Origin: Pseudomonadota bacterium
Lineage (GTDB): Bacteria; Myxococcota; Myxococcia; Myxococcales; Myxococcaceae
DNA length: 64,000 nt
Assembly (NCBI GenBank): GCA_023423535.1
Contig: JAFAFL010000097.1
Coordinates: 1-64,000 of the forward strand
Direction of reading: 5' to 3'
Part shown: piece by piece, positions 1 through 64,000 of the stretch
Layout of the letters: each line of letters opens with the position of its first letter
Position numbering within the stretch: position 1 is the first letter of the stretch
Made by a program: the position numbers and the translations under genes
The notes under the pieces: generated by a model
Told to the model about the DNA's origin: nothing
The model's input: only the letters and a program-made list of their open reading frames with translations
Database searches by the model: none

Positions 1-115
1 AAGCGCCCGGTCGGTCACCCAAGCGCCCGGTCGGTCACCCAAGCGCGTCGGTCGGTCACCCAAGCGCGTCGGTCGGTCACCCAAGCGCCCGGTCGCACAC
101 ACCTCGTGCGCGCCG
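1..115. repeat. Short tandem repeat array: 2 x 20-mer aagcgcccggtcggtcaccc followed by 2 x 21-mer aagcgcgtcggtcggtcaccc, then degenerate copies
   Basis: Direct reading; units abut without spacers. Confidence 0.85.
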
Positions 116-230
116 GTCGGTCACCTCGTACGCGTCGGTCGTGCAGGTCGGCCACTCCGTCTGCTGGTCGTTGCCTCGTGCGTACCTGCGGAGACCTCGC
201 TTGCGCGAAACTGGGTGACGGCGCTGCGCG

Positions 231-599
231 GTGCGTTTCTTGACGGATCCTGGACCCGGGCGAGACTCGTTCGCCATCCGCTACAGGCGCGTTGCGGCCT
301 GTGGCGCGCGGGAGGGGAACGTGACCGACGAGCTGAATTTCGACATCGACATCGACCTCATCGAGCTGCGCACCCGGACCGAGCCCACCGTGGCGCGGCG
401 CGACGGTCGCGGCGACATGAACGGCCTGCGCGAGGCCATGCACTTCGCCTGGCGCCCCGCAGGGTCGATGTCTCTCGGCGACCGCTGGCTGCGCGCCGGA
501 ACGCCGGAGGAGGAGCAGTCCAATCCTCATCGCCCGCTCGCGCCGCCGAAGCCGCCCGCCCTCCCGGCCGGGCTGACCCGCCGTCGTATTCGCCGCTGA
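231..599 (+). CDS. Hypothetical small protein (122 aa); start uncertain
   Basis: ORF with strong GC third-position bias from about nt 320 onward; no recognisable family. Confidence 0.3.
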   Translation: MRFLTDPGPGRDSFAIRYRRVAACGAREGNVTDELNFDIDIDLIELRTRTEPTVARRDGRGDMNGLREAMHFAWRPAGSMSLGDRWLRAGTPEEEQSNPHRPLAPPKPPALPAGLTRRRIRR

Positions 600-659
600 A
601 CGGCCCGACGCCCGGCGCTGAGCGGCCGACGCACGCAACGCTGACCGTTGCCGCGTCAC

Positions 660-1135
660 GCTAACCGTCCATGCACTCCACGCTGGCCGCCGATGCGCGC
701 CACGTCACCGCCGTGCGCGACGATGTCGCCGATGCACACGTGCTGGTCGTGGATTCACGCGACGCTGATCGTCGATTCACGCGACGTTGACCGCCGTGCG
801 CGACGCGGACCGGCCATGCACGCCACGTTGACCGCCGATTCACGCAACGCGGACCGGACATGCGCGCGACGCGGACCGGAGCGCGCGCGACGCCGACCGG
901 ACATGCGCGCGACGCCGACCGGACATGCGCGCGATGCCGACCGGACATGCGCGCGAGGCCGACCGGACATGCACGCGAGGCTGACCGGACATGCACGCGA
1001 CGCTGACCGGACATGCGCGCGACGCTGACCGGACCGCGCGCGACGCTGACCGGACCGCGCTCGACGCTGACCGGACCGCGCTCGATGCCGACCGGACATG
1101 CACGCGACGCTGACCACGCACCCCGAACGCGCGAA
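660..1135. repeat. Degenerate tandem array of a ~22-bp unit (consensus about cgaccggacatgcgcgcgacgc); around 12 near-perfect copies in 880-1110 preceded by diverged copies
   Basis: Direct reading; no spacers so not CRISPR; the ORFs predicted over it are repeat-driven artefacts. Confidence 0.85.
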
Positions 1136-1170
1136 GCGGGCCCGGACAGCGCTCGCTGACGGCGCGGCGG

Positions 1171-2658
1171 CTACCCGATGATCATGTTCTCCCGCTCGAG
1201 CCGGCCCTCGGCGAAGCGGCCGAGGCTGAAGCGGGTGAAGAGCTCGTCCTGGGTGTCGGTCATCATCCACGCCGCCATGCGCTCGGCGACGGCGGGGGCC
1301 ATCATGAAGCCGTGGCCCACGAAGCCGGACATCTGCAGGAGGTTCTCGAGGCCCGGCGTCCGCCCGAGGATCGGGCTGTTGTCCGGGGTCACGTCGTAGC
1401 AACCGGCCCACTGGCGCAGGACCTTGATCCGGCCCACCTGCGGCAACTGCTCGGTGAGCGCGCGCGCGTACCTCGACAGGAAGCGAAGCGTGGAGCCCAT
1501 GTTCAGGCCCGCCGGCTCGCGCGGGTCGCCCATGCCGCCGACGATCTCGCCGCGCATGGACTGGCTGAAGTAGAGGCCCGAGTCGAGCACCGACACCAGC
1601 GGCCCGAGGAACGGCTTCAAGGGCTCGGTGCTGCAGATTTCGTGGCGGTGCGGCTCGTTGGGCAGGGACACGCCCGCCTTCGCCGCGACCTCCGGGCTCC
1701 ACGCGCCGGACGCGAGCACCACGGTGTCGCACTCCACTTCGCCGCTGTCCGTCTTCACCTTGCGGATCATCCCGCCGGAGATGTCGAAGCCTACGACCTC
1801 GGTGAATGTCTCCACCCGGATGCCACGCTTCGCGCAGCTCTGCGCGTAACCCCAGAGGAACGGCCAGGGGAAGATGACGCCGTCCTCGGGATTCCAGGCG
1901 CAGACCTGCACGTCCTTCAGCGTGAGTTCGGGGACGATGTCCCGCGCCGCGTCGGGCGTGAGCAACTGCGTGGGGACGCCGTGCGCGTTGTGCAGCTTCG
2001 CCGAGGCCTCGAGCTGCTTCGCGATCCGCTCGCTCCGCGCGAGGAACAGGTAGCCGCCCTGGCGCAGCCACACGTTGATCCCCATGTCCTTCGCGAAAGC
2101 CTTCATCAGGTCGATGGACCTGCGCGCCAGCGCCACGTTCGTCGCGGTGCCCCACTGCATGCGCACGCCGCCGCCGTTGCGTCCGGACGCACCCGCCAGC
2201 AGGTAGCCGCGCTCGAGCACCAGCACGTCGCTCTCGCCGCGCAGCCCGAGGTTGTGCGCCAGCGCCAGCCCCATGATCCCGCCGCCGACGATGACGATCT
2301 TCGCGCGGCGAGGGAGTGGCTCTTTCGACCGCAGCTCAGGCGTCGCCGCGTCCAGTCCCGGCGGCGTCCCGCCGATGGGCGGCTTCGACTCGTCCACCGG
2401 CTCGGTCGCGAGCACGGAGAGCTCCGTCGGGTAGAGCGGGGTGCGAGGGGTGAACGCGTGGACCGCCTTCGGCTCGCGCACGCCGCTCTGGTGCAGCAGC
2501 CGCCCAATCGCCGCCATGCACGACTTGCCCTGGCAGATGCCGGTGCCGAAACCGGTGTACCGCTTGATGGACTCGATGTCCGTGAAGCCGCGCTCGATCG
2601 CGTGCTTCACGTCCGCCGCGGTCACGTCTTCACAGGCACAGACGATGGCGCGGTTCAT
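1171..2658 (-). CDS. FAD-dependent oxidoreductase (DAO family) with an N-terminal BFD-like [2Fe-2S] domain; HcnC / sarcosine-oxidase-beta / archaeal-type proline dehydrogenase-like subunit
   Basis: N-terminal C-x-C...C-x-G-K-x-C BFD-like motif; GxGxxG FAD fold KIVIVGGGIMGLALAHNL; 4-bp overlap with upstream partner. Confidence 0.7.
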   Translation of the reverse strand: MNRAIVCACEDVTAADVKHAIERGFTDIESIKRYTGFGTGICQGKSCMAAIGRLLHQSGVREPKAVHAFTPRTPLYPTELSVLATEPVDESKPPIGGTPPGLDAATPELRSKEPLPRRAKIVIVGGGIMGLALAHNLGLRGESDVLVLERGYLLAGASGRNGGGVRMQWGTATNVALARRSIDLMKAFAKDMGINVWLRQGGYLFLARSERIAKQLEASAKLHNAHGVPTQLLTPDAARDIVPELTLKDVQVCAWNPEDGVIFPWPFLWGYAQSCAKRGIRVETFTEVVGFDISGGMIRKVKTDSGEVECDTVVLASGAWSPEVAAKAGVSLPNEPHRHEICSTEPLKPFLGPLVSVLDSGLYFSQSMRGEIVGGMGDPREPAGLNMGSTLRFLSRYARALTEQLPQVGRIKVLRQWAGCYDVTPDNSPILGRTPGLENLLQMSGFVGHGFMMAPAVAERMAAWMMTDTQDELFTRFSLGRFAEGRLERENMIIG

Positions 2659-4034
2659 CGTGCGCTCTCCTGCGCCTTCAGCTCGAGAGCGGCACGCGCC
2701 ACCGCTCGACCGGCCCGCGCTCCGGAATCCGCCGCCGCGCCGGCGCTCCCTCCGCCCACCAGATCTCCCGCCACGAACACGTCCTCCGCCGCCGTGCGGC
2801 CCTCCGCATCCGCGACGACCACGAAGGTCTCGCGCGCGGGATCGAAAAGGACCTCCGCACCGCCCTGGCGCGCGAGCTCATACGCCGGCGAGGGCGGCAG
2901 GCACACCGCCACCGCGTCGCAGTCCGTGCGGTGTTTCTTGCCCTTCGCGTCTCGCCAGCTGAGGCCCTTCACCTCGGTCCGCCCGTGCACGGTGAGCGGC
3001 TCGGCGCCGCGATCCACGAGCACCTCCGCCTTCACCTCCGCGCCCGCAGCGACGAGCAGGCGACGCTGATTCGCTACCCACTCTTCCGTTCCCACGAGCG
3101 CGAACTTCGTCCCCGGCAAGTTCGCCTCGCGCCGCACGAGCCTCGCCACCGCTCGCCCCGCCATCACGCCCGGCACGTCGTTGTTGTCGAAGGGCCACAG
3201 CGCCGCGTGCCCGCCGTTCGCGAGGAGGAAGCGCTCCGCGTACACCTTCAACAGCCGCGGGCCACGGCCGGCATCTCCGCCACCGAACGACACCGCCGCG
3301 AGGTAGCGCCCCTCCGCATCCGAGAAGAGGCCGATGACCACCGTCTTCAGCCGCAGCGACTCGGCGGGCAGCGATGCGGTGAACGCGGTGACGGGCGGAT
3401 CCTTCTCCGCCGGCGCGTCGTCGAGCAGCCGGCCACCGGGCGTCTCCTCGCGATCGATCAGCAGGAACTTCACGCCCGCGTTCACCAGCTCCCGCGCAGC
3501 GGCAAGGCCTGCGGGTCCTGCGCCCATCACGACCACCGGCACCTTCACGGTCTCCCGCGGCGCTCGCTCGGGCGGCAAGGCGTCGGGCAGCTCGCCGAGC
3601 CCCGCCAGGTGCCGCGCCACGCGCGCCATGACCTTCTCCGCCACCGGCACGCCCGCAAACATCTCGTGGTGGTCGAGCCCCTTCGGGAAGAGCCAGTCGA
3701 TGGCCCCGAACACGTCGTGCTTCACCGACGGGTAGGCGTTCTGGCGCTCCACCCTCATGCCCGCGGTGATCTTCGTGCGGCAGGTGAAGACGTTGGGCAC
3801 GCCGTTCACGCGCATGAGGCACTGCGAGCACGCCGCGCTCATGCACCAGGGACCTCGCGGCCGGTGGTACTTCACCGAGCGGGAGAAGACGGTCTCACCC
3901 GCTGCGAGGAGGGCCGACGCGATCGACTCGCCCTCCTTCGCGGGGAGCGCGGTCCCTTCGAAATCGAACTGCACGGTGCGGGGGGGCACATCGAGGCGGG
4001 GCATGCGGCGGCGGAACCTATGCGAGGCCCTCAC
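2655..4034 (-). CDS. HcnA/HcnB-like fusion: sarcosine-oxidase-alpha-type 2Fe-2S N-domain plus FAD/NAD(P)-binding oxidoreductase
   Basis: Cys-rich N-domain (CMSAACSQC...FTCRT); dinucleotide fold VVVMGAGPAGLAAAREL; start may be the internal M at aa 11. Confidence 0.65.
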   Translation of the reverse strand: MRASHRFRRRMPRLDVPPRTVQFDFEGTALPAKEGESIASALLAAGETVFSRSVKYHRPRGPWCMSAACSQCLMRVNGVPNVFTCRTKITAGMRVERQNAYPSVKHDVFGAIDWLFPKGLDHHEMFAGVPVAEKVMARVARHLAGLGELPDALPPERAPRETVKVPVVVMGAGPAGLAAARELVNAGVKFLLIDREETPGGRLLDDAPAEKDPPVTAFTASLPAESLRLKTVVIGLFSDAEGRYLAAVSFGGGDAGRGPRLLKVYAERFLLANGGHAALWPFDNNDVPGVMAGRAVARLVRREANLPGTKFALVGTEEWVANQRRLLVAAGAEVKAEVLVDRGAEPLTVHGRTEVKGLSWRDAKGKKHRTDCDAVAVCLPPSPAYELARQGGAEVLFDPARETFVVVADAEGRTAAEDVFVAGDLVGGGSAGAAADSGARAGRAVARAALELKAQESAR

Positions 4035-4089
4035 GGGCCGCTACTGCCGAGCCTTGCCCCCGGACGCCGGACGGGTAGGGTGCGCGCCC

Positions 4090-5727
4090 ATGAGAGACGC
4101 CAACCTCCGCATCCCCCAGCCCGCCAACGAGCCGATCCTCGCCTACGCCCCCGGCTCGACGGAGCGCGCGCAGCTGAAGGCGCAGCTGACGAAGATGGCC
4201 GGCGAGCAGCTCGACATCCCGCTCTTCATCGGCGGAAAGGAGATCCGGACCTCACGCACCTCGAACGTGAAGATGCCGCACGCGCACCGGCACGTGCTGG
4301 CGAAGTACAGCCTCGCGGACGCGGAGCACGTGACCCAGGCGATCGACGCTGCGCTGAAGGCGAAGCGCGACTGGTCGAACATGCGCTTTCACGACCGCGC
4401 GGCGATCTTCCTGCGCGCGGCGGATCTGCTCGCCACCCGCGTGCGCCCGGTGCTCAACGCGGCGACGATGCTCGGTCAGTCGAAGACCGCGTTCCAAGCG
4501 GAGATCGACTCGGCCTGCGAGCTCATCGACTTCCTCCGCTGGAACGTCCACTTCGCGGACAAGCTCCTCGCCGAGCAGCCCCACTCGCCGGCGCTGACCT
4601 GGAACCAGATGGACTACCGGCCGCTCGACGGGTTCGTGTACGCGATCTCGCCGTTCAACTTCACCGCCATCGGCGGGAACCTGCCCACCGCGCCGGCGCT
4701 GATGGGCAACACGGTGGTGTGGAAGCCCGCGCAGACCGCCACCTTCTCCAACTGGCTCATCCTCGAGATCCTCCGCGAGGCCGGCCTGCCGGATGGGGTG
4801 ATCAACTTCGTGCAGGGTGATCCTTCGACCGTGTCGAACACGATCATCGCGCACCCGGATCTGGGCGGCATCCACTTCACCGGCTCCACCTCCGTGTTCC
4901 AGATGATGTGGCGGCAGGTGGGCGAGAACATCTCCCGCTACCGTCAGTACCCGCGGCTGGTGGGCGAGACCGGCGGCAAGGACTTCGTCTTCGCGCACCC
5001 GTCCGCGAAGGACGACATCGACGCGCTGGCGGTGGCGCTCGGGCGCGGCGCGTTCGAGTACCAGGGCCAGAAGTGCTCGGCGGCGTCGCGCGCGTACATC
5101 CCCGCGAGCCTCTGGCCCCAGCTGCGCGACCGGCTGGTGGGCCTCATCGGCGAGATCAAGATGGGCGATGTGCGCGACTTCCGGAACTTCATGGGCGCGG
5201 TGATCGACGAGAAGGCGTTCGACAAGCACATGGGCTACTTCGCCGCGGCGAAGAGCGATCCCTCGATGAAGATCCTCACCGGCGGCGAGGGCGACAAGCG
5301 CGAGGGCTTCTTCGTGCAGCCCACGCTGATCGAGTCCTCCGACCCGAAGAGCCGGCTCATGTGCGAGGAGGCCTTCGGGCCCATCCTCACCGTGCACGTG
5401 TACGAGGACGCGCGCTACGAGGAGGCGCTGAAGCTGTGCGACGAGTCCACGCCCTACGCGCTCACCGGCGCCTTCTTCGCCCGCGACCGCGCGGCGATCG
5501 TCAAGGCCAGCGAGGCGCTCCGGCACGCGGCGGGCAACTTCTACATCAACGACAAGCCCACCGGCGCCGTGGTGGGGCAGCAGCCCTTCGGTGGCTCGCG
5601 CGCGTCGGGCACCAACGACAAGGCCGGCAGCGCGTGGAACCTCATGCGCTGGGTCTCGCCGAGGGCGATCAAGGAGACCTTCGTCCCGCCCACGCAGCTG
5701 GGCTACCCGTTCATGGGTGAAGAGTAG
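4090..5727 (+). CDS. pruA: L-glutamate gamma-semialdehyde (1-pyrroline-5-carboxylate) dehydrogenase
   Basis: Aldehyde dehydrogenase fold with catalytic EYQGQKCSA and FTGST motifs; P5CDH-like length (546 aa); ATG at 4090 chosen by homology extent. Confidence 0.8.
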   Translation: MRDANLRIPQPANEPILAYAPGSTERAQLKAQLTKMAGEQLDIPLFIGGKEIRTSRTSNVKMPHAHRHVLAKYSLADAEHVTQAIDAALKAKRDWSNMRFHDRAAIFLRAADLLATRVRPVLNAATMLGQSKTAFQAEIDSACELIDFLRWNVHFADKLLAEQPHSPALTWNQMDYRPLDGFVYAISPFNFTAIGGNLPTAPALMGNTVVWKPAQTATFSNWLILEILREAGLPDGVINFVQGDPSTVSNTIIAHPDLGGIHFTGSTSVFQMMWRQVGENISRYRQYPRLVGETGGKDFVFAHPSAKDDIDALAVALGRGAFEYQGQKCSAASRAYIPASLWPQLRDRLVGLIGEIKMGDVRDFRNFMGAVIDEKAFDKHMGYFAAAKSDPSMKILTGGEGDKREGFFVQPTLIESSDPKSRLMCEEAFGPILTVHVYEDARYEEALKLCDESTPYALTGAFFARDRAAIVKASEALRHAAGNFYINDKPTGAVVGQQPFGGSRASGTNDKAGSAWNLMRWVSPRAIKETFVPPTQLGYPFMGEE

Positions 5728-5892
5728 GGGACCACGCGGCAGGGCAGGGTCCGCAGAGGGAGACGGCGGGTCCAGGAGTTGGACCGCGCCAGCGCTGAGG
5801 CACTTGGAATCATTGACCTTTTGTGGTGGCGGCGCCCGTGCAGGGCGCCTGGTCGCGAGGCCCTCGCGCCTCGCGTCACCCCTGAGGTCCAC

Positions 5893-7113
5893 ATGTTCTC
5901 CGCTCCCCGCGTCGCGGCCGTTCTCCTGCTGACCCTGACCCTCTTTGCGTGCGGGGACAACGAGCGTCCACCGCCTCCGCCTCAGTACGACCCCTACAAC
6001 CCGCCCCCGGGGACCGGAGGAACACAGGGCGGTGGCGGCTCGAATCCGGTTCGCGATGCCGGGTCCGGCGTGAACGATCAGCGGGATGCTGGCGCCTGCA
6101 CTCCTTCCTGTTGGGGTCGCACCTGTGGGCCGGACGGCTGCGGCGGCTCGTGTGGCACGTGTGCACCGAACCAGGCCTGCTCCAGCGAAGGTCAGTGCGC
6201 CTGCGTCCCCAACTGCGCGGGCAAGCAGTGCGGCTCGGATGGCTGCGGCGGCTCCTGTGGCACGTGTGGACCCAACCAGGCATGTACGAGCGCCAACCAG
6301 TGCGTGTGTGTCCCCCAGTGCAACGGCAAGCAGTGCGGTTCGGACGGCTGCGGTGGCTCGTGCGGGGCGTGTGGACCGAATCAGGCCTGCAGCGGCGCGA
6401 ACCAGTGCGTGTGCGTCCCCAACTGCGCGGGCAAGCAGTGCGGCTCGGATGGCTGCGGCGGCTCCTGTGGGACGTGCGCCACGAACCAGGCGTGCAGCAA
6501 CGCCAACCAGTGCGTCTGCGTTCCCCAGTGCAACGGCAAGAGCTGCGGTCCGGACGGGTGTGGCGGGCAGTGCGGCACCTGTCCCCCCAACTCCACCTGC
6601 AACGGCAGCGGGACCGGCTGCACATGCCTGCCCGGGTACGTGCCCAACCCGCAGGGCACCGGATGTCTCAAGGTCGGCGGCGCCTGTGGGGGCGTCAGCC
6701 AGTACGGCTACTGCAGCGGTGACAGCTGGGTGCGGTGCGACGCGACGGCGGGCATCGTGGTCATGCCGTGCGGCGCCGGTCAGTGCAGGACGATCAACGC
6801 CCAGGGCGAAGGCGCCTGCCGGTGCGGGGGCGTCACCCAGAGCGGTGTCTGCGCCGCTGCGGACGGGACACAGGGAAACACCTCGCTGTTCTGGTGTGCC
6901 ACGGCCTTCGACATCCTCGTGGCCACCAACTGCAAGCAGGAGACGGGATCCTCGGCGGGCTTCTGCTCGACCTTCGTGACCTCCTTCGGCTGGGAGAACC
7001 AGTGCTACTGCAACACCTGCTCGTACCAGCTGGGCAACACCTGCCAACCCCTGTGCAGCGGGAGCTCCACGTGCAGCTACAACGCGCCGGGGAACTTCCA
7101 CACGTGCAACTAG
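5893..7113 (+). CDS. Lipoprotein composed of six tandem ~40-aa cysteine-rich repeats (Myxococcales-type Cys-rich repeat) plus a C-terminal Cys-rich domain
   Basis: Signal peptide with lipobox LTLFAC; repeated CGxDGCGGSCGTCxxNQACSxxxQCxCVPxCxGKQ units. Confidence 0.75.
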   Translation: MFSAPRVAAVLLLTLTLFACGDNERPPPPPQYDPYNPPPGTGGTQGGGGSNPVRDAGSGVNDQRDAGACTPSCWGRTCGPDGCGGSCGTCAPNQACSSEGQCACVPNCAGKQCGSDGCGGSCGTCGPNQACTSANQCVCVPQCNGKQCGSDGCGGSCGACGPNQACSGANQCVCVPNCAGKQCGSDGCGGSCGTCATNQACSNANQCVCVPQCNGKSCGPDGCGGQCGTCPPNSTCNGSGTGCTCLPGYVPNPQGTGCLKVGGACGGVSQYGYCSGDSWVRCDATAGIVVMPCGAGQCRTINAQGEGACRCGGVTQSGVCAAADGTQGNTSLFWCATAFDILVATNCKQETGSSAGFCSTFVTSFGWENQCYCNTCSYQLGNTCQPLCSGSSTCSYNAPGNFHTCN

Positions 7114-7165
7114 CCAGCGCCACGAGCGCCTCAGAGCGAGCGGGCAGGGTCATTCACCGCCCACG

Positions 7166-7990
7166 TTGCCGCACCCGCCCTCCGCGTGGTCCACTTCGCG
7201 CGTGGCCACCTTCCTCGCGCTGGCGTTCGCGTTCCCGACCGTGATCTTCACCACGCTCCTGCTGGTGATGCTCGGGTACTGGGCCCTGGTGCTCCTCGGC
7301 GGAGGGCTCTTCGGCGCGGACGGTGCGTTCGAGGCGAAGGCCTCCGCGCTCGAGGGCGCAATGGGCGCAAAGGAGGGCGCGCTCGAAGCGGCGGTGGGCG
7401 CGAAGGCCGGTGCGCTGGAGGCGGCAGTCGGCGCGAAGGAGGGCATGCTCGCGTGGCTCGGCTTCGGCAGCGTGCCTGCCTCGGTGGTGCTCACCGCGCT
7501 GGTGGGCTGGGCCTGGACCTTCTCCATGATCGGCTCGGCGACGCTCGGCCCCACGCTGGGCGGCTGGATGCCGGCGTGGATGCTCAACGGGGCGTTGGCG
7601 CTCCTCTCGCTCACGCTCGGCCTGCTGCTCGCCGGCATCAGCGCGAAGCCGCTCAAGCCGCTCTTCACCCTCCGCGCGGCGCCCACGCGGAGGCAGTTGC
7701 TGGGCAAGGTCGCCACGGTGGCCACGAGCCGGGTGGACGGCACCGGCCGCATGGGCCAGGTCACGCTGGAGGACGGCGAGGCCGGCTTCCTCCTCTCCGT
7801 CTTCTGCGCGAAGGACAACGCGCTGAAGAAGGGCGACCGGGTGCTCTTGCTCGAGTACGACGACGTCAAAGAGGCCTACGAGGTCGAGCCGGTCGAGTGG
7901 CTGCTCCCCGAGGAGCTCTCCCGCCTCGACAACCCTCTCGCCGCCGAGGCCATCGCGCGCGCGCACCTGAAGCAGCGCGTGGACGCCTAG
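7166..7990 (+). CDS. YqiJ/NfeD-like inner-membrane protein (flotillin partner) with internal Ala/Gly-rich 9-aa repeats and a C-terminal OB-fold
   Basis: TM segments; five copies of GAKEGALEAAV; NfeD-like C-terminus (GDRVLLLEYDD...YEVEPV); directly upstream of a flotillin gene as in yqiJ-yqiK/yuaF-floT. Confidence 0.55.
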   Translation: MPHPPSAWSTSRVATFLALAFAFPTVIFTTLLLVMLGYWALVLLGGGLFGADGAFEAKASALEGAMGAKEGALEAAVGAKAGALEAAVGAKEGMLAWLGFGSVPASVVLTALVGWAWTFSMIGSATLGPTLGGWMPAWMLNGALALLSLTLGLLLAGISAKPLKPLFTLRAAPTRRQLLGKVATVATSRVDGTGRMGQVTLEDGEAGFLLSVFCAKDNALKKGDRVLLLEYDDVKEAYEVEPVEWLLPEELSRLDNPLAAEAIARAHLKQRVDA

Positions 7991-8114
7991 CTTCCTGCCT
8001 GGCCGCCCATTGAATCTGCGCAGTCCGGCTTGATACGAAGCGGACACTTTTTTGCCTCTCCGCAGTCCCCGTTTTCTCAGTCCTCGCAGTCACTCCCCCA
8101 GGAGCTTCACGCAC

Positions 8115-10142
8115 ATGGAAACCCTCCCCGAGCTCGCCGGACCGGTGGCCATCCTCGCCGGCGGCGGCCTGACCTTCCTCGCCGGCTTCGCGTGGATCAC
8201 CGTGAAGCTCTACCGAAAGGTCGATCAGGGCCGCGCGCTGATCATCAACCGCATGCGGGACGTGAAGGTCACCTTCAACGGCGGCATGGTCATCCCGGTC
8301 GTCCACCGCGCCGAGTTCATGGACATCTCGCTGAAGACCATCGAGATCGACCGCAAGGGCAAGGAGGGCCTCATCTGCCAGGACAACATCCGGGCGGACA
8401 TCAAGGTCACCTTCTTCGTGCGCGTGAACAAGACGCAGGAGGACGTGCTGAAGGTGGCGCAGTCCATCGGCTGCGCGCGCGCCTCCGACCAGAAGACGCT
8501 GGAGCAGCTCTTCGTGGCGAAGTTCTCCGAGGCCCTGAAGACCGTGGGCAAGCGGCTGAACTTCGAGTCGCTCTACGCCGAGCGCGACCACTTCAAGGAG
8601 CAGATCATCAACGTCATCGGCAAGGACCTCAACGGGTACACGCTCGAGGACGCGGCGATCGACTACCTCGAGCAGACGCCGATCGAGTTCCTCGACAAGG
8701 ACAACATCCTCGACGCGCAGGGCATCAAGAAGATCACCGAGCTCACCGCGCACCAGAACGTGCTGACGAACGACTTCCGGCAGGAGGAGCGGAAGGCGAT
8801 CACCAAGCAGAACGTGGAGGCGAACGAGGCGGTGCTCGCGCTCGAGCGCCAGCAGTCGGATGCGGAGGCGAAGCAGCGCCGCGAGGTGGAGACGGTGCGC
8901 GCCCGCGAGCTGGCGGAGACGGAGCGGGTGAAGAGCGAGGAGCACGCCCGCGCGCAGCTCGCCCGCATCAAGGCGGAGGAGGAGATCCTCATCAACGAGC
9001 AGAACAAGATGAGGCAGATCGAGGTCGCGCAGAAGAACCGCGAGCGCATCGTCGGCATCGAGGCGGAGAAGGTCGCGAAGGACAAGCAGCTCGAGGCGAT
9101 CTCGCGTGAGCGCGAGGTGGAGCTGAACCGGATCGCGAAGGAGAAGGCGCTGGAGGTCGAGCGCAAGGCGATCGCGGACGTGGTGCGCACGCGCATCGTC
9201 GTCGACAAGTCGGTGGCGGAGGAGGAGGAGAAGATCAAGGACCTCCGCGTCCGGGCCGAGGCGACCCGGCAGAAGGACGCGGCGGTCATCCACGCCGAGG
9301 CGGAGGCGCAGGAGCACCTCGTCAAGGAGATCAAGGCGGCGGAGGCCTCCGAGGAGGTCACGAAGATCGACGCGCGGAAGAAGCTGCTCACCGCCGAGGC
9401 GGACCTCGAGGCCGCGGACCGCAGCGCGCGCGCGAAGATGCGGCTCGCCGAGGGCATCCAGGCGGAGAGCGCGGCGAAGGGCCTCGCCGAGGTGCGGGTG
9501 AAGGAGGCGGACGCGCTCGCCACCGAGAAGCAGGGCCTGGCGGAGGCGCGGGTGGAGGAGCAGAAGGGCCTCGCGCTGGTGAAGGTGCAGGAGGCCGAAG
9601 CGGTCGCGATCCAGAAGCGCGGCGAGGCCGAGGCGGACGCCATCCAGCAGAAGCTCGAGGCGGAGGCGCGCGGTCTGGCGGAGAAGGCCACCGCGATGAA
9701 GGCGCTCGACGGCGTGGGCCGCGACCACGAGGAGTTCCGGCTCAAGCTCGAGAAGGAGAAGGCGGTGGAGCTCGCCGCGATCGACGTGCGCCGTCAGATC
9801 GCCGAGGCGCAGGCGAAGGTCATGGCCGAGGCCATGGGCAACGCGAAGATCAACATCGTCGGCGGCGACGGCCAGTTCTTCGAGCGCTTCGTGAAGGCGG
9901 TCTCGCTCGGCCAGTCGATGGACGCGGCGATCGATCAGTCCCAGTCGATGCAGACGTTCTTCAAGGACTACCTCTCCGGCCAGAAGAGCCTGCCGGACGA
10001 CCTGAAGGACATCCTCTCGCGGCCGGGCCTCACCGGTGACGCGCAGAACGTGGCGCTGACCGCGCTGCTGGCGAAGATGGCGCAGCAGCCCACGGTGCCG
10101 CTGGCGCAGCAGCTGAAGAACGTGGTCGATCCCGCGAAGTAG
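8115..10142 (+). CDS. Flotillin-like SPFH/band-7 protein with a long EA-rich coiled-coil tail (YqiK/FloT family)
   Basis: N-terminal TM, SPFH core (RALIINRMRDVKVTFNGGMVIPVVHRAEFMDISL), roughly 400 aa of heptad-rich coiled coil. Confidence 0.8.
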   Translation: METLPELAGPVAILAGGGLTFLAGFAWITVKLYRKVDQGRALIINRMRDVKVTFNGGMVIPVVHRAEFMDISLKTIEIDRKGKEGLICQDNIRADIKVTFFVRVNKTQEDVLKVAQSIGCARASDQKTLEQLFVAKFSEALKTVGKRLNFESLYAERDHFKEQIINVIGKDLNGYTLEDAAIDYLEQTPIEFLDKDNILDAQGIKKITELTAHQNVLTNDFRQEERKAITKQNVEANEAVLALERQQSDAEAKQRREVETVRARELAETERVKSEEHARAQLARIKAEEEILINEQNKMRQIEVAQKNRERIVGIEAEKVAKDKQLEAISREREVELNRIAKEKALEVERKAIADVVRTRIVVDKSVAEEEEKIKDLRVRAEATRQKDAAVIHAEAEAQEHLVKEIKAAEASEEVTKIDARKKLLTAEADLEAADRSARAKMRLAEGIQAESAAKGLAEVRVKEADALATEKQGLAEARVEEQKGLALVKVQEAEAVAIQKRGEAEADAIQQKLEAEARGLAEKATAMKALDGVGRDHEEFRLKLEKEKAVELAAIDVRRQIAEAQAKVMAEAMGNAKINIVGGDGQFFERFVKAVSLGQSMDAAIDQSQSMQTFFKDYLSGQKSLPDDLKDILSRPGLTGDAQNVALTALLAKMAQQPTVPLAQQLKNVVDPAK

Positions 10143-10169
10143 CCAAGGCTCTCAGAGAGGCACAACGAC

Positions 10170-13100
10170 ATGGCGGCCGAGACCCCTCACGCGGCACAGC
10201 CGGCGGGAGGGGCCGGGCAGGAGCACCTCGAGGGCGGCAGCTACGAGGTCATCCGCGCGCGGCTCCTTTCGCATGCAAAGGAGCTCGGGCTCCGCGCGGA
10301 CGCGCTGAACGACCGGCGCAAGCAGCTCTTCCGGGGCCAGGAGCTGGCGGTCCTCGGCAACGAGCGCGTGCGCACCGAGAACAACTGCGTCCCGTGCGAC
10401 CTCGTCGCCATCGGGCGGCACGTGCTCTTCGGGTACAACGTCTTTCTCGGGCTGAAGAGCGAGACGAAGGTCTCGGACGTGCTGTCGCTCCACAAGTTCG
10501 AGCCCACGAGCGAGGGCGGGTTCGACCTGTCGGAGGTCTCGACGGCGGAGGCTGGCGGGTTCCTCGCGGACGCGCGCTTCATCCGCGAGTTCGGCGAGCT
10601 CTACCGCTACTACAAGGGCACGCGGCTCGTGCAGCTGCGCCGTCCCGAAGGCCGGCTGTTGATGGTCTTCCAGGTGGGCGAGAGCGCGCGGGACGTGAAG
10701 GTGTTCCGCTTCGCGGTCGATCCGAACGGCAACGCCACCTACATCGACAACGCGGGCGAGCGCGAGAACGTCTATCCCGCGTCGCACGACTTCGAGTGGA
10801 CCGCCACCGGCCGCGACCAGTTCGTGCGCGGCATCCACCCCCACGTGAACATCCTCGACGAGGTCTTCGTGGAGACGGTGGGCGGCGACCTCACCGTCAA
10901 GGTCGAGAACAACACCCAGGACGGGCAGGGCATCTACTCCGAGCCGGTGGAGGACAGGAGCCAGTCGCTCGACGACGCGCAGATCCACTACGCGAAGGTC
11001 GGCACGCTCATCCTCCTCAAGGTGCTGCCCTTCCGCGAGCAGCAGTGGCGCTACCTCGTGTTCAACACGCGGTCGCGGCAGGTGGTGCGGATCGACGCCA
11101 TCGGCCAGGCGTGCGTGCAGCTGCCGGAGGATCAGGGGATCATCTTCCCCGGCGGCTATTACCTCCAGACCGGCGACTACAAGGTCTTCGACGCGGATCC
11201 GTCGGGCCTGATGATGAAGCGGGTGCGCAAGTCTCCGAACGGCGAGGACGTGCTCTACGTCTTCCATCGCCGCGAGGACGGGCACTACACGCTGCTGCCC
11301 TACAACCTCGTGCGCCGCGAGGTCTCGAACCCCATCCACTGCCACGGCTACTCGCTCTTCGACGACGGGAAGATGGTGCTCTTCCGGTCCACCTCCGACG
11401 AGCCGGCGCGCGTGCACCCGATGCAGGTGTGGCAGACGCCGTTCGTCAGCGTCGAGCACGCGGCGGCGGTGGTGCCGCAGGACGGCTCGTACCTGACGAA
11501 GGTGGGCAACGCGGATCTGGTGCGCGGGATCAGCGAGGCCTACACGCTCAAGCGCATCGCCGAGCAGGACGCGCCCACGCGGAGGACGTACGAAGACCTC
11601 ATCGCGCAGGCCGGCCGGATGGCGGACGCCTACTACTGGCTCGGCCACGACGAGGTGGGGCTGCTGCAGCGGGTGGAGGAGCTGCGCAAGACCGCGGACC
11701 TCATCGTCGGCGAGTTCGAGAAGGTCCAGGCGCTGAAGGCGAAGGCGCGCGCGGTGGTGCAGGAGGCGGAGGCGCAGCAGCGCGCGATCGTCGAGGGGCT
11801 GCGGCCGGAGTCGCTCGCGTCCGTCGACGAGTTCATGGAGAAGCTGGGGGCGCTGCGCAACCAGCGCGGGCACCTCATCACCCTGCGCGAGGTCCGCTAC
11901 GTCGATCTGGCGAGGCTGACCGAGCTGGAGAAGGAGGCCTCCGCCCACTTCGACGCGGTGAGCGTGGCGTGTGTGGAGTTCCTGCTCGGCGCGCAGGCGC
12001 TGGCGCCGCTGACGGCGAAGCTCGAGGAGCTGTTCGCCCAGGGCAAGCGGGTGGAGCGCTCCGCGGAGCTGAAGCCGCTGACGGAGGAGCTGGAGAAGAC
12101 GGGCCACGGGCTCGACGTGCTCGGCGAGGTGGTGGGGCAGCTGCAGGTGGGAGACCCCGTCGCGCGCGCGGCGATCCTCGAGGGGATCAGCGAGGTCTTC
12201 AGCCACCTCAACCGCGTCCGCGCGTCGCTCGCGTCGCGGAGGAAGGAGATCCTCGGGCGCGAGGGCAAGGCGGAGTTCGGCGCGCAGTTCAAGCTGCTGG
12301 GCCAGGCGATCGAGAGCGCCATCGGCCAGTGCGACACGCCGGAAAAGTGCGACGAGCAGCTGTCGCGGCTGACGGTGCAGCTGGAGGAGCTCGAGGGCCG
12401 CTTCGGCGAGTTCGACGAGTTCATCGCCGACCTCGCGAAGAAGCGCGAGGAGCTCTACGAGGCCTTCGGCGCGAAGCGGCAGCAGCTGCTCGACGAACGG
12501 CAGCGGCGGGCGCAGAACCTCTTCGGCGCGGCGGAGCGGATCCTCGCCGGCGTCTCGCGGCGCGCAGAGAGCTTCAAGACCGAGGACGAGCTCAACGCCT
12601 ACTTCGCGTCCGACGCGATGGTGCACAAGGCGCGGCAGATCAGCGAACAGCTGATGGCGCTCGGCGACTCGGTGCGCGCGGACGAGCTGCAGTCGAAGCT
12701 CAAGCAGGCCCGGCAGGACGCGGCGCGGGTGCTGCGCGACAAGAAGGAACTCTTCGAGGACGGGCAGAGCGTCATCAAGCTCGGCGCGCACCGCTTCAAC
12801 GTCAACACGCAGGCGCTGGAGCTCACCGTCGTGCCGCGCGAGGGCGGCCTTTCGCTCCACCTCACCGGCACCGACTTCTTCGAGAGCATCAGCGATCCCG
12901 CGCTCGCCTCCACGCGCGAGTACTGGGACCAGCACCTCGTCAGCGAGACGCCGGAGGTGTACCGGGCGGAGTACCTCGCGGCCTCCATGCTCTTCGACGC
13001 GGAGGAGGGACGGGGAGGGCTCTCCATCGCGGCGCTGCGCGAGGCACACCTGGGCGGCGAGGCGGCGGTGCTCGCGCGGGTCCGGGCGTACGCGCAGGAC

Positions 13101-15971
13101 CGCTACGACGAGGGCTACGAGCGCGGCGTCCACGATCACGACGCGGCCCGCGTGCTCGAGGCGTTGCTCGCGCTGCGCGACGGCGCGGGCCTCTTGCGCT
13201 TCCCGCCTTCTGCACGCGCGAACGCGCAGCTCTTCTGGGCCTTCGGTGGAGACGAGGCCGCGCGGGCGCTCTGGCACCGGCGCGCAGTGAGCCTCGGGCG
13301 GCTGCGCGAGTCGCTGCAGCGGGCGGCGGCGCTCTCCGCGCTGGCGGAGGAACTCTCCGCTCCCATCGCGCAGTTCCTCCAGACCGCGCGCGTGGCCGCT
13401 TCACAAGAGGAGGCGAAGCTGTCCGCGCGGTACCTCGTGGAGGAGCTGGTGGCGGAGGCGCCGCGCTTCGTCACCGCGCAGGCCTCGCAGGCGTTGGCGG
13501 GGGCGTTCCTCGGTCACCTGGACCGCGTGGGGACGCGCCGCGCGTTCGAGGACGACCTCAGGCTGCTCGCGGGCCGCGTGTCTGAACGCCTCGCGCTGGC
13601 GACGGAGTGGCTCCAGGGCTTCGTGGAGGCCACGAACGTCCGCGTGGACCGCATCGGCGCCCAGGCGACCGGCGGCGGCCTCGACGCGCTGCTCGCCGAA
13701 GAGCGCCACGTGCTCCCCGAGGCGGTGGCGGTGCTGCTGACGGAGGGCGCGCTCACCCGCGACCTCTCCTCGGCGCGCGTGACGGCCGAGGTTGCAGGGC
13801 TTCTCGGTGCGCATCCCCGGGTGCGTGACGGGAAGCTCGCGCTGTCGCTCGACGAGTTCTCGGCGCGGCTGTTCCGCTTCGCACAGGTGCGCGTGCCGGG
13901 CTACCGCGCCTTCCGGGCGGGCCTGAGGGATCTGCTCGAGCGCGAGCGGCGGCGGCTGAAGCTCGACGAGATGCAGCCGAAGATCCTCTCGTCCTTCGTG
14001 CGCAACCGGCTCATCGGCGAGGTGTACCTCCCGCTCATCGGGCAGAACCTCGCGAAGCAGCTCGGCGCGGCGGGCGACACCAAGCGCACCGACCGGATGG
14101 GCCTTCTGCTCATCGTCTCGCCGCCGGGCTACGGCAAGACGACGCTCATCGAGTACGTGGCGGCGCGGCTCGGGCTGGTGTTCGTGAAGGTCAACGGGCC
14201 CGCGCTGGGGCACGACGTGACCTCGCTCGATCCCGCGGAGGCGCCGAACGCGGCGGCGAGGCAGGAGGTCGAGCGGATCAACCTCGCCTTCGAGATGGGG
14301 AACAACGTGCTGCTGTATCTGGACGACATCCAGCACACGTCCCCGGAATTGCTGCAGAAATTCATCTCCCTCTGCGACGGCCAGCGCCGCATCGAGGGCG
14401 TGTACAAGGGCCGCACCCGCACCTACGACCTGCGCGGGAAGAAGTTCGCGGTGGTGATGGCGGGCAACCCCTACACCGAGACCGGCGAGCGCTTCCGCAT
14501 CCCGGACATGCTCGCCAACCGCGCGGACACCTACAACCTCGGCGAGATCCTCGACGGCAAGGACGACCTCTTCGCGCTCAGCTACATCGAGAACGCGCTG
14601 ACGGCGAACACCGTGCTCGCGCCGCTCTCCGGCCGCGACCCGCAGGACGTGCACCGGTTCATCCGGATGGCGAAGGGCGAGGAGATCGCGCAGACGGACT
14701 TCGCGCACAACTACAGCGCAGTGGAGGTCTCCGAGATCGTCGCGGTGCTGCAGCGGCTCTTCCGCGTGCAGGAGACGCTGCTGAAGGTGAACCAGGCGTA
14801 CATCGCGTCCGCGTCGCAGGACGACAAGTACCGCACCGAACCGCCGTTCAAGCTCCAGGGCTCGTACCGGAACATGGCGAAGGTGACGGACAAGATCGTC
14901 GCCGCGATGACGCCGGACGAGGTCGAGCGCGTGCTCGACGATCACTACCAGGGCGAGTCGCAGGTGCTGACCGTCGGCGCGGAGCAGAACCTGCTCAAGC
15001 TCGCGGACCTGCGCGGCCGGCTCTCCGAGGCACAGCGTCAGCGCTGGGAGGAGATCAAGCGCAGCTATGCCCGCGTGCAGCTGATGGGCGGCTCCGAGGA
15101 CGATCCGGTGGCCCGGGTGACCGGTGGCCTCTCCGCGCTCAGCGGCGAGCTCTCCCACATCCGCGATGCGGTGATGCGGGCCGCGCAGTCGGCCTCGCAG
15201 ACCCAGCGGGAGCAGGCCGAGCGCACGCTGGAGCTGCTGAAGGCCGCGCAGGAGACGGCGGCCCAGGCGGCGAGAGCGGCGGAGAAGTCCCGCGCGGCGC
15301 CTCCGCCGCTGCCGACGGCGCAGGCCTCGTCGGGTTCGGCGGCCTCGCTCGACCCGAAGCTGATGGAGCTGTTGCAGACGCGGCTCGACGCGGTGGCGCG
15401 CGCGATGGTGGAGGTCGCGCGGATCGCGGCACGTCCTCCGCCGAAGCCCGAACCCGCAGCCGCGGCCGTCGTCCAGGCACAGGTCCAGCCCCAGCCCGCG
15501 CAGCCGCCGCAGCCTCAGGTGGATCTGACGCCCTACCTCGAGCGGCTGGAGAGCGTGCTCCGCGTGGTGGCTCAGCGCGCGGTGCAGCCGCCGCAGCAGC
15601 CCCAGCCGCAGCGGCCTTCTGCGGAGCCATCGGTGGATCTGTCGCCCTACCTCGAGCGGCTCGACGAGGTGCTGCGCGCCCTCGCCGAGCGCCCGCTGGC
15701 GGTGAACGCCGAAGCCCTGCAGCGCGCCGCGAGCCCTTCCGCCGCGCCGTCATCTTCAGGCCCGACGATCACCCCCGCGCACTACGACCGGCAGATCGAT
15801 CTGGTGCAGCGCGCGCTCGCCCCGCTGGCCCGCATCGCCCGGCGCACGCTGCGCGACGAGGGCGGCGGCTCCATCCGGTCCATCGAGGTCTGGCGTCACG
15901 TGAACGAGGCCCTCCAGTTGCTGCAGACCATCCCGCCGAACCCCGAGACGCCGCCGGAGACGAAGCCGTGA
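10170..15971 (+). CDS. Giant 1933-aa protein: beta-rich N-terminal region, long coiled-coil segments, embedded MoxR-type AAA+ ATPase module, C-terminal Pro/Gln-rich region with a duplicated ~35-aa motif
   Basis: Walker A GYGKTTLIEYVA, Walker B VLLYLDDIQH, sensor-1-like VVMAGNPYTE, Arg finger region RIPDMLANRAD (aa ~1190-1330); direct repeat VDLTPYLERLESVLR / VDLSPYLERLDEVLR; family unknown. Confidence 0.6.
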   Translation: MAAETPHAAQPAGGAGQEHLEGGSYEVIRARLLSHAKELGLRADALNDRRKQLFRGQELAVLGNERVRTENNCVPCDLVAIGRHVLFGYNVFLGLKSETKVSDVLSLHKFEPTSEGGFDLSEVSTAEAGGFLADARFIREFGELYRYYKGTRLVQLRRPEGRLLMVFQVGESARDVKVFRFAVDPNGNATYIDNAGERENVYPASHDFEWTATGRDQFVRGIHPHVNILDEVFVETVGGDLTVKVENNTQDGQGIYSEPVEDRSQSLDDAQIHYAKVGTLILLKVLPFREQQWRYLVFNTRSRQVVRIDAIGQACVQLPEDQGIIFPGGYYLQTGDYKVFDADPSGLMMKRVRKSPNGEDVLYVFHRREDGHYTLLPYNLVRREVSNPIHCHGYSLFDDGKMVLFRSTSDEPARVHPMQVWQTPFVSVEHAAAVVPQDGSYLTKVGNADLVRGISEAYTLKRIAEQDAPTRRTYEDLIAQAGRMADAYYWLGHDEVGLLQRVEELRKTADLIVGEFEKVQALKAKARAVVQEAEAQQRAIVEGLRPESLASVDEFMEKLGALRNQRGHLITLREVRYVDLARLTELEKEASAHFDAVSVACVEFLLGAQALAPLTAKLEELFAQGKRVERSAELKPLTEELEKTGHGLDVLGEVVGQLQVGDPVARAAILEGISEVFSHLNRVRASLASRRKEILGREGKAEFGAQFKLLGQAIESAIGQCDTPEKCDEQLSRLTVQLEELEGRFGEFDEFIADLAKKREELYEAFGAKRQQLLDERQRRAQNLFGAAERILAGVSRRAESFKTEDELNAYFASDAMVHKARQISEQLMALGDSVRADELQSKLKQARQDAARVLRDKKELFEDGQSVIKLGAHRFNVNTQALELTVVPREGGLSLHLTGTDFFESISDPALASTREYWDQHLVSETPEVYRAEYLAASMLFDAEEGRGGLSIAALREAHLGGEAAVLARVRAYAQDRYDEGYERGVHDHDAARVLEALLALRDGAGLLRFPPSARANAQLFWAFGGDEAARALWHRRAVSLGRLRESLQRAAALSALAEELSAPIAQFLQTARVAASQEEAKLSARYLVEELVAEAPRFVTAQASQALAGAFLGHLDRVGTRRAFEDDLRLLAGRVSERLALATEWLQGFVEATNVRVDRIGAQATGGGLDALLAEERHVLPEAVAVLLTEGALTRDLSSARVTAEVAGLLGAHPRVRDGKLALSLDEFSARLFRFAQVRVPGYRAFRAGLRDLLERERRRLKLDEMQPKILSSFVRNRLIGEVYLPLIGQNLAKQLGAAGDTKRTDRMGLLLIVSPPGYGKTTLIEYVAARLGLVFVKVNGPALGHDVTSLDPAEAPNAAARQEVERINLAFEMGNNVLLYLDDIQHTSPELLQKFISLCDGQRRIEGVYKGRTRTYDLRGKKFAVVMAGNPYTETGERFRIPDMLANRADTYNLGEILDGKDDLFALSYIENALTANTVLAPLSGRDPQDVHRFIRMAKGEEIAQTDFAHNYSAVEVSEIVAVLQRLFRVQETLLKVNQAYIASASQDDKYRTEPPFKLQGSYRNMAKVTDKIVAAMTPDEVERVLDDHYQGESQVLTVGAEQNLLKLADLRGRLSEAQRQRWEEIKRSYARVQLMGGSEDDPVARVTGGLSALSGELSHIRDAVMRAAQSASQTQREQAERTLELLKAAQETAAQAARAAEKSRAAPPPLPTAQASSGSAASLDPKLMELLQTRLDAVARAMVEVARIAARPPPKPEPAAAAVVQAQVQPQPAQPPQPQVDLTPYLERLESVLRVVAQRAVQPPQQPQPQRPSAEPSVDLSPYLERLDEVLRALAERPLAVNAEALQRAASPSAAPSSSGPTITPAHYDRQIDLVQRALAPLARIARRTLRDEGGGSIRSIEVWRHVNEALQLLQTIPPNPETPPETKP

Positions 15972-16846
15972 AGCCCCACACGAAGCGCGCCCTCGCTCTC
16001 GCCGGAGCCCTGGCGATGGGTGCACCGCTGTCAGGTTGCAGCGACAAGACGGAGCTCGCGGCGCTGGAGTCCGCGGTGCGCGAGCGCGAACTGGCCCTCG
16101 CCGAGCGTCAGGCGCTGGCGCAGAACCTCGGCGCGCTGAACCACGACGTCGCCGAGCTCGAGCGCGAGGTCGAAGGCGCGGGAGGCCTGCTCCAGCCGCA
16201 GACCGCGGCGGACGCCGTGCGACCGCACCTGCCGCAGGGCGTTGCGCTCGACGTGGCCGAGGGCGGCAAGCGGCTCGTCATCTGGGGCGGAGGAGGGGCC
16301 CCGTCGCTCACCGAGGTCGCCGAACGGCTCGCGCGGCACGTGCCCCTGGCAGTGGCCGAGAGCGCGGAGATCTCAGCGCCGCACTACCGGCTGGAGCTCG
16401 TGGTTGGTCAGGTGGAGGAGGCGGCACCGCAAGCCGAGCGCTCTTCGCCGCGCTCCTTCACGCAGCCGCCGCCCACGTCGTGGCGCAGCGGGAGCAAGAG
16501 CCGGGAGCTCCGCGCGCGCCTCGAGCAGATGGAGCGACAGCTCGCGGAGCTGGGAAAGGTGCTCGGTGGCGCGGACGAGCTGGTGGCGAAGAGGAGGGAC
16601 CTCGAGCAGCGCAAGCGGGCGCTCGCGGGCCTCGACCGCGCGGGCGAGTTCGGACCGCTGCTCGCGCGCGCGGTTTCGGCGGGGCAGCTGACGCAGGCGG
16701 TGTTCGGCTTCTCGCCCGGCTCGATGGTCCTCGAGATCCGGGAGGGCGGTGACGTCGCCGAGCTGGCGAAGGTGATGCAGGAGGAGGGGATGAAGGTCTC
16801 CACCGCCGCCGGGCCGCCGGCGAGGGTGGAGCTCTCCCGGCCGTAG
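15968..16846 (+). CDS. Lipoprotein with coiled-coil regions, translationally coupled to the giant ATPase gene
   Basis: GTG start overlapping the upstream stop (GTGA); signal peptide with lipobox LSGC. Confidence 0.55.
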   Translation: MKPHTKRALALAGALAMGAPLSGCSDKTELAALESAVRERELALAERQALAQNLGALNHDVAELEREVEGAGGLLQPQTAADAVRPHLPQGVALDVAEGGKRLVIWGGGGAPSLTEVAERLARHVPLAVAESAEISAPHYRLELVVGQVEEAAPQAERSSPRSFTQPPPTSWRSGSKSRELRARLEQMERQLAELGKVLGGADELVAKRRDLEQRKRALAGLDRAGEFGPLLARAVSAGQLTQAVFGFSPGSMVLEIREGGDVAELAKVMQEEGMKVSTAAGPPARVELSRP

Positions 16847-16852
16847 GGGCGG

Positions 16853-17848
16853 CTACGCCACGGTCAGCGCGATCTTCCCGCGGACCCTGCCCGAGGCGAG
16901 GTAGCGCATCGCCTCCGCGCCCTCCTGCAGCGGGAAGACGCGGTCCACGCCCGCCTTCACCACGCCCTCGCTGATGAGCTTCGCCAGCTCGAGGAGATCC
17001 GGCCGGTTCGCGAGGGAGAACATGCTCACGAACCGCTGCTTCACGAACGGCCCCAGGGCCAGTGCGCCCAGCTGTCGTTCGAGGCCGCCGAAGAACTGAC
17101 CGCCGCCCTCGCCGCCGACGAAGACGAGGGTGCCCGAAGGCGCGAGCGCGCGGCGCAGGTCCGCCACCGGCCGCAACCCGCCGCAGTCGAGGATCACGTC
17201 CCAGGTCCGCCCCGTCTGCGTGAAGTCCTCCTTCGCGTAGTCGAACACCTCGGCCGCGCCGAGCTGCCGAACCAGCTCGACCTTCGAGGCGCTGCACACG
17301 CCGGAGACCTCCGCGCCCGCGGCGCGCGCGAGCTGCACCGCGAAGGTGCCCACGCCGCCGCCCGCCCCGGTGATGAGCACGCGCTGACCGGCCTCGACCT
17401 TCGCGCGGACGCGCACCGCCTGCAGCGCGGTGATGCCGGAGGTGGCGACCGTCGCCGCCGCCTCGAAGGAGAGTCCGTCCGGCAGCGGCACCAGCTGTGA
17501 TTCGGGCACCCGCGCCCACTCGGCAAAGGCGGCGTTGCACCAGCCGAAGACCCTGTCGCCGGGCGCGAGCGTGGTCACCCCGGGGCCCACCCGCTCGACG
17601 ATCCCCGCCACGTCCATCCCGCGCACCGGCTCCTTTGGCCGCCGCAGGCCCAGCGCCAGCCGCGCCACCAGCGGCAGCCCGGTCATCAGGTGCGCGTCGC
17701 CCTGGTGGATGCCCGCGCCCTTCACCCGGAGGAGCACCTCGCCCTCGCGCGCCTCCGGCAAGGGCACCTCGCCGTACCGCAGCACCTCGGGCCCGCCGTA
17801 ACGGTCCTGGAAGAGGGCCTTCATCGTCGTCTGCGCGCCCGCCGTCAT
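16853..17848 (-). CDS. NADPH:quinone oxidoreductase / zinc-type alcohol dehydrogenase (MDR superfamily)
   Basis: GroES-like N-domain; Rossmann motif LITGAGGGVGTFAVQLA; start may be the internal M (MKALFQD). Confidence 0.8.
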   Translation of the reverse strand: MTAGAQTTMKALFQDRYGGPEVLRYGEVPLPEAREGEVLLRVKGAGIHQGDAHLMTGLPLVARLALGLRRPKEPVRGMDVAGIVERVGPGVTTLAPGDRVFGWCNAAFAEWARVPESQLVPLPDGLSFEAAATVATSGITALQAVRVRAKVEAGQRVLITGAGGGVGTFAVQLARAAGAEVSGVCSASKVELVRQLGAAEVFDYAKEDFTQTGRTWDVILDCGGLRPVADLRRALAPSGTLVFVGGEGGGQFFGGLERQLGALALGPFVKQRFVSMFSLANRPDLLELAKLISEGVVKAGVDRVFPLQEGAEAMRYLASGRVRGKIALTVA

Positions 17849-17882
17849 CTCGTCTGCTCCTGCCCGAGCCGGTCGCTCAGGC

Positions 17883-17907
17883 TTACAGTGTAAACTTACG
17901 GGGTAAG
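17883..17907. promoter_or_regulatory. Candidate TetR operator: perfect 11-bp palindrome TTACAGTGTAA plus adjacent inverted repeat CTTAC-GGGG-GTAAG in the divergent intergenic region
   Basis: Direct reading; relatively AT-rich stretch between the divergently transcribed oxidoreductase and TetR genes. Confidence 0.4.
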
Positions 17908-17948
17908 CTAAAGCTGGCGCACGCGCCGGTCAACGGTATCTTTCGCGC

Positions 17949-18620
17949 ATGTCGAAACGACGGCCGCTCACGCGGGAGCGGGTGCTGCAGACCGCAATGA
18001 AGATGGCGGACCGCAACGGGCTCGATGGGCTCAGCATGCGCGCGCTGGGGCAGGCGCTGGGCGTGGAGGCGATGAGCCTCTACAACCACGTCGCAAACAA
18101 GGACGACCTGCTCGACGGGCTGGTGGACCTGGTGTTCGCCGAGTTCGAGCTGCCGCTGGACGCGCCCCTCTGGCAGGAAGCGATGCTCGCGCGCGCCCGC
18201 TCCATCCGGGCGGTGCTGGCGAAGCACCCGTGGGCGCTCGGGCTGCTGGAGTCACGCGCGAACCCGGGGCCGGGAACGCTCACCCACCACGACGCGATGA
18301 TCGGCGTGCTCCGGCGCGCGGGCTTCACCGTGGCGGGGACCGCGCACGCGCTCGCCGCGCTCGACGCGTACATCTACGGCTTCGTCCTCACCGAGCAGCG
18401 GCTGCCCTTCGACACCGGCCCCGGCGCTGCGGAGATGGCCGAGCGCATGCTGCCGGCGCTGGCGGGGAGCCCGTACCCGCACTTCGTCGAGTTCGTCACC
18501 GAGCACGTGCTCCAGCCCGGCTACGACTACGGCGAGGAGTTCCTCTTCGGCCTGCAGCTATTGCTCGACGGGCTCGAGCGCCTGCGCCTGCGCGGGCTCG
18601 CGCCGGGGCGTACGGAATGA
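17949..18620 (+). CDS. TetR/AcrR family transcriptional regulator
   Basis: N-terminal HTH ([47 protein letters not shown]) with tetracycline-repressor-like C-domain. Confidence 0.85.
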
Positions 18621-18732
18621 GACTGCGCGCCCGCATTCGACATTGGTCCCCAAAGGGGCTACAGCCCCCCAAGCCTCAGTCTCGAGGCGCGCGAGCGGCA
18701 GCAAATGGCCGCAGCAACTGAAAGAAGCGAAC

Positions 18733-18936
18733 ATGGCAAGCGGTACCGTGAAGTGGTTCAACGACGCGAAGGGTTTCGGGTTCATCACGCAGGACAACGG
18801 CGGACCCGACGTCTTCTGCCACCACAGCGTGATCCAGGGTGACGGGTTCCGGACCCTCGCCGAGGGTCAGAAGGTGGAGTTCGATACCACGAAGGGCCCG
18901 AAGGGCCTGCAGGCGCAGAACGTTCGCGCGGTCTAG
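18733..18936 (+). CDS. cspA: Cold-shock protein (CspA family, 67 aa)
   Basis: RNP motifs KGFGFI and VFCHHS; roughly 110-nt 5' leader typical of csp genes. Confidence 0.9.
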
Positions 18937-18962
18937 GCGCAGCGCCAGCCCTTTCGAACACC

Positions 18963-19001
18963 GAGCCCGGCCTCGACGGAGGCCGGGCTCTTTTCGTTTC
19001 C
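18963..19001. terminator. Rho-independent terminator (bidirectional candidate) between convergent genes
   Basis: Hairpin GCCCGGCCTC-GACG-GAGGCCGGGC followed by TCTTTTCGTTT. Confidence 0.65.
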
Positions 19002-19017
19002 GCAGCTCGCGCGTCCG

Positions 19018-20337
19018 CTACACCGGCACCGCGGCCGGCAGCGGCGAGATGCCCGGCCTGCCGAAGCGCGTCCGCAGCACCGCGCCGAAGCCGCAGAAGG
19101 CGGAGGCGACGATCACCAGCGGCCCCAGCACCGGCACCTGCGCGACGACGAGGAGGATCACGAGCCCCAGCGCGAGCACCAGCGCCTGCGACTTCCGTCC
19201 GCGGAAGACCGGGATGCGCGCGCCGAGCTCCAGCGCCACCGCCGCGAAGCCCACGCCGACCGAGAGGAACGCGACCGGCCACAGCACCAGCAGCGCGATG
19301 GGGATGCCCACGATGGTGACGAGCAGCAGCACCGTCAGCGGCACCAGCGCCACCGTCGCCGCCAGCCCCACCGCAGCGGAGACTCCCGGCGCGCGGCGGA
19401 TCTGCTTCTGCACGACCTTCATCCGTTCCGGCGCCATCATGCTGGCCACGAAGCCGACGACGAAGAGCGTGGCGAACCAGGAGAGGAAGTTCGCGGCGCG
19501 GGTGCGGGTGTCCTCCACCTCCTCGCGCGCGTCCTCCCGACGATCGTCGCTGTCTTCACCGGCGTCCTCGGAGGACGGGGCGCTCGTCACGGCAGGCGGC
19601 GTGGGCGTGACCACCGAGGCCCCCGGCGCGGACTGCATGGCGGAGGGGGCAGGGGATTCGTCGGGCTCGACCATCCGCATGGAGCCGATGGTCCGCACCT
19701 GGCCGTCGATGCGCGCACCCCGATGCCGCAGCACCGAGCCGCCGAAGGTGTCCACGTTGCCTCCCACACGCGCGGTGGGCATGAGCTCGAGCTCGCCGCC
19801 GAAGACGGTGACGTTGCCGGTCACCCGCCCGTCGATCCGCGCCGAGCCGCCGTACACCACGACCTTCTCCACGCTCTCGTCCGCGGTCACGTGCAGCGAG
19901 CGCCCGAAGGTCACCCGCGCCGGTCCGGCCGTCCCATCCGCCGGCGCGGCCGCATCCGTCTGGTCCACCGCAGGGGCCGGAGTCGCAGCAGCAGCAGCGG
20001 CCTGCCCGCCACGCGCGCGCACCGTCCAGATCGAGCCCTGCTGGTCGAGCTCCAGGTCCCAGCCCTTCGCCAGCGTCCGCAGCGCCTCCTCCGCGGTCAC
20101 GTCCTTCAGGTGGAGCTCCGCCGGCGCATCGAGCGTTCCCTGCACCGCGAGGTTGAGACCGCCCTCGCGCGCGATGGCCCGAAGCAGCTCCGCCACCGTG
20201 CCGCGCTCGCTGAGGGAGATGCGCGCCTGACCCGACTGTTCCTGCACCGGCGGCGGCTCGTCTCCCTGAGCGCCCGCTGCGCCCGCCGCCGCGACGCTGA
20301 CGATCAGCGCGCCGGCCACCCACACTCCCGTCTTCAC
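19018..20337 (-). CDS. Membrane protein with periplasmic beta-solenoid (DUF4097/LiaG-like) domain, acidic linker and C-terminal multi-TM region; third gene of the ECF module
   Basis: GTG start overlapping the anti-sigma stop (GTGA); signal peptide; repeats VTGNVTVFGGELE / VGGNVDTFGGSVL; C-terminal hydrophobic helices. Confidence 0.55.
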   Translation of the reverse strand: MKTGVWVAGALIVSVAAAGAAGAQGDEPPPVQEQSGQARISLSERGTVAELLRAIAREGGLNLAVQGTLDAPAELHLKDVTAEEALRTLAKGWDLELDQQGSIWTVRARGGQAAAAAATPAPAVDQTDAAAPADGTAGPARVTFGRSLHVTADESVEKVVVYGGSARIDGRVTGNVTVFGGELELMPTARVGGNVDTFGGSVLRHRGARIDGQVRTIGSMRMVEPDESPAPSAMQSAPGASVVTPTPPAVTSAPSSEDAGEDSDDRREDAREEVEDTRTRAANFLSWFATLFVVGFVASMMAPERMKVVQKQIRRAPGVSAAVGLAATVALVPLTVLLLVTIVGIPIALLVLWPVAFLSVGVGFAAVALELGARIPVFRGRKSQALVLALGLVILLVVAQVPVLGPLVIVASAFCGFGAVLRTRFGRPGISPLPAAVPV

Positions 20338-20834
20338 GCGCGCACCCTCCGCGACACCGGCGTCCAGAACCTGCGCGCCGCCACCGCGAGCACCATCAGC
20401 GTCACCGCCGCCGCGACCGTCACCGGCAGCGCAGCGGTCTCCCACACCACGAGGGCGGCCTCACCCGCGGCCTCGAAGAGCTCCCGCGCGCCCACCGCCC
20501 ACTCGGCAACGCGCTGGCCCCACGCGCCCGCGGTGGCCGCGTCCGAACCGACGAGCACCACCACGCCCGCGAGCGCGGCGGCGACGATGCCGGCAAAGGA
20601 GAGCCACTCGCGTCCGGCGGGGACCGGCTGGGCCTCCACGCGCGCCATCACCTGGTGCACGAAGTCCGGCGGCGGCAGCGGGTCCGACAGGCGGAGGAGG
20701 TCCTTCTCCAGCTGCCGGTGCTCCTCCACCAGGGCCGCGCACGCGTCACACTCCGCGAGGTGCGCGCGGGCCTCCGGCGCTTCCTCCGCGAGCCCCACGA
20801 ACAGCGCCTCCGCATCCGGACAGGGGCGGTTCAC
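20334..20834 (-). CDS. Anti-sigma factor (zf-HC2 type) with TM segment
   Basis: HLAECDACAALVEEH motif (H-x3-C-x2-C); overlaps sigma gene stop by 4 bp. Confidence 0.7.
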   Translation of the reverse strand: MNRPCPDAEALFVGLAEEAPEARAHLAECDACAALVEEHRQLEKDLLRLSDPLPPPDFVHQVMARVEAQPVPAGREWLSFAGIVAAALAGVVVLVGSDAATAGAWGQRVAEWAVGARELFEAAGEAALVVWETAALPVTVAAAVTLMVLAVAARRFWTPVSRRVRA

Positions 20835-21493
20835 GCGGTCTTCTCCTCGCTCTGCTGCATGCGGTTGCGCAGCTTCTCACGCGCCCGGAACAGGCGCGCC
20901 ATGATGGTGCCGGGCGCCACGCCGAGCAGCCCGGCGATCTCCTTCGTGGTGCGCTTCTGCACGTAGTACAGCGCGAGCACCTCGCGGTCGTCCGCGGAGA
21001 GCGTGGCCATGGCCGTCTCCAGCGACAGGCGCTCCTGCCGCGCGATGGCGTCCTCCTCCTGGCTGCGCTCGCCGGAGGGGAGGACCTCGCGCAGGTCGTC
21101 CACGCTCTCCTGCGAGGTGCGGCCGCGGCGGCGCAGGATGTCCAGACAGAGGTTCCGCGCGATCGCCAGCACCCAGAGATCGAAGGGCCGGTTCTCGTCG
21201 TAGCGCGCGAGGTTCTGGTAGGCGCGCAGGAAGGTCTCCTGGGCCACCTCGGAGGCCTCGGCCTCGTTGGAGAGCAGGCGAAGGCAGAGTCCGTACACGG
21301 GCCGCTGCACGCTGCGCACGAGCGAGGCGAACGCGCGCCCGTCGCCCTTGCGCGCGGCGAGCACGTCCGCCTTCCACGGCGTCGAAGGGGCCTCGTCGGT
21401 CACGCCGAACGGCGACAGGGAGGAGAAGGGCAACAGCCTGGCGAGGAGCGCGGTCACTTCAGCCCATACGCACTGCCGCCCGCTCGATTGCAT
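20831..21493 (-). CDS. ECF-subfamily RNA polymerase sigma-70 factor
   Basis: Region 2 (FASLVRSVQRPVYGLCLRLL...AQETFLRAYQNL) and region 4 (TTKEIAGLLGVAPGTIMARLFRAREKLR); true start probably internal. Confidence 0.8.
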   Translation of the reverse strand: MQSSGRQCVWAEVTALLARLLPFSSLSPFGVTDEAPSTPWKADVLAARKGDGRAFASLVRSVQRPVYGLCLRLLSNEAEASEVAQETFLRAYQNLARYDENRPFDLWVLAIARNLCLDILRRRGRTSQESVDDLREVLPSGERSQEEDAIARQERLSLETAMATLSADDREVLALYYVQKRTTKEIAGLLGVAPGTIMARLFRAREKLRNRMQQSEEKTA

Positions 21494-21529
21494 CGCCCCC
21501 CGCGGTCGCCCCTCCTTTCCAGCCGGACG

Positions 21530-23197
21530 CTACCGGCCGCGCTTGCCCGGACGCTTCGCTGCCGATTTCTTCTTTGAATTCGCACCCTTGCGGGCCGGCG
21601 CCTTCGCAGCCTGCTCGGTGCGCGCCTGGACGCGGTGCGCCTTCTTCCGCTTCTGCATCGCGCGGAAACCCTCGGCGGGGCCGACCTTCGGCTCGGGAGC
21701 GGCGGCGGGTGCGGGGCTCGCCTTCGGGGCCTTCGTCGGCGTTCTCGATGAGGCCTCGCGCGGCGGCGGACGGCGGCCGGGCCGCTCGACCTCGATGGTC
21801 ATCTCCGGCAGGTCGTCGCCCTCGTCGCGCGCACGGCCGCGGCCGCGATCACGAACGTCACGGGACGCCTCACGCGGTGCGCGCTCACGCTGCGGGGCCT
21901 GCACCTTCAACTCCGCCTCGGGCTTCGCGGGACGGCTCGGGCGCGACGGGCGGTCGTCCTCGTCACCCCACGGCTTGCTGTAGGGCTCGGTGCGGCCGGT
22001 GGGCTCCTCGTGCGTGTCGCCGAGCCAGGCGAAGTGGAAGAGCCGCTTCACCACCAGCGTGGCGTAGGAGCCGGGCGGCAGGGTGAAGGCGACGTTGAGC
22101 TTGTTGAAGCCGGCGTTGAGCTCGTCGCGCAGGGGCCGCCCGAGCACGAGCTTGTCCGGCCACACCAGCACCGGCCGCTCCTCGTGCTTGAAGAAGAGCA
22201 TCCGCGCCGCCTCTTCGATGCGCAGGTCCTCGAGCTTCAGCTTCTCCTTCCCGAGCACCCACTCCGCCGCCTCCTTCACCTTCGGATGCGTGAACTCGCT
22301 GTTCGCCGCGAGCAGCGGGAAGGTGAGGTGGCGCAGCTCCTTCAGCACGTCCGGAGACGCGTCGCGGTGGAAGAGCAGCGTCCCCGCCTGGTACGGCATG
22401 GGGAAGAGCTGCTCGCGCGGGAGCATGAGCTGAAGCAGGCGCCGCACGCCCTCGTTCCAGAGGTAGCTCTGGTAGGTGAAGAGCAGGAGCGCGCGGTAGT
22501 TCTTGTCGATCTGCAGGAACGCGTCGACGAAGTCCTTCGGCCGGTCCCGGAGCACCTTGAGGATCCGGTAGTACTTGTTGTTGCCGGGGAGGTAGGGGTT
22601 CTTGTCCCACTGCCCCCAGTTCTCCTTCCAGAAGCGCTTGATCTTGACGTCGTCGCTCCGGTCGAGCGGTGACGGCTGCGCCATGTAGTTGCGCAGCGCG
22701 GCCTCGAAGTCGCCCCGGATGAGGTCCTTGGCGATGAAGCCCTGGCCGTGCTTCAGCGAGCCGAAGCGCTGGCTGTCGAAGTAGTTCACCACGCCCAGCC
22801 GGCCCACCTCGGCGGTGGAGACGGTGAGCTGCCGCAGGTCGTCCGGCTGCAGCGCGCGCACGGTGACGCTGAAGCGGTTGGAGGTGGTGTTCGCCGCGCT
22901 GAGCGGCTTGTCCGTCCGCCCGAGGAGCCGAAGCCGCAGATCCGGCTCCTGCAATTCGATCACGCGGTCCGAATCCACCGCGATGATCTGCTCGGTGCGC
23001 CCCTGCTTGTCCTTGAGGCCGCAATACGAAATGGCGCCCGGCTTGAGGCCGAAGCGCTCGCGCACGCGCTCCACCGCGTCGAACGTCGAGAGCTTGCGCT
23101 TGTCCATGAGGTAGACGCGGTAGCGCCCGCTGTCCACACCGTCGAACCGCCAGGATTCGGTGACCCGGAAGTCGTCCGGCCGCTGCTTGATCTTCAC
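21530..23197 (-). CDS. truD: tRNA pseudouridine(13) synthase TruD-like protein with a ~200-aa basic Lys/Arg/Pro-rich C-terminal extension
   Basis: N-terminal RPDDFRVTE, QRFGSLKHGQ motif, C-terminal VAFTLPPGSYATLVVKRL resembling the TruD family. Confidence 0.55.
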   Translation of the reverse strand: MKIKQRPDDFRVTESWRFDGVDSGRYRVYLMDKRKLSTFDAVERVRERFGLKPGAISYCGLKDKQGRTEQIIAVDSDRVIELQEPDLRLRLLGRTDKPLSAANTTSNRFSVTVRALQPDDLRQLTVSTAEVGRLGVVNYFDSQRFGSLKHGQGFIAKDLIRGDFEAALRNYMAQPSPLDRSDDVKIKRFWKENWGQWDKNPYLPGNNKYYRILKVLRDRPKDFVDAFLQIDKNYRALLLFTYQSYLWNEGVRRLLQLMLPREQLFPMPYQAGTLLFHRDASPDVLKELRHLTFPLLAANSEFTHPKVKEAAEWVLGKEKLKLEDLRIEEAARMLFFKHEERPVLVWPDKLVLGRPLRDELNAGFNKLNVAFTLPPGSYATLVVKRLFHFAWLGDTHEEPTGRTEPYSKPWGDEDDRPSRPSRPAKPEAELKVQAPQRERAPREASRDVRDRGRGRARDEGDDLPEMTIEVERPGRRPPPREASSRTPTKAPKASPAPAAAPEPKVGPAEGFRAMQKRKKAHRVQARTEQAAKAPARKGANSKKKSAAKRPGKRGR

Positions 23198-23281
23198 GCC
23201 GCCCCTCTAGCAGGTCTTTTGATCGTCCGCGCCGCCAAAGGCGACGGAGGGAGGGGCCCCTTTTTCGGATACCGTCAGCGC

Positions 23282-24196
23282 ATGAGCCTCAGAGTCTCCT
23301 CCGCGGTCCTCCTGTGCGGCGCGCTGCTCGCCCTGCACACGGGCTGCGCCTCCACGCTGTCCACCTTCCAGACCGCGAAGCCGGCGAAGCGCGGACAGGT
23401 CCAGGTGACCGGCGGCGCGGGCATCTACCTGCCGCTCGGGCCGGTGGTGAAGGTCGTCGAGCAGGGGATCGAGCAGGGCCGCGCGCTCAACGAGTCGCGC
23501 AAGACCGGCGAGCCCTATGAGCTGAGCGAAGAGGACCAGCAGGAGCTGCTCACCGCCGGCATCGCGCTGGCGATCATGGCGCCCTGGCCCAACGGCATCA
23601 ACTACGAGCTCGGCGTGCGCACCGGCGTGCTGCAGGAGGACATGGATGTGGGCTTCCGCTACAGCATGAACGCGCTGCGGCTGGACACGAAGTACCGGTA
23701 CTTCAGCTACTCGCACAACGAGCACCTGCCCGAGCACAAGCGGATGAACGTGGACCTCGCCGCCAACGTGGGCGTGTCGAAGTACCTCTTCGCCAACCCC
23801 GCCTTCGAGGTGCTCGAGTACATCAAGCTCGACGACTTCTCGCGCTGGGACGTGGAGGCGGTGCCGCTCATCTACACCGTGGACTTCGGAGACATCTTCA
23901 AGCTCTACGGCGGCGCGAAGTACGTCTATTCGCGCACCTCCATGGACACCCGGCTGGTGAACTACTCGCAGCACGCGGCGAACATCATCGGGACCGACGT
24001 GGGGCTGCCGAGGGTGGTGCACGCGCACTTCTTCGGCGGCACCGCGGGCGTGAGCGCCGGCTACAAGTACGCGCACCTCATGCTGGAGGTGACCGGCGGC
24101 TACACCCACTGCAAGCCGTTCCTCTTCGGCCAGTACCGGCAGCTCGGCGGGGCCACGTTCTACCCGGCGCTCGGGCTGCGGCTGCAGTTCCCGTGA
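23282..24196 (+). CDS. Lipoprotein, probably outer-membrane beta-barrel
   Basis: Signal peptide with lipobox LHTGC; alternating amphipathic beta-strand pattern; C-terminal aromatic. Confidence 0.55.
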   Translation: MSLRVSSAVLLCGALLALHTGCASTLSTFQTAKPAKRGQVQVTGGAGIYLPLGPVVKVVEQGIEQGRALNESRKTGEPYELSEEDQQELLTAGIALAIMAPWPNGINYELGVRTGVLQEDMDVGFRYSMNALRLDTKYRYFSYSHNEHLPEHKRMNVDLAANVGVSKYLFANPAFEVLEYIKLDDFSRWDVEAVPLIYTVDFGDIFKLYGGAKYVYSRTSMDTRLVNYSQHAANIIGTDVGLPRVVHAHFFGGTAGVSAGYKYAHLMLEVTGGYTHCKPFLFGQYRQLGGATFYPALGLRLQFP

Positions 24197-24272
24197 GAGG
24201 AGGGCAGGCGGCCATTCAGCTTCTAGGTTCGACAAGGGGTGCGTGCTAGGTTTCCGCGCAGAAGACACCCGC

Positions 24273-25916
24273 ATGAATGCGCCCGCGCTCGCCGCCCCCA
24301 AAGGTGCCCGGCTCAGCATCAAGCTGCCGGACGGTACCCTCACCGAGTACCCGCTCGCGCCGGTGAAGACGACGCTGGGACGGCATCCGGAGAACAGCAT
24401 CCAGCTCACCGACCGCGAGGTCTCCAAGGAGCACGCGGTCATCGAGCGGATGGGCGCGGCCTGGGTGCTGCGCGATCTGGGCTCGTCCAACGGCACCTTC
24501 GTCAACGGCCGGCGCGTCCGCGAGCTGCGCCTGCAGGACGGCGACCTCATCGCGCTGGGGAACAACTGCAAGCTGTCGTTCTTCGGCGGCGAGGGCGCTC
24601 CGACCCAGCCGGCGCCGGGGCCTTCGGTCACCGTCGTGGCCTCCGCGCACAGCATCCCCGCGTTCGTCGCGCAGCTCGAGCAGCGCGAGCAGACGGAGTT
24701 CCTCCCGGCCGATCAGCTCCGCGACGTGGAGGCGATCCGGCAGGACTACGAGAAGCTGCGGATCGCGCACAAGTTCCACCAGCAGGTCGGCCTCGAGCGC
24801 GACGCGAAGAGCCTCGCGGAGAAGATCCTGCGGGTGGCCTTCGAGCTGCTGGCCGCCGAACACGGCGTGCTCTTCTTCACCGACGAGAAGACGGGCGCGC
24901 TGGAGCCGGTGGCGGTGCACCACCGCAAAGGGGCTGCCGAGGTCTCGGTCTCGGAGACGGTGCTAAAGCGCGTGTCGGAGACGCACCAGGCGGTGCTGAC
25001 GAAGGACGCGATCCTCGATGCGCGGTTCTCCTCGTCGGAGAGCATCGTGGCGCAGGGCATCCGCAGCGCCATGGCGGTGCCGCTGGTGGCAAAGGGGCAG
25101 CTGAAGGGCGTGCTCTTCCTCGACAGCCGCGAGCGAAGCAACGCGTTCAGCGAGAAGGATCTGAAGATCCTCTCCGGCATCGCCTCGCAGGCGGCGATCG
25201 CGCTGGAGAACGCGGAGCTGGCGCGGAAGATCGAGGATGAGGCCATCACCCGCGCCGAGCTGTCGCGCTTCCTCTCCAAGGCCGTGGCGGAGGCGGTGAT
25301 CAAAGGGGACGTGGAGCTGCTCCGGTCGGGACAGCAGGCGGAGGTGAGCGTCCTCTTCGCCGACATCCGCGGCTTCACCTCCATGGCCGAGACCGAGGAT
25401 CCGACCGAGACGGTCGCAATGCTCAACCGCTTCTTCACCGCGATGGCCGACGTGGTGTTCCGGCACGACGGGAACCTCGACAAGTTCATCGGCGACTGCG
25501 TGATGGCGGTGTGGGGTCCTCCGAGGCCGAACGCAGACGACTCGGCGCGCGCGGTGAGGGCGGCGCTGGAGATGCAGGGCGAGGTCCGGCGCATCAACGA
25601 GGCGCGGCTCGCGGAGGGCCTCAAGCCGATCGAGGTGGGCATCGGCGTGAACACCGGCACCGCGATCGTCGGGTTCATGGGCTCGGCCGAGCGCCACGAG
25701 TTCACCGCCATCGGCGACACGGTGAACGTCGCCGCCCGCCTGTGCGACATGGCCCGCGGAGGTCAGGTCGTCGTCACCGAGAACACCGTGCGACGCGCCG
25801 CCGCCGGCTTCCGGGTCCAGCCGCTTCCCACCTCCCAGGTGAAGGGGAAGGAGAAGGGCGTCAACGCGTTCCTCGTGCTCGGGTTCGAGGAGACGGCGAG
25901 CACCCGGAGCCGCTGA
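24273..25916 (+). CDS. FHA domain - GAF domain - class III adenylate/guanylate cyclase
   Basis: FHA (TLGRHPENSIQLTDREVSKEHAVI...SSNGTFVNG), GAF, cyclase motifs (VSVLFADIRGFT...FIGDCVMAVWG...GVNTGTAIVG). Confidence 0.8.
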   Translation: MNAPALAAPKGARLSIKLPDGTLTEYPLAPVKTTLGRHPENSIQLTDREVSKEHAVIERMGAAWVLRDLGSSNGTFVNGRRVRELRLQDGDLIALGNNCKLSFFGGEGAPTQPAPGPSVTVVASAHSIPAFVAQLEQREQTEFLPADQLRDVEAIRQDYEKLRIAHKFHQQVGLERDAKSLAEKILRVAFELLAAEHGVLFFTDEKTGALEPVAVHHRKGAAEVSVSETVLKRVSETHQAVLTKDAILDARFSSSESIVAQGIRSAMAVPLVAKGQLKGVLFLDSRERSNAFSEKDLKILSGIASQAAIALENAELARKIEDEAITRAELSRFLSKAVAEAVIKGDVELLRSGQQAEVSVLFADIRGFTSMAETEDPTETVAMLNRFFTAMADVVFRHDGNLDKFIGDCVMAVWGPPRPNADDSARAVRAALEMQGEVRRINEARLAEGLKPIEVGIGVNTGTAIVGFMGSAERHEFTAIGDTVNVAARLCDMARGGQVVVTENTVRRAAAGFRVQPLPTSQVKGKEKGVNAFLVLGFEETASTRSR

Positions 25917-25919
25917 GGG

Positions 25920-28040
25920 ATGCCCAGCCAGGCCTGCCCCAACTGCCAGCGCGCCCACGACGTGAAGGTCTACGTCACCGGGCAGCGCGTGCTGTGCGGG
26001 TGTGGCATCCGCTTCGAGGTCCGGCGCACGGACGTGTCCGCGCCGAGCGGGCAGAGCATGATCGGGCCCGCTCTCAGCACCACCTCGGCGCCCACCTCGC
26101 CGGAGCGGCCGTCGGTGCGCGGGATGACCGAGGCGCACGTGCCCGGCTCGTCGGTCGTCTCGGTCGTCTCGTCGGATGCGACGTTCATTCCGCCCTCACA
26201 GGCGGGCAACGAGGTCGCGGTCGCAGTGCCGGTGGACGCCACCGCGATGAGCCGGCCGGGCATCGAGATCCCCGGCTACACGCTGGAGCGGTTGCTCGGG
26301 CGCGGTGGGATGGGCGAGGTCTGGCGCGCGGTGCAGCAGTCGCTGGGCCGCACGGTGGCGGTGAAGATCCTCCCGCCGCAGAGCGCGAAGGATCCGGAGT
26401 TCGTCGCGCGGTTCGAGAAGGAGAGCGCGGCGCTGGCGGCGCTGAGCCACCCGCACATCATCCAGATCATCGACCGCGGCAGTGCGGACGGGAACTACTA
26501 CTTCGTCATGGAGTACGTGGAGGGTCAGACCCTCCGCGAGGCGATGGGTTCGGGGCGGGTGAGCATCTCCGAGGCCCCGCGGATCGTGCTGCAGATCCTC
26601 CGCGCCATGGAGGCGGCGCACCACAAGAGCATCATCCACCGCGACCTCAAGCCGGAGAACATCCTCCTCGACGGGCGCGGGCACGCGAAGGTGGCGGACT
26701 TCGGGCTGGCGGGCATCCGAGGCGGCGAGGAGCGACACCAGCTCACCGCCACCAGCGTGGCGATGGGCACCATCAACTACATGGCCCCCGAGCAGCGTCG
26801 GGATGCGCGCAGCGTGGATCAGCGCGCGGACCTCTACGCGGTGGGCGTCATCCTCTACGAGCTGCTCACCGGTGAGCTGCCCATTGGCCGCTTCCGGCTG
26901 CCGTCGGAGCGCATCAGCGGGATCGATCCTCGCTACGACCCGATCGTCGAACGGCTGCTTCAGCCGGATCCTTCTCAGCGTCACGCGAGCGCGGGTGAGG
27001 TCATCGCGGAGCTCGAGCCGCTGGTGTCGTCGATCTCTCCGCGCGCGGCGAGCGGTGCCCTGGCGGGTGCCGGTGCGATGCCCGCGGGCGCGGCGACGAA
27101 CGGAGGGACTTCGCCTCGCGCGGTGTCCGTGGTGCAGCGGGGCTTCCGCGGCGTGCGCACAGGGCTGATGGTCATCGGTGCGCTGGCGACGATCGCGTTC
27201 GCGTCCCGCTTCTTCTTCGGCGCGGATCCGTCGGTGACGATCAGCGGCGGGGGCAAGGAGTTCGTGCTCTCCGCGAACGGGAAGGGCGCGCAGTCGAAGC
27301 TGCCGCTGTCCTCGGGCAGCACCTACGGCGAGGTCTTCAGCGAGGTCGTGGAGGAAGAGCTCGCCGGCGGTCGCACGTCGATGAGGATGACGTTCGGGCC
27401 AGGACCGGAAGAGCTCAACGTCCACACCGGCGAGTGGAAGATGGGCGAGGGCCGGCTCACCGTCGTGCAGGTGGGCAACACCGTCCCGGACGGCAAGCGC
27501 CTCATCCCGCGCGCGTTCGTGGCGCACCGCTACTTCACCGCCGACGACTTCGAAGCCGAGACCGAGCTCGTGCTGCGCGACACGGCGGACCGCTACCAGC
27601 TCGATGCGGAGGCGCAGCGCTTCGCGGAGATCGCATTTCGCATCCGCGATCTCCAGGTGTCGGCGTTCGCCATCCCGGGCGTGGGGATGCGGCTCGGCTG
27701 GCGCTACTACACGGAGGACGGCAGCGAGATCGTCGGCAACAGCGCGCGCGATCTGGAGCTGATGGTGGAGGACGAGACGCCCACGCCGCCGGACGGCAAG
27801 CCGTTCAAGCTCAAGCTCGTGCTGCGCAGACAGCCGGGCAAGGACGCGGTGGAGGCGATCGGGTACCTCGATGGCCGCCGCTTCGCGCGCAAGGTGCTGC
27901 CCGGGCTGCAGGGCCAGGTGGGCAAGATCGCGCTCGGGTGCCGCAACTACGAGTGCTCCTTCGACAACGTGTCGGTGAAGGGCACCGAAGAGGACGGCCC
28001 GCGGCGGCGTCGCAGCGTGGCGGACGCGCAGACGGAGTAA
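25920..28040 (+). CDS. Ser/Thr protein kinase with N-terminal zinc ribbon, TM segment and C-terminal extracytoplasmic domain
   Basis: CPNCQ...CGCG ribbon; kinase subdomains GRGGMGEVWRA, VAVK, HRDLKPENILL, DFGLA, APE; 4 bp downstream of the cyclase gene. Confidence 0.85.
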   Translation: MPSQACPNCQRAHDVKVYVTGQRVLCGCGIRFEVRRTDVSAPSGQSMIGPALSTTSAPTSPERPSVRGMTEAHVPGSSVVSVVSSDATFIPPSQAGNEVAVAVPVDATAMSRPGIEIPGYTLERLLGRGGMGEVWRAVQQSLGRTVAVKILPPQSAKDPEFVARFEKESAALAALSHPHIIQIIDRGSADGNYYFVMEYVEGQTLREAMGSGRVSISEAPRIVLQILRAMEAAHHKSIIHRDLKPENILLDGRGHAKVADFGLAGIRGGEERHQLTATSVAMGTINYMAPEQRRDARSVDQRADLYAVGVILYELLTGELPIGRFRLPSERISGIDPRYDPIVERLLQPDPSQRHASAGEVIAELEPLVSSISPRAASGALAGAGAMPAGAATNGGTSPRAVSVVQRGFRGVRTGLMVIGALATIAFASRFFFGADPSVTISGGGKEFVLSANGKGAQSKLPLSSGSTYGEVFSEVVEEELAGGRTSMRMTFGPGPEELNVHTGEWKMGEGRLTVVQVGNTVPDGKRLIPRAFVAHRYFTADDFEAETELVLRDTADRYQLDAEAQRFAEIAFRIRDLQVSAFAIPGVGMRLGWRYYTEDGSEIVGNSARDLELMVEDETPTPPDGKPFKLKLVLRRQPGKDAVEAIGYLDGRRFARKVLPGLQGQVGKIALGCRNYECSFDNVSVKGTEEDGPRRRRSVADAQTE

Positions 28041-28082
28041 CTTCGAACACAACTGGATTTTTCAGCAAAGGTAAGCTGTCCT

Positions 28083-30926
28083 ATGAAAACGCTGCGCGAA
28101 CTCAAACTCTCCGCAGGACGCAACGTAATAAAGCGGTTTGCAATAAACAACACCACCTCCGCACTCGGACTAATAACCGAAAGCGGCGACGTTATTGTAA
28201 TTGATGTGTCTTCCGGACGTCGCATCTTTCAGTTTGTGGGCGGCCCCACACGAGCGAGCGCAATCGCTTGGAGCGAAGCCGAGAGGTGCTTTCTTTGGGG
28301 CACCACCGATGGCCGAATATTGTTCTGGGACGGCGTTGGAACAAAGTCGCACTTTAAGGCGACTACGGCTCGCAGGTCGCAGAAGAAGCGGAAAAGCTTT
28401 GACCGTCACGGCCAACCTCTTGCACCCATCCCGACATCCGAGCGCGCGCCCGCTGACCGTTCAGCCGTCCTAGCTATAAGTGTTTCACGAACCGGAAAGA
28501 TCGCAGCCATAGTTCAAGACGGCACTTGCTGGGTCATCGAGTCAGGCAGTCGGCATACAGCAACCGCGCGTCTCTTTTGCATGCCCGTGCAGGCGCTGTG
28601 GTCGAATCAAGAGGACCTAGCAATCTCCTATTCTGATGGGTCGGTGCAGCTCATAAGTGGTGACCGAGCGATCTGGATCGAGCAACCACAGGGCAGCATC
28701 ACACCTCAGGATCTAGCAGAGTTCGTTCCCTTTGTGACACAAGATTTCGCTGTCTCCTTCCCCGCAACAACTGCGCGCCACGCCTTCAATCGCACATGGA
28801 CCACCAAGGAAATCGACTACATCACCAAACTCAGCTCAGCAGAAATTGCATCGACCATAAACTATGACGCAACATTCGCTAGGCTCCTCGGCTCATCGTT
28901 GCCTATTGGATGGGGCCGTGACTCCACTCTAATCTTGGGTGGCCGACACGGAGAGGTGCAGTTAGTCGACCGTGCGACCGGCAAGCCGAGAATGGTGCTT
29001 GAGCAGTTCGCGACAACTATCAGGGAGGTCGCCGGAAGCGAAACTGGCGTGTTTGTCACTGTTGACGTGAATGGCGTAATGCGCCTGTGGAATTACGAGA
29101 GCTTGAGTCCAATCCACATCCGCCAGGTGAGCAACGAAGCGCGCGACAGTGGATTACAGTCGATTGATTTGGCCGCGAACGGGACCGCGCTCGCTGTGAG
29201 ACGCGACCGCCACAGCGTGGATATTCTCGTACTGGATGTCGCAGCGACCAGCGCGGACGCGTCGCAAGGAAGCGGGACCGTACGATATACGACCGCGAAA
29301 ATCGTCCTTGTCGGGGACAGCGGTGCCGGGAAGACTGGTCTAGGGTGGCGACTAGCTAAGGGTGCATTCGCGGAACACTCTTCGACCCACGGTCAGCAGT
29401 TCTGGGTTGTTCCTAGTCTATCCCAAGAAGAGTCAAGTGGCTGGCATCGAGAGGCCGTGCTGTGGGATCTGGCTGGTCAAGCAGACTACCGCATCACCCA
29501 CGCACTATCACTTGACAACGTGGATGTCGCCATTCTTGTGATGGATGGCGCAAGCACAGGCGAGGCTCTCAAGGGCGTTCGGTATTGGCTTAACCAATTG
29601 CGACACTCAGAGAAGCCTGCGCCACGAACAATTTTGGTGGGAGCACGGGCGGATCGGGGCGTGCCGGCTCTAAGCAATCAGGAGTTGGCCGCATTCTGTG
29701 CCGAAACCCACATTGAAGGCGGTTTCGTCCTTACGAGCGCGTTAACCGGCGAAGGCCTCCCCGATTTGATGGCCAAAATTGCGAATCTCATAGATTGGTC
29801 AGCCCAGACCAAGACTGTCGCCACGGCATCGTTCAAGCAAATACGGAATTTTGTTCTCGGCGCCAAAGAACGACTAACGGCGACGCCCCTCCAGTCCATT
29901 GAGGCGCTATTTCAGGCTGCGCTGGACAGCGGAATGAGCGTTGACGTGGAGGATTTCGAGGCAGCGCTCTTCAATCTCGCCAAGCACGGATACATCACCC
30001 TCATTTCGACGGTGGATGGCTTGGATGCTGTATTGCTGGCGCCCGAAGTCCTGATAAACCTTGCGTCGTCGATTGTGCTGGAGGCTCGACGAAACCCCAA
30101 GGGACTCGGAGCTATAGACGAGCAACTGATCCTTGATGGCAGAATAGAATCGCGCGAGCTAGTAGCCCTACCCAAAGACACTCAAGACACGCTACTGCTC
30201 GCCGCGATCCGACTTTTTGTTAGCCATAACCTCTGCTTCCGGGAGCGACTCGGAGCAACGAGCTTGTTTGTTTTTCCGGCCCTCATCAACATGAGACGCA
30301 AGGTTACGGCTGACATTGAGCGCTACGACGCAGGGGCGTGGTATGAAATCTCGGGCGCCACTGAGAACCTCTATGCCGTCTGCGTCGTGTTGCTAGGCTA
30401 TACAAACACCTTCAATCGCGCAGCGCACTGGCAAAGCGAAGCAGAGTACGAGACCGAGCGGGGTGAACTATGCAGCCTTCAGTCCCATGACTCCGCAGGC
30501 GGTGGAGTTGTGTTCCAGCTCCGATACTCGCAGCGCACGTCGATGCCAACGCGAACTCTCTTTCAATCACTGGTGGAGCGAATACTTCTGAGACGCAACT
30601 TGCAGGTTAAGCGATTCTTGGCGCCGATTTGCGGTGGGTGCACTGAAAGCCTGCCTCGCGAGGTCGTTTCGGCAAGAATCCGCAGCGGCAAGCAGGATTC
30701 GTTCTGCACGAACTGCGGGAGGGCGATGGTGTTGCCGTCTGGCGATGTTCTTGACACGGCCGAAAGTGCGTCCGGCGCAATACGCATTCAAGAGAAGGTT
30801 TCACATGTAAGGACGCGATATGAGGAGGCGCTCTCGGTCGCCAAGGCTACAGCTCAGCAATTGCACGGCCGGCTGCCTTCGGTGTCCGTGTTCGTCAGTT
30901 ATGCGTGGGGGGGGGCGATGGTATAG
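28083..30926 (+). CDS. ROCO-type protein: WD40 beta-propeller - Roc (Ras-like GTPase) - COR - CxxC...CxxC zinc ribbon; ORF terminated by a frameshift in a G9 tract, with TIR domain continuing in another frame
   Basis: G1 GDSGAGKT, G3 WDLAGQ, G4-like GARAD; WD-like repeats (GTTDGRILFWD, SYSDGSVQLISGD); lower-GC codon usage; last residues SVFVSYAW begin a TIR motif. Confidence 0.6.
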   Translation: MKTLRELKLSAGRNVIKRFAINNTTSALGLITESGDVIVIDVSSGRRIFQFVGGPTRASAIAWSEAERCFLWGTTDGRILFWDGVGTKSHFKATTARRSQKKRKSFDRHGQPLAPIPTSERAPADRSAVLAISVSRTGKIAAIVQDGTCWVIESGSRHTATARLFCMPVQALWSNQEDLAISYSDGSVQLISGDRAIWIEQPQGSITPQDLAEFVPFVTQDFAVSFPATTARHAFNRTWTTKEIDYITKLSSAEIASTINYDATFARLLGSSLPIGWGRDSTLILGGRHGEVQLVDRATGKPRMVLEQFATTIREVAGSETGVFVTVDVNGVMRLWNYESLSPIHIRQVSNEARDSGLQSIDLAANGTALAVRRDRHSVDILVLDVAATSADASQGSGTVRYTTAKIVLVGDSGAGKTGLGWRLAKGAFAEHSSTHGQQFWVVPSLSQEESSGWHREAVLWDLAGQADYRITHALSLDNVDVAILVMDGASTGEALKGVRYWLNQLRHSEKPAPRTILVGARADRGVPALSNQELAAFCAETHIEGGFVLTSALTGEGLPDLMAKIANLIDWSAQTKTVATASFKQIRNFVLGAKERLTATPLQSIEALFQAALDSGMSVDVEDFEAALFNLAKHGYITLISTVDGLDAVLLAPEVLINLASSIVLEARRNPKGLGAIDEQLILDGRIESRELVALPKDTQDTLLLAAIRLFVSHNLCFRERLGATSLFVFPALINMRRKVTADIERYDAGAWYEISGATENLYAVCVVLLGYTNTFNRAAHWQSEAEYETERGELCSLQSHDSAGGGVVFQLRYSQRTSMPTRTLFQSLVERILLRRNLQVKRFLAPICGGCTESLPREVVSARIRSGKQDSFCTNCGRAMVLPSGDVLDTAESASGAIRIQEKVSHVRTRYEEALSVAKATAQQLHGRLPSVSVFVSYAWGGAMV

Positions 30927-31420
30927 GTGCGTGGTGTCAGAGGCTTGTGGATGATCTTGAATCTGCTGGCGTTCGGACATTCTTTGACTTGAACGACAAC
31001 TCTGCGATCGGAAAGAGCGTGTCGCGCTTTGTGTCCCTGGCAGCGGAGGCTTCGCATATTCTCGTTATTGGAACAACGGAGTATCTTGCGAAGTACCTAA
31101 ACAACGTATCGCCAACTGGAAGTATTGTTGCCGCGGAAGCCGATATCATTCAGCATCGACTGACGCGGACGGAGCTTGAGAAGGAAAGCGTGTTGCCAGT
31201 GCTGAGGGATGGTGCGCCTGAGTCTTCGTTTCCGCCGCTGCTACGTGGCAGGGCCTACGCTGACTTCCGGAGGGAAGAGGAGTACTTCCTGCGCCTGTAT
31301 GGGCTTGTGTTGACGTTGTGGGGCGTGCCAGCGACACATCTTGCTGTGCGGCCGGTTCTTGCTAGCCTCATGGCTTCAGTCGAAACACAGGCAAAGTCGG
31401 CCGTTTGCGCGACCTCATAA
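30905..31420 (+). pseudogene. TIR-like domain ORF fragment; frame-shifted continuation of the ROCO gene (putative full protein WD40-Roc-COR-ZnR-TIR of about 1110 aa)
   Basis: TIR-like pattern after the SVFVSYAW box: RLVDDLESAGVRTFFDLNDNSAIGKSV...ILVIGTTEYLAKYLNN; G9 homopolymer at 30907-30915 separates the frames. Confidence 0.5.
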
Positions 31421-31594
31421 CGACATCAAGACTGGTTTCGTGTGTTTGTTGTTTCTTGTGAACGTGAGGTGCTTTGAGTTTATTGGGGACTTGCTGCGGT
31501 TGGTCGTGGCGGCGTTTGCTGGAGCTAGGTGAATGCGGCCTCGGCGATCCGTCATCTTCACGGCCATAACTTCTCTTGCGATCTTGGAGTCCCC

Positions 31595-31977
31595 ATGTCC
31601 CGCCCGCTCTTCGCTGCCTCCCTCGCGCTCTCGTTGCTCGCCGCGCCGCTCGCCGTCGCACATGAGCTGTCGCAGGAGGAGGAGAGGCCCCTGCGGTGGT
31701 GAAGAAGGGGGCGTGCCTGCAGAGGATTGAGGGACCAGCTCCCGCCCGCGTTCTGCAAGCCGACCATGTACTTCCATCAGTGCTTCTCCATCACCGAGGA
31801 GCAGTGCTTGGAGACCGCGAAGAAGACGACGGAGAGCTGCCTCGCGCAGCACGACAAGGAGTGCCGGCGAGCTTCGAGCAGCCGCAGGACGGCACCACGA
31901 GGGGCGCGAAGATCGGCACCTGCGCCAGCATCGCCTTGGAGTCCACGCACAAGGCGAAGCTGTCGAAGGAGGAGTAG
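31595..31977 (+). pseudogene. Possible degraded small secreted Cys-containing protein gene (signal peptide, then coding signal hopping between two frames)
   Basis: MSRPLFAASLALSLLAAPLAVA signal peptide; in-frame TGA at 31697; GC3 coding signal switches frame at about 31697, 31740 and 31868. Confidence 0.25.
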
Positions 31978-32013
31978 TGCAAGGACGCATCGAACTGGAT
32001 TCCCTGAGCCGCG

Positions 32014-33035
32014 CTACTCCGTCCAGTGACACGCGGCGAGGTGGTCGGTGGCGACGCGGCGGAGCTCCGGCTCTCGCTGGCGGCACGCGAGCTGACGATC
32101 CGCGGGCAGCGTCCGGTAGAGCGGGCAGCGGGTGTGGAAGCGGCAGCCGGTGGGCGGGTTCGTGGGGCTCGGGACTTCGCCGCTGAGCACGGCCGGTGGA
32201 CGCGCGCGGGAGACCTCCGGATCCGGGAAGGGGATCGCCGCGTTGAGCGCCTGCGTGTAGGGATGCACCGGCTGGCGGTAGATGGCCTTTGCCGGCGCGA
32301 CCTCCACCAGCTTGCCCAGGTACATCACCGCGACGCGGTCCGCGAGGTGCCGCACCGCGGCCATGTCGTGCGAGATGAAGAGCATCGTCAGGCCGAAGGT
32401 TCGCTGCAGCCCGAGCAGCAGGTTCATGATCTGCGCGCGGATGCTCACGTCGAGCGCGGAGAGCGGCTCGTCCGCGACGATGAACGCGGGCGAGAGCGCG
32501 ATGGCCCGGGCAATGGCGACACGCTGGCGCTGGCCGCCGGAGAACTCGTGCGGAAAGCGGCGGACGTCGCGCGGGGAGAGGCCGCACAGCTCCACCAGTT
32601 CACGGACGCGCGCTTCGATCACGCGGGGCGAGCCGTAGTCGTTCGCGCGCAGCGGCTCCGCGATGAGGCTGCCCACCGTCATCCTCGGGTTCAAGGAGGC
32701 GAACGGGTCCTGGAAGATCATCTGAAGGTTTGGCCGGTGGCGACGGAGGGCGCGGCCCTGCAACCGCAGAATGTCCTCTCCGTCGAAGACGACCTTGCCG
32801 CCGGCCGCGGGGATGAGGCGTGCCAGCGCTCGGCCCACGGTGGACTTGCCGCAGCCGGATTCGCCCACGAGGCCCAGCGTCTCGCCGCGTCCGAGGTCGA
32901 ACGAGATGCCGTCCACCGCGCGCACCACGCCCACCGTCTTCGGCAGGAACACGCCGCGGGTGACGGGGAAGTGGACCTCCAGGTTCTGCACCGAGAGGAG
33001 CTTTCCCACCGGCGCCGTGACCAGCGCGCGCTCGC

Positions 33036-33039
<4 letters not shown>
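32014..33039 (-). CDS. oppF: Oligopeptide/dipeptide ABC transporter ATP-binding protein
   Basis: Walker [10 protein letters not shown], signature LSGGQRQR, Walker B FIVADEP, C-terminal oligopeptide-ABC extension. Confidence 0.85.
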
Positions 33040-34051
<1,012 letters not shown>

Positions 34052-34052
<1 letters not shown>

Positions 34053-34966
34053 CAGTCGAACCTCATCCGCGGATCGAGCGCGTCGCGCAGGCCGTCGCCG
34101 AGGAAGTTCAGACACAGCAGCGTCGAAGAGAGCAGCAGCGCGGGGAAGACGAGCTGGTGCGGGAGGAAGGTCATGTTCGCCGCGCCGTCGGCGACGAGCA
34201 GGCCCCACGACGCATCCGGCGCCGCGATGCCGAGGCCGAGGAAGGAGAGGAAGGCCTCCTGCAGCATCACCGCGGGCACGGTGAGGGTCGCGTACACGAT
34301 CGTGGGGCCGAGCGTGTTCGGCACGAGGTGCCGCAGGATGATCCCTGCGTGGCTCACGCCCATGGTGCGCGCGGCCTGGACGAACTCGGCATTGCGCAGC
34401 GAGAGCACCTGGCCTCGGACGATGCGCGCCGTGGTCAGCCAGCTCACCGCGCCCAGCGCCACGAACACGACCACCAGCGACCGGCCGAAGACTGCGAGCA
34501 GGAGGATGGCGAAGAAGATGAAGGGCAGGGTGTAGAGCACGTCAACGAAGCGCATCAGCAGCGCGTCGGTCCGGCCTCCGAAGTAGCCGCTCACCGCGCC
34601 CACGCCCACGCCGATGAGCAGCGAGACGCTCGTGGCGCAGAGGCCGATGAGCAGCGACATCCGTCCGCCGACCATGCAGCGCACCAGCAGATCGCGGCCC
34701 AGCGCGTCGGTGCCGAAGGGATGCGCCCAGGAAGGACCGGTAGCGCCCAGCTCGAGGTCCGGCAGATCGAAGCGCCAGGGCAGCAGCCACGGACCAACGA
34801 CGCTGAAGACCACGATGCCGACGAGCACCCAGAGGGAGACCACCGCGGCGCGGTTGCGGCAGAGCCTGCGCCACGCGTCCCCCCAGAGGCTGAGGCCCTC
34901 CACGTGCTCGGGGAGGAGCGGCTCCGGATCAGACGGCACGGCGCTGGGGTGCGGACGCAGGCTCAT
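34052..34966 (-). CDS. oppC: Oligopeptide ABC transporter permease
   Basis: BPD_transp_1 permease with 6 TM and an EAA-like region; start MSLRPHPS gives a 4-bp overlap with oppB. Confidence 0.8.
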
Positions 34967-35880
34967 GCGTACTTCACCCGCGGATCGATCATCGCGTACG
35001 CCACGTCCACGACGAGGTTCGCCAGCAGCAGGAACGCCGCGTCCACCAGCACCACGCCGAGCGCCAGCGTGTAGTCGCGGTTCAGCGCCGCATCGACGAA
35101 GTAGGGCCCCATGCCGGGGATGTTGAAGATCTTCTCCACCACCAGCGAGCCGGTGAAGAGCCCGGCCAGCGCAGGTCCGAGGAAGGTGATCACCGGCAAG
35201 AGGCCGCCGCGCAGCGTGTGGCGGAAGATGACGAGGCGCTCGGGCAGTCCCTTCGCGCGCGCGGTGCGGACGTAGTCCTGGCGGATGACCTCCAGCAGGC
35301 CGCCGCGGGTGAGCCTCGCGATGTAGGCGGCGTAGGCGAGGCCCAGCGTCATGCCGGGGAGGATCATGTGCTGCACGCCGTCCCAGCGCGCGGCAGGCAG
35401 CACCGCAAGCACCACCGAGAAGAGGAGGATGAGCACCGGCCCTAAGATGAAGTTCGGGATCGAGATCCCCATCAGCGCAAGTCCCATCGCCGCGTGATCC
35501 GGCCACCGGTTCTGGAACACCGCGCCCGCGATCCCGGAGACGAGCCCGAAGAGCATCGCGAAGCCGAGCGCGATGAGGCCCAGCTGCAGCGAGACGGGGA
35601 AGCCCGCGGCGATGAACTCGTTCACGCTGCGGCCGGGGTAGCGGTACGAAGGACCGAGATCTCCCTGCAGGTAGCTCGCGAGGACGGCGACGAACTGGAT
35701 GGGGAGGGGCTCGTCGAGCCGGTACTTCGTCTCCAGCTGCGCCCTCACCGTCGGGTGCACCGCGCGGTCGGTGTCGAACGGGCCACCGGGCGCGAGCCGC
35801 ATCAGCGTGAACGCCAGCGCGAGGATGATCAGCACCACCGGGATGAGCCCGAGCAGACGGCGGAGGATGTAGCGGATCAT
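34963..35880 (-). CDS. oppB: Oligopeptide ABC transporter permease
   Basis: MIRYILRRLLGLIPVVLIILALAF N-terminus typical of OppB/DppB; overlaps oppA stop. Confidence 0.85.
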   Translation of the reverse strand: MIRYILRRLLGLIPVVLIILALAFTLMRLAPGGPFDTDRAVHPTVRAQLETKYRLDEPLPIQFVAVLASYLQGDLGPSYRYPGRSVNEFIAAGFPVSLQLGLIALGFAMLFGLVSGIAGAVFQNRWPDHAAMGLALMGISIPNFILGPVLILLFSVVLAVLPAARWDGVQHMILPGMTLGLAYAAYIARLTRGGLLEVIRQDYVRTARAKGLPERLVIFRHTLRGGLLPVITFLGPALAGLFTGSLVVEKIFNIPGMGPYFVDAALNRDYTLALGVVLVDAAFLLLANLVVDVAYAMIDPRVKYA

Positions 35881-37571
35881 CTCGCCGCCTCGCCGGATGC
35901 CTCGCCGCGCGCTGCCGCCTCGCCCGTGCTCACCGCCCGCAGCGGGTGCAGGTGCCGGTTGTTCGGATGGAGCCCCTCCACCCACGGCTTGGCGAAGTCG
36001 CTGTAGCTGTAGATGTAGAGCGGGATGACGGGGAGCTCTTCCACGGCGAGCCTCTCGGCCTCGGCGTAGGCGCGGTTGCGTTCCTCCTGCCCCAGGCTCC
36101 GCAGGCCTCGCTCCAGCGCCTCTCCGTACGCGTCGCGATGCCAACGCGCATGGTTCTGTGAAGAGCCGGGCCGGAGCACCTCGAGGAACGACGAGGGATC
36201 CTGGTAGTCCGCCCACCAACCGCCGCGCGCGATGAGGAAGTCTCCGGACGCGAGCCGGTCGAGGTGGACCTTGTACTCCATGTTGTAGAGCTCGACGGTG
36301 ATGCCCAGGTGCTCGCGCCACATCGACTGCAAGGCCTCGGCGACCTGCCGGTGCGACTCGTCGGTGTTGTACTGATAGGTGAGCGTCGGGAAGCCGCGGC
36401 CTTCGGGGAAGCCGGCCTCCGCCAGCAGCGCGCGCGCCCTCGTGGGATCGAACTCTTCACCGCGCGGCGAGACGTAGCCGGTGCTATCGCGCAACAGCTC
36501 GTCGGGCACGAGGTGCGTCAGCGGCTTCTGTCCCGCCTTCAGCACCCGCAGCGCGATCGCCTCCTTGTCCACCGCGAGGTTCAGCGCCCGCCGCACCCTA
36601 ACGTCGTCCAGCGGCGCGCGCTCCGTCTGCAGCCAGAGGAAGTAGGTCCCCAGCCGCAGCGCACTCCGGTAGTCGCGGTAGCCGCGCGCACGCACGAAGG
36701 GCTCGCTCTCGGGCGGCACCCTCGCGTTCGACCCGAGCCAGTCCAGGGTGCCCGTCTGGTAGAGCCGGAGTGCCGTGCGCGAATCGTCGATGGCCATCGC
36801 CACCGCGCGCTGCAGCTTCACGTGCTGCGCGTCCCAGTAGGTCTCGCTCTTCTCGAGGACGATCTCGTAGCGCAGCCGCCAGCTCTTCAAGACGAACGGC
36901 CCGTTGCCGATCAGATGCTCCGGCCGCGTCCACTGCTCGCCGAAACGTTCGACGACGTCACGACGCAAGGGGAAGAAGGGCGAGTAGGCAGTGAGCTCGA
37001 GGAACCACGGCGCCGGATACTCGAGCCTGACCTCCAGCGTCTTCGGTCCGCGCGCGCGCACGCCGAGCTGTGCCGGATCGCGCAGCTTGCCGCGCGAGAA
37101 GGCCTCGCCGTTGCGGATGACCCACAGCATGTTCGCGTACTGCGCGCCGGTCAGCGGATCGAGCACGCGCGTCCACGCGTAGGTGAAGTCGGTCGCGGTC
37201 ACCGGCCGCCCGTCGCTCCACTGCGCGTCGCGAAGGTGGAAGGTCCACGTCAGCCCGTCCTCGGAGACCTCCCAGCGCTCCGCCATCCCCGGTTCCGGCG
37301 AGAGCGTGCGCGGGTCGTAGCGGGTGAGGCCCTCGAAGAGCTCGCGGACGAGCGCGTTGCCCGGCGCGTCGTACACGAGCCCCGGATCGAGCGACTGCGG
37401 CTCGGCGCCGTTGTTGAAGAAGAGGGTGCCCGGCGGGTGCTGGCGCTCGAGCGAACCGAAGTAGCCGGCCTCCTCTTTCCGCGTGCACGACGACGAAGCG
37501 GTCGCGGCGAGGCCCAGCAGCGCAGCGAGACACCAGAGCTGAAGCGCGCGCGCCGGGGGTCGCCTCCTCAT
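35877..37571 (-). CDS. oppA: Peptide ABC transporter substrate-binding lipoprotein (SBP family 5)
   Basis: Signal peptide with lipobox; SBP_bac_5-like length and motifs; first gene of operon. Confidence 0.8.
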   Translation of the reverse strand: MRRRPPARALQLWCLAALLGLAATASSSCTRKEEAGYFGSLERQHPPGTLFFNNGAEPQSLDPGLVYDAPGNALVRELFEGLTRYDPRTLSPEPGMAERWEVSEDGLTWTFHLRDAQWSDGRPVTATDFTYAWTRVLDPLTGAQYANMLWVIRNGEAFSRGKLRDPAQLGVRARGPKTLEVRLEYPAPWFLELTAYSPFFPLRRDVVERFGEQWTRPEHLIGNGPFVLKSWRLRYEIVLEKSETYWDAQHVKLQRAVAMAIDDSRTALRLYQTGTLDWLGSNARVPPESEPFVRARGYRDYRSALRLGTYFLWLQTERAPLDDVRVRRALNLAVDKEAIALRVLKAGQKPLTHLVPDELLRDSTGYVSPRGEEFDPTRARALLAEAGFPEGRGFPTLTYQYNTDESHRQVAEALQSMWREHLGITVELYNMEYKVHLDRLASGDFLIARGGWWADYQDPSSFLEVLRPGSSQNHARWHRDAYGEALERGLRSLGQEERNRAYAEAERLAVEELPVIPLYIYSYSDFAKPWVEGLHPNNRHLHPLRAVSTGEAAARGEASGEAAR

Positions 37572-37630
37572 CGGACGGCGGAGAGTAATGTGAACGACCC
37601 TTGTCGCCCAGCGCTGCCTCTTCCTCCTCG

Positions 37631-38194
37631 TCAGGCCTCCAGGCGACCACCCGGGACGGCGATCTTCGGAGCGCGGAAGCCCATCGCGATCCACGCGCCG
37701 AGGAGCTTCGCGAAGAAGCCCACCGACTGACTGCGAGCGTTGGGCACGTCGTTCGGGAGCGGAGCGGCATCGCTGCTGCGGTCCGAGGTCATCGTGCGCA
37801 GCTCGAGCTTCGGCACCGCGCCCGCAGGCCAGAGGCAGGCGTAGAGGCTCAGCCAGTGGCCGCTCTGGAACTCGAGAAAGACGGGCGTGTTGCAGCAGGT
37901 CGCGACGACGCGGCGGGTGGGTGACTTCTCCGTCAGCCGGAGCTCCTTCAGGCGCTCGGTGCCGGCGAGGAAGCGGACCCGGTCCTTGCGGTAGAGGACG
38001 AAGCGCGTGCCTCCGTTCTCCTCGGTGAAGCGCAAGCGCGGCGCGGAAGGCAGCGCTCTGAGCCTGCGCCCTGCTTCGCGGCAGCTGTTGCAGTGGCACT
38101 CCGCGGTGATGATCGGATTCTTCTCGGCGACGAGCTGGACGGCGCCGCACCTGCAGTTGAGTCGGGTCTCCATCATGAGAGGGACTGATCGCAT
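37631..38194 (-). CDS. GFA (glutathione-dependent formaldehyde-activating / CENP-V) family protein
   Basis: Cys motifs CRCG...ECHCNSC characteristic of the GFA zinc site; start may be an internal M (MMETRLN). Confidence 0.55.
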   Translation of the reverse strand: MRSVPLMMETRLNCRCGAVQLVAEKNPIITAECHCNSCREAGRRLRALPSAPRLRFTEENGGTRFVLYRKDRVRFLAGTERLKELRLTEKSPTRRVVATCCNTPVFLEFQSGHWLSLYACLWPAGAVPKLELRTMTSDRSSDAAPLPNDVPNARSQSVGFFAKLLGAWIAMGFRAPKIAVPGGRLEA

Positions 38195-38317
38195 GCGCTG
38201 AACTCATCGGTCGCCCTGCAAATGAAGTCGCCCGGCCGACACGCCGCCTTGCCGCCGCGCCGTGCGGGGCTCACCTTGCCAGCGGGCGGGGTCTGGGTGG
38301 CGACGGGGGAGGCGGGG

Positions 38318-39259
38318 ATGGACGTGGGGCTTCTGTGGGTGCCCCTGGGCGTGATGGGGGCTGCCGGGCTGATGGTGGCGGCGTTGAGCTGGGGCTCTTC
38401 GCGTGTGACGGCCTTCCCAGCGATGGGAGCTCCAGGCCTGCTGCGCCCCGGCGTGTGGGCCGCGGCGTTGGGACTGCTCGTGCTGACCTTCGTCGCGCAG
38501 CTCGGGGTCGTGCCGGGGCTTTCCGGTTTCGCGCTCGGCACCGAGACGTTGGCGCTGTTGTGCGGTGTGGCGATGTTGTCCGGCGCGGGTGCGCTGACCT
38601 GGCGAGCGAACCGGTTGCGCCGCAGCGCGGAGCTGGCGATCTCGTCGGAGCCGCTGAGCCTCGATCAGGCGGTGGAGCGCGCGCGTGCGACGGGCAAGCC
38701 GGTGCAGGGGATCTTCCGCGGCCGCATCGCCTCCGACGAAGTGGTGACCTCTCCCTCCGGCGTCGTCTGCGCGTTCTACGCGTCCGAGCTGCGGGCGGGT
38801 GGTGCGGTGCCCGATCGCAAGGGCCCGCTCGTCAGCAGCGAGCGCGGCTTCGGCACCACGCTCTGGCTGAAGGGTGAGCGCGTGACCGCTTCGGTCTCCT
38901 TCCATCCGGAGCTCTTGCGCGCGCCGGAGGAGATCCGCCGCTGCACGGTGTTCTCGCGCATGACCGCCGGCCTTCGCGGCGCGATCGCGGAGGGCGAGCT
39001 GCCGGAGGAGGTGACCGCCTTCGAGCGCATCGGTCGGCTCGGGGACGCGTGCTACGTCGTCGGTGAGCTGCGCGCGGGTCCGGTCTCGGGAGGCTGGGAG
39101 ATCCGCGGGGCGGGGAGTGGCCCTGCGCCGGTGGTCGTCGGTGTGGAGCCGAAGGGGCTCGGAGGCTCGGCGTTGAAGCGGGCGGTCGCATCGTTCGCCG
39201 CCGCGGTGGCGCTGTGCATCGGTGCCGCGTGGCTGCTGGCGAGCTTCGGTCCGCTCTAG
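38318..39259 (+). CDS. Hypothetical integral membrane protein (N-terminal TM helices, soluble domain, C-terminal TM); ORF may start at 38222
   Basis: Hydrophobic segments at both termini; no recognisable catalytic motif. Confidence 0.45.
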   Translation: MDVGLLWVPLGVMGAAGLMVAALSWGSSRVTAFPAMGAPGLLRPGVWAAALGLLVLTFVAQLGVVPGLSGFALGTETLALLCGVAMLSGAGALTWRANRLRRSAELAISSEPLSLDQAVERARATGKPVQGIFRGRIASDEVVTSPSGVVCAFYASELRAGGAVPDRKGPLVSSERGFGTTLWLKGERVTASVSFHPELLRAPEEIRRCTVFSRMTAGLRGAIAEGELPEEVTAFERIGRLGDACYVVGELRAGPVSGGWEIRGAGSGPAPVVVGVEPKGLGGSALKRAVASFAAAVALCIGAAWLLASFGPL

Positions 39260-39296
39260 CTTGCAGGCCGCGCGCGGCCGTGATTGCTGTGGCCGG

Positions 39297-40565
39297 ATGT
39301 CACTGCGGGTTGGGATCGACTTCGGGACCTCGAACAGCGCGGCCGCCATTCCGGGAGCGGACGTCTCCGAGCCGGCACAGGTGCTCTCGCTGGATCCGCA
39401 CGGGGAGGATCCGCGCCTCTTCCGTTCGGCGCTCTTCTTCCCCGAGCACGAGAAGGACGTCTTCGCCGGCGGCGAGGCGATCCTGCGCTACCTCGAGGAC
39501 GACGAGGGCCGCTTCATCCAGTCGGTGAAGACCTTCCTCCCCTCCGCGAGCTTCACCGCCACCGAGATCCGCCGGCGCAGCTACAAGCTCGAGGCGATCG
39601 TCGCGCTGGTGCTGCAGCGGATGCGCGCGCGGATCGAAGAGCTCACCGGGAGCACGATCGACAAGGTCGTGTTCGGAAGGCCCGCGGTGTTCTCGCCGGA
39701 TCCGGAAAAGGACGCGCTGGCGCAGGACCGGCTCACGCGCAGCGCGGAGCTGGCGGGCTTTCCCACGCCGACCTTCGTCATCGAGCCCATCGCCGCGGCG
39801 CTCGGCTACGAGGCGGGTCTCGACCGCGACGAGTGGGTGCTGGTGGGAGACTTCGGCGCGGGCACGAGCGACTTCACCCTGATGCGGCTCGGTCCTTCGC
39901 GGCGCGGCGTGATCGACCGGCGCGAGGACGTGGTGGCCTCGGGCGGCGTGTACATCGGCGGCGACAAGTTCGACGCGGCGCTGGTGGAGCACCGGCTCCT
40001 GCCGCGCTTCGGAGAGGGCGCGACGTACCTCGCGGGCGCGACGAGCCAGCGGCCACTGCCGTTGCCGACGTGGATGCCGCGGCGGGTGCTCGCGTGGCAC
40101 GAGCTGATGCTCCTGCGCGAGCGCAGCACGCTCGAGTTCCTGCGCAACGCGATCGACACCTCGGACCGCCCGAGCGACGTGGAGAACCTCCTGCGGCTGG
40201 TGGAGGAGAACCTCGCGTTCCACCTCTATAGGGCCGTGGAGCGCGCGAAGCGTGAGCTGGGGGAGAGGGACGAGGCGGTGATCCAGTTCTCCGAAGGAGA
40301 CATCGAGCTCGAGGAGCGCGTCACCCGCGCCGAGTTCGAGGCGTGGACCGCGCCCTTGCGGCAGTCGCTGGAGGAGACCGTGGACGGCGTGCTCGCGAGG
40401 GCGGGCGGCGTGCAGCCGGACACGGTGTTCCTCACCGGCGGCACGTCGAAGATCCCGTCGGTCCGCGCGCTCTTCGAGCGGAAGTTCGGCGCGGAGAGAT
40501 TGCGCAGCGGAGACGCGTTCACCTCCGTGGTCGCGGGGCTCGGGCGAGCGGCCGCAACGCTCTAG
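39297..40565 (+). CDS. yegD: Hsp70-family ATPase of the YegD type (actin-like ATPase fold; no substrate-binding lid)
   Basis: Phosphate-1 motif VGIDFGTSNS, adenosine motif VLVGDFGAGTSD, VFLTGGTSKIPSV; 422 aa. Confidence 0.75.
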   Translation: MSLRVGIDFGTSNSAAAIPGADVSEPAQVLSLDPHGEDPRLFRSALFFPEHEKDVFAGGEAILRYLEDDEGRFIQSVKTFLPSASFTATEIRRRSYKLEAIVALVLQRMRARIEELTGSTIDKVVFGRPAVFSPDPEKDALAQDRLTRSAELAGFPTPTFVIEPIAAALGYEAGLDRDEWVLVGDFGAGTSDFTLMRLGPSRRGVIDRREDVVASGGVYIGGDKFDAALVEHRLLPRFGEGATYLAGATSQRPLPLPTWMPRRVLAWHELMLLRERSTLEFLRNAIDTSDRPSDVENLLRLVEENLAFHLYRAVERAKRELGERDEAVIQFSEGDIELEERVTRAEFEAWTAPLRQSLEETVDGVLARAGGVQPDTVFLTGGTSKIPSVRALFERKFGAERLRSGDAFTSVVAGLGRAAATL

Positions 40566-40577
40566 AAGGATGACCTC

Positions 40578-43373
40578 TCAGGCGCCGAGGTTTGCCCACT
40601 TCGTCTGCGCATCGTCCTCCCAGAACTCGGCGTGCGGCAGGTAGCGCTGCGCACCGCGGAGGTCGCAGCCGTGGAGCGGAATGCCGGAGGGGAAGGGACC
40701 TTCCGGACGCCATCCCGCCGAGTTGATCCGGTTCACCTGGTTGGCGAAGTAGCGGGGATCCGCGCCGGCCGGTTGGAAGAGCCGCCACGCGTTCGCGCCC
40801 CGGCGCACCTCCGTCTGGCAGCGCCTCGGTCCCAAGCTGCGTTCACTCGCGCCCGCCCACCAGTCGCCTCGCGTGCGCAGCCAGCCGGTCTTCTGCGCGA
40901 TCGCGAAGTGGACGTGCGACGCGAGCCGGAACAGCCCATCCCCGAGGTGCGCGTCCACCGTCGTCGTGCGCTTCGGTTCGAACGCGGGCGCGTAGGAATC
41001 CGGCGCCTGCGGTGCGGCCCACTGGATGATCTCCGCCGCGAAGAGCCCGGGCTGCGGACGCAGGTGCACGCCCTCCGCCCACCAGTCCCACAGGTCGGCC
41101 AATCCGTCGCGCACGCGGAGCCAGGGTTCGAGGTCCCCGCCACGTTCCCGCCGTTCTTCGAGCTCCCGCGAGAGCAGCGCGCGCAGGTGCTCTGAGACGT
41201 CGCGCGACAGCCAGTGTGGACCGAGCAACCTCCCCAGCGATCTCGAGAGAGCGAAGCGCGGATCGTCCCTGCCGAAGTCGCGCCAGTAGTCGGTGCGCTC
41301 GGGCAGAGGGGAGGGCGCCTCGAGCCCCCACGCCTTCAGCGTCTCCACCAGCTCTTCGGCGAAGAGGTACTCGCGGAAGGACGCGTGCAGCAGCTCGATG
41401 CCCTCTGCACCGTCTCGCACGTGGAAGCTGCGGCGCAGCGCGAGCAGCTCTTCCTGCGTGACCCTTCCCTCGAGTCGCGCTGAGAGTTCGCGTTCGGTCA
41501 CCGCCTCCTGCGCCAACGCGCTGGCGGCCACGGCGGCCGAACGGAGGATGCTGCGCAACGTCTCCGGCTCGAGCTCCGATTCCGAACCCGTCAGCGTGAT
41601 CGTCCGATCGACCAGCGCCCGCTGCAGCGCGGTGTGATCGGCCACTGACGGATCATCCGTCCCAGCGAGGACCTGCAGCGCGAGGTGCGCCAGCAGCGGC
41701 GTGCCGAGCACCTCCAGGCTGCCGCAATCCATTGCGCCGTGCTGCTTCCGGCGACGGCCCTTCGCGCGTTTCGTTCGACTCTTCTGGTCCGGACCACCGA
41801 CACCTACGCCTGCGTTTGCACGTGCCCGTGCACGGAAGTCGCGCGTGTACTTCACCAGCACCGGCTCCAGCTTCGACCCATCCCAGCGCCGCCACGCGGA
41901 GCTCATGGGCGCCGTCAGGGGCCTCACGTCCAGCGCGGTTCCCACGCGCCGAACGAGCTCTCGCAGGCGCTCTGGCCGCAGCGGCCGGAGGCTGAAGACG
42001 GGGGTCGCGTCGCGAAGAAAGTGGCTCTCGGTCAGATCCCGTCCGGGCCTGCCGGTGAGGATCACGCGGACGGGCGCGCCGCCGGAGGTGGGGGAGAGGT
42101 ACTCCGCGCGAACCTGCTCGAGCATGCGGGACACTCGGTCGCGGAAGTCTCGGCTCACCGAGAGCGGGAGCTCGTCCCAGCCATCGAGCACGAGCACGTA
42201 CGGACAGATCCGCGCGCCACGAAACGGCACCGCGCTTCCGCTCCGGAAGATCGCGCCATCGAGAAAGAGCGCGTCGGGCGCAGGCTTCGTCGTCCCGTGC
42301 GGCACCTCCACCGCGTGCGGCAGGGCCTCGCGCAGATGGACGTCGAGCCGCAGGTCGCGCAGGCGAACCCGCACCGGCCGCAGCCCTTCGTCCTGAAGCC
42401 GCGCACACAGCGCGAGCGTGAACGCCGTCTTCCCGCTGCCCGCCGCGCCCTGGATCACCACCGCGTCCCGGAACTTCGGATCCGCCAGCCGCGCGAGGAC
42501 CTCCTCCATCAGGTCGTGCCGTCCGCCGACCTCCTCGCGAAACGGGTCCACGCGCTTCGAGCGACCCGTCAGCTCTCGCCCCGTGCACCTGCCTGCCTCG
42601 GCCGCGACGTACACGTCCGACAGCGCGAAGGGCTCGGAGTCGAAGAGCGGCTGCGTTTCGAAAAGCGACCTCTGCAGCCGGCCATGTGCGGCCAGCGCGG
42701 CGAAGGCCACCCGCTCCCGGGCGCCCAGCCCGAGCAGGTCGGTGAACGGCTTGAAGCGTTCCGCGGTCGCGCCGTGGGAGAGCAGTGCCTTCAGCGTCGG
42801 CACGAAGCGTTCACGGACGCCGACCGACAACGCGGTCACCTGCGCGGGCCGGTAGCCCACGCCCTCCGCCACACTGCGGAAGGTCTCGTCCGCGCGCGAG
42901 ACGAACGGATGGCAGAGCGCGTCCTCGAGCGAGAACGTGCCCAGATCGATCGCGTGCAACTCTCCGTTTTCACCCGCGTTTTCGACCCGCGCCTTCAGCT
43001 GGGCCCGCAGCTCCGGCGGGACCTCGCGCGCCTGATCCGGACGGCCGACGTGCGCGACCGCCTGTTCCACCGCGCGCTGGTACGCGACCGTGCACGCGAG
43101 CCACCCGAGCACCAACGGATCCGGCTGCTTCGTCCAGCGCTCGAACGCGCGCATCACGAAGCGCACCGGCGGCACCACGTCGCTCACCACCTCGCCGACG
43201 ACTCCTGCCCACGGCACCGCGGCGGCGACGGCGGCGGGGAAATCCGTGTCGCGAAATCCCTCGATGGCGGTCCAGAGGAACTCGGTCACCGAACGCAGGT
43301 GACCCATCAATGGATGCGGATCGCTTCGGCGCAGGGCGTGGGGGAGCGCGGTCGTCACGCCCTCATTGTGCAC
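40578..43373 (-). CDS. 931-aa NACHT-family (STAND) NTPase with a ~290-aa N-terminal domain of unknown function and a ~300-aa non-repeat C-terminal region
   Basis: Walker A VIQGAAGSGKTAFT; NACHT-type Walker B YVLVLDGWDEL (DGxDE); no TPR/WD/LRR repeats recognisable. Confidence 0.65.
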   Translation of the reverse strand: MHNEGVTTALPHALRRSDPHPLMGHLRSVTEFLWTAIEGFRDTDFPAAVAAAVPWAGVVGEVVSDVVPPVRFVMRAFERWTKQPDPLVLGWLACTVAYQRAVEQAVAHVGRPDQAREVPPELRAQLKARVENAGENGELHAIDLGTFSLEDALCHPFVSRADETFRSVAEGVGYRPAQVTALSVGVRERFVPTLKALLSHGATAERFKPFTDLLGLGARERVAFAALAAHGRLQRSLFETQPLFDSEPFALSDVYVAAEAGRCTGRELTGRSKRVDPFREEVGGRHDLMEEVLARLADPKFRDAVVIQGAAGSGKTAFTLALCARLQDEGLRPVRVRLRDLRLDVHLREALPHAVEVPHGTTKPAPDALFLDGAIFRSGSAVPFRGARICPYVLVLDGWDELPLSVSRDFRDRVSRMLEQVRAEYLSPTSGGAPVRVILTGRPGRDLTESHFLRDATPVFSLRPLRPERLRELVRRVGTALDVRPLTAPMSSAWRRWDGSKLEPVLVKYTRDFRARARANAGVGVGGPDQKSRTKRAKGRRRKQHGAMDCGSLEVLGTPLLAHLALQVLAGTDDPSVADHTALQRALVDRTITLTGSESELEPETLRSILRSAAVAASALAQEAVTERELSARLEGRVTQEELLALRRSFHVRDGAEGIELLHASFREYLFAEELVETLKAWGLEAPSPLPERTDYWRDFGRDDPRFALSRSLGRLLGPHWLSRDVSEHLRALLSRELEERRERGGDLEPWLRVRDGLADLWDWWAEGVHLRPQPGLFAAEIIQWAAPQAPDSYAPAFEPKRTTTVDAHLGDGLFRLASHVHFAIAQKTGWLRTRGDWWAGASERSLGPRRCQTEVRRGANAWRLFQPAGADPRYFANQVNRINSAGWRPEGPFPSGIPLHGCDLRGAQRYLPHAEFWEDDAQTKWANLGA

Positions 43374-43380
43374 GGGCTCG

Positions 43381-44940
<1,560 letters not shown>

Positions 44941-44952
44941 CCGCGCTCCTCT

Positions 44953-45786
44953 CTAGCCGCAGAGCACGATGCGCTTGCCCTCGCGCGCCGGCTCCGCGCT
45001 GCTGCACCAGGTGCGCGCCTCCTCGGCCATGTTCTCCACCATGTCGTCGTTGTGCGCGGGGTCGTGGTGGAAGAGGAGCAGCCGCTTCGCGCCGACCATC
45101 GATGCGATCTTCGCGGCCTCGATCATCGTGGAGTGACCCCAGCCCTTGCGCGGAGGACCGGAGCGCCCTTCGTATTCGTCCGGCGTGTACTGGCCGTCGA
45201 GGCACAGCGCGTCCACGCCGCTCATCGCCCGCGCGATCTCTTCGGGCAGCGTGTCGTGGGAGAGCTCCACGTCGGTGGCGTAGAAGAAGGCGCGGCCGTC
45301 CGCTTCGATCCGGTAGCCGAGACATCCTTGAGGATGCGGCAGGGCGACGGGCAGCACGCGGAAGGGGCCGGCCTCGAACGCGTGGCCAGCGAGGGCGCTG
45401 CGAAACTCGAGCGAGCCCTTCATCGCGGAGAGCGGAACGGGGAAGGACGGCGGCTGCATCTGCTTGTCGAGCACCGCGCGCAGAGAGTGGTCACCGCCTT
45501 CGCCGGGGCCGTAGAGCGTCAGCGAAGAGCCGGGCAGATAGGCCGGCGTGAAGAAGGGGAAGCCCTGCACGTGGTCCCAGTGCAGGTGGCTCCACAACAT
45601 CGTGGCCTCCAGCTGACCCGCCTTCACCATCGCGTCCCCGAGGCCTCGCACGCCGGTCCCCGCATCGAGGATCAGCCGGTGTCCGCCATGGGTGAGCTCC
45701 ACGCACGAGGTGTTTCCGCCGATCCGCGCGACGTGCGAACCCGACGCCGCCACACTTCCTCGAACGCCCCAGAACCGAACCTCCAT
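44953..45786 (-). CDS. MBL-fold metallo-hydrolase
   Basis: HLHWDHVQG (HxHxDH) motif; strong SD (AAGGAGG) 7 nt upstream of ATG. Confidence 0.75.
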   Translation of the reverse strand: MEVRFWGVRGSVAASGSHVARIGGNTSCVELTHGGHRLILDAGTGVRGLGDAMVKAGQLEATMLWSHLHWDHVQGFPFFTPAYLPGSSLTLYGPGEGGDHSLRAVLDKQMQPPSFPVPLSAMKGSLEFRSALAGHAFEAGPFRVLPVALPHPQGCLGYRIEADGRAFFYATDVELSHDTLPEEIARAMSGVDALCLDGQYTPDEYEGRSGPPRKGWGHSTMIEAAKIASMVGAKRLLLFHHDPAHNDDMVENMAEEARTWCSSAEPAREGKRIVLCG

Positions 45787-45842
45787 GTCAGCCTCCTTGC
45801 TTCGGCACCGTGACGCCGGCGCCGCATCCGGGAAGTGACCTG

Positions 45843-45858
45843 AGCAGCGGATGTGCCA
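45843..45858 (-). promoter_or_regulatory. Candidate sigma-54 (-24/-12) promoter TGGCAC-ATCCG-CTGCT upstream of the MBL hydrolase / GAF-activator operon
   Basis: One mismatch to the TGGCAC-N5-TTGC consensus with correct GG/GC spacing; about 45-nt leader to ATG; activator gene adjacent. Confidence 0.5.
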
Positions 45859-46182
45859 GCGGTAACCTCGCGGAATCACTGCAATGCGACCGCGCCGGAC
45901 GGGAGCGATGATCCAGAGTGGTGCAGTGAGGGTGATCGAAGGTGGAGCGGTAGAGGTCTCTTCGCCGGCCTGAGTGAGTGTCACTCACACCCTCCGTGCG
46001 TCGCACTGCGGGGCATCCGGCGATTTGGGCTGCCATGTCCGTCCCTCGCGGTATGAGCCATTTCCAGTTTCGACCTGTCCGCAGGCCGCTCAGGCAGTCA
46101 CAGTTTTTCTGTTTGAAGCGGACTGTCTGTGTGTGCAGATTTTTTGTCGTAACCGCGATTTTACAGTCGCCAAAAGTGAGAC

Positions 46183-47202
46183 ATGGCAGCCCTCGACCTT
46201 TCGACCCTCTCCGCGCCTCCGGGTGCGGCAGAGCCGGCGTCCGTGCATGCGCCGGCGCCGCTCATCTCCATCGTCATCCCCACCTTCCGCCGGGCGGTCG
46301 CGCTGCGTCGTGCGCTGGCGAGCTGCACTGTCCAGGTGCCGGTGCCGGATGCGGAGATCGTCGTGGTGGACAACTGTCCGCACGGCTCGGCGCGCGAGCT
46401 GGTGAACGTGTTCGCTTCTTCGTCGTCGCTGCCGGTCCGCTACGTCCACGAGCGCACCGCCGGTGTGGCGGCGGCGCGGGATGCGGGCGTGGCCACGGCC
46501 CGGGGAACCTTCATCGCGTTCCTCGACGACGACGAGGAGGCGGCGCCGCAGTGGCTGGCGGAGCTGCTGCGCGCGCAGGCCCAGCTGCAGGCGGACGTCG
46601 TCTTCGGCCCTGTCGTTGCGAGGGCGGAGCCGGGCGCGGGAGAGGAGACGGACGCGGGGGTCCTCGAGGAGGCGCTGCGGATCTTCGGGCGCAGCTTTCC
46701 GGAAGGGACCGGGCCCATGAAGCCTTCACGCCACGCGCTGCTGGGGACGGGGAACTCGCTCTTCCGGCGCGAGCTGCTCGCGGGCAGGCGGTTCGATCCG
46801 TCACTGGGCCTGACCGGTGGCGAGGACAGCGCGATGCTCAAGCCGCTCATCCTCGAAGGTCGGAGCATCGCCTGGTCGAGGGAGGCGGTCGTCTCCGAAT
46901 ACGTCCCCGAGCAGCGCCTCACCCTGCGCTCGATCATGTCGAGGCGCTTCAGCGCGGGTCAGGGACGGACCGCGACCTGCGCCCTCACCGAACCTCGCCA
47001 GCCGGTGAAGGCGGCGCAGTGGATGGTCATCGGCGCGGCGCAGGCGGTGCTCTCCGCGGGCGCGGCGGCGGCGGCCGTGGTGGTGAAGCCTTCACGAGCG
47101 GCGGCCTATGCAGCGTCTGCCGCGGCCGGGGCGGGGAAGGTCCTCTGGATGTGGCCCTTCCGGATCCGGCGGTATCCGACGCTCGAAGAGCGCCTGCGCT
47201 GA
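46183..47202 (+). CDS. Family 2 glycosyltransferase
   Basis: ISIVIPTFRR, DNCPHGS, FLDDDE (DxD) motifs. Confidence 0.8.
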   Translation: MAALDLSTLSAPPGAAEPASVHAPAPLISIVIPTFRRAVALRRALASCTVQVPVPDAEIVVVDNCPHGSARELVNVFASSSSLPVRYVHERTAGVAAARDAGVATARGTFIAFLDDDEEAAPQWLAELLRAQAQLQADVVFGPVVARAEPGAGEETDAGVLEEALRIFGRSFPEGTGPMKPSRHALLGTGNSLFRRELLAGRRFDPSLGLTGGEDSAMLKPLILEGRSIAWSREAVVSEYVPEQRLTLRSIMSRRFSAGQGRTATCALTEPRQPVKAAQWMVIGAAQAVLSAGAAAAAVVVKPSRAAAYAASAAAGAGKVLWMWPFRIRRYPTLEERLR

Positions 47203-47215
47203 GGCTTGTTAGGCG

Positions 47216-47494
47216 CTAACGCCGGCTGGGCCTGCCGCGACGCTTGAGGACCTTCAGCGCCACGCCACCGGTGATCGCGACCGCCAGACCGCCGAGCAGC
47301 GCGAGGATGCCCAGATCGATCCAGTAAGCGGGCACCCGACAGGCCCGCTCGGAAGCGGTCCGGGTGATCTGACCGCAGGTGTCCGGCGCCGCGGCCGCGA
47401 GGCCCACGCCCACCGTCATGAGGATCGCGCCGGCGATCATCGCCAGCGTTCCGCAAACCGCCGCGATGGCGAGCGCGCGCTTCAGTCCTTCCAC
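47216..47494 (-). CDS. Small membrane protein (92 aa), last gene of the Mla-like operon
   Basis: Two hydrophobic helices; overlaps Mce gene stop by 13 bp. Confidence 0.4.
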   Translation of the reverse strand: MEGLKRALAIAAVCGTLAMIAGAILMTVGVGLAAAAPDTCGQITRTASERACRVPAYWIDLGILALLGGLAVAITGGVALKVLKRRGRPSRR

Positions 47495-48507
47495 AGGATC
47501 TTCCAGGGGTTCTTGCGCAGCTCGGAGACGAGCGCGCGGATGTCGTCGTACAGCTGCCGATCCTGCGCCAGCGCGCCGAGCGTGCCGGCATCGGGATCGA
47601 AGAGGGGCTCGACGCGCTTGAGGATGGTCTCCCCGCGAGTGGCGATGGACTCGAGCTTCTCGCCCGCCGCGGTGTAGCGGTCGATCGCCAGCTTCAGCTT
47701 GCGCATGTCCTCTTCGGTGAACTCGCCGGAGAGCAGCGCCGCCTGTCCGAGCACCCGGCGCGCGTCCTCGGTCATCACCGGCACGTCGCGGCGGAGGGTC
47801 TTCGTGACCGCGGTCGCATCGTTGAGCAACCGGTCACCTCGGCCGCCCGGCTCCATCGCCTCGCGTGCGGTGGCCGCCAGCGCGCGCATGTCCTTTGCCG
47901 CCGCGGAGAGCTCCTTCGCCAGCGTGCCGATCTCCTCGCGGTTCTCCTCCAGCAGCACGTCCACGTTGCGCGTGAGCCGGGTGACGGAGCCCACCAGCTC
48001 GCCCGCGCCTTCCGGGGGCTGGTCGAGCAGACCCGCGAACCGGTCGAGCATCCGCGAGAGCTGCAGGGCGACGAGATCGAGCCTCGGCGCGTCGGTGCCG
48101 CGGAGGGTCGCACCCGGCTCGAGCGGCGGCGCGTCCTTCGAGCCCGGATGGAGCTCGAGGTAGGGCTCGCCGAGCGGCCCGACCGTCGCCACCGTCACGC
48201 CGGTGTCCCGCTTCAGCGCGCTCATGGCGAAGGGCTCCACCGACACCGCAAGGCGCACCGGCAGGGGCTGTCCCGCTTCGTCGCGCCGGTTCGGCTCGAG
48301 CTCGATCGACTCGACGCGTCCGACCGTCACGCCACCCAGTTTCACCGGCGCGCCTCGGACGACGTTGCCCGTGTGCGAGAAGAGGATGTTCACCGCCGGA
48401 TCGCGGCCGAGCCGCAGCTCGCCCATGAGGAAGAGCAGCCCGAGCACGCCGGCCACGCCGACGAGCACCAACGCGCCGACCTTGATCTCCAACCGCCGCT
48501 CGTCCAT
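47482..48507 (-). CDS. MlaD/Mce-family substrate-binding protein
   Basis: N-terminal TM anchor; MCE domain (VRGAPVKLGGVTVGRVESIEL); helical C-terminal region. Confidence 0.8.
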   Translation of the reverse strand: MDERRLEIKVGALVLVGVAGVLGLLFLMGELRLGRDPAVNILFSHTGNVVRGAPVKLGGVTVGRVESIELEPNRRDEAGQPLPVRLAVSVEPFAMSALKRDTGVTVATVGPLGEPYLELHPGSKDAPPLEPGATLRGTDAPRLDLVALQLSRMLDRFAGLLDQPPEGAGELVGSVTRLTRNVDVLLEENREEIGTLAKELSAAAKDMRALAATAREAMEPGGRGDRLLNDATAVTKTLRRDVPVMTEDARRVLGQAALLSGEFTEEDMRKLKLAIDRYTAAGEKLESIATRGETILKRVEPLFDPDAGTLGALAQDRQLYDDIRALVSELRKNPWKILWKD

Positions 48508-48528
48508 GCCGTCCGTGTCCCTGAGCCC

Positions 48529-49266
48529 CTAGAGCTGCACCGGTTCGAGGAGCGCGCGCACCTCCGGATCCGGTGAGCCGAGGAACGCCTGGCGGTCCCT
48601 GTACAACCGCGCGCCGCCGCCCGCCACCAGCACCACCCGATCCGCCAGCCGCGAGAGCAGCGGATAATCGTGCGACACCACCAGCGCGCCAAGCCCTTCC
48701 TCGCGCAGCCGCACCAGCACGTCCGCCACCTGCCGCGCCGAGGGATGATCGAGCCCCGTGGTCGGTTCGTCGAAGAGGAGGTAGCGCGGCTGCAGCAGCA
48801 GCGCCCGTGCAATGGCGGCCCGCTTGCGAACGCCGGGACCCACCTCCGGCGGCTTCCGATCCGCGGCGTCACCGAGGCCCACGCGCGCGAGCTGCGCTGC
48901 GACCGCGTCGTGCGACGCCTTCGGATCCGCCAGCGCCACGTTCTGCCGCAGGGTCAGCCAGTCGAGCAGCGCCGGACCTTGCACGAGGTAGGGCGCCCCC
49001 CGGCGCAGCGCGAGCAATTGGCGTTCGCTGCGACCGGTGACGCGCTCGCCGAAGAGGAGGATCTCGCCTGCGTCCGCGCGATCGAGTCCCACCGCGAGGC
49101 GGCAGAACACGCTCTTGCCCGCGCCGCTCTTGCCGACGACGAAGGTCACGCCCGAAGAGGGCACCGACACCGAGACGTCCTTCAGCACCGGCCGGCCGGA
49201 GAAGGCCTTGTGCACGGAGCGAAGCTCCACCGCGGGCACGCGCTCTGGTCGGTCAGCGGAGCTCAT
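48529..49266 (-). CDS. ABC transporter ATP-binding protein (MlaF-like)
   Basis: Walker A GKSGAGKSV, Walker B LLFDEPTTGLD; start MSSADRP overlaps permease stop by 4 bp. Confidence 0.8.
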   Translation of the reverse strand: MSSADRPERVPAVELRSVHKAFSGRPVLKDVSVSVPSSGVTFVVGKSGAGKSVFCRLAVGLDRADAGEILLFGERVTGRSERQLLALRRGAPYLVQGPALLDWLTLRQNVALADPKASHDAVAAQLARVGLGDAADRKPPEVGPGVRKRAAIARALLLQPRYLLFDEPTTGLDHPSARQVADVLVRLREEGLGALVVSHDYPLLSRLADRVVLVAGGGARLYRDRQAFLGSPDPEVRALLEPVQL

Positions 49267-50006
49267 GCGCCGAGGATGAGGAACGCGAACGCGACCACGA
49301 GGTCGATGACGAGACAGCCGAGCACCGCGGCGACGACGCCCTCGGTGGTGGCCTGTCCGACTGCCGCGGAGCCACCGCGCGCGCCGAGCCCTCGCCACGC
49401 CGCGGCGAGCGGGACGTAGATTCCGCAGAGCACCGTCTTGAGGAGGAAGGACGCGAGGTCGCCGCCATCCACGAAGCGCGGATCGAGAAAGGCCCAACCG
49501 TCGGCGCCGTAGACGAAGTGCGCGGCACCCGAGGCAGCGAGCGCGGCGGTGCCGGTGCCGAGGATGCAGATCAGCGGGAACGCGATCATCCCGCCCAGCA
49601 CGCGCGGCGCCACGAGGTCGGTGAGCGGATGGCCGGCGGACATCTCCAGGGCCTCGACCTGCTCGTTGACCGTCATGGAGGAGAGTTCGGAGGCGTAGCG
49701 GGCAGAGCCTCGCGAGGCGGCGAGGAGGGCGGAGGTGAGAGGACCGAACTCGCGCAGGAGCAGCTCGAAGTAGGCCGAGCCGATGGTGCTGAGGTTGCCG
49801 GTGAAGCGGCGGGCCTGCGCGTCCGCGATGGTGATCATCACGAAGCCGAAGAAGGCCATCCCCGAACCCACGAGCCAGGCGCTGCGGTTGCCCAGCTGGT
49901 GGACCTCGCGCAGCACCGCGCGGAACGAGACGCCACGCCGGCCCACTGCGCGGACGGTGCGCACGAGCATCCACGCAGGACCTCCCACGCGCTGCAGGAT
50001 CGTCAT
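49263..50006 (-). CDS. ABC transporter permease (MlaE-like)
   Basis: MlaE-type permease features; start MTILQRV overlaps upstream gene stop by 4 bp. Confidence 0.75.
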   Translation of the reverse strand: MTILQRVGGPAWMLVRTVRAVGRRGVSFRAVLREVHQLGNRSAWLVGSGMAFFGFVMITIADAQARRFTGNLSTIGSAYFELLLREFGPLTSALLAASRGSARYASELSSMTVNEQVEALEMSAGHPLTDLVAPRVLGGMIAFPLICILGTGTAALAASGAAHFVYGADGWAFLDPRFVDGGDLASFLLKTVLCGIYVPLAAAWRGLGARGGSAAVGQATTEGVVAAVLGCLVIDLVVAFAFLILGA

Positions 50007-50818
50007 CCGACCCCCAGGGCGCCGGAGAGTCCCATCGCCGCGATGCGCGCGAGGATCCAGGAGAGCACGAAGTCGAGCGAGAAGATGGACGCCGCGCTCC
50101 ACACGACCGACGACGCCGCGGCCCTTCCCACCGCGCGCGAGCCGCCCTGCGCGTGCATCCCCACCTGCGTGGAGACGAGCGCGATTGCCCACGCGAAGGC
50201 TACGGACTTGAGCAAGCCGCCGGAGAGCTCGCCCCAGCCCAACATGCTCTCGAAGGAGTCGAGGAAGACGCGCACCGGCAGATCGAGCGTGAAGTACGAG
50301 GCGACGATCTCCCACAGAATCGCGAGCAAAAACGCGGGCATGGCGAGCAGACTCACGCTGACGACCACCGCCCACACGCGCGGCGCCACCAGCAGCGCCA
50401 GCGGGTCGAGGGAGATGCCGGAGAGCCCGAGCAGCTGCCCATCCACCGAGAGCTGTGCGAGCTCCGCGGCGTTCCTCGCGCCCACGCGGGCCGCCATCAT
50501 CAGGCCCACCAGCAGCGGGCCGAACTCCCAGATCACCGCGTAGCCGGCGGCCCAGCCGAGGAAGGTCCGCGCGCCGAAGCGCTCCGTGTAGAGCGAGGTC
50601 TGCAGCACCACCGTGGCGCCGATCACCGTGGAGACCACCAGAGTGAGCGGCAAGGTCTGCCAGCCAAAGGCGACGAGGCCGCGGAAGAACTCTCGGCGGT
50701 TCATGCGCGGCAGCAGCAGGAACACGCGCGCGAGCATCAGCGTCAGCGCCCCGGTCGCCGAAGCCCAGGCGCGCACCCAGAAGCCAATGAACGCGGGCAC
50801 CGAGAGCAGGGCGTTCAT
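50003..50818 (-). CDS. Second MlaE-like ABC transporter permease (paralogue)
   Basis: Same topology as the neighbour, different sequence; 4-bp overlaps on both sides. Confidence 0.7.
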   Translation of the reverse strand: MNALLSVPAFIGFWVRAWASATGALTLMLARVFLLLPRMNRREFFRGLVAFGWQTLPLTLVVSTVIGATVVLQTSLYTERFGARTFLGWAAGYAVIWEFGPLLVGLMMAARVGARNAAELAQLSVDGQLLGLSGISLDPLALLVAPRVWAVVVSVSLLAMPAFLLAILWEIVASYFTLDLPVRVFLDSFESMLGWGELSGGLLKSVAFAWAIALVSTQVGMHAQGGSRAVGRAAASSVVWSAASIFSLDFVLSWILARIAAMGLSGALGVG

Positions 50819-51519
50819 TCGCGCTCCAGCCTCCCGGCGTCGAACGGGCCGTCATAGGCCATACGTCCGCGCTCCAGGAGGAGCCAGCGCTCGGCGCGGA
50901 GCCACCGCACCGGGTCCGGCATCGCGACGATCAGCGTGCGACCTTCGGATTCGCGCCAGAGCAGCTTCGCCACCTGTGACGCGGTGGAGGGATCGAGCCC
51001 GGCCAGCGGATCGTCGGCGAGGAGGACCTCGGGCCTCGCCACGATTGCCCGCGCGATGCCGGCGCGCTTCTGCATTCCTCCGGAGAGCGCGGAGGGGAGC
51101 AGGTCGGCGGCGTCCTCGAGGCCCACTGCGCGCAGCGAGTCGATGGCCCGCGTCTCGGCCTCGTCGCGCGGGACGCCGCGGCGCAAGAGAGGAAGGAGCA
51201 CGTTGTCGCGCACGGTCTCCGCGTCGAACAGCGCGTCGGTCTGGAACACCATCCCGAAGGCGGCCTGCCTCGCGCGCCGCTCCTCGGGGGGAAGCGCCCA
51301 CGGATCGCTTTCGTCCCAGCGCACTTCGCCGGCGTGCGGCCTTCGCAGCGCGGCCAGCGTCTTCAGCAGCGTCGTCTTTCCCGAACCCGGGCCGCCGCAG
51401 ATGGCCACCCGCTCGCCGGCGCGGAACCTCACGGTGAGGTCGCGCAGCGCATCGACCGTCCTTTCGCCGGGCGCGTTGCCCTCGTAGCGGACGGTGAGGG
51501 ACAGGGCGGAGAGATCCAC
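50815..51519 (-). CDS. Second ABC transporter ATP-binding protein (MlaF-like paralogue)
   Basis: Walker A GGPGSGKTT, signature LSGGMQKR, Walker B LLADDPLAGLD. Confidence 0.8.
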   Translation of the reverse strand: MDLSALSLTVRYEGNAPGERTVDALRDLTVRFRAGERVAICGGPGSGKTTLLKTLAALRRPHAGEVRWDESDPWALPPEERRARQAAFGMVFQTDALFDAETVRDNVLLPLLRRGVPRDEAETRAIDSLRAVGLEDAADLLPSALSGGMQKRAGIARAIVARPEVLLADDPLAGLDPSTASQVAKLLWRESEGRTLIVAMPDPVRWLRAERWLLLERGRMAYDGPFDAGRLERE

Positions 51520-51537
51520 TCGCGGACCTTCGGGGCT

Positions 51538-53232
51538 CTACCGGCGCCGGCGCTTCATGAAACGCGAGACGCTGAACTTCATCGCGCGTCCGCCGAAGAG
51601 GTACCAGGTGACCATCGCGCCGAAGAGCGCGGAGGCGGAGATGATCGCCAGCACGCCGAGCACCGGGATGCCCTTGAACTCCCACGGCTCGGCGCTGAAG
51701 GCGATGAACGCACCGACGATGAAGCCGCACGCGCAGAGCCCGAGGAACCCGACCGCCGCCAGCGCGCGCAGGTTCGCGTTGAGCCGGTCGAGCTGCTCCG
51801 ACTTCACCGTCACCGAGAACTTGCCGGACTCGAGGTCCAGCATGATCTGCGAGAGCTGCACCGGCAGATCCTGGGCCACGCTCTGCAGGCGCAGCGCGGT
51901 GCGGAGCAGGCCGCCCTGGAGCTGATCCGGATCGTACTGACCTGCCAGCAGCTCCTTCGCGTAGGGCGTGGCCAGCTCCGCGATGGGGAGGTTGGGGGAG
52001 AGCGTGCGGAGAATGCCCTCGATGCTGATCGACGCGCGGGAGAGCACCGCGTACTCGCGCGGGATCCGGATGCGGTACTTCACCGCCAGATCGAAGAGGT
52101 CGCGCAGGAGGTTCTTCGCGTTGATCTCGCCCAGCGTGGTGGGCAGGTACTGGTTGAGGATTCCGTCGATGTCGTTGCGGAAGCCGATGAGGTTCGCGCG
52201 CGAGTCGGGCACGCCCACCCGGTAGAGGATGCGCGCCACCGAGTCCGAATCCTTCAGAGCGATGGCCATCACCAGGCTCACCAGCGTCTGCTGCATCTGG
52301 CGGGTGATGCGGCCGACGATCCCGAAGTCGATCAGCGCGACCACGCCGTCCTCGAGCACGAGGATGTTTCCGGGGTGCGGATCGCCGTGGAAGACGCCGT
52401 CCTGGAAGAGCTGCCGGAAGGCGCCCTCCACGAGGTTGCGCGCGATCTTCTCCTTGTCGTGCACCGACGGATCGAGCTGGCTGATCTTCGTCCCGCGCAA
52501 AAACTCCATCGTCAGCACGGTGCGGGTGGTCAGCTCGTCGAACACGCGCGGGATGCGCATGTAGGGGCGCTCCCGGTGGTTCCGGTAGAACTCGCGGATG
52601 TTCTGCGCCTCGTGGAGGAAGTCGAGCTCCTCGTGGATGGCGAGGTCGAACTCCTCGATGATCCCGGTCGGCGTGTAGATGCCGGTCTCCTCCACCACCG
52701 CCTCGAGCAGCCGGGCGACGTAGTGGAGCACCGAGAGATCTGACCGGATGCGCTCGGTGATGCCCGGGCGCTGGACCTTCACCACCACCTCGTCGCCGGC
52801 GAAGGTCACCGCGCGGTGCACCTGGGCGATGGAGGCGGCGGCGAGCGGCTCGGGTTCGATGCTCCGGAAGAGCTCCGCCGGATCGCGCCCGAGCGACTCG
52901 CGCAGCTGCCGATCGAGGTCCTCCTTCGGCATCGGCGGGACGTCGTCCTGCAGCGTGGCGAGCTCTTCGATGAACTCCGCCGGCAGCAGGTCCGAGCGCG
53001 TGGAGAGGATCTGCCCGAGCTTGATGAACGTGGGCCCGAGGTCGTTGAGGAACATCCGGAAGCGGCGCGCGGTCGAGGCGCGGCGGACCTCCGGCGGGAC
53101 CTCCACCTGCTCCTTCTTGCCGAGGATGCTCCAGGTGCCGCTGCGCTCGAGGTAGTCGGCGAACCCGTGCCGCGCGGCGAGGACGGCGATCTGCCGCACC
53201 CGGTTCAAGTCCTGAAAGGCCTCGCGAATCAC
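51538..53232 (-). CDS. ubiB: UbiB/ABC1-family atypical protein kinase
   Basis: Hallmark GPTFIKLGQILSTRSDLLP and kinase-like HGDPHPGNIL motifs; C-terminal TM helices. Confidence 0.85.
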   Translation of the reverse strand: MIREAFQDLNRVRQIAVLAARHGFADYLERSGTWSILGKKEQVEVPPEVRRASTARRFRMFLNDLGPTFIKLGQILSTRSDLLPAEFIEELATLQDDVPPMPKEDLDRQLRESLGRDPAELFRSIEPEPLAAASIAQVHRAVTFAGDEVVVKVQRPGITERIRSDLSVLHYVARLLEAVVEETGIYTPTGIIEEFDLAIHEELDFLHEAQNIREFYRNHRERPYMRIPRVFDELTTRTVLTMEFLRGTKISQLDPSVHDKEKIARNLVEGAFRQLFQDGVFHGDPHPGNILVLEDGVVALIDFGIVGRITRQMQQTLVSLVMAIALKDSDSVARILYRVGVPDSRANLIGFRNDIDGILNQYLPTTLGEINAKNLLRDLFDLAVKYRIRIPREYAVLSRASISIEGILRTLSPNLPIAELATPYAKELLAGQYDPDQLQGGLLRTALRLQSVAQDLPVQLSQIMLDLESGKFSVTVKSEQLDRLNANLRALAAVGFLGLCACGFIVGAFIAFSAEPWEFKGIPVLGVLAIISASALFGAMVTWYLFGGRAMKFSVSRFMKRRRR

Positions 53233-53290
53233 GGCGGCGGCAACTTCGCACGGGCACAGGGGGGCCGCAAACTCCCGGATGCACTCGGAT

Positions 53291-53632
53291 TCAGCCCGCG
53301 AGCCCCTCCGAGACCAGGGTCTTCAGATGCTCCAGCGGCGTGCCGAGGGCATACACGCCGCGCGCGCCGCGGAGGGTGGAGGCGCGCGTCATCCGGTCGT
53401 CGGCGAAGGGGAGGAGGGCGACGACGCGCGCGCGAGCCGAATGACTGCGGACCGCGCGCTCGAGGTGACCGAGGCCCTCGCGTCCCTCCACGTGCACGAG
53501 CACCAGCTGTGCGTTCTCCGCGGCCCTGGGCGAGTGCTCCATCCCGAGCTCGGCGAACACGTCACCGAGCAGGTGGGAGAGCGAATCGTCCTCCGCGTGG
53601 AGCAGGGCCCACGCGCGCCGCGGCGGCTGCAT
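53291..53632 (-). CDS. Hypothetical protein (113 aa), possibly a degenerate receiver-like domain
   Basis: ORF with coding-like GC3 bias; LVLVHVEG / VVALLPFADD pattern only weakly receiver-like. Confidence 0.35.
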   Translation of the reverse strand: MQPPRRAWALLHAEDDSLSHLLGDVFAELGMEHSPRAAENAQLVLVHVEGREGLGHLERAVRSHSARARVVALLPFADDRMTRASTLRGARGVYALGTPLEHLKTLVSEGLAG

Positions 53633-53635
53633 GGG

Positions 53636-54196
53636 CTAGAGGCCCGCGCGGCGGCTGCCGATGGTGAAGTCGAACTCGCTGCGGCGGTTCTGCGAGTAGT
53701 CGCTCTCGCTCTGGCCGCGGCTGAGCGGGCGCTCTTCGCCGAAGGAGAGCGTGTCCACCCGCGACGACTCGACGCCGAGGCCGGTGAGGTAGGTCTTCGC
53801 CGCGAACGCCCGCTTCTGGCCGAGCGCCATGTTGTACTCGCTGGTGCCGAGCTCGCAGGTGTGGCCCTGGATCGTCACCGCCTTGTCCGGGTTCTGGCGG
53901 AGGTAGTCCGCGAGCCGCTGCAGCGTGGCGGTGGACTCGGGGAGCAGCTGCGCCGAATCAAGCGCGTAGTAGATGGGGCCGAACTGCGTGTGGAAGGTGT
54001 CCGAGTCCTTCGGCGCGGGCGCCTGCTCGGCGGGCGCGGGGGCCTTGGCCACCGGAGCGGGCTTCGCGGTCTCGGTCACCGACTCGGTGAGCTGGTTCTT
54101 GTTCTTCGCGGCGCAGCCGACGCCGGTGGCCAGCGCGAGGGTCGTGACCGCGGTCAGCAGGATGCGGCGGGAGGAGGGGCGGAGGGTCGTGTTCAT
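53636..54196 (-). CDS. OmpA-family peptidoglycan-associated lipoprotein (Pal-like)
   Basis: Lipobox LATGVGC; OmpA C-like domain (VTIQGHTCELGTSEYNMALGQKRA...NRRSEF). Confidence 0.8.
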   Translation of the reverse strand: MNTTLRPSSRRILLTAVTTLALATGVGCAAKNKNQLTESVTETAKPAPVAKAPAPAEQAPAPKDSDTFHTQFGPIYYALDSAQLLPESTATLQRLADYLRQNPDKAVTIQGHTCELGTSEYNMALGQKRAFAAKTYLTGLGVESSRVDTLSFGEERPLSRGQSESDYSQNRRSEFDFTIGSRRAGL

Positions 54197-54309
54197 GCGG
54201 CGCTCTTTGAGCAACGCCTGTGCCACGTGCCCCCTCAGAGGGAGCGGCGCCCGAGCCCGCCCGGCAGCTTTGCAGCGTGCAACGCCCGGCCTTGCAACCT
54301 GCAACGCGA

Positions 54310-55732
<1,423 letters not shown>

Positions 55733-55746
<14 letters not shown>

Positions 55747-57823
55747 TGCGTTCCTCGGTTCCTGCGACTGGCCAGTAGAGCGTGAACTCGGTGCCCTCTC
55801 CGGGCCTGCTGCTGAGCTCCAGCTCCGCGCCGTGATTGCGCGCGATCTGCTGCACGATGGTCAGGCCGAGGCCTGTACCCTGTCCTCGCTTCTTCGTGGT
55901 GAAGAACGGATCGAAGATCTGGTTCTGCCGCTCCTCGGGGATGCCGCAGCCGTCGTCCTTCACCCGGAGCACCACGCGCCGTCCGCCCGCGTCCGGCTCC
56001 GCGCTGACCTTCACCGTCGCGCCGGCCTGGCAGGCATCGAGCGCGTTCATCACCAGGTTTACCAGCACCTGCTGGAGCTGATCCGGATCCGCCGCCAGCG
56101 CGGGAAGTGCGTCCGGCGCGTGCACGGTGAGGGTCATCTTCCTGCGCTCCGCCTCGAGCCTCAGCAGCTCGTCCAAAGATCGCAGCGCCGCGTTGGCCGG
56201 CACCCCGCGCGCGTGCGGCGGCTGCAGCCGGGCGAAGTCGAGGAGCTGCCGGATGGTGCGGCTCACCCGATCGATCTGCTCGATCATCACCTTCAGGCCG
56301 CCGGCGTGCGGACTGTCCGCGCCCAGCTTTCCGCCGAGGTACTCCGCGCGTCCGCGCACCACGCCGAGCGGGGTGCCGATCTCGTGCGCGATCCCCGCCG
56401 CGAGCACGCCCACCGTGGCGAGCTTCTCCGCGCGCAGCAGCTGCGACTCCAGCGCCTTGAGGCCGGAGAGATCCTCGATCACCAGCAGCGCGCGCACGTC
56501 GGCATCCGGGTGCTCCATCGGCACCGCGTGGAGGTTGTACCGGCCGGCCTCGCCGAAGAGCTCCAGCTCCACGCCGGCGAGAAAGCGCGGCCGGCCCTGC
56601 GCACAGGCCTGCTCCACCAGCTCCAGCACGCGCTCCATCACCTGCGCCGGTGCGGTGGGGAGCGCTTCGGCCACGGTCTTGCCCACCGCGCCCTCGCCGA
56701 GCCGCTCGCGCAAGGGCGCGTTGAGCGCGCTGATCCGTCCGTCCTCACCGAGCGCGAGCACGCCGGTGGGGATGTGGTCGAGGATCTTCTGGCTCTTCTC
56801 GTGGAGGTGCAAAAGCCGCGCGGCGTGACGGCGGCTCTCCTTCAGCGCCACCGCCCTTCGCGAGGCGATGAGCACCCACGCACCGAACGCAGCGAGCAGC
56901 ACCACCACCACCGCCGTCGCGAACATCAAGCGGGCGACCACCGCGCGCTCCACCGAGCGGAGCTGGCTGAGCGAGCTCAGCGTCGCCACCGTCCACGGCG
57001 CGCCGCCCTGCGGACGCACCACCGAGGTCACCATCACCACCGCCTCGCTGCCGAGCCCCATCGCCTCGGACTCCTCCACCGGGAGCCGCGCGGTGCCCGC
57101 CTGACCCGCGCGCATCTGCCGCACCAGCGCCGAGAACCGGGGCAGGTTCACCGTCCCCGCGTCGAGCCCTTCGACCGCCTTCGCGAGCCTCGGCTCCGTC
57201 GCAGGCGTGGGACGTCCGTAGGCGCCGAGCACGAGCAGGTGCGAGGTGGTGTCGGTGGTGATGAGCCGCAGCGCGGAGAAGTAGGGCTCCAGATCGACGA
57301 GCACCGCCAGAGATCGCCTGGGCTCACCGGGAGCGGTGGGCAGCCGCGTGGCGAAGACGCGGAGCCAGCCGTTCTCGCTGAACGCGGGAGAGGTCTCGAG
57401 CTCGCCCGGCTCGCGATCGAGCGCGCGCAGTGCGGTGTGGCGAAGGGGACCTGTGGCCTCGGCCTCGGTGTAGTCGGGAGCCGGCCCCGGCTCGGCGATG
57501 TAGAGTTCGCGGCGTCCGACCGGATCGAACACCGCCACCGCCTTGTACGGCGTGACGACCTGGAGGAGCGCCTTCAGCTCGCGGACGTGGTCGCCGGAGG
57601 TGCCATCGGAGACGAGCTCGGCGGCGAAGCGGAGGTCCTCGCCAATCCGATCGAGCTCGTTGCTGATGGAACGCACCGCCTCGTCCACCTGCCGCGAGCG
57701 CTCGCGTTCGAACTGCTCGATGAGCCGCGCGCGATCCTCCTGCACCAGCCACTGCGCACCCGCGAGCACACCGCCGACGGCACAGAGGAGCAGGGCGAGG
57801 AAGAGGAGAGACGCGCGCGACAT
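55733..57823 (-). CDS. Sensor histidine kinase with N-terminal TM/periplasmic sensor region (partner of the NtrC-type regulator)
   Basis: HisKA ([15 protein letters not shown]) and HATPase_c (N, G1, G2 boxes); start MSRASLLF chosen for its TM helix; 14-bp overlap with regulator gene. Confidence 0.8.
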
Positions 57824-57977
57824 CGAAGGGCCGAACTGTAGAACGACATCCGCGTCCCCACAGCCACATCGGCAGAAGGCGGCGCCTGAAGGGCCGACCG
57901 CTCTCCTCTCGAAAACCGTCGAGCCTCGGACCGGAATCGTTTGCCCGCTGAATTCCGAGCGCATACAAGCCCGGCCG

Positions 57978-58505
57978 ATGCGGCGGCTCGTCCTACACCA
58001 CGCGCTCGTCGCCGGCGGGTTGTTCGCGCTGTGGGTGGCGCTGTCCGGAATGCTGGACGCGTTCCACCTCATCCTCGGTGCACTCTCTGCCGGCGCCGTC
58101 TCCCTGCTCTCCGGACGTCGTCTCTTCTACGAGGTCCGTCGCGACGACGGAGGCGTGGAACGACGGTGGCTCTCGTTCCTCCCGTGGCACCGCGTGCTCC
58201 TCTACATGCTCCTGCACCTGTGGGAGATCGCGAAGAGCAACTACGCGGTGGCAAAGCGGATCCTCGGGCCCATGTCGGAGGTCACCCCGCAGGTCTTCGA
58301 GCTCGAGCCCACGCTGCGCAGCGACGTCGCGCGGGTGGCGCTGGCCTACTCGATCATCCTCACCCCGGGCACCACGGTGCTGGACGTCACGCCGGAGGGA
58401 CACTTCATCGTGCACGCGCTGGATGAAGGCTCGGCGAAGGACACGAAGGACGGGCCGCTGCAGGCGAACGTGGCGCGCGCCTTCGAACCGCCGGGGGCCG
58501 CATGA
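57978..58505 (+). CDS. mnhE: Mrp-type cation:proton antiporter subunit E
   Basis: MnhE family pattern; first of overlapping, coupled mnh genes. Confidence 0.7.
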   Translation: MRRLVLHHALVAGGLFALWVALSGMLDAFHLILGALSAGAVSLLSGRRLFYEVRRDDGGVERRWLSFLPWHRVLLYMLLHLWEIAKSNYAVAKRILGPMSEVTPQVFELEPTLRSDVARVALAYSIILTPGTTVLDVTPEGHFIVHALDEGSAKDTKDGPLQANVARAFEPPGAA

Positions 58506-58804
58506 TGCAGACGATCTATCTGGCCGCGGCAGTCTTCGTGGCGCTGCTGCTCGTCTCTCCACTGGTGCGCATCGTGCGCGGCCCCACCGTCTTCGACCGA
58601 CTGCTCGGCGCGTCGGTGCTGGGGACGAAGACGATCGTGCTGCTGATGCTCATGGGCGCGGCGACCGGGCGGCTGGACATGTGGGTGGACATCTCGCTCG
58701 GCTACGGGCTCGCGCTGCTGGCGGGCACGCTGGTGACGGCGAAGTACCTCGAGGGGTACGCCGAAGCGTCGCGCGAGAAGGATCGCGAGGAGCGCTCCCC
58801 GTGA
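58502..58804 (+). CDS. mnhF: Mrp antiporter subunit F
   Basis: LVRIVRGPTVFDRLLGASVLGTKTIVLL matches the MnhF family. Confidence 0.7.
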   Translation: MMQTIYLAAAVFVALLLVSPLVRIVRGPTVFDRLLGASVLGTKTIVLLMLMGAATGRLDMWVDISLGYGLALLAGTLVTAKYLEGYAEASREKDREERSP

Positions 58805-59184
58805 CGGCCCGCGAGATCGTGGCGCTGGTGCTCCTCGTGCCGGGGCTCGTGGTGCTGCTGCTGGGCGCGGTGGGGATCCTGCGCTTCCCGGACTTCTACA
58901 CGCGCCTGCACCCGTCGGGTAAGGCGGAGACCCTCGGCGCGTCGCTGGTGGTGCTCTCTCTGGCAGTGCACGAGGGCTTCGAGTTCGTGGCGCTGAAGGT
59001 GCTCCTCGTGCAGCTCTTCATCTTCTTCGGCAACCCGGCCGCGACGACGGCGATGGGACGCGCGGCGTGGCGAGCCGGGCTGCGTCCCTGGAGCAACGGC
59101 TCCCACCGCGCGGCCGCGGATGACGGCCGCCACGTCTCCGAGCTGAAGGGCTTCGGCGCCGGGAAGGAGGAGGGCCCGCGATGA
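58801..59184 (+). CDS. mnhG: Mrp antiporter subunit G
   Basis: GTG start overlapping mnhF stop; LGAVGILRFPDFYTRLHPSGKAETLG matches MnhG. Confidence 0.7.
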   Translation: MTAREIVALVLLVPGLVVLLLGAVGILRFPDFYTRLHPSGKAETLGASLVVLSLAVHEGFEFVALKVLLVQLFIFFGNPAATTAMGRAAWRAGLRPWSNGSHRAAADDGRHVSELKGFGAGKEEGPR

Positions 59185-59423
59185 TCTGGCTGCTCGACGT
59201 GCTGCTCATGCCCGTCCTCGTGATCACCGCGCTGACCGCGCTGCACCTGAAGGATCTCGCCTCGGCGACGATCGCGTTCAGCGCGTTCAGCTTCTTCGCC
59301 TGCATCGTGTACGCGTCGCTGGCGGCGGTGGACGTGGCCTTCACCGAGGCAATGATCGGCGCGGGGATCTCGGCGGTCGTCTTCCTCACCGCGCTGTACC
59401 GGACCTCGCGGGAGAGCAAGTGA
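59181..59423 (+). CDS. Small MrpA-C/MnhB-N-like membrane subunit (DUF4040-type, MbhD-like)
   Basis: 80-aa, 3 TM; position within the mnh cluster. Confidence 0.5.
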   Translation: MIWLLDVLLMPVLVITALTALHLKDLASATIAFSAFSFFACIVYASLAAVDVAFTEAMIGAGISAVVFLTALYRTSRESK

Positions 59424-59707
59424 TGAAGTGGAGCGCCCTCGTCGTTCTCCTCTTCACCGGAGCGTTGCTCGTGTACAGCGCGCCGGAATTGCCGTCGCTC
59501 GGGGAGCTCGACTCGCCGCCGCAGACGCACGTGTCCCCGCGCTACATCACCGACGGTCCGAGGGAGACCGGCGCGCCGAACATGGTGACCGGCGTGATCG
59601 CCGACTACCGCGGCTTCGACACGCTCTTCGAGGGCGTGGTCATCCTCATCGCGGGACTCGCCACCGCGCTGATCCTCTGGCCGCAGCATCGGGAGGAGCA
59701 GAAGTGA
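59420..59707 (+). CDS. MnhB-related small membrane subunit (MbhE-like)
   Basis: VTGVIADYRGFDTLFEGVVILIAG matches the MnhB domain. Confidence 0.55.
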   Translation: MMKWSALVVLLFTGALLVYSAPELPSLGELDSPPQTHVSPRYITDGPRETGAPNMVTGVIADYRGFDTLFEGVVILIAGLATALILWPQHREEQK

Positions 59708-60222
59708 TCGGCCCCTACAACAGCGCCATCCTCCTCTTCGCCGCGCGGCTGCAGGCGCCGCTGCTGCAGCTCTATGCGCTCTACGTGCTCTTCCACGGGC
59801 ACTACAGCCCCGGCGGTGGCTTCCAGGCGGGGGCGGCGATGGCCGGATCGTTCCTCGTGCCGAGGCTGGTGGAGGGCATCCCTGCCGGCGTGCACGGGCT
59901 CACCACCCGCCGCGCGAGCGTGATCGCGCTCAGCGGCATCCTCCTCTACGCGGGCGTGGGCGTCGTCTCCATGCTCATGCCCGGCGCCGAGTTCCTCGAC
60001 TACTCAGGCCTCGCCGCGATTCCGGGGTGGCCGCTGGAACAGGGCGGCGCCACGCGCGCGGTCGGCTCGCTGCTCATCGAGGTGGGCATCACGCTGACGG
60101 TGATGGGCGTGATGGTCATGCTGTTCGACGACCTCGTGTCCACGAAGCTCACGCGCACGAAGCCCGCCGATCCGGCGGCGGACCCGGGCGACATCGAGCA
60201 GGAGAAGGAGGTCCGTCCATGA
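59704..60222 (+). CDS. mnhB: Mrp antiporter subunit B-like protein
   Basis: FHGHYSPGGGFQAGAAMAG hallmark of the MnhB domain; GTG start overlapping upstream stop. Confidence 0.65.
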   Translation: MIGPYNSAILLFAARLQAPLLQLYALYVLFHGHYSPGGGFQAGAAMAGSFLVPRLVEGIPAGVHGLTTRRASVIALSGILLYAGVGVVSMLMPGAEFLDYSGLAAIPGWPLEQGGATRAVGSLLIEVGITLTVMGVMVMLFDDLVSTKLTRTKPADPAADPGDIEQEKEVRP

Positions 60223-60590
60223 GGGCCGCGATCTTCGACTGGTACAACTACTGGGGCATCGCCATCCTCATGCTCGTCGGCATCTACGGGATGACCGCCA
60301 AGACGAACCTGCTGAAGAAGCTGATGGGGATGAACATCCTGCAGGTGGGGGTCATCCTCTTCTTCCTCAGCTACTCGCCGAAGCTCGGTGGAACGATCCC
60401 CGTCTTCGATCCGTCGCGTGGCGAGCCTCCGCTGCCGCAGGACTACGCGAACCCGCTGCCGCAGGCGCTGATGCTCACCGCGATCGTCGTCGGTGTGGCA
60501 ACCACCGGCGTGGCGCTGGCGCTGCTGGTGCGGATCCACCGCAAATACGGGACGCTGGAAGAGGACGAGCTGCTGGAGAGGATGCGCTGA
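60219..60590 (+). CDS. mnhC: Mrp antiporter subunit C (NuoK-like)
   Basis: 123 aa, 3 TM; ATGA overlap with mnhB. Confidence 0.7.
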   Translation: MRAAIFDWYNYWGIAILMLVGIYGMTAKTNLLKKLMGMNILQVGVILFFLSYSPKLGGTIPVFDPSRGEPPLPQDYANPLPQALMLTAIVVGVATTGVALALLVRIHRKYGTLEEDELLERMR

Positions 60591-62119
60591 TGGCCGCGCA
60601 CGTTTCTGTCCTCCCCATCCTCGTCCTGCTGTTCGGGGCGATGCTGCAGATCGCGGTCGCGCGCCTGTGGCCGAAGCTCACCCATCCACTCGCGGTCGTG
60701 ACCTCCGCCGGCTCGTTCGTAGCGGCGGTGCTGCTCGCGGTGCGCGTGGTGCGCGACGGCGCGGTCTCCTACCAGCTCGGCGGTTGGTCGCCGCCGTGGG
60801 GCATCGAGCTGCGGGTGGACAACCTCTCCGCGGTGATGGTGGTGATGGTCACCGCGCTGTCGCTGCTGGTGCTCGTGTTCGCGGGCTCCGGGCTCGCGGC
60901 ACACCTGCGCAGCCGGCGCGCGTACTTCTACTCGCTCTACCTCCTGCTCACGATGGGCATGAGCGGGATGGTCCTCACCGGGGACCTCTTCAACCTCTAC
61001 GTGTTCCTCGAGGTCACCGCGCTGGCCTCCTACGCGATCCTCGGCGTGGGTGACGACGCGTCGCCGGTGTCCGCGTTCCGGTACCTGATCATCGGCACGC
61101 TGGGCGCGATGTTCTACCTGCTGGGGATCGCCTTCGTGTACGGCATCACCGGCACGCTGAACTACGCGGACGTCGCCGAGCGCCTGATGGCGATGGGCAG
61201 CGACGGCGCCTCCGGACCTGCAGCGGTGGGGCTGGCGCTGATGCTCGCGGGCTTCGGGATCAAGGCCGCGCTCTTCCCGCTGCACATCTGGCTGCCGGAC
61301 GCCTACACCTACGCACCGAACGTCACCACCGCGTTCCTCGGCTCGGTGGGCACGAAGATCGGCGCCTACGCGATCTTCCGCGTCCTCTACACGGTGTACG
61401 GCGTGGAGCAGAACCGGATCGACTGGCCGGTGCTGGAGGTGATGGGCGCGCTCTCCGCGGTGGCCATCGTCGTCGGCTCGGTGCTGGCGATCGCGCAGAC
61501 GGATCTGAAGCGGATGCTTGCGTACTCGAGCGTGGCGCAACTGGGCTACGTGCTGCTCGGCTTCTCGCTGCCGAACGAGCTCGGGCTCACCGGCGGCTTC
61601 CTCCACATCCTCAACCACGCGCTGATGAAGTGCTGCCTCTTCCTCGCGACCGCCGCCATCGTCGCGCGGCTCGGTCACCGCGACATCCGGAAGCTCGGAG
61701 GCCTGGGGCGCGAGATGCCGATGACGATGACCGCCTTCACCATCGCGGCGATCTCCATGATCGGCCTGCCGCCCACCGCGGGTTTCTTCTCCAAGTGGTA
61801 CCTGGTGCTCGGCGCGGTGGAGGCGGGACGCTGGCCCTACGTGGTGGTCATCCTCGGGTCGTCGCTGCTGACCGCGGTGTACTTCTTCCGGGTGCTCGAG
61901 CACGCGTGGCTGCGCGCGCTGGCCGATCCGCAGGCGCGTCTGCAGCCCACCTCCGCGGGCGGCGAAGCCTTCTCCGAACGTCGCCACCTGCTGCCGGCCG
62001 GAATGATCGCGCCGCTGGTGGTGACGGGCCTGGGGATCTTCGTCCTCGGCCTCGCCTCGTGGCCGCTGGTCGAGCACGTCATCCGTCCGGCGCTGCCGGC
62101 CGCGCTGGGGGCGGGGTAG
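60590..62119 (+). CDS. mnhD: Mrp antiporter subunit D (NuoM/N-like proton-pumping subunit)
   Basis: 509 aa, about 14 TM; NuoL/M/N family. Confidence 0.8.
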   Translation: MAAHVSVLPILVLLFGAMLQIAVARLWPKLTHPLAVVTSAGSFVAAVLLAVRVVRDGAVSYQLGGWSPPWGIELRVDNLSAVMVVMVTALSLLVLVFAGSGLAAHLRSRRAYFYSLYLLLTMGMSGMVLTGDLFNLYVFLEVTALASYAILGVGDDASPVSAFRYLIIGTLGAMFYLLGIAFVYGITGTLNYADVAERLMAMGSDGASGPAAVGLALMLAGFGIKAALFPLHIWLPDAYTYAPNVTTAFLGSVGTKIGAYAIFRVLYTVYGVEQNRIDWPVLEVMGALSAVAIVVGSVLAIAQTDLKRMLAYSSVAQLGYVLLGFSLPNELGLTGGFLHILNHALMKCCLFLATAAIVARLGHRDIRKLGGLGREMPMTMTAFTIAAISMIGLPPTAGFFSKWYLVLGAVEAGRWPYVVVILGSSLLTAVYFFRVLEHAWLRALADPQARLQPTSAGGEAFSERRHLLPAGMIAPLVVTGLGIFVLGLASWPLVEHVIRPALPAALGAG

Positions 62120-62122
62120 GCG

Positions 62123-63619
62123 ATGGACCTGAATCACTTCTGGGACCTGCGCCCGCTCTGGATCGTCCTGATCACGCCGCTGGCCGCCGGCGCGATCCTC
62201 CTCTCCGGCAAGCGCCCGAACCTGCGCGAAGCGTGGACGTTCCTCGCAGCCTTCCTCCAGCTGGGGCTCGTGCTCTCCATGCTCCCCGAGGTGCTCGCGG
62301 GGAAGGTGTTCGAGGTGAAGGTGGTGAGCCTTGCCTCGGGCTTCGATCTGCAGCTTCGGACGGACTCGCTGGGGATGCTCTTCGCGCTGGTGGCGGCGAT
62401 CCTCTGGGTCGTCACGGCGCTCTACAGCGTGGGCTACATGCGCACGTTGAAGGAGAAGCACCAGACGGGCTTCTACGCGTCCTTCGCGCTCTGCATCTGC
62501 GCCGCGATGGGCCTCGCCTTCAGCGCGAACCCGCTCACGTTCTTCGTCTTCTACGAGGTCCTCACGCTCGCCACCTACCCGCTGGTGGTGCACAAGCGGA
62601 CCGAGAAGGCGATCGTCACCGGACGGCTCTACCTCGCATACACGCTGAGCGCGGGCCTCGCGCTGCTGCTGGCCACCGGCTGGAGCCACATCCTCGTGCC
62701 GGCCGCGGACTTCGTGCCGGGCGGCTTCCTCCACGTCTCCGCGGGCGCGAAGGTCTCGCTCGTCGCCATCTTCGTGCTCTTCATCGCGGGCGTCGGCGTG
62801 AAGGCGGGCATCATGCCGCTGCACGCGTGGCTGCCCGCGGCGATGATCGCGCCCACGCCGGTCTCAGCGCTCCTGCACGCGGTGGCGGTGGTGAAGGCGG
62901 GCGTGTTCGGCGTCATCCGCGTGTGCGGCTACGTGTTCGGCATGGACACGCTGCGAGACCTCGGCGTGACGCTGCCGCTCGCCGCGCTGGCGGGCTTCAC
63001 CATCATCACCGCGTCGGTGATCGCGCTGACGCAGGACAACCTCAAGCGGCGGCTCGCCTATTCGACGATCGGCCAACTCTCCTACATCGTGCTCGGGGTC
63101 ACGCTGCTGACCGAGGCGGGCGTCACCGGCTCGGTGATGCACATCGTCAACCACGCGTTCATGAAGATCACCCTGTTCTTCTGCGCGGGCGCCATCTACG
63201 CGCACCTGCACCTCGAGAACATCAGCGAGATGAAGGGCATCGGCCGCGCCATGCCGTGGACCATGGCCGCCTTTGCAGTCGCCAGCGTGGGCATCGCCGG
63301 GATCCCTCCGTTGCCGGGCTTCGTCTCCAAGTGGTGGCTGGGGATGGGCACGCTGCAGGCGGACCAGGTGGTCTTCCTCTTCGTGCTCGTGGGCTCCTCG
63401 CTGCTCTCGGTCATCTACTTCTTCCCCATCGTGTTCGCGGCGTACTTCCAGAAGAACGAGGCGTTCCCGGTGAGGAACGAAGCGCCCTTTGCCTTGCTCG
63501 CGCCGCCGCTGTTCACCGCCGCCGCGTCGATCGTGATCGGCCTCTTTCCGGACGTGGGCGGCTCGTTCTGGAGCCTCGCCACCGACGTCACGCGCGCGCT
63601 GGCGGGGAGGGGAGGGTGA
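62123..63619 (+). CDS. Second NuoM/N-like antiporter-type membrane subunit (MnhD paralogue / MbhH-like)
   Basis: 498 aa; same family as the neighbour but diverged. Confidence 0.75.
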   Translation: MDLNHFWDLRPLWIVLITPLAAGAILLSGKRPNLREAWTFLAAFLQLGLVLSMLPEVLAGKVFEVKVVSLASGFDLQLRTDSLGMLFALVAAILWVVTALYSVGYMRTLKEKHQTGFYASFALCICAAMGLAFSANPLTFFVFYEVLTLATYPLVVHKRTEKAIVTGRLYLAYTLSAGLALLLATGWSHILVPAADFVPGGFLHVSAGAKVSLVAIFVLFIAGVGVKAGIMPLHAWLPAAMIAPTPVSALLHAVAVVKAGVFGVIRVCGYVFGMDTLRDLGVTLPLAALAGFTIITASVIALTQDNLKRRLAYSTIGQLSYIVLGVTLLTEAGVTGSVMHIVNHAFMKITLFFCAGAIYAHLHLENISEMKGIGRAMPWTMAAFAVASVGIAGIPPLPGFVSKWWLGMGTLQADQVVFLFVLVGSSLLSVIYFFPIVFAAYFQKNEAFPVRNEAPFALLAPPLFTAAASIVIGLFPDVGGSFWSLATDVTRALAGRGG

Positions 63620-63867
63620 TGGCGCCTCAGCAGAAGAAGCGTCTCTTCATCGGCGCGGGCCTCGCGCTGGTCGCGGTGTGCGTGGCGCTCGAGGGCCTCG
63701 TCCCCGACAAGCACCTCAGCGATCCGTCGTGGACGGTGCACGCCTACCACCGCATCCCCGGGTGGAACGGCCTCATCGGCATCGCCGGGTGCGTCGTGCT
63801 CGTGTTCGCGTCCAAGGCGCTGGGCAAGGTGTTCCTGCAGAAGCGCGAGGACTTCTACGATGAGTGA
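63619..63867 (+). CDS. Small membrane protein (82 aa) within the mnh cluster
   Basis: ATG overlapping upstream stop; two hydrophobic segments. Confidence 0.4.
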   Translation: MAPQQKKRLFIGAGLALVAVCVALEGLVPDKHLSDPSWTVHAYHRIPGWNGLIGIAGCVVLVFASKALGKVFLQKREDFYDE

Positions 63868-64000
63868 CCTCGCGTTGCCGATGCTCGGTCCGGTGCCGCC
63901 GGGCCTCCTGCTGCTCCTCGGCGCGGTGCCGCTGGCGTTTCTCCGAGGCCTGCCGCGCAAGCTCGTCCAGGTCGCCGCGCCGGTGCTCGCGCTGTGGCAG
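63860..64000 (+). CDS. 5' end of a further membrane subunit gene of the Mrp/Mbh-like cluster (partial, runs off window)
   Basis: ATG overlapping upstream stop; hydrophobic N-terminus MSDLALPMLGPVPPGLLLLLGAVPLAF. Confidence 0.45.
   Translation, partial: MSDLALPMLGPVPPGLLLLLGAVPLAFLRGLPRKLVQVAAPVLALWQ

Follow-up and report, generated by a model that had tools for sequence, protein, structure and literature searches.

An operon conserved across phyla joins a YqiJ-like membrane protein and a flotillin-like protein to a giant AAA+ protein with a probable role in membrane stress or maintenance

In the 64-kb stretch of DNA that we analyzed (the window), three adjacent genes (positions 7166-15971) encode a YqiJ-like membrane protein, a flotillin-like protein, and a giant AAA+ protein. 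These genes form a single conserved and translationally coupled operon, which is inherited together across phyla. The cassette is most likely a membrane-stress or membrane-remodeling module. We think it reasonably probable that the giant protein is an ATPase that docks on the flotillin scaffold and acts in membrane stress or maintenance.

The discovery of this linkage is not new, as it matches a gene-neighborhood observation from 2024. In a computational study of gene context, Ravi et al. 2024 (mSystems, PMC11237479) described an operon type that comprises a CesT/Tir (YjfI) and PspA (YjfJ) pair, a band-7/flotillin protein, a beta-propeller AAA+ ATPase, and a YqiJ/YuaF-like protein. They also reported abbreviated operons without the CesT/Tir-PspA pair, and context led them to the same membrane-stress inference, which was reached independently here. 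So the preliminary description of this DNA was mistaken in stating that an SPFH scaffold linked to a giant AAA+ protein is not a described system. In our literature search, we found no experimental study of this operon type and no papers that name DUF3686 or PF12458, the family of the giant protein's N-terminal region.

The features of the locus are as follows, with the supporting evidence in parentheses.

7166..7990, + strand: YqiJ/NfeD2-like inner-membrane protein (GC3, transmembrane scan, alignment of orthologs, hhalign)
8052..10142, + strand: flotillin-like SPFH scaffold protein (GC3, transmembrane segment, hhalign with a profile of orthologs)
10170..15971, + strand: giant cytoplasmic AAA+ protein of 1933 amino acids, from the DUF3686/DUF7902/AAA family (Pfam)
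10347..11435, + strand: aa 60-422 of the giant protein, a beta-propeller-like domain that follows a long helix (aa 23-54)
11451..13859, + strand: helical or coiled-coil middle of the giant protein (aa 428-1230), with DUF7902 at aa 609-693
14103..15119, + strand: AAA+ module of the giant protein, with its core at aa 1312-1456 and a lid and helical domain to about aa 1650 (invariant motifs, structural model, Foldseek)
15267..15968, + strand: Ala/Pro/Gln-rich C-terminal tail of the giant protein (sequence, composition)
15968..16846, + strand: lineage-specific coiled-coil lipoprotein with the lipobox LSGC (GC3, GTGA overlap)

An ORF check of the window returned these four genes as the preliminary description had drawn them: 7166-7990, 8052-10142, 10170-15971, and 15968-16846, all on the forward strand. 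Their GC content at third codon positions is of the coding type (0.96, 0.97, 0.95, and 0.90, respectively; the window is 70% GC). The stop codon of the flotillin-like gene (10142) and the ATG of the giant gene (10170) are separated by 27 nt, and GAGAGG lies 5' of this ATG. The lipoprotein's GTG at 15968 overlaps the giant gene's TGA (15969-15971) as GTGA. Two of the starts might be revised: the flotillin-like gene likely begins at ATG 8115, which has AGGAG upstream and would give 675 amino acids, and the first gene possibly begins at GTG 7202 (262 amino acids) instead of at 7166. A scan of the locus for promoters and terminators found no promoter-like sites, and terminator-like sites were on the minus strand only and at the level expected by chance.

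To examine the conservation of this arrangement, we compared the window to 82 related loci, which are the best-scoring ~80 from at least 595 species, so adjacency may be rarer among distant members of the family. Among the 79 loci that include upstream sequence, 78 contain the flotillin-like gene, and in 77 it lies directly upstream of the giant gene on the same strand (at most 462 nt away, often with a 4-bp overlap). A YqiJ-like gene that encodes three transmembrane segments precedes the flotillin-like gene in about 73 of 76 loci, and the YqiJ-like genes from 73 other loci and from the window form a cluster. The cassette has no other conserved neighbors across these 82 loci and the window. 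In a plasmid database, 13 records carry the giant gene, and exactly these 13 have full-length matches to the flotillin-like protein, with the two genes side by side. Thus, the proposed genetic link between an SPFH scaffold and a giant AAA+ protein is confirmed (77/79 loci and 13/13 plasmid records). We also checked whether homologs of the giant protein lie mostly away from flotillin genes, and this is almost never the case.

Pairwise distances between the flotillin-like proteins and between the giant proteins are correlated (r = 0.92, 63 loci). Between phyla, sequence identity within the cassette is about 45-60%, and divergence reaches at most 56% of aligned positions for the giant protein and 58% for the flotillin-like protein. 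This limited divergence suggests strong purifying selection.

In some Gammaproteobacteria the operon is longer. YjfI and PspA are encoded immediately upstream of the cassette in loci L054, L055, L070, L077, L080, and L082 and on the plasmid pQBR103, and a rhomboid protease gene often follows the cassette, lying immediately downstream in six gammaproteobacterial loci. Using tblastn (E <= 1e-4), we found neither YjfI nor a YjfJ-type PspA in the 64-kb window, so the window contains an abbreviated form of the operon. Complete E. coli genomes gave no match at the DNA level. Cultivable carriers of the cassette include Pseudomonas fluorescens SBW25 (pQBR103), Proteus mirabilis, Streptomyces, and Myxococcus.

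The preliminary description placed the lipoprotein in the same transcription unit. This is only partly supported. The gene is translationally coupled to the giant gene both in the window and in the closest relative (L086), whose lipoprotein is 51% identical and has the same 4-bp overlap, but it is not part of a conserved unit. It is absent from another relative (L085, 70% identical), where the flanking genes are otherwise equal, and from all of the 82 other loci. By these comparisons, the putative lipoprotein is a recent lineage-specific addition, outside the conserved cassette.

The first two proteins in the window have no match in Pfam at E <= 0.01, and searches of NCBIfam and of PDB sequences returned nothing usable for either of them. 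Their identity was fixed by comparing profiles, with hhalign, to a canonical YqiJ/flotillin pair from an E. coli plasmid. The preliminary description had recognized the pair correctly, but given the lack of Pfam matches and the need for profile comparison, its term "canonical" is too strong.

The flotillin-like protein has an N-terminal membrane anchor (a single transmembrane segment at aa 7-29), an SPFH domain, a long coiled coil rich in Glu and Ala, and, at its C-terminus, a conserved segment around the motif IVGGDG..FF. A profile of 18 orthologs aligns to the canonical E. coli flotillin across 415 columns (99.9% probability, E = 2.2e-33). The E. coli reference itself matches Band_7 (6e-19) and Flot (1.3e-38), and Band_7 is detected in 4 of the 18 orthologs (6e-13 at best). 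The copy in the window has no Pfam match at all, including to Band_7 or Flot, even at E <= 10, so its membership in the SPFH/flotillin family rests on profile-profile homology. The 18-ortholog profile did not match any PDB sequence at E <= 0.1. PGAP names the orthologs "flotillin family protein" or "SPFH domain-containing protein." Judging from these sequences, the flotillin-like proteins appear to be a dedicated and divergent SPFH subfamily.

The YqiJ-like protein has three transmembrane segments by a hydropathy scan, a variable linker that is acidic and Ala-rich, and a C-terminal OB-like beta domain. An alignment with 14 orthologs shows a conserved C-terminal motif. The family's profile matches the canonical E. 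coli YqiJ (YqiJ_N plus YqiJ_OB) with a probability of 89.7% (E = 1.8e-6). For the window's copy alone, YqiJ_N at E = 0.34 is the sole Pfam match up to E <= 10.

The giant protein belongs to a large family, with over 7,500 homologs, and at least 595 species from several phyla encode a relative. It matches DUF3686 (aa 39-489, 3.4e-202) and DUF7902 (aa 609-693, 8.6e-24); AAA and AAA_5 are above their cut-offs (aa 1313-1439), and AAA_22 and RuvB_N also match. A hydropathy scan found no transmembrane segment. A structural model of the N-terminal 690 amino acids has a helix (23-54), a domain of beta strands (60-422), and then helices (428-689); this agrees with the earlier prediction of a beta-rich N-terminal part followed by a coiled coil, up to the end of the model at residue 690. 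Fold searches with the beta domain return propellers, and a profile of this 690-residue region has no solved relative by sequence. Ala, Pro, and Gln are abundant in the C-terminal 273 amino acids, much as the preliminary description had it (a Pro/Gln-rich tail). The tail contains repeated short helical motifs, such as DLTPYLERLESVLRVVAQRA and DLSPYLERLDEVLRALAERP, and varies between homologs; those from Myxococcota share a weak repeat consensus. The homologs from Actinobacteria and Gammaproteobacteria are shorter (about 1600-1820 amino acids).

The AAA+ core is complete, and all four of the motifs quoted in the preliminary description are present, but they lie within aa 1312-1456 and not at aa 1190-1330: GYGKTT is at 1320, DDIQH at 1385, AGNPYTE at 1431, and RIPDMLANRAD at 1443. 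Among 18 orthologs from several phyla, the Walker A motif GYGKTT (Lys 1323), the Walker B motif LLYLDD (Asp 1385 and Asp 1386), the sensor-1 candidate Asn 1433, and the candidate arginine finger Arg 1451 are all invariant. The giant protein has one AAA+ module that is active-looking. Its Walker B motif ends in DD instead of DE, and the loop at the position of pore loop 1 lacks an aromatic residue, so a threading mechanism is not assured.

In the structural model of this module (pLDDT 78.6; the alignments for the models of the giant protein were built from a less diverse set of proteins), a beta-hairpin lies between the Walker B strand and the sensor-1 strand (strands 178-183 and 186-191 in the model), which makes it a pre-sensor-1 hairpin. 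An 18-residue loop, without a hairpin, links strand 2 to helix 2. Foldseek matched the module to RuvB, to NorQ and CbbQ, and to MCM. A profile search of the PDB aligned Rix7, NVL, p97, and RuvB over the Walker A region only.

Combining the locus and the protein features, we propose the following mechanism. The YqiJ-like and flotillin-like proteins would form an oligomeric platform on the inner membrane, at its cytoplasmic side. The giant protein would oligomerize via its AAA+ module and would dock on this platform by its propeller and its coiled coil. By hydrolyzing ATP, it might remodel, disassemble, or load the scaffold, PspA-type polymers, or clients that are held there; such activity would serve the response to envelope stress or the maintenance of the membrane. 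There are parallels in FtsH, which works inside HflK/C cages, and in Vps4, which acts on ESCRT-III.

A more specific and quite tentative possibility is that the giant protein serves a bacterial flotillin cage as its dedicated motor. Docked on the SPFH assembly, it would use ATP to drive the assembly, disassembly, or reshaping of the cage, as well as of PspA polymers. If so, then the cassette would be a previously uncharacterized class of membrane-remodeling machine, and it would supply what bacterial flotillins, whose role is still under debate, are not known to have: a function-defining enzymatic partner. In any case, the cassette ties a dedicated subfamily of flotillins to an AAA+ protein of 1600-2000 amino acids, and in Gammaproteobacteria to PspA as well. 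Because the tie between flotillin and AAA+ protein is widespread and conserved, it offers a tractable entry point to the mechanism of SPFH scaffolds.

The giant protein could instead be a MoxR-like maturation chaperone, which would assemble or activate one membrane complex or enzyme on the flotillin platform without remodeling the scaffold or the membrane. The preliminary description called the module MoxR/RavA-like, and this holds in that the pre-sensor-1 hairpin is present in the model, AAA_5 is above its Pfam cut-off, and the best target-normalized superpositions are to NorQ and CbbQ (TMt 0.53-0.59). Also, flotillins are widely regarded as chaperone-like platforms (PMC11222466). However, the module resembles RuvB too (in Foldseek, RuvB and NorQ score equally well by E-value), AAA_3, which is Pfam's model for the MoxR core, does not match the giant protein, and no MoxR proteins are among the best 60 profile matches in the PDB. 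Nor is a candidate client gene conserved beside the cassette. As the preliminary description had noted, a VWA partner is missing: no VWA domain was found among the genes scanned near the cassette in the window. We consider the chaperone unlikely.

Alternatively, the cassette might be a mobile conflict or anti-phage module, which would sense the perturbation of the membrane during infection and trigger a response. The cassette is patchy within genera, its flanking genes vary by lineage, and it is found on large plasmids (pQBR103 and plasmids of Streptomyces, Deinococcus, and Hymenobacter). PspA-type systems are known to respond to phage secretin stress. In the window, though, the flanking genes are housekeeping genes, in synteny with the 70%-identical relative (an Aldedh gene upstream, and an ECF sigma factor and TruD downstream). 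No phage record contains the giant gene, and we did not find a nuclease, toxin, or pore effector domain in the three proteins. PADLOC-DB 2.0 gave no significant match: the giant protein had weak hits only, to mad8 (0.009) and, within its coiled coil, to LmuB (6.6e-4), and the other three proteins of the locus had no match. Furthermore, the very high conservation across phyla is unlike that of fast-evolving defense genes. This reading seems quite improbable.

A DNA-repair role for the giant protein's ATPase, with an incidental flotillin neighborhood, is very improbable: the idea draws on names (Pfam describes DUF3686 as an "ATPase involved in DNA repair," and NCBI calls the DUF3686 + DUF7902 + AAA family "DNA repair ATPase") and on those weak RuvB matches in the Walker A region, whereas the RuvB models in NCBIfam score 17-19 bits against cut-offs of 282-299, the fold is AAA+, where SbcC and RecN have an ABC fold, domain searches gave no SMC/ABC head and no nuclease or DNA-binding domain, and both obligate partners are membrane proteins. 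The name probably arose from the similarity of the coiled coil to SMC-like proteins, and the match to LmuB is consistent with this. We found no feature that supports this widely-propagated name, which is probably misleading. We give low weight to both the DNA-repair and the defense explanations, based on domains, PADLOC, partners, and conservation.

Returning to the scaffold-docked ATPase, we compared the cassette to known systems. It resembles ESCRT-III/Vps4 and PspA-associated AAA+ systems in that the operon, as found in Gammaproteobacteria, links an AAA+ ATPase genetically to PspA, a member of the ESCRT-III superfamily, and in that a remodeling role is proposed. But we found no MIT domain in the giant protein, its module is not a classical AAA of the Vps4 type, and PspA is absent from the window and, in most phyla, from the cassette. 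With the MoxR family (NorQ, CbbQ, and RavA), the giant protein shares a single AAA+ module with a pre-sensor-1 hairpin and the AAA_5 match. It differs in lacking a VWA partner and an AAA_3 match and in showing no clear helix-2 insert in the model, and its module is embedded in a protein of 1933 amino acids, behind a propeller and a coiled coil.

In HflK/C-FtsH and in prohibitin with the m-AAA protease, an SPFH scaffold is functionally coupled to a membrane AAA+ machine, which is our working analogy for the mechanism. FtsH is a membrane-anchored protease of the classical AAA+ clade, while the giant protein has a pre-sensor-1 hairpin and lacks both a transmembrane segment and a protease domain. 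We do not imply homology beyond the AAA+ fold.

The YqiJ-YqiK pair of E. coli and the YuaF(NfeD2)-FloT pair of B. subtilis have the same gene order, with a membrane OB-fold protein followed by a flotillin, and profile comparison indicates homology. The window's flotillin-like protein shares the canonical layout of an N-terminal membrane anchor, an SPFH domain, and a coiled coil. However, the canonical pairs lack an ATPase gene (locus L087 is an example). The window's pair belongs to a divergent subfamily, at about 29-31% identity, and its members are singly below detection by Pfam. Its flotillin-like protein also exceeds the canonical one in length and has an expanded coiled coil rich in Glu and Ala.

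The closest system is the operon of Ravi et al. 2024 (PMC11237479). Its three protein architectures match those in the window (a transmembrane and flotillin protein, a propeller/AAA+ protein, and a YqiJ/YuaF-type protein with three transmembrane segments), as does the conserved order on one strand. The full form of the operon is found, with orthologs of the window's proteins, on pQBR103 and in other gammaproteobacterial loci. The window differs in having the additional lineage-specific lipoprotein and in lacking the CesT/Tir-PspA pair, as neither YjfI nor PspA is adjacent. Finally, the ATPase was reported to be present "in some cases" (PMC11237479), while in our loci the giant protein is almost never found without this subfamily of flotillins.

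The cassette and the gene that follows it lie on the forward strand of the window, which has a GC content of ~70%. Their coordinates and third-position GC content (GC3) are:

7166-7990, + strand: first ORF, YqiJ-like gene (GC3 0.96)
8052-10142, + strand: second ORF, flotillin-like gene (GC3 0.97)
10170-15971, + strand: third ORF, giant AAA+ gene (GC3 0.95)
15968-16846, + strand: fourth ORF, lipoprotein gene (GC3 0.90)

All four ORFs exist as first described, and all have coding-type GC3, which is absent from the alternative ORFs that overlap them. Both junctions are also as given in the preliminary description: 27 nt, with a Shine-Dalgarno-like GAGAGG motif, separate the stop of the flotillin-like gene (10142) from the ATG of the giant gene (10170), and, at the next junction, the GTG start of the fourth ORF and the TGA stop of the giant ORF share the sequence GTGA. 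For the flotillin-like gene, the most likely start is the ATG at 8115, which has AGGAG upstream and gives a protein of 675 aa. The first gene may start at the GTG at 7202, where its orthologs begin.

The fourth protein has the lipobox LSGC. The closest relative (80% identity between the two giant proteins) keeps the lipoprotein (51% identity) and the identical 4-bp overlap. But the lipoprotein is absent from L085, a 70%-identical relative, despite the shared synteny (aldehyde dehydrogenase upstream, and an ECF sigma factor and TruD downstream), and from all of the other related loci in our set of 82. The lipoprotein is a recent, lineage-specific addition to the operon and not a core member of the system.

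In three Myxococcota loci, a gene for aldehyde dehydrogenase is found on the same strand, upstream of the cassette or giant gene (window 3757-5727, L085 401-2038, and 7533-9236 of another related locus, L068). Between this gene and the cassette, the window has an ORF (5779-7113, + strand, 444 aa) with intermediate GC3 (0.84) and no match in Pfam. This ORF may be over-called, because L085 has a PHA-granule-region protein and an ORF of just 60 aa in the corresponding interval. On the - strand at 19018-21493, a protein of 475 aa that matches bactofilin weakly, possibly an anti-sigma factor, comes after an ECF sigma factor (20831-21493); L085 has the syntenic arrangement.

Elsewhere in the window, at 25920-31420, lies a low-GC island (GC content 0.56-0.58, versus about 0.70 for the rest) with the gene ahead of it:

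25920-28040, + strand: Ser/Thr protein kinase, the last gene ahead of the island
28083-30926, + strand: WD40 and Roc/Ras-type GTPase protein, 947 aa
30905-31420, + strand: TIR-domain protein, 171 aa, overlapping the end of the WD40/Roc gene

The WD40-Roc/TIR island looks like a candidate horizontally acquired conflict or signalling module.

The first two proteins had been described as a canonical NfeD/YqiJ-like and flotillin pair. The second protein has a single N-terminal transmembrane segment and, by itself, has no match in Pfam or PDB searches; just 4 of 18 orthologs match Band_7 directly. A profile of the 18 orthologs does align to a canonical flotillin from an E. coli plasmid (hhalign probability 99.9%, E = 2.2e-33; the reference itself matches Band_7, E = 6e-19, and Flot, E = 1.3e-38). 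Similarly, the profile of the first protein, which has three transmembrane segments, aligns to E. coli YqiJ (YqiJ_N and YqiJ_OB; probability 89.7%, E = 1.8e-6). Judging from these alignments and the lack of a direct match, the identities hold, but the pair is divergent rather than canonical.

We scanned one genome per species, and at least 595 species encode a relative of the giant protein. The best 80 of these loci are from Myxococcota, Actinomycetota, Gammaproteobacteria, Acidobacteriota, Planctomycetota, and Eremiobacterota; plasmid records add carriers from Deinococcus and Hymenobacter. With two loci fetched earlier, we had 82 related loci, of which 79 include sequence upstream of the giant gene. 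A flotillin-like gene lies upstream on the same strand in 78 of the 79 and directly adjoins the giant gene in 77, often with a 4-bp overlap. The YqiJ-like gene clusters in 73 loci besides the window. We found no conserved fourth gene around the cassette in the 82 loci or the window. As for the exceptions to adjacency, genes for OmpA/TSP3, DUF11, and laminin-G-like surface proteins intervene in L019 (4053-9348), and in L068 (7533-9968) the giant gene directly follows the aldehyde dehydrogenase, with neither YqiJ-like nor flotillin-like genes.

Among the plasmid records, 13 have the giant; these are the very 13 with a full-length match to the flotillin-like protein, and in them the two genes adjoin. 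The weaker flotillin matches are all ordinary YqiK-type genes without the giant. Given these counts, homologs of the giant are clearly not found mostly away from flotillin genes, and the linkage first proposed is correct. Pairwise distances of the two proteins are correlated (r = 0.92, 63 loci), and both differ between phyla at no more than about 56-58% of aligned positions.

The giant protein matches DUF3686 (“ATPase involved in DNA repair”; E = 3.4e-202, aa 39-489), DUF7902 (aa 609-693), and, above the cut-offs, both AAA and AAA_5 (aa 1313-1439) in Pfam. It has over 7,500 homologs, most of which NCBI names “DNA repair ATPase.” DUF3686 is always N-terminal, and full-length members have 1600-2036 aa; shorter entries look like fragments. 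No transmembrane segment was found in the giant, and its last 273 aa are Ala/Pro/Gln-rich with repeated short helical motifs. Homologs from Sorangium and Chondromyces (P0087, P0099, and P0115) have an additional N-terminal PilZ domain (PF07238), a hint that c-di-GMP may feed into the system in these lineages. For the predicted model of aa 1-690 (window 10170-12239), Foldseek matches include proteins with a propeller and a helical region, such as IFT-A, nucleoporins, and the terminal domain plus linker of the clathrin heavy chain. Because the TM-scores are low, the likeness to coat-type proteins is one of architecture only.

In the predicted model of aa 1230-1667 (pLDDT 78.6), the fold is of the AAA+ type, and a beta-hairpin sits between the strands of Walker B and sensor-1. 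Structural neighbors of the model include RuvB, two ATPases of the MoxR family, NorQ and CbbQ (TM-score on target 0.53-0.59), and MCM; sequence alignments to solved AAA proteins such as Rix7, NVL, p97, and RuvB cover the Walker A region only. The AAA+ motifs that were first reported are real, but they lie at aa 1320-1453 instead of 1190-1330. The ATPase looks active, given that Walker A Lys 1323, the Walker B pair Asp 1385 and Asp 1386, Asn 1433 as sensor-1 candidate, and the candidate arginine finger Arg 1451 are invariant among 18 orthologs of several phyla. The hairpin and the likeness to NorQ and CbbQ fit the label “MoxR-type,” but we count it as inexact, since the giant has no Pfam AAA_3 match and no VWA partner. 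A role as a MoxR-like chaperone in the maturation of one specific client seems unlikely.

In gammaproteobacterial loci, YjfI (CesT/Tir-like) and YjfJ-type PspA immediately precede the cassette, and in six gammaproteobacterial loci (L054, L055, L067, L071, L074, and L077) a gene for a rhomboid-family intramembrane protease lies directly downstream of the giant. In P. fluorescens SBW25, plasmid pQBR103 encodes on a single strand YjfI, PspA, a rhomboid protein, DUF2491, DUF350, DUF1190, and a glutathionylspermidine-synthase-like protein, and after these a YqiJ-like protein, a protein named “SPFH domain-containing protein,” and one named “DNA repair ATPase.” Here the rhomboid gene (L083 2427-2981) is upstream of the giant, within the same operon-like run. 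We take this gene set to resemble the PspA-paralog yjf cluster of E. coli. YjfJ-type PspA was not found in the 64-kb window.

A role for the cassette in conflict or defense is quite improbable: PADLOC models gave no convincing match, the giant was not found in phage records, and the flanks in the window are housekeeping genes. We give almost no credence to a true DNA-repair ATPase, as no feature supports the name.

A literature search found no mention of DUF3686 or PF12458. However, the operon type had been called “not a described system,” and it is described: Ravi et al. 2024 (mSystems, PMC11237479) reported operons that join the CesT/Tir-PspA pair with three further proteins: a band-7/flotillin protein, a beta-propeller AAA+ ATPase, and a 3-TM YqiJ/YuaF-like protein. 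According to these authors, the abbreviated operons, which lack PspA, have the wider distribution; the roles they proposed are chaperone-like and in membrane dynamics. Because the architectures and the gammaproteobacterial loci match by description, the association is not new; it has already been described computationally. Literature searches found no experimental work on the operon, and the window's operon is a further member of a computationally described, experimentally untouched family. To the published description we add that, in the loci and plasmid records examined, the giant almost never occurs without a dedicated flotillin subfamily; that conservation of the cassette is unusually high; that the modeled AAA+ module, with its pre-sensor-1 hairpin, resembles NorQ/CbbQ and RuvB rather than Vps4-type AAA; and that the giant's name, “DNA repair,” is unsupported.

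The analysis shows that the genes are linked, what their products are, that the catalytic residues are conserved, and that PspA is part of the gene context. For the function, we favor, with some confidence, a membrane-stress or membrane-remodeling module. The YqiJ-like and flotillin-like proteins would make up a platform at the membrane's inner face; the giant would dock on it through its propeller and coiled coil and would use ATP to remodel the scaffold, PspA polymers, or bound clients. In this picture we infer that the proteins interact physically, and we also infer their oligomeric state, the substrate, and what triggers the system physiologically. A flotillin-linked motor, if true, would make the system of higher interest. 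The known analogies for the proposed mechanism are HflK/C-FtsH and ESCRT-III/Vps4.

Follow-up and report, generated by a model that had tools for sequence, protein, structure and literature searches.

The locus described here, which lies in a 64-kb stretch of DNA (hereafter the window), is on balance best read as a horizontally acquired, frameshift-inactivated member of a predicted family of GTP-switched, NAD-depleting immune sensors. Proteins of this family consist of a WD40 propeller, a Roc GTPase, a COR-like module, a zinc ribbon and a SEFIR/TIR domain, which follow each other in this order on one polypeptide. The architecture class has already been catalogued and predicted to act as a counter-invader system, and the window copy is a further, broken member of it.

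Gene layout and signs of horizontal acquisition

The gene forms an island of its own with a low G+C content (Table 1), set in a chromosome of Myxococcaceae type, to judge from TruD homologues. Its GC3 is 0.60, while that of all neighbouring genes ranges from 0.85 to 0.97. This composition of a one-gene island, deviating from both flanks in G+C and GC3, indicates that the gene was acquired horizontally. No tRNA, integrase or transposase was found around the island, direct and inverted repeats flanking it occur at chance level only, and promoter and terminator scans gave nothing beyond the shuffled expectation. The neighbouring genes in the window, mostly of a housekeeping kind, encode a Ser/Thr kinase, an FHA-GAF cyclase and an Opp ABC transporter, and no defence genes are found among them.

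Table 1 Coordinates of the island, the open reading frames and the domains of the encoded protein within the window.
Feature	Position	Strand	Description
Low-G+C one-gene island	28041..31530		53-60% G+C versus ~70% in the flanks; composition profiles
ORF1	28083..30926	+	947 aa; WD40, Roc, COR-like module, zinc ribbon, helical linker and first SEFIR/TIR strand
WD40-type beta-propeller	28083..29270	+	aa 1-396, N-terminal; blades degenerate in aa 1-270
Roc (AP-GTPase, Ras-like)	29274..29792	+	aa 398-570; Pfam PF08477, Ras, small_GTP
COR-like module (predicted fold)	29796..30620	+	aa 572-846; tandem winged helices (COR-A-like), then alpha/beta subdomain (COR-B position, KA1-like fold)
Cys4 zinc ribbon	30624..30737	+	C850, C853, C875, C878; weak Pfam Zn_ribbon_9 match
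Long helical linker	30777..30866	+	aa 899-928, zinc ribbon to effector; DSSP on AlphaFold model
SEFIR/TIR (STIR superfamily) domain	30879..31420	+	strand A in ORF1 frame, remainder in ORF2 frame; stop codon 31418-31420
ORF2	30905..31420	+	171 aa; frame -1 relative to ORF1
G9 homopolymer	30907..30915	+	frameshift site; G7 or G10 is in frame

ORF1 and ORF2 are the two halves of a single gene, which is split by a run of nine G residues (G9). Past the frameshift, ORF1 runs into a premature stop (its product ends in SYAWGGAMV), and the ORF called downstream starts at 30947, comprises 157 aa and lacks strand A. In this genome, the effector is thus not read in the frame of the preceding domains, because G9 separates strand A from the remaining domain. 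Addition of one G yields an open protein of 1112 aa and removal of two yields one of 1111 aa; the latter aligns with 94 homologues without a gap across the junction. A reading of this DNA from the sequence only had already placed a frameshift between the ribbon and a TIR-like domain, and in this it was right, as it was in the coordinates (28083-31420) and in the motifs that it quoted (GDSGAGKT at aa 411, WDLAGQ at aa 461 and SVFVSYAW, which is strand A of the effector, at aa 935). The open frame that it expected after repair is there as well, whereas its corrected length of 1110 aa has to be changed to either of the two values given above.

With regard to the condition of the gene, the 171 codons 3' of the frameshift are fully open, the family-invariant residues of the effector are kept and a second lesion is absent. 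It follows that the frameshift could have arisen only recently, could be a sequencing error or could be reversible. Of 224 highly conserved alignment columns, 46 differ in the window copy (homologues: median 6, maximum 24). The deviating columns are spread across Roc, COR and SEFIR and often represent conservative changes. Since even the closest relatives share at most 47% identity with the window copy, these deviations may reflect divergence as well as relaxed selection and are not counted here as a sign of decay.

Domain architecture of the repaired protein

At the N-terminus, all Pfam beta-propeller matches of the window protein stay under the Pfam cutoffs. Its homologues carry canonical WD40 repeats. 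In the AlphaFold model, the pLDDT stays below 50 over a large part of aa 1-270 and exceeds 85 from approximately aa 270 onwards, with aa 270-396 being well modelled, and a Foldseek search with this model matched WD40 propellers (ATG16L1, 5nuv, E 2e-11). The WD40-like repeats proposed by the sequence-only reading thus found a counterpart in the structural comparison, although not at the level of sequence matches.

The adjoining Roc domain, also proposed earlier, is well supported by its scores for PF08477 (62.2 bits, cutoff 27), Ras (56.7 bits) and NCBIfam small_GTP (44.8 bits). It displays the G1 motif GDSGAGKT, the switch I region STHGQQFW, the G3 motif WDLAGQ and the G5 motif TSAL, whereas G4 is the variant ARAD (ARxD) in place of the NKxD or THxD of Roco proteins. 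Across 95 sequences, the GTPase motifs are invariant or nearly so, with no variation at all in P-loop, DxxGQ and SA. This Ras-like Roc is the sole NTPase domain of the protein; a STAND-class NTPase is absent.

For the region after Roc, which had been described as being of COR length, the picture differs between sequence and fold. The Pfam COR model PF16095 matched neither the window protein nor 18 family members (aa 572-846, scanned singly, E up to 1), and a profile built from the alignment of aa 572-846 retrieved no chain from all PDB sequences at E up to 10. In structural comparison, however, the model matches Roco proteins best, and it is this fold similarity, in place of an HMM match, which suggests that a COR fold follows Roc. 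The COR-like module amounts to approximately 1,100-1,500 clusters at 50% identity. Further downstream, the CxxC...CxxC ribbon noticed in the sequence was confirmed as CGGC at aa 850 and CTNC at aa 875, with C850, C875 and C878 present in 95/95 sequences and C853 in 85/95.

A SEFIR-type effector at the C-terminus

The C-terminal domain had been called TIR-like, and the Pfam model TIR_2 (PF13676, cutoff 28) indeed scores 36 bits when only ORF2 is scanned and 45.3 bits once the domain is repaired. However, sequence comparison places the effector nearer to bacterial SEFIR, the domain of the bSEFIR defence system, than to canonical TIR. Pfam SEFIR matches 22/22 family members (E up to 7e-13), and the PADLOC bSEFIR profile matches the C-terminus of the 1,111-aa protein with an E of 2.9e-17. 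The best solved relative is the SEFIR domain of B. cereus (5Y8E/5Y8F, E 7e-14), whereas canonical TIRs follow at E 6e-4 or weaker. The residue E1018 (codon GAA at 31136) is kept in the window copy, a Glu is found at this position in 94/95 sequences, and BcSEFIR likewise has a Glu at the aligned position. By this alignment, E1018 is a putative catalytic glutamate.

Distribution and genomic context of the family

More than 1,000 homologues share the same architecture, and TIR_2 or SEFIR is present in nearly all of the best-scoring 120 listed. Species-representative genomes, archaea included, gave 289 matches. The intact orthologues that the sequence-only reading had proposed to look for do exist: 76/80 genomic homologues are single ORFs of ~880-1,520 aa, most of them of 1,000-1,150 aa. 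Cultured strains are among their hosts, e.g. Actinoplanes regularis DSM 43151 (NZ_FZNR01000002.1, about 954530-957556) and Bradyrhizobium sp. AUGA SZCCT0158 (NZ_JAFCME010000008.1, about 187056-190187). Many of the host taxa, among them Myxococcaceae, cyanobacteria, actinomycetes, Thiomargarita and Methanothrix, are filamentous or aggregating. The family is distributed patchily across bacteria and archaea, a distribution which is shaped by horizontal transfer, and the gene is compositionally foreign in many other host genomes, too. Besides that, tandem paralogues occur at two of the homologue loci (L047, L048), and occasional pseudogenes are found among the family members. A search of IMG/VR viral contigs for carriage by phages revealed no relatives.

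The neighbourhood of the homologues gives a mixed answer to the expectation that intact orthologues would sit in defence islands. Considering the nearest one or two genes per side at 80 loci, most are housekeeping genes (e.g. iPGM, heptosyltransferase, redoxin, ArgRS and enolase). Sporadically, defence-type models are matched (~7-10 of 148 nearest neighbours as a raw count), namely MTase II, PDC-M16A, PDC-M50A, PDC-S68, RecD, bSEFIR, SIR2 and RES. Overall, the association of the family with defence islands appears to be weak. More distant relatives on cyanobacterial plasmids, with 31% identity over Roc and COR, keep the chassis and carry a metallophosphoesterase (Metallophos), NACHT or canonical TIR (TIR_2) as effector. 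These plasmids are conjugative or mobilizable, and the adjoining genes encode NACHT, a MoxR ATPase, an integrase and transposases.

All-against-all clustering of up to six genes per side at the 80 loci revealed no conserved partner gene with a constant place; neighbour clusters cover 8/80 loci at most, and these at varying positions. The idea of a two-component system or operon was dropped for this reason, and the lack of conservation among neighbouring genes argues for a self-contained protein.

Proposed mechanism and alternative interpretations

Based on the domain anatomy and the known traits of the component families, from which every step is derived, the family might work as follows. The N-terminal propeller would provide the surface that senses a ligand or invader, and the Roc-COR tandem would act as a GTP-dependent conformational and oligomerisation switch, comparable to C. 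tepidum Roco and LRRK2. In the switched-on state, the C-terminal SEFIR/TIR domains would be gathered and could then, like the defence proteins of the bSEFIR and TIR types, use the conserved Glu to hydrolyse NAD+. The resulting loss of NAD+ would arrest the infected cell, amounting to abortive infection. In the window copy, the frameshift falls at the first effector strand and thereby uncouples the sensor-switch part (947 aa) from the effector. Most likely, this copy is inactive, either as a recent pseudogene or as a copy that is held off.

Two other interpretations concern the G9 tract itself. The gene could be intact in the organism, with G9 being a miscounted homopolymer (in truth G10 or G7) that arose during sequencing or assembly. 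No homopolymer in the 64-kb window is longer than the one in which the break falls, and the open downstream frame with its kept residues would also suit such an error. However, three contigs on record encode the truncated 947-aa product, and a separate Logan assembly of SRR13358459 has the identical G9 and agrees with the window at 100% identity over 5510 bp; we regard a miscount as rather unlikely. Alternatively, G9 may serve as a phase-variation (contingency) switch or cause -1 slippage in transcription or on the ribosome, so that a subpopulation of cells or a few transcripts would yield the full-length toxic sensor-effector. Tracts of this length are rare in the coding sequence here (the only other homopolymer of at least 7 bases in the window is a G7 at 3980), G9 sits precisely at the junction of sensor and effector, and a slip by one base to G10 would restore a frame in which the effector shows no decay. 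Against this stands that the tract is unique to the window copy and hence no feature of the family: 75/78 homologues have a longest G run of 4 at the equivalent site, and none exceeds 6. A family-wide slippery site was accordingly ruled out, as the homologues have TGGGG only. Moreover, the length of the tract is invariant between the two sequences compared, the window and the Logan contig, and there is less documentation of slippage for G:C runs than for A/T runs, which speaks against slippage as well. Taken together, a switch or slippage site appears very improbable. The same holds for the more far-reaching version of it, in which the family would be a true GTP-gated, single-protein abortive-infection system that fires a SEFIR-type NADase, a Ras-like-GTPase counterpart of NLR/Avs sensors, and the lineage-specific G9 would turn the window copy on and off reversibly, through slippage of the DNA or -1 slippage in transcription or translation. 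If this were so, a self-toxic acquired effector would stay silent in most cells.

A further interpretation questions the immune function of the family as such, which could be a GTPase signalling scaffold, e.g. in development or stress, with the SEFIR/TIR domain as a mere protein-protein interaction module. The mostly housekeeping or signalling genes in the neighbourhood, the absence from IMG/VR viral contigs and the complex life styles of many filamentous or aggregating hosts would fit such a role, and SEFIR domains were originally proposed as interaction modules (Yang 2018). Against it stand the near-invariant Glu aligned to that of BcSEFIR and the closest profile match, which is the NAD+-depleting bSEFIR defence protein. 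Likewise, the effector swapping and the conflict-system neighbourhoods of the plasmid relatives, the patchy distribution shaped by horizontal transfer, and the tandem paralogues and occasional pseudogenes speak against a scaffold, to which we give a small chance. An immune sensor family, of which the window holds an inactivated member, is the reading that we prefer.

The role of bacterial and archaeal Roco-type GTPases is a question that could be addressed cleanly with this family, whose members are abundant. To our knowledge, the well-studied Roco-type relatives are only a Chlorobium protein that serves as structural model and the disease proteins LRRK2 and DAPK1. The family described here represents a self-contained Roc-COR switch that is wired to a domain type known to deplete NAD+ in phage defence, and we found neither experimental work on Roc/Roco-TIR defence nor an experiment with any Roc-COR-TIR/SEFIR protein in the literature. 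Should an intact orthologue restrict phages in a GTP- and Glu-dependent manner, it would be the first experimental case of a small-GTPase-gated immune NADase, and NAD+ loss would then provide a simple read-out for the Roc-COR activation cycle. The window copy itself, being broken and belonging to a class already catalogued, adds little to this.

Comparison with known systems

The sequence-only reading had considered the architecture as undescribed in defence. This does not hold, as prokaryotic counter-invader systems built on AP-GTPase (Roc) and COR with C-terminal effectors including TIR were predicted by Kaur, Iyer, Burroughs and Aravind (eLife 2021, PMC8195603), and the source data of this study contain the architectures 'BetaPropeller+AP-GTPase+TIR' and 'AP-GTPase+ZNR' (layout in Fig. 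6D). The window protein follows this layout of a repeat-type sensor, Roc/AP-GTPase and a variable C-terminal effector on a single polypeptide, the effector position varying among its relatives (Metallophos, NACHT, TIR_2), and both groups are enriched in bacteria of multicellular habit. In contrast to the LRR sensors and the recognisable COR described in the text of that study, the window protein has a WD40 propeller and a COR suggested by fold only, together with an inserted Cys4 zinc ribbon and a SEFIR-like effector. Moreover, the number of matches in species-representative genomes by far exceeds the handful of entries given in that study.

With Roco proteins (C. tepidum Roco, M. barkeri Roco2, human LRRK1/LRRK2 and DAPK1), the window protein shares a Roc followed by a COR-type module, as far as the predicted fold goes. 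It differs from them in lacking a sequence-level COR and a kinase, in its ARxD variant of G4 and in the presence of a SEFIR/TIR effector. The WD40 propeller is N-terminal in the window protein, whereas it is C-terminal in LRRK2.

The bSEFIR system is a single-gene anti-phage defence (Millman et al. 2022), for which NAD+ depletion was described in a preprint (Osterman et al. 2024). Common to both are the homologous SEFIR-type domain, the aligned Glu and the encoding by a single gene. However, bSEFIR proteins (~400 aa) have the SEFIR domain at the N-terminus and an unrelated remainder, whereas in the window protein it lies C-terminal to WD40, Roc, COR-like module and zinc ribbon. Membership in the bSEFIR system was rejected, since the partial profile match (positions 37-193 of 412) reflects domain homology only.

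Finally, the proposed parallel to STAND/NLR-TIR sensors is a reasonable one, but it is an analogy and not a membership. Like Avs/AVAST, bNACHT and plant TIR-NLRs, which are activated by oligomerisation, the protein would combine a repeat sensor, an NTPase switch and a TIR-family effector. The switch is a Ras-like TRAFAC GTPase with a COR-like module here and a STAND AAA+-type ATPase there, and the domain order is another one as well, the effector of the window protein being located at the C-terminus.

Gene structure and domain architecture

The gene at 28083-31420 adds a new member, disrupted in this genome, to an already known class of predicted immune sensors; its domain order is WD40-Roc-COR-like-zinc ribbon-SEFIR/TIR. 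The sequence-only reading had described it as split by a frameshift, which proved correct, and all motifs quoted there were found at their positions. Its two ORFs are joined at a run of nine G's; one added G yields a single open protein of 1112 aa, and removal of two G's yields one of 1111 aa. The latter aligns to 94 homologues without a gap across the junction, where SYAWGGDGIGAW is matched to SYAWGDxxQERW.

Features of the gene and its surroundings
Feature	Position	Strand	Length	Remark
ORF without Pfam match	8052-10142	+	696 aa	upstream of the DUF3686 ORF
DUF3686 ORF	10170-15971	+	1933 aa	Pfam DUF3686 ('ATPase involved in DNA repair', 672 bits) and DUF7902
Signalling genes	24243-28040			directly upstream; FHA-GAF-adenylate/guanylate cyclase gene, and Ser/Thr protein kinase gene with long C-terminal extension
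Low-G+C island	28041-31530			G+C 53-60%
ORF1	28083-30926	+	947 aa
G4 motif	29643-29654			aa 521-524
COR region	29832-29846			aa 584-588
ORF2	30905-31420	+	171 aa	-1 frame relative to ORF1; overlaps ORF1
G9 run	30907-30915			ORF1/ORF2 junction
Gene-caller downstream ORF	from 30947			lacks first effector strand
Intermediate stretch	31560-32010			G+C 64-67%; between island and oppF-like gene
Small ORF	31595-31702			signal-peptide-like start, MSRPLFAASLALSLLAAPLAVA

The domain assignment made earlier was largely right: Roc and TIR_2 score above the Pfam cutoffs, the WD40 matches of the window protein fall below them, and COR was recognized by fold alone. The Roc domain (aa 406-569) reaches 62 bits (cutoff 27), with Ras at 57 bits, and NCBIfam assigns small_GTP to the protein. 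Within this Roc clade, G4 reads A-R-x-D instead of the canonical guanine-specificity motif NKxD (Ala and Arg each in 93/95 sequences, Asp in 95/95), and nucleotide specificity may merit a check.

Pfam COR models matched neither the whole protein nor aa 572-846 of 18 family members scanned one by one, and a profile of this 18-sequence alignment found no match among all PDB sequences. We derived an AlphaFold2 model from a 95-sequence alignment (pLDDT 79.8, pTM 0.80); confidence was high between about aa 270 and 1100 and low across aa 1-270. The model's best Foldseek matches in the PDB were LRRK2 (8fo9_A; E 2e-16, 547 aligned columns) and the C. tepidum RocCOR tandem (3dpu_A; E 4e-15, 512 aligned columns, TM 0.50 on target), followed by LRRK1 and 6hlu and then by WD40 propellers. 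Structural matches in the COR comparison, with the two values of each row, were the C. tepidum COR domain (3dpt_B; 10.9, 156), 3dpu_B (10.5, 155), M. barkeri Roco2 (4wnr_A; 10.2, 135) and LRRK2 (6vno_A; 9.5, 151). We conclude from the predicted structure that the protein has a COR-type module by fold, one too diverged for sequence models.

TIR_2 matches ORF2 alone with 36 bits and the repaired effector domain with 45 bits. In a profile search with this C-terminal domain, the SEFIR domain of B. cereus (5Y8E/5Y8F) scores E 7e-14, whereas canonical TIRs (PdTIR, RPS4, AbTIR) lie at only 6e-4 to 0.2. The PADLOC bSEFIR model also matches (E 2.9e-17), a conserved Glu of the family is aligned to a Glu of BcSEFIR, and Pfam TIR_2 and SEFIR each match 22/22 family members tested. 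As a single-gene defence, bSEFIR protects against phage phi29 (Millman et al. 2022), and NAD+ depletion via its SEFIR domain has been reported (Osterman et al. 2024 preprint). The four zinc-ribbon Cys, the GTPase motifs and the Glu in 'VVAAE' are (nearly) invariant in the family and all kept in the window copy.

State of the window copy

The frameshift interrupts the effector domain within its first strand, which is absent from the downstream ORF predicted by the gene caller; without restoration of the frame, therefore, no functional effector is expected. Of 78 homologues, 75 have four as their longest G run at the SYAWG site, and none exceeds six; the G9 tract is private to the window copy.

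We regard the lesion as probably a real, inactivating frameshift. The truncated product is identical in records from three contigs and the G9 recurs in an independent Logan assembly (SRR13358459), which favours a real lesion; a sequencing or assembly error is unlikely in our assessment. The downstream frame is intact through 171 codons, so that the lesion must be young, if it is not reversible or an artefact. We consider functional slippage or phase variation very unlikely.

Family distribution and genomic context

More than 1,293 matches came from a search covering 5.8 billion proteins. Nearly all of the best 120 (E 1e-170 to 1e-190, 34-47% identity) combine Roc with TIR_2 or SEFIR, most with WD40, and six sequences inspected share an identical domain order in a single ORF each. 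The COR-like profile matched 1,495 cluster representatives (50% identity, E up to 1e-3) among 1.84 billion, with 1,144 reaching 1e-10 and 376 reaching 1e-30.

Species-representative genomes contained 289 stretches encoding relatives. Among the best 80, Acidobacteriota hold the largest share, alongside Thiomargarita and Thiotrichaceae, Planctomycetota, Verrucomicrobiota, Cyanobacteria, Pseudonocardiales, Actinoplanes regularis DSM 43151, Bradyrhizobium, Chloroflexota, Saprospiraceae, Chlorobiaceae and the archaea Methanothrix and Methanosarcinales. The archaeal full-length members (loci L015, L045 and L062, from Methanotrichaceae/Methanothrix and Methanosarcinales MAGs) imply transfer between domains of life. 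Intact orthologues, which the earlier reading had proposed to look for, are common: in 76/80 loci the gene is a single ORF, with a length of roughly 880-1,520 aa that in most cases lies at 1,000-1,150. A second disrupted member lies at about 2525 of a Verrucomicrobiota MAG contig (L058, BJHT01000127.1), where the conserved LLGYTNTF motif has an in-frame TAA in place of its Tyr codon, which leaves two ORFs of 754 and 299 aa.

No conserved neighbouring gene was found among the 80 loci, and housekeeping genes make up most of the 148 nearest neighbours, alongside a few defence-type matches. Gene and flank G+C differ by up to 0.16 in many loci; viral contigs yielded no relatives. Roc-COR(-TIR) paralogues sit upstream of the family member at two loci (L047, 7229-9352; L048, 6314-9490), one or two genes away; immune receptor families typically show tandem duplications of this kind.

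Prior description and proposed mechanism

The architecture had been thought undescribed; in fact, 'BetaPropeller+AP-GTPase+TIR' is already listed in the source data of Kaur et al. (PMC8195603; e.g. HFS11412.1, Anabaena, 1179 aa), as are 'AP-GTPase+ZNR' and 581 occurrences of 'COR+TIR' strings. In the systems of that study, N-terminal LRRs and a COR domain are combined with at least 24 different domains at the C-terminus, TIR among them, and AP-GTPase with COR was mentioned in vWA ternary systems (Kaur et al. 2020). Proteins like ours are listed without a COR call, probably because their COR is too diverged for sequence models. Our literature search found no experimental paper on any Roc-COR-TIR/SEFIR-type protein; the architecture is thus catalogued and its immune role predicted.

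Relatives with 31% identity across the Roc and COR-like region occur on three cyanobacterial conjugative or mobilizable plasmids (Nostoc sp. C057 p057_H, N. flagelliforme pNFSY08 and Calothrix NIES-4101 plasmid4). Here, WD40-Roc-COR-like is combined with a metallophosphoesterase, NACHT or canonical TIR_2, and adjacent genes encode NACHT proteins, a MoxR ATPase with a SAV_2336-N protein, an integrase and transposases. Exchange of effectors on a sensor-switch chassis that stays constant is the hallmark of conflict systems.

In the proposed mechanism, the N-terminal propeller would sense a trigger, which the Roc-COR tandem would turn into a nucleotide-dependent shift in conformation and oligomeric state, a behaviour already established in C. 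tepidum Roco and LRRK2. The zinc ribbon and a long helix (aa 899-928) would tether this switch to the SEFIR/TIR domains, which, once juxtaposed, would cleave NAD+. Of value is the family, in which Roc-COR function could be probed; the window locus itself contributes little.

Surroundings of the gene

G+C falls from about 70% exactly across the island, and the GC3 of the gene is 0.60 versus 0.85-0.97 in every neighbouring gene, which marks the locus as a one-gene foreign island. No tRNA, mobile-element gene or credible flanking repeats accompany it. The window-encoded TruD shares 56-76% identity with its counterparts in Myxococcus, Pyxidicoccus, Corallococcus and 'Myxococcaceae bacterium' MAGs, so the host is a Myxococcaceae-type bacterium. 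The upstream signalling genes are a setting typical for myxobacteria, with no relation to defence.

Follow-up and report, generated by a model that had tools for sequence, protein, structure and literature searches.

Several described systems share parts with the locus reported here. bSEFIR is a single-protein anti-phage system (Millman et al. 2022; bioRxiv 10.1101/2022.05.11.491447) and has been reported to deplete NAD+ (bioRxiv 10.1101/2024.02.11.579819). The AP-GTPase (Roc)-COR conflict systems accept at least 24 alternative domains in a C-terminal effector slot (Kaur, Iyer, Burroughs & Aravind 2021, PMC8195603). A G tract in pglX of Streptomyces coelicolor is outlined in PMC4365076 as switching at 1e-2 to 1e-4, with tract changes relieving PglX toxicity. 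The gene described below lies in a 64-kb stretch of DNA, all of which was analysed and which is called the window here. It has a Roc GTPase domain and a SEFIR/TIR-like effector region, and its reading frame breaks at a run of nine G.

Results

A nine-G run within one gene

Direct reading of the sequence confirmed the nine-G run, and the ORF coordinates bear out the initial annotation in that the ROCO ORF ends at the tract and the TIR-like part runs on in another frame (Table 1). The C-terminus of ORF1 reads ...SVFVSYAWGGAMV, and its last three codons before the stop (AMV) lie past the tract and are out of frame. What remains of the TIR-like domain lies in the -1 frame relative to ORF1; this frame opens at 30824 and closes with a stop codon at 31418-31420. 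Downstream, a gene caller places a 157-aa ORF that starts at GTG 30947 and scores as TIR_2. Both ORFs belong to a single gene.

Adding or removing one G had been expected to fuse the two frames. Adding one does so, but removing one leaves them out of frame. Around G9, the frames are fused only at G10 (+1; 1,112 aa) or G7 (-2; 1,111 aa), and the G8 product is a 956-aa truncation in the third frame. The in-frame tract lengths are G7, G10 and G13; G8, G9, G11 and G12 are out of frame. The tract is a long homopolymer within an ORF, and its length sets the frame, as is the case in contingency loci. The frame is also disrupted relative to intact family members, as is the case in pseudogenes.

The frameshift does break the frame, but it does not sever the TIR domain cleanly from the ROCO protein as had been proposed. 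The cut lies inside the effector domain, after the first strand (VFVSYA), which is encoded upstream on ORF1. Both the Pfam TIR_2 match on the repaired protein and the AF2 model place the break in the loop before helix A. With strand one on ORF1 and the rest past the break, neither product has a complete effector domain.

Table 1. Positions of the features in the window.
Feature	Position	Strand	Remarks
Low-GC insertion with the ROCO-SEFIR gene, 3,976 bp	28043..32018		about 56% GC, host about 70%
Left copy of exact 9-bp direct repeat AACTGGATT	28051..28059	+	
ORF1, 947 aa	28083..30926	+	WD40–Roc–COR plus first strand (VFVSYAW) of SEFIR/TIR domain
Remainder of SEFIR/TIR-like effector domain	30905..31420	+	-1 frame relative to ORF1; TIR_2 E = 1.1e-8
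G9 homopolymer, frameshift site	30907..30915	+	spans Trp-Gly-Gly(-Gly) codons of the conserved SYAWG motif
Right copy of exact 9-bp direct repeat AACTGGATT	31993..32001	+	

Sensor, switch and effector domains

After a divergent WD40 N-terminus, ORF1 has Roc and a putative COR; beyond these come a zinc-ribbon-like CxxC...CxxC segment, a helical linker and then the strand VFVSYAW. The Roc GTPase occupies residues 406-524 (about nt 29298-29654). Pfam Roc (PF08477) matches the repaired protein with E = 8.3e-17 (62 bits, cut-off 27), and the P-loop and switch II motifs, GDSGAGKT and DLAGQ, are readable in the protein sequence. No Pfam COR match above threshold was found on the repaired protein. An AF2 model of the C-terminal 343 aa matched the COR of Chlorobium Roco (3DPU/3DPT) with a Foldseek probability of 0.97-0.99, E of 0.02-0.04 and a low TM-score. 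These features are best explained by a protein with a putative WD40 sensor, a GTPase switch made of Roc and COR, and an effector of SEFIR/TIR-like type at the C-terminus.

A whole-domain TIR/SEFIR match holds solely after frame repair, when TIR_2 covers residues 936-1067 (E = 3.1e-10; 41 bits, cut-off 28). The PADLOC bSEFIR model also matches the effector domain (E = 2.9e-17), as does the prokaryotic SEFIR structure 5Y8F (E = 6.6e-12), and the matches to the bacterial TIR structures 4LZP/3H16 are weaker (E = 4e-4 to 2e-3). The predicted effector structure matched 5Y8E with a Foldseek probability of 0.96. These comparisons predict an effector that is nearer to bacterial SEFIR than to canonical TIR. 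It retains the family-invariant AAE motif, and by analogy with the bSEFIR reports it may be an NADase.

Homologues and genomic setting

The WD40-Roc-COR-SEFIR/TIR family is large, uncharacterised and spread across many phyla. At least 1,293 homologues were found, with identities of 47% or less, and nearly all of those listed have Roc and TIR_2 on one uninterrupted protein, typically of about 1,000 aa. Eighty homologous loci were examined; at all 68 GTDB genomic loci checked, the frame is open through the SYAWG motif. The G-run at the tract site of these 68 loci is G4 in 65, G5 in two and G6 in one. G9 is thus confined to the present copy, and the tract is maintained in none of the 68. The closest ROCO-SEFIR homologue, at 47% identity, gives no same-locus comparison of the tract, and in a family without close orthologues the ancestral tract length is read from family spacing.

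Comparison with related strains, which the initial annotation had recommended, was informative across the family, where every homologue checked is uninterrupted, but not among near relatives. The insertion that carries the gene is missing from a 98%-identical metagenomic relative (L002), which has 10 bp in its place between a Ser/Thr kinase gene and an oligopeptide ABC ATPase gene, and in a more distant relative (L083, 81%) the locus is not syntenic. The repeat AACTGGATT occurs only twice in the window, each copy just within one insertion end. The island ends showed no transposase, integrase, tRNA-like features or inverted terminal repeats. Horizontal acquisition and recent import of the gene best explain this setting.

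The G9 tract is the sole homopolymer of eight or more bases across the window, where the others are one G7, at 3980-3986, and runs of six or fewer. Analytic expectations from the window's own G-run statistics (orders 3-4) are 0.02-0.1 G/C runs of at least nine per window and 0.002-0.012 inside the island. A 17-nt likeness of the tract region to 30714-30730 is attributed to chance, being a shared 10-mer in 4 kb.

Explanations for the nine-G run

Phase variation, fixed inactivation and sequencing error had each been offered as an explanation. All three survive, with their weights changed by an independent assembly (Logan), by the homologues and by the evidence on decay. We give about an even chance to the reading that G9 is genuine, is specific to this lineage and arose very recently as a slipped-strand frameshift in a single-gene conflict/defence-type protein acquired horizontally. 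Its in-frame ancestor would have had either G7, with the spacing of the family (TGG GGG GGC GAT), or G10, with a Gly added, and replication slippage is the probable origin of the mutation. At G9 the ribosome would read WGG-AMV-stop, and the product would be a 947-aa sensor-switch protein carrying the first strand of the effector alone. The other 166 codons of the effector would not be translated in frame, so the allele would be OFF, either a null or a young pseudogene, with an effector that is potentially toxic through NAD depletion. The earlier description of a sensor without its effector would then apply if the frameshift is real, with only the first effector strand retained on ORF1. Inactivation after transfer may have been neutral or favoured, and a single +1 slippage could reverse it.

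The sequence past the tract bears on the age of such a lesion. Downstream, 171 codons stay open with no excess divergence, and no signs of relaxed constraint (further lesions, lost conserved residues) were found in these codons. Of the positions with family conservation of 90% or more, the downstream segment holds 34 of 39 (150 of 186 upstream), and its identity ratio to homologues is 0.97, compared with 0.93 +/- 0.08 among homologue pairs. Retention of 34 of 39 conserved residues indicates a very young lesion; judged from its sequence, the gene, if it is a pseudogene, is a very young one. An in-frame true sequence, or a locus that switches and stays under selection, would equally leave the downstream part without decay.

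Selected switching would mean that the poly-G is kept because slippage (G9 to G10) turns a costly or toxic SEFIR/TIR effector on and off in the population, the consensus having caught the OFF state of an abortive-infection-type WD40-Roc-COR-SEFIR gene in an uncultured deltaproteobacterium/Myxococcota-like lineage. We regard this as unlikely. A nine-G run that is extreme for the genome and falls within the coding region of a gene of defence type fits the idea, as does a downstream domain preserved as perfectly as would be expected with ON variants still selected, and there are precedents in the pglX G tract (outlined in PMC4365076) and the Neisseria lgt poly-G (PMC2192423). The family provides a counterweight, since the tract is missing from all 68 homologues. 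So does its late position: at codon 942 of 1,112, which is 85% into the gene, the OFF state still yields a 947-aa protein. Searches for other tract lengths also went against it. The G7, G8 and G10 products had no exact match in a 15-billion-protein collection, a junction pattern allowing G6-G12 had no match in JGI metagenome contigs, and the repaired junction plus effector, used as a homologue query, had the 157-aa fragment derived from G9 as its sole match, with no near-identical fused fragment. As public assemblies are consensus sequences, this absence of length variants is weak evidence. G9 is the sole tract length in the NCBI, ENA and Logan records, and with no heterogeneity in the assemblies searched phase variation stands as a possibility, not a finding.

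It is also improbable that the true tract is G10 (or G7), that the gene is an intact 1,112-aa WD40-Roc-COR-SEFIR gene and that a homopolymer was miscalled at the read level. Homopolymers of this length are a classic site of indel miscalls, and both halves of the gene are otherwise flawless. The genome is apparently metagenome-assembled, the nearest relatives of a housekeeping-type protein all being uncultured and labelled 'MAG: Deltaproteobacteria bacterium' (66-68% identity), and its 700-kb contig could mean long reads. Against a miscall, an independent k-mer assembly of SRR13358459 (Logan) agrees at every base over 5,510 bp, the nine G included, which makes a pure assembly error unlikely. 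The exact 947-aa truncated product is recorded in NCBI, ENA and Logan, three sources that may derive from one library and are then not fully independent; a systematic homopolymer miscall in the reads would be carried into every assembly made from that library. Homopolymer-linked frame breaks occur nowhere else in the window: none of the remaining 6-7-base homopolymers is at a frame break, and long genes are unbroken, one ORF running for 1,942 codons.

Programmed recoding, by -1 ribosomal frameshifting on G GGG GGG or by RNA polymerase slippage on G9, would yield both a truncated and a full-length protein. The shift needed is -1, a G_GGG_GGG heptamer lies in the 0 frame at 30908-30914 in formal agreement with X XXY YYZ, and the 0-frame stop follows three codons past it. 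Efficient -1 sites, however, require triplets of A or U in the A site, known cases of bacterial transcriptional slippage involve A/T runs, and G GGG GGG is not known as an efficient slippery heptamer. No stable fold was found 3' of the tract (30900-31020; MFE z = +0.59, with 142 of 200 shuffles folding as well), an Rfam scan gave no match, and neither the tract nor a frame break is present in any of the 68 homologues. With neither downstream RNA structure nor conservation, G9 as a conserved programmed recoding site is rejected, and recoding of any kind is very improbable here.

The least credible reading, and one we hardly entertain, is that sensor-switch and effector now work as two separate polypeptides: the gene caller does predict the 157-aa TIR_2-scoring ORF, but that ORF is without strand A, the first strand being on ORF1, and without half of helix A, no convincing ribosome-binding site was found for it, all 68 homologues are fused, and the split falls exactly on the hypermutable tract.

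Discussion

Frameshifts of this sort are common lesions. If it is real, the locus would be a snapshot of a freshly imported, potentially self-toxic immune gene whose effector was disabled at a mutational hot spot; its sensor-switch would be intact, and re-arming it could take one slippage event. If the tract is instead a true switch, homopolymer phase variation would extend beyond restriction-modification and BREX to an immune protein that has an NTPase switch and a toxic effector of NADase type. The locus is relevant both to how bacteria bear the cost of NAD-depleting defences and to the trustworthiness of pseudogene calls in metagenome-assembled genomes. For annotation, the two ORFs should be merged as one gene and the effector labelled SEFIR-like.

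Like the Neisseria lgt contingency loci (PMC2192423), the gene has a G tract inside an ORF, and its length sets the frame. Strains share the lgt tracts, which sit near the start of the gene and are documented to switch; G9 has shown none of these properties. A closer parallel in setting is pglX of the S. coelicolor Pgl (BREX-type) system, also a poly-G within the ORF of a defence component in a high-GC bacterium (Sumby & Smith 2003, as cited in PMC4365076). As outlined there, pglX is toxic when unbalanced, and one G gained or lost turns it off or on. Variants and switching were shown experimentally for pglX, whereas here G9 is the only length seen, in an unrelated family and an uncultured organism, and the tract is near the 3' end.

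The resemblance to bSEFIR is in the effector domain, which matches the PADLOC bSEFIR model and also 5Y8F, the solved SEFIR domain from Bacillus. bSEFIR is defined by an N-terminal SEFIR on a single protein and has no WD40-Roc-COR, whereas in the present gene the SEFIR is C-terminal on a ROCO-type GTPase. The gene therefore shares with bSEFIR the effector domain and not the system. In overall plan it resembles the Roc-COR conflict systems (PMC8195603), with a Roc-type GTPase and a putative COR, a repeat-type sensor and a C-terminal effector slot. Those systems have N-terminal LRRs, whereas the present family has WD40 repeats and a SEFIR/TIR effector.

Position of the frame break

As the initial annotation had described, a run of nine consecutive G residues lies where ORF1, the WD40-Roc-COR frame of the ROCO protein, ends and the effector frame continues. 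Besides this G9 tract, the 64-kb window (69% GC) contains a single G7 as its only other long homopolymer, and all remaining homopolymers are of six bases or fewer. The window's own conditional G-run frequencies (orders 3-4) predict 0.02-0.1 G/C runs of nine or more per window and 0.002-0.012 in the 4-kb island carrying the gene. The G9 tract is an outlier for the window. For indel rates in reads, the G7 could act as a reference tract from the same window.

Adding one G (G10, +1) joins the two frames into a product of 1112 aa, as had been proposed. Removing one does not: G8 (-1) leads into a third frame with a stop after 956 aa, and the only other joining length is G7 (-2; 1111 aa). The tract is at codon 942 of 1,112. 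The break falls within the effector domain and not at an inter-domain boundary, and the earlier picture of a TIR domain severed from the ROCO protein needs correcting on this point.

Features of the ROCO-SEFIR locus and other regions of the window
Feature	Position	Strand	Description
G9 homopolymer	30907-30915	+	nine consecutive G, read from the sequence
ORF1	28083-30926	+	947 aa; C-terminal end ...LPSVSVFVSYAWGGAMV, then stop
Second frame	open 30824 to stop 31418-31420	+	one base back from ORF1; reads ...VGGGDGIGAWCQRLVDDLESAGVRTFFD...
Propeller region	28083-29200		ORF1 residues 1-~370; far more divergent than the remainder
Insertion	28043-32018		3,976 bp
Direct repeat AACTGGATT, left copy	28051-28059		8 bp inside left end; exact 9-bp match
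Direct repeat AACTGGATT, right copy	31993-32001		17 bp inside right end; exact 9-bp match
Higher-GC stretch	31595-31977	+	within insertion; resembles small secreted Cys-containing protein; signal-peptide-like MSRPLFAASLALSLLAAPLAVA...
Cyclase-kinase pair	24243-28040	+	FHA-GAF-adenylate/guanylate cyclase gene, 3 bp, then 706-aa Ser/Thr protein kinase gene; host GC; immediately upstream of insertion
Large two-gene module	8034-15971	+	702-aa ORF without Pfam match, directly followed by 1,942-aa protein with DUF3686 ('ATPase involved in DNA repair', E=3e-202), DUF7902 and AAA domain
G7 homopolymer	3980-3986		overlapping 5' regions of two divergent high-GC3 ORFs: aldehyde dehydrogenase (+), 462-codon ORF (-)

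Domains of the repaired protein

For domain searches the protein was repaired by adding one G to the tract. Its N-terminal 400 residues give weak WD40/beta-propeller matches (WD40-type in Pfam), the Roc GTPase occupies residues 406-524 (E=8e-17), and TIR_2 is found at residues 936-1067 (E=3e-10, above Pfam's cut-off). At residues 926-1095 there is a match to the PADLOC bSEFIR model (E=2.9e-17). A profile built from the C-terminal region detected the solved prokaryotic SEFIR domain (5Y8F/5Y8E, E about 7e-12), with the bacterial TIR domains 4LZP/3H16 scoring well behind. The AlphaFold model of the last 343 residues, of moderate confidence (mean pLDDT 68), places a tract-encoded Gly-rich loop between strand A (VFVSYA) and helix A, and Foldseek matches its front part to the COR domain of Chlorobium Roco and its rear part to the SEFIR structure. 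These profile, domain and structure-model matches identify the gene as encoding a single-polypeptide WD40-Roc-COR-(zinc-ribbon/coiled-coil)-SEFIR/TIR protein, with the COR part a probable assignment. Alignments with homologs mostly begin at about residue 300, and the divergent N-terminus fits a fast-evolving sensor module.

Homologs and the tract site

The repaired protein belongs to a very widespread family, with at least 1,293 homologs (E below 1e-5) and a best identity of 47%. Among the homologs listed, lengths span roughly 700 to 1,600 aa, with about 1,000 aa typical, and in nearly all of them Roc and TIR_2 share a single unbroken polypeptide. The sole 100% match is the truncated 947-aa ORF1 product, on record at NCBI, ENA and Logan (k-mer assemblies). 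The junction motif [FV][IV]SYAWG-x6-W[VI], with seven residues between the two Trp, is almost invariant in the family; G7 reproduces this spacing, and G10 gives one extra Gly.

Scanning the GTDB representative genomes gave 80 loci, spanning Acidobacteriota, Planctomycetota, Verrucomicrobiota, Actinoplanes, Thioploca, cyanobacteria and one archaeal MAG. For 68 of these the position of the motif could be identified. The ORF is continuous through the motif in all 68, with a Trp-Gly-codon G-run of 4 (65 loci), 5 (two) or 6 (one). Both the extended G-run and the break in frame are thus private to the window copy.

The family is especially common in Pyrinomonadaceae/Blastocatellia. Other examples are Actinoplanes regularis (L011), Thioploca (L004) and the Thermoplasmata archaeon MAG (L077, the archaeal locus). 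Some genomes have more than one copy; SMAG_U8543, MFD01916.bin.1.29 and Algicola DT_2, for example, have two loci each. No experimental characterization of the family was found.

Insertion of the gene

The ROCO-SEFIR gene has 56% GC, versus 70% for its neighbourhood. A metagenomic relative locus, L002 (ENA ERZ28593428), is 98% identical to the flanks (25761-28042 and 32019-33795) and has 10 bp (its positions 2283-2292) in place of the insertion, with a Ser/Thr kinase gene directly abutting an oligopeptide ABC ATPase gene. This comparison gives the exact boundaries. Given the low GC and the absence from L002, the gene is cargo of a recent insertion. Neither a recombinase gene nor terminal inverted repeats were found in it. 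The direct repeat AACTGGATT has only these two copies in the window; the right copy extends to TCGAACTGGATT and the left reads TCGAAC-ACAAC-TGGATT. It was not found in the L002 empty site, and a simple target-site duplication is therefore rejected.

The sense of the higher-GC stretch is split over at least two frames, so this may be a second decayed gene with frameshifts outside homopolymers. At least the kinase of the cyclase-kinase pair is also present in the relative without the island. A conserved membrane protein has 'MAG: Deltaproteobacteria bacterium' entries as nearest named relatives (66-68% identity); the host is an uncultured lineage.

Origin of the frame break

The initial annotation left phase variation, an inactivating mutation and error side by side. 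A genuine, recent slippage frameshift is the most likely reading, favored with moderate confidence. Downstream of the break the segment shows no damage, with 171 codons open. Of the positions with at least 90% conservation across the family, it retains 34 of 39, versus 150 of 186 upstream. The ratio of downstream to upstream identity is 0.97, versus 0.93 +/- 0.08 for homolog pairs. With this absence of decay, either the lesion is very young or selection still acts on the gene. In a newly acquired WD40-Roc-COR-SEFIR gene, the frameshift would currently silence the SEFIR/TIR effector, as an OFF allele or young pseudogene that could in principle revert.

Two rivals are serious, each of them rather unlikely. 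Selected phase variation via tract length has a precedent in Streptomyces pglX (PMC4365076), but the tract is not conserved in homologs, lies late in the gene, and shows no length heterogeneity in the consensus assemblies searched. No other tract length turned up when the G7, G8 and G10 products were looked up exactly, when JGI metagenome contigs were scanned by pattern, or when near-identical fused fragments were sought; these are weak tests, because only consensus assemblies are visible. The second rival, a systematic read-level miscall at a 9-10-mer homopolymer, draws weight from the possible origin of all records in a single library. An assembler artefact is unlikely, since an independently assembled Logan contig (SRR13358459) is identical to window positions 26641-32150 at 5,510 of 5,510 positions, G9 included. 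Elsewhere in the window long genes are intact, one ORF spanning 1,942 codons, and no frame breaks were found at the other 6-7-base homopolymers, which argues against pervasive indel error.

Programmed recoding is very improbable and is rejected as the main explanation: the required -1 shift could use the formally slippery G GGG GGG, but there is no structure 3' of the tract (fold z = +0.59), no Rfam family match, and the site is common to 0 of 68 homologous loci.

Comparison with known systems

The G9 frameshift is a phenomenon of a well-known kind. Among the by-products of its analysis, those of greatest use are a corrected gene model, the SEFIR assignment and exact limits for the 4-kb insertion. 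The layout of the gene resembles the AP-GTPase/COR conflict systems, which have exchangeable C-terminal effectors (Kaur et al. 2021, PMC8195603). Phage defence has been demonstrated for bacterial SEFIR proteins (bioRxiv 10.1101/2022.05.11.491447), and NAD+ depletion has been reported for them (bioRxiv 10.1101/2024.02.11.579819). By analogy, the ROCO-SEFIR protein could have an anti-phage, NAD+-depleting function. In the Pgl system, poly-G switching acts on a toxic defence component in high-GC bacteria (PMC4365076).
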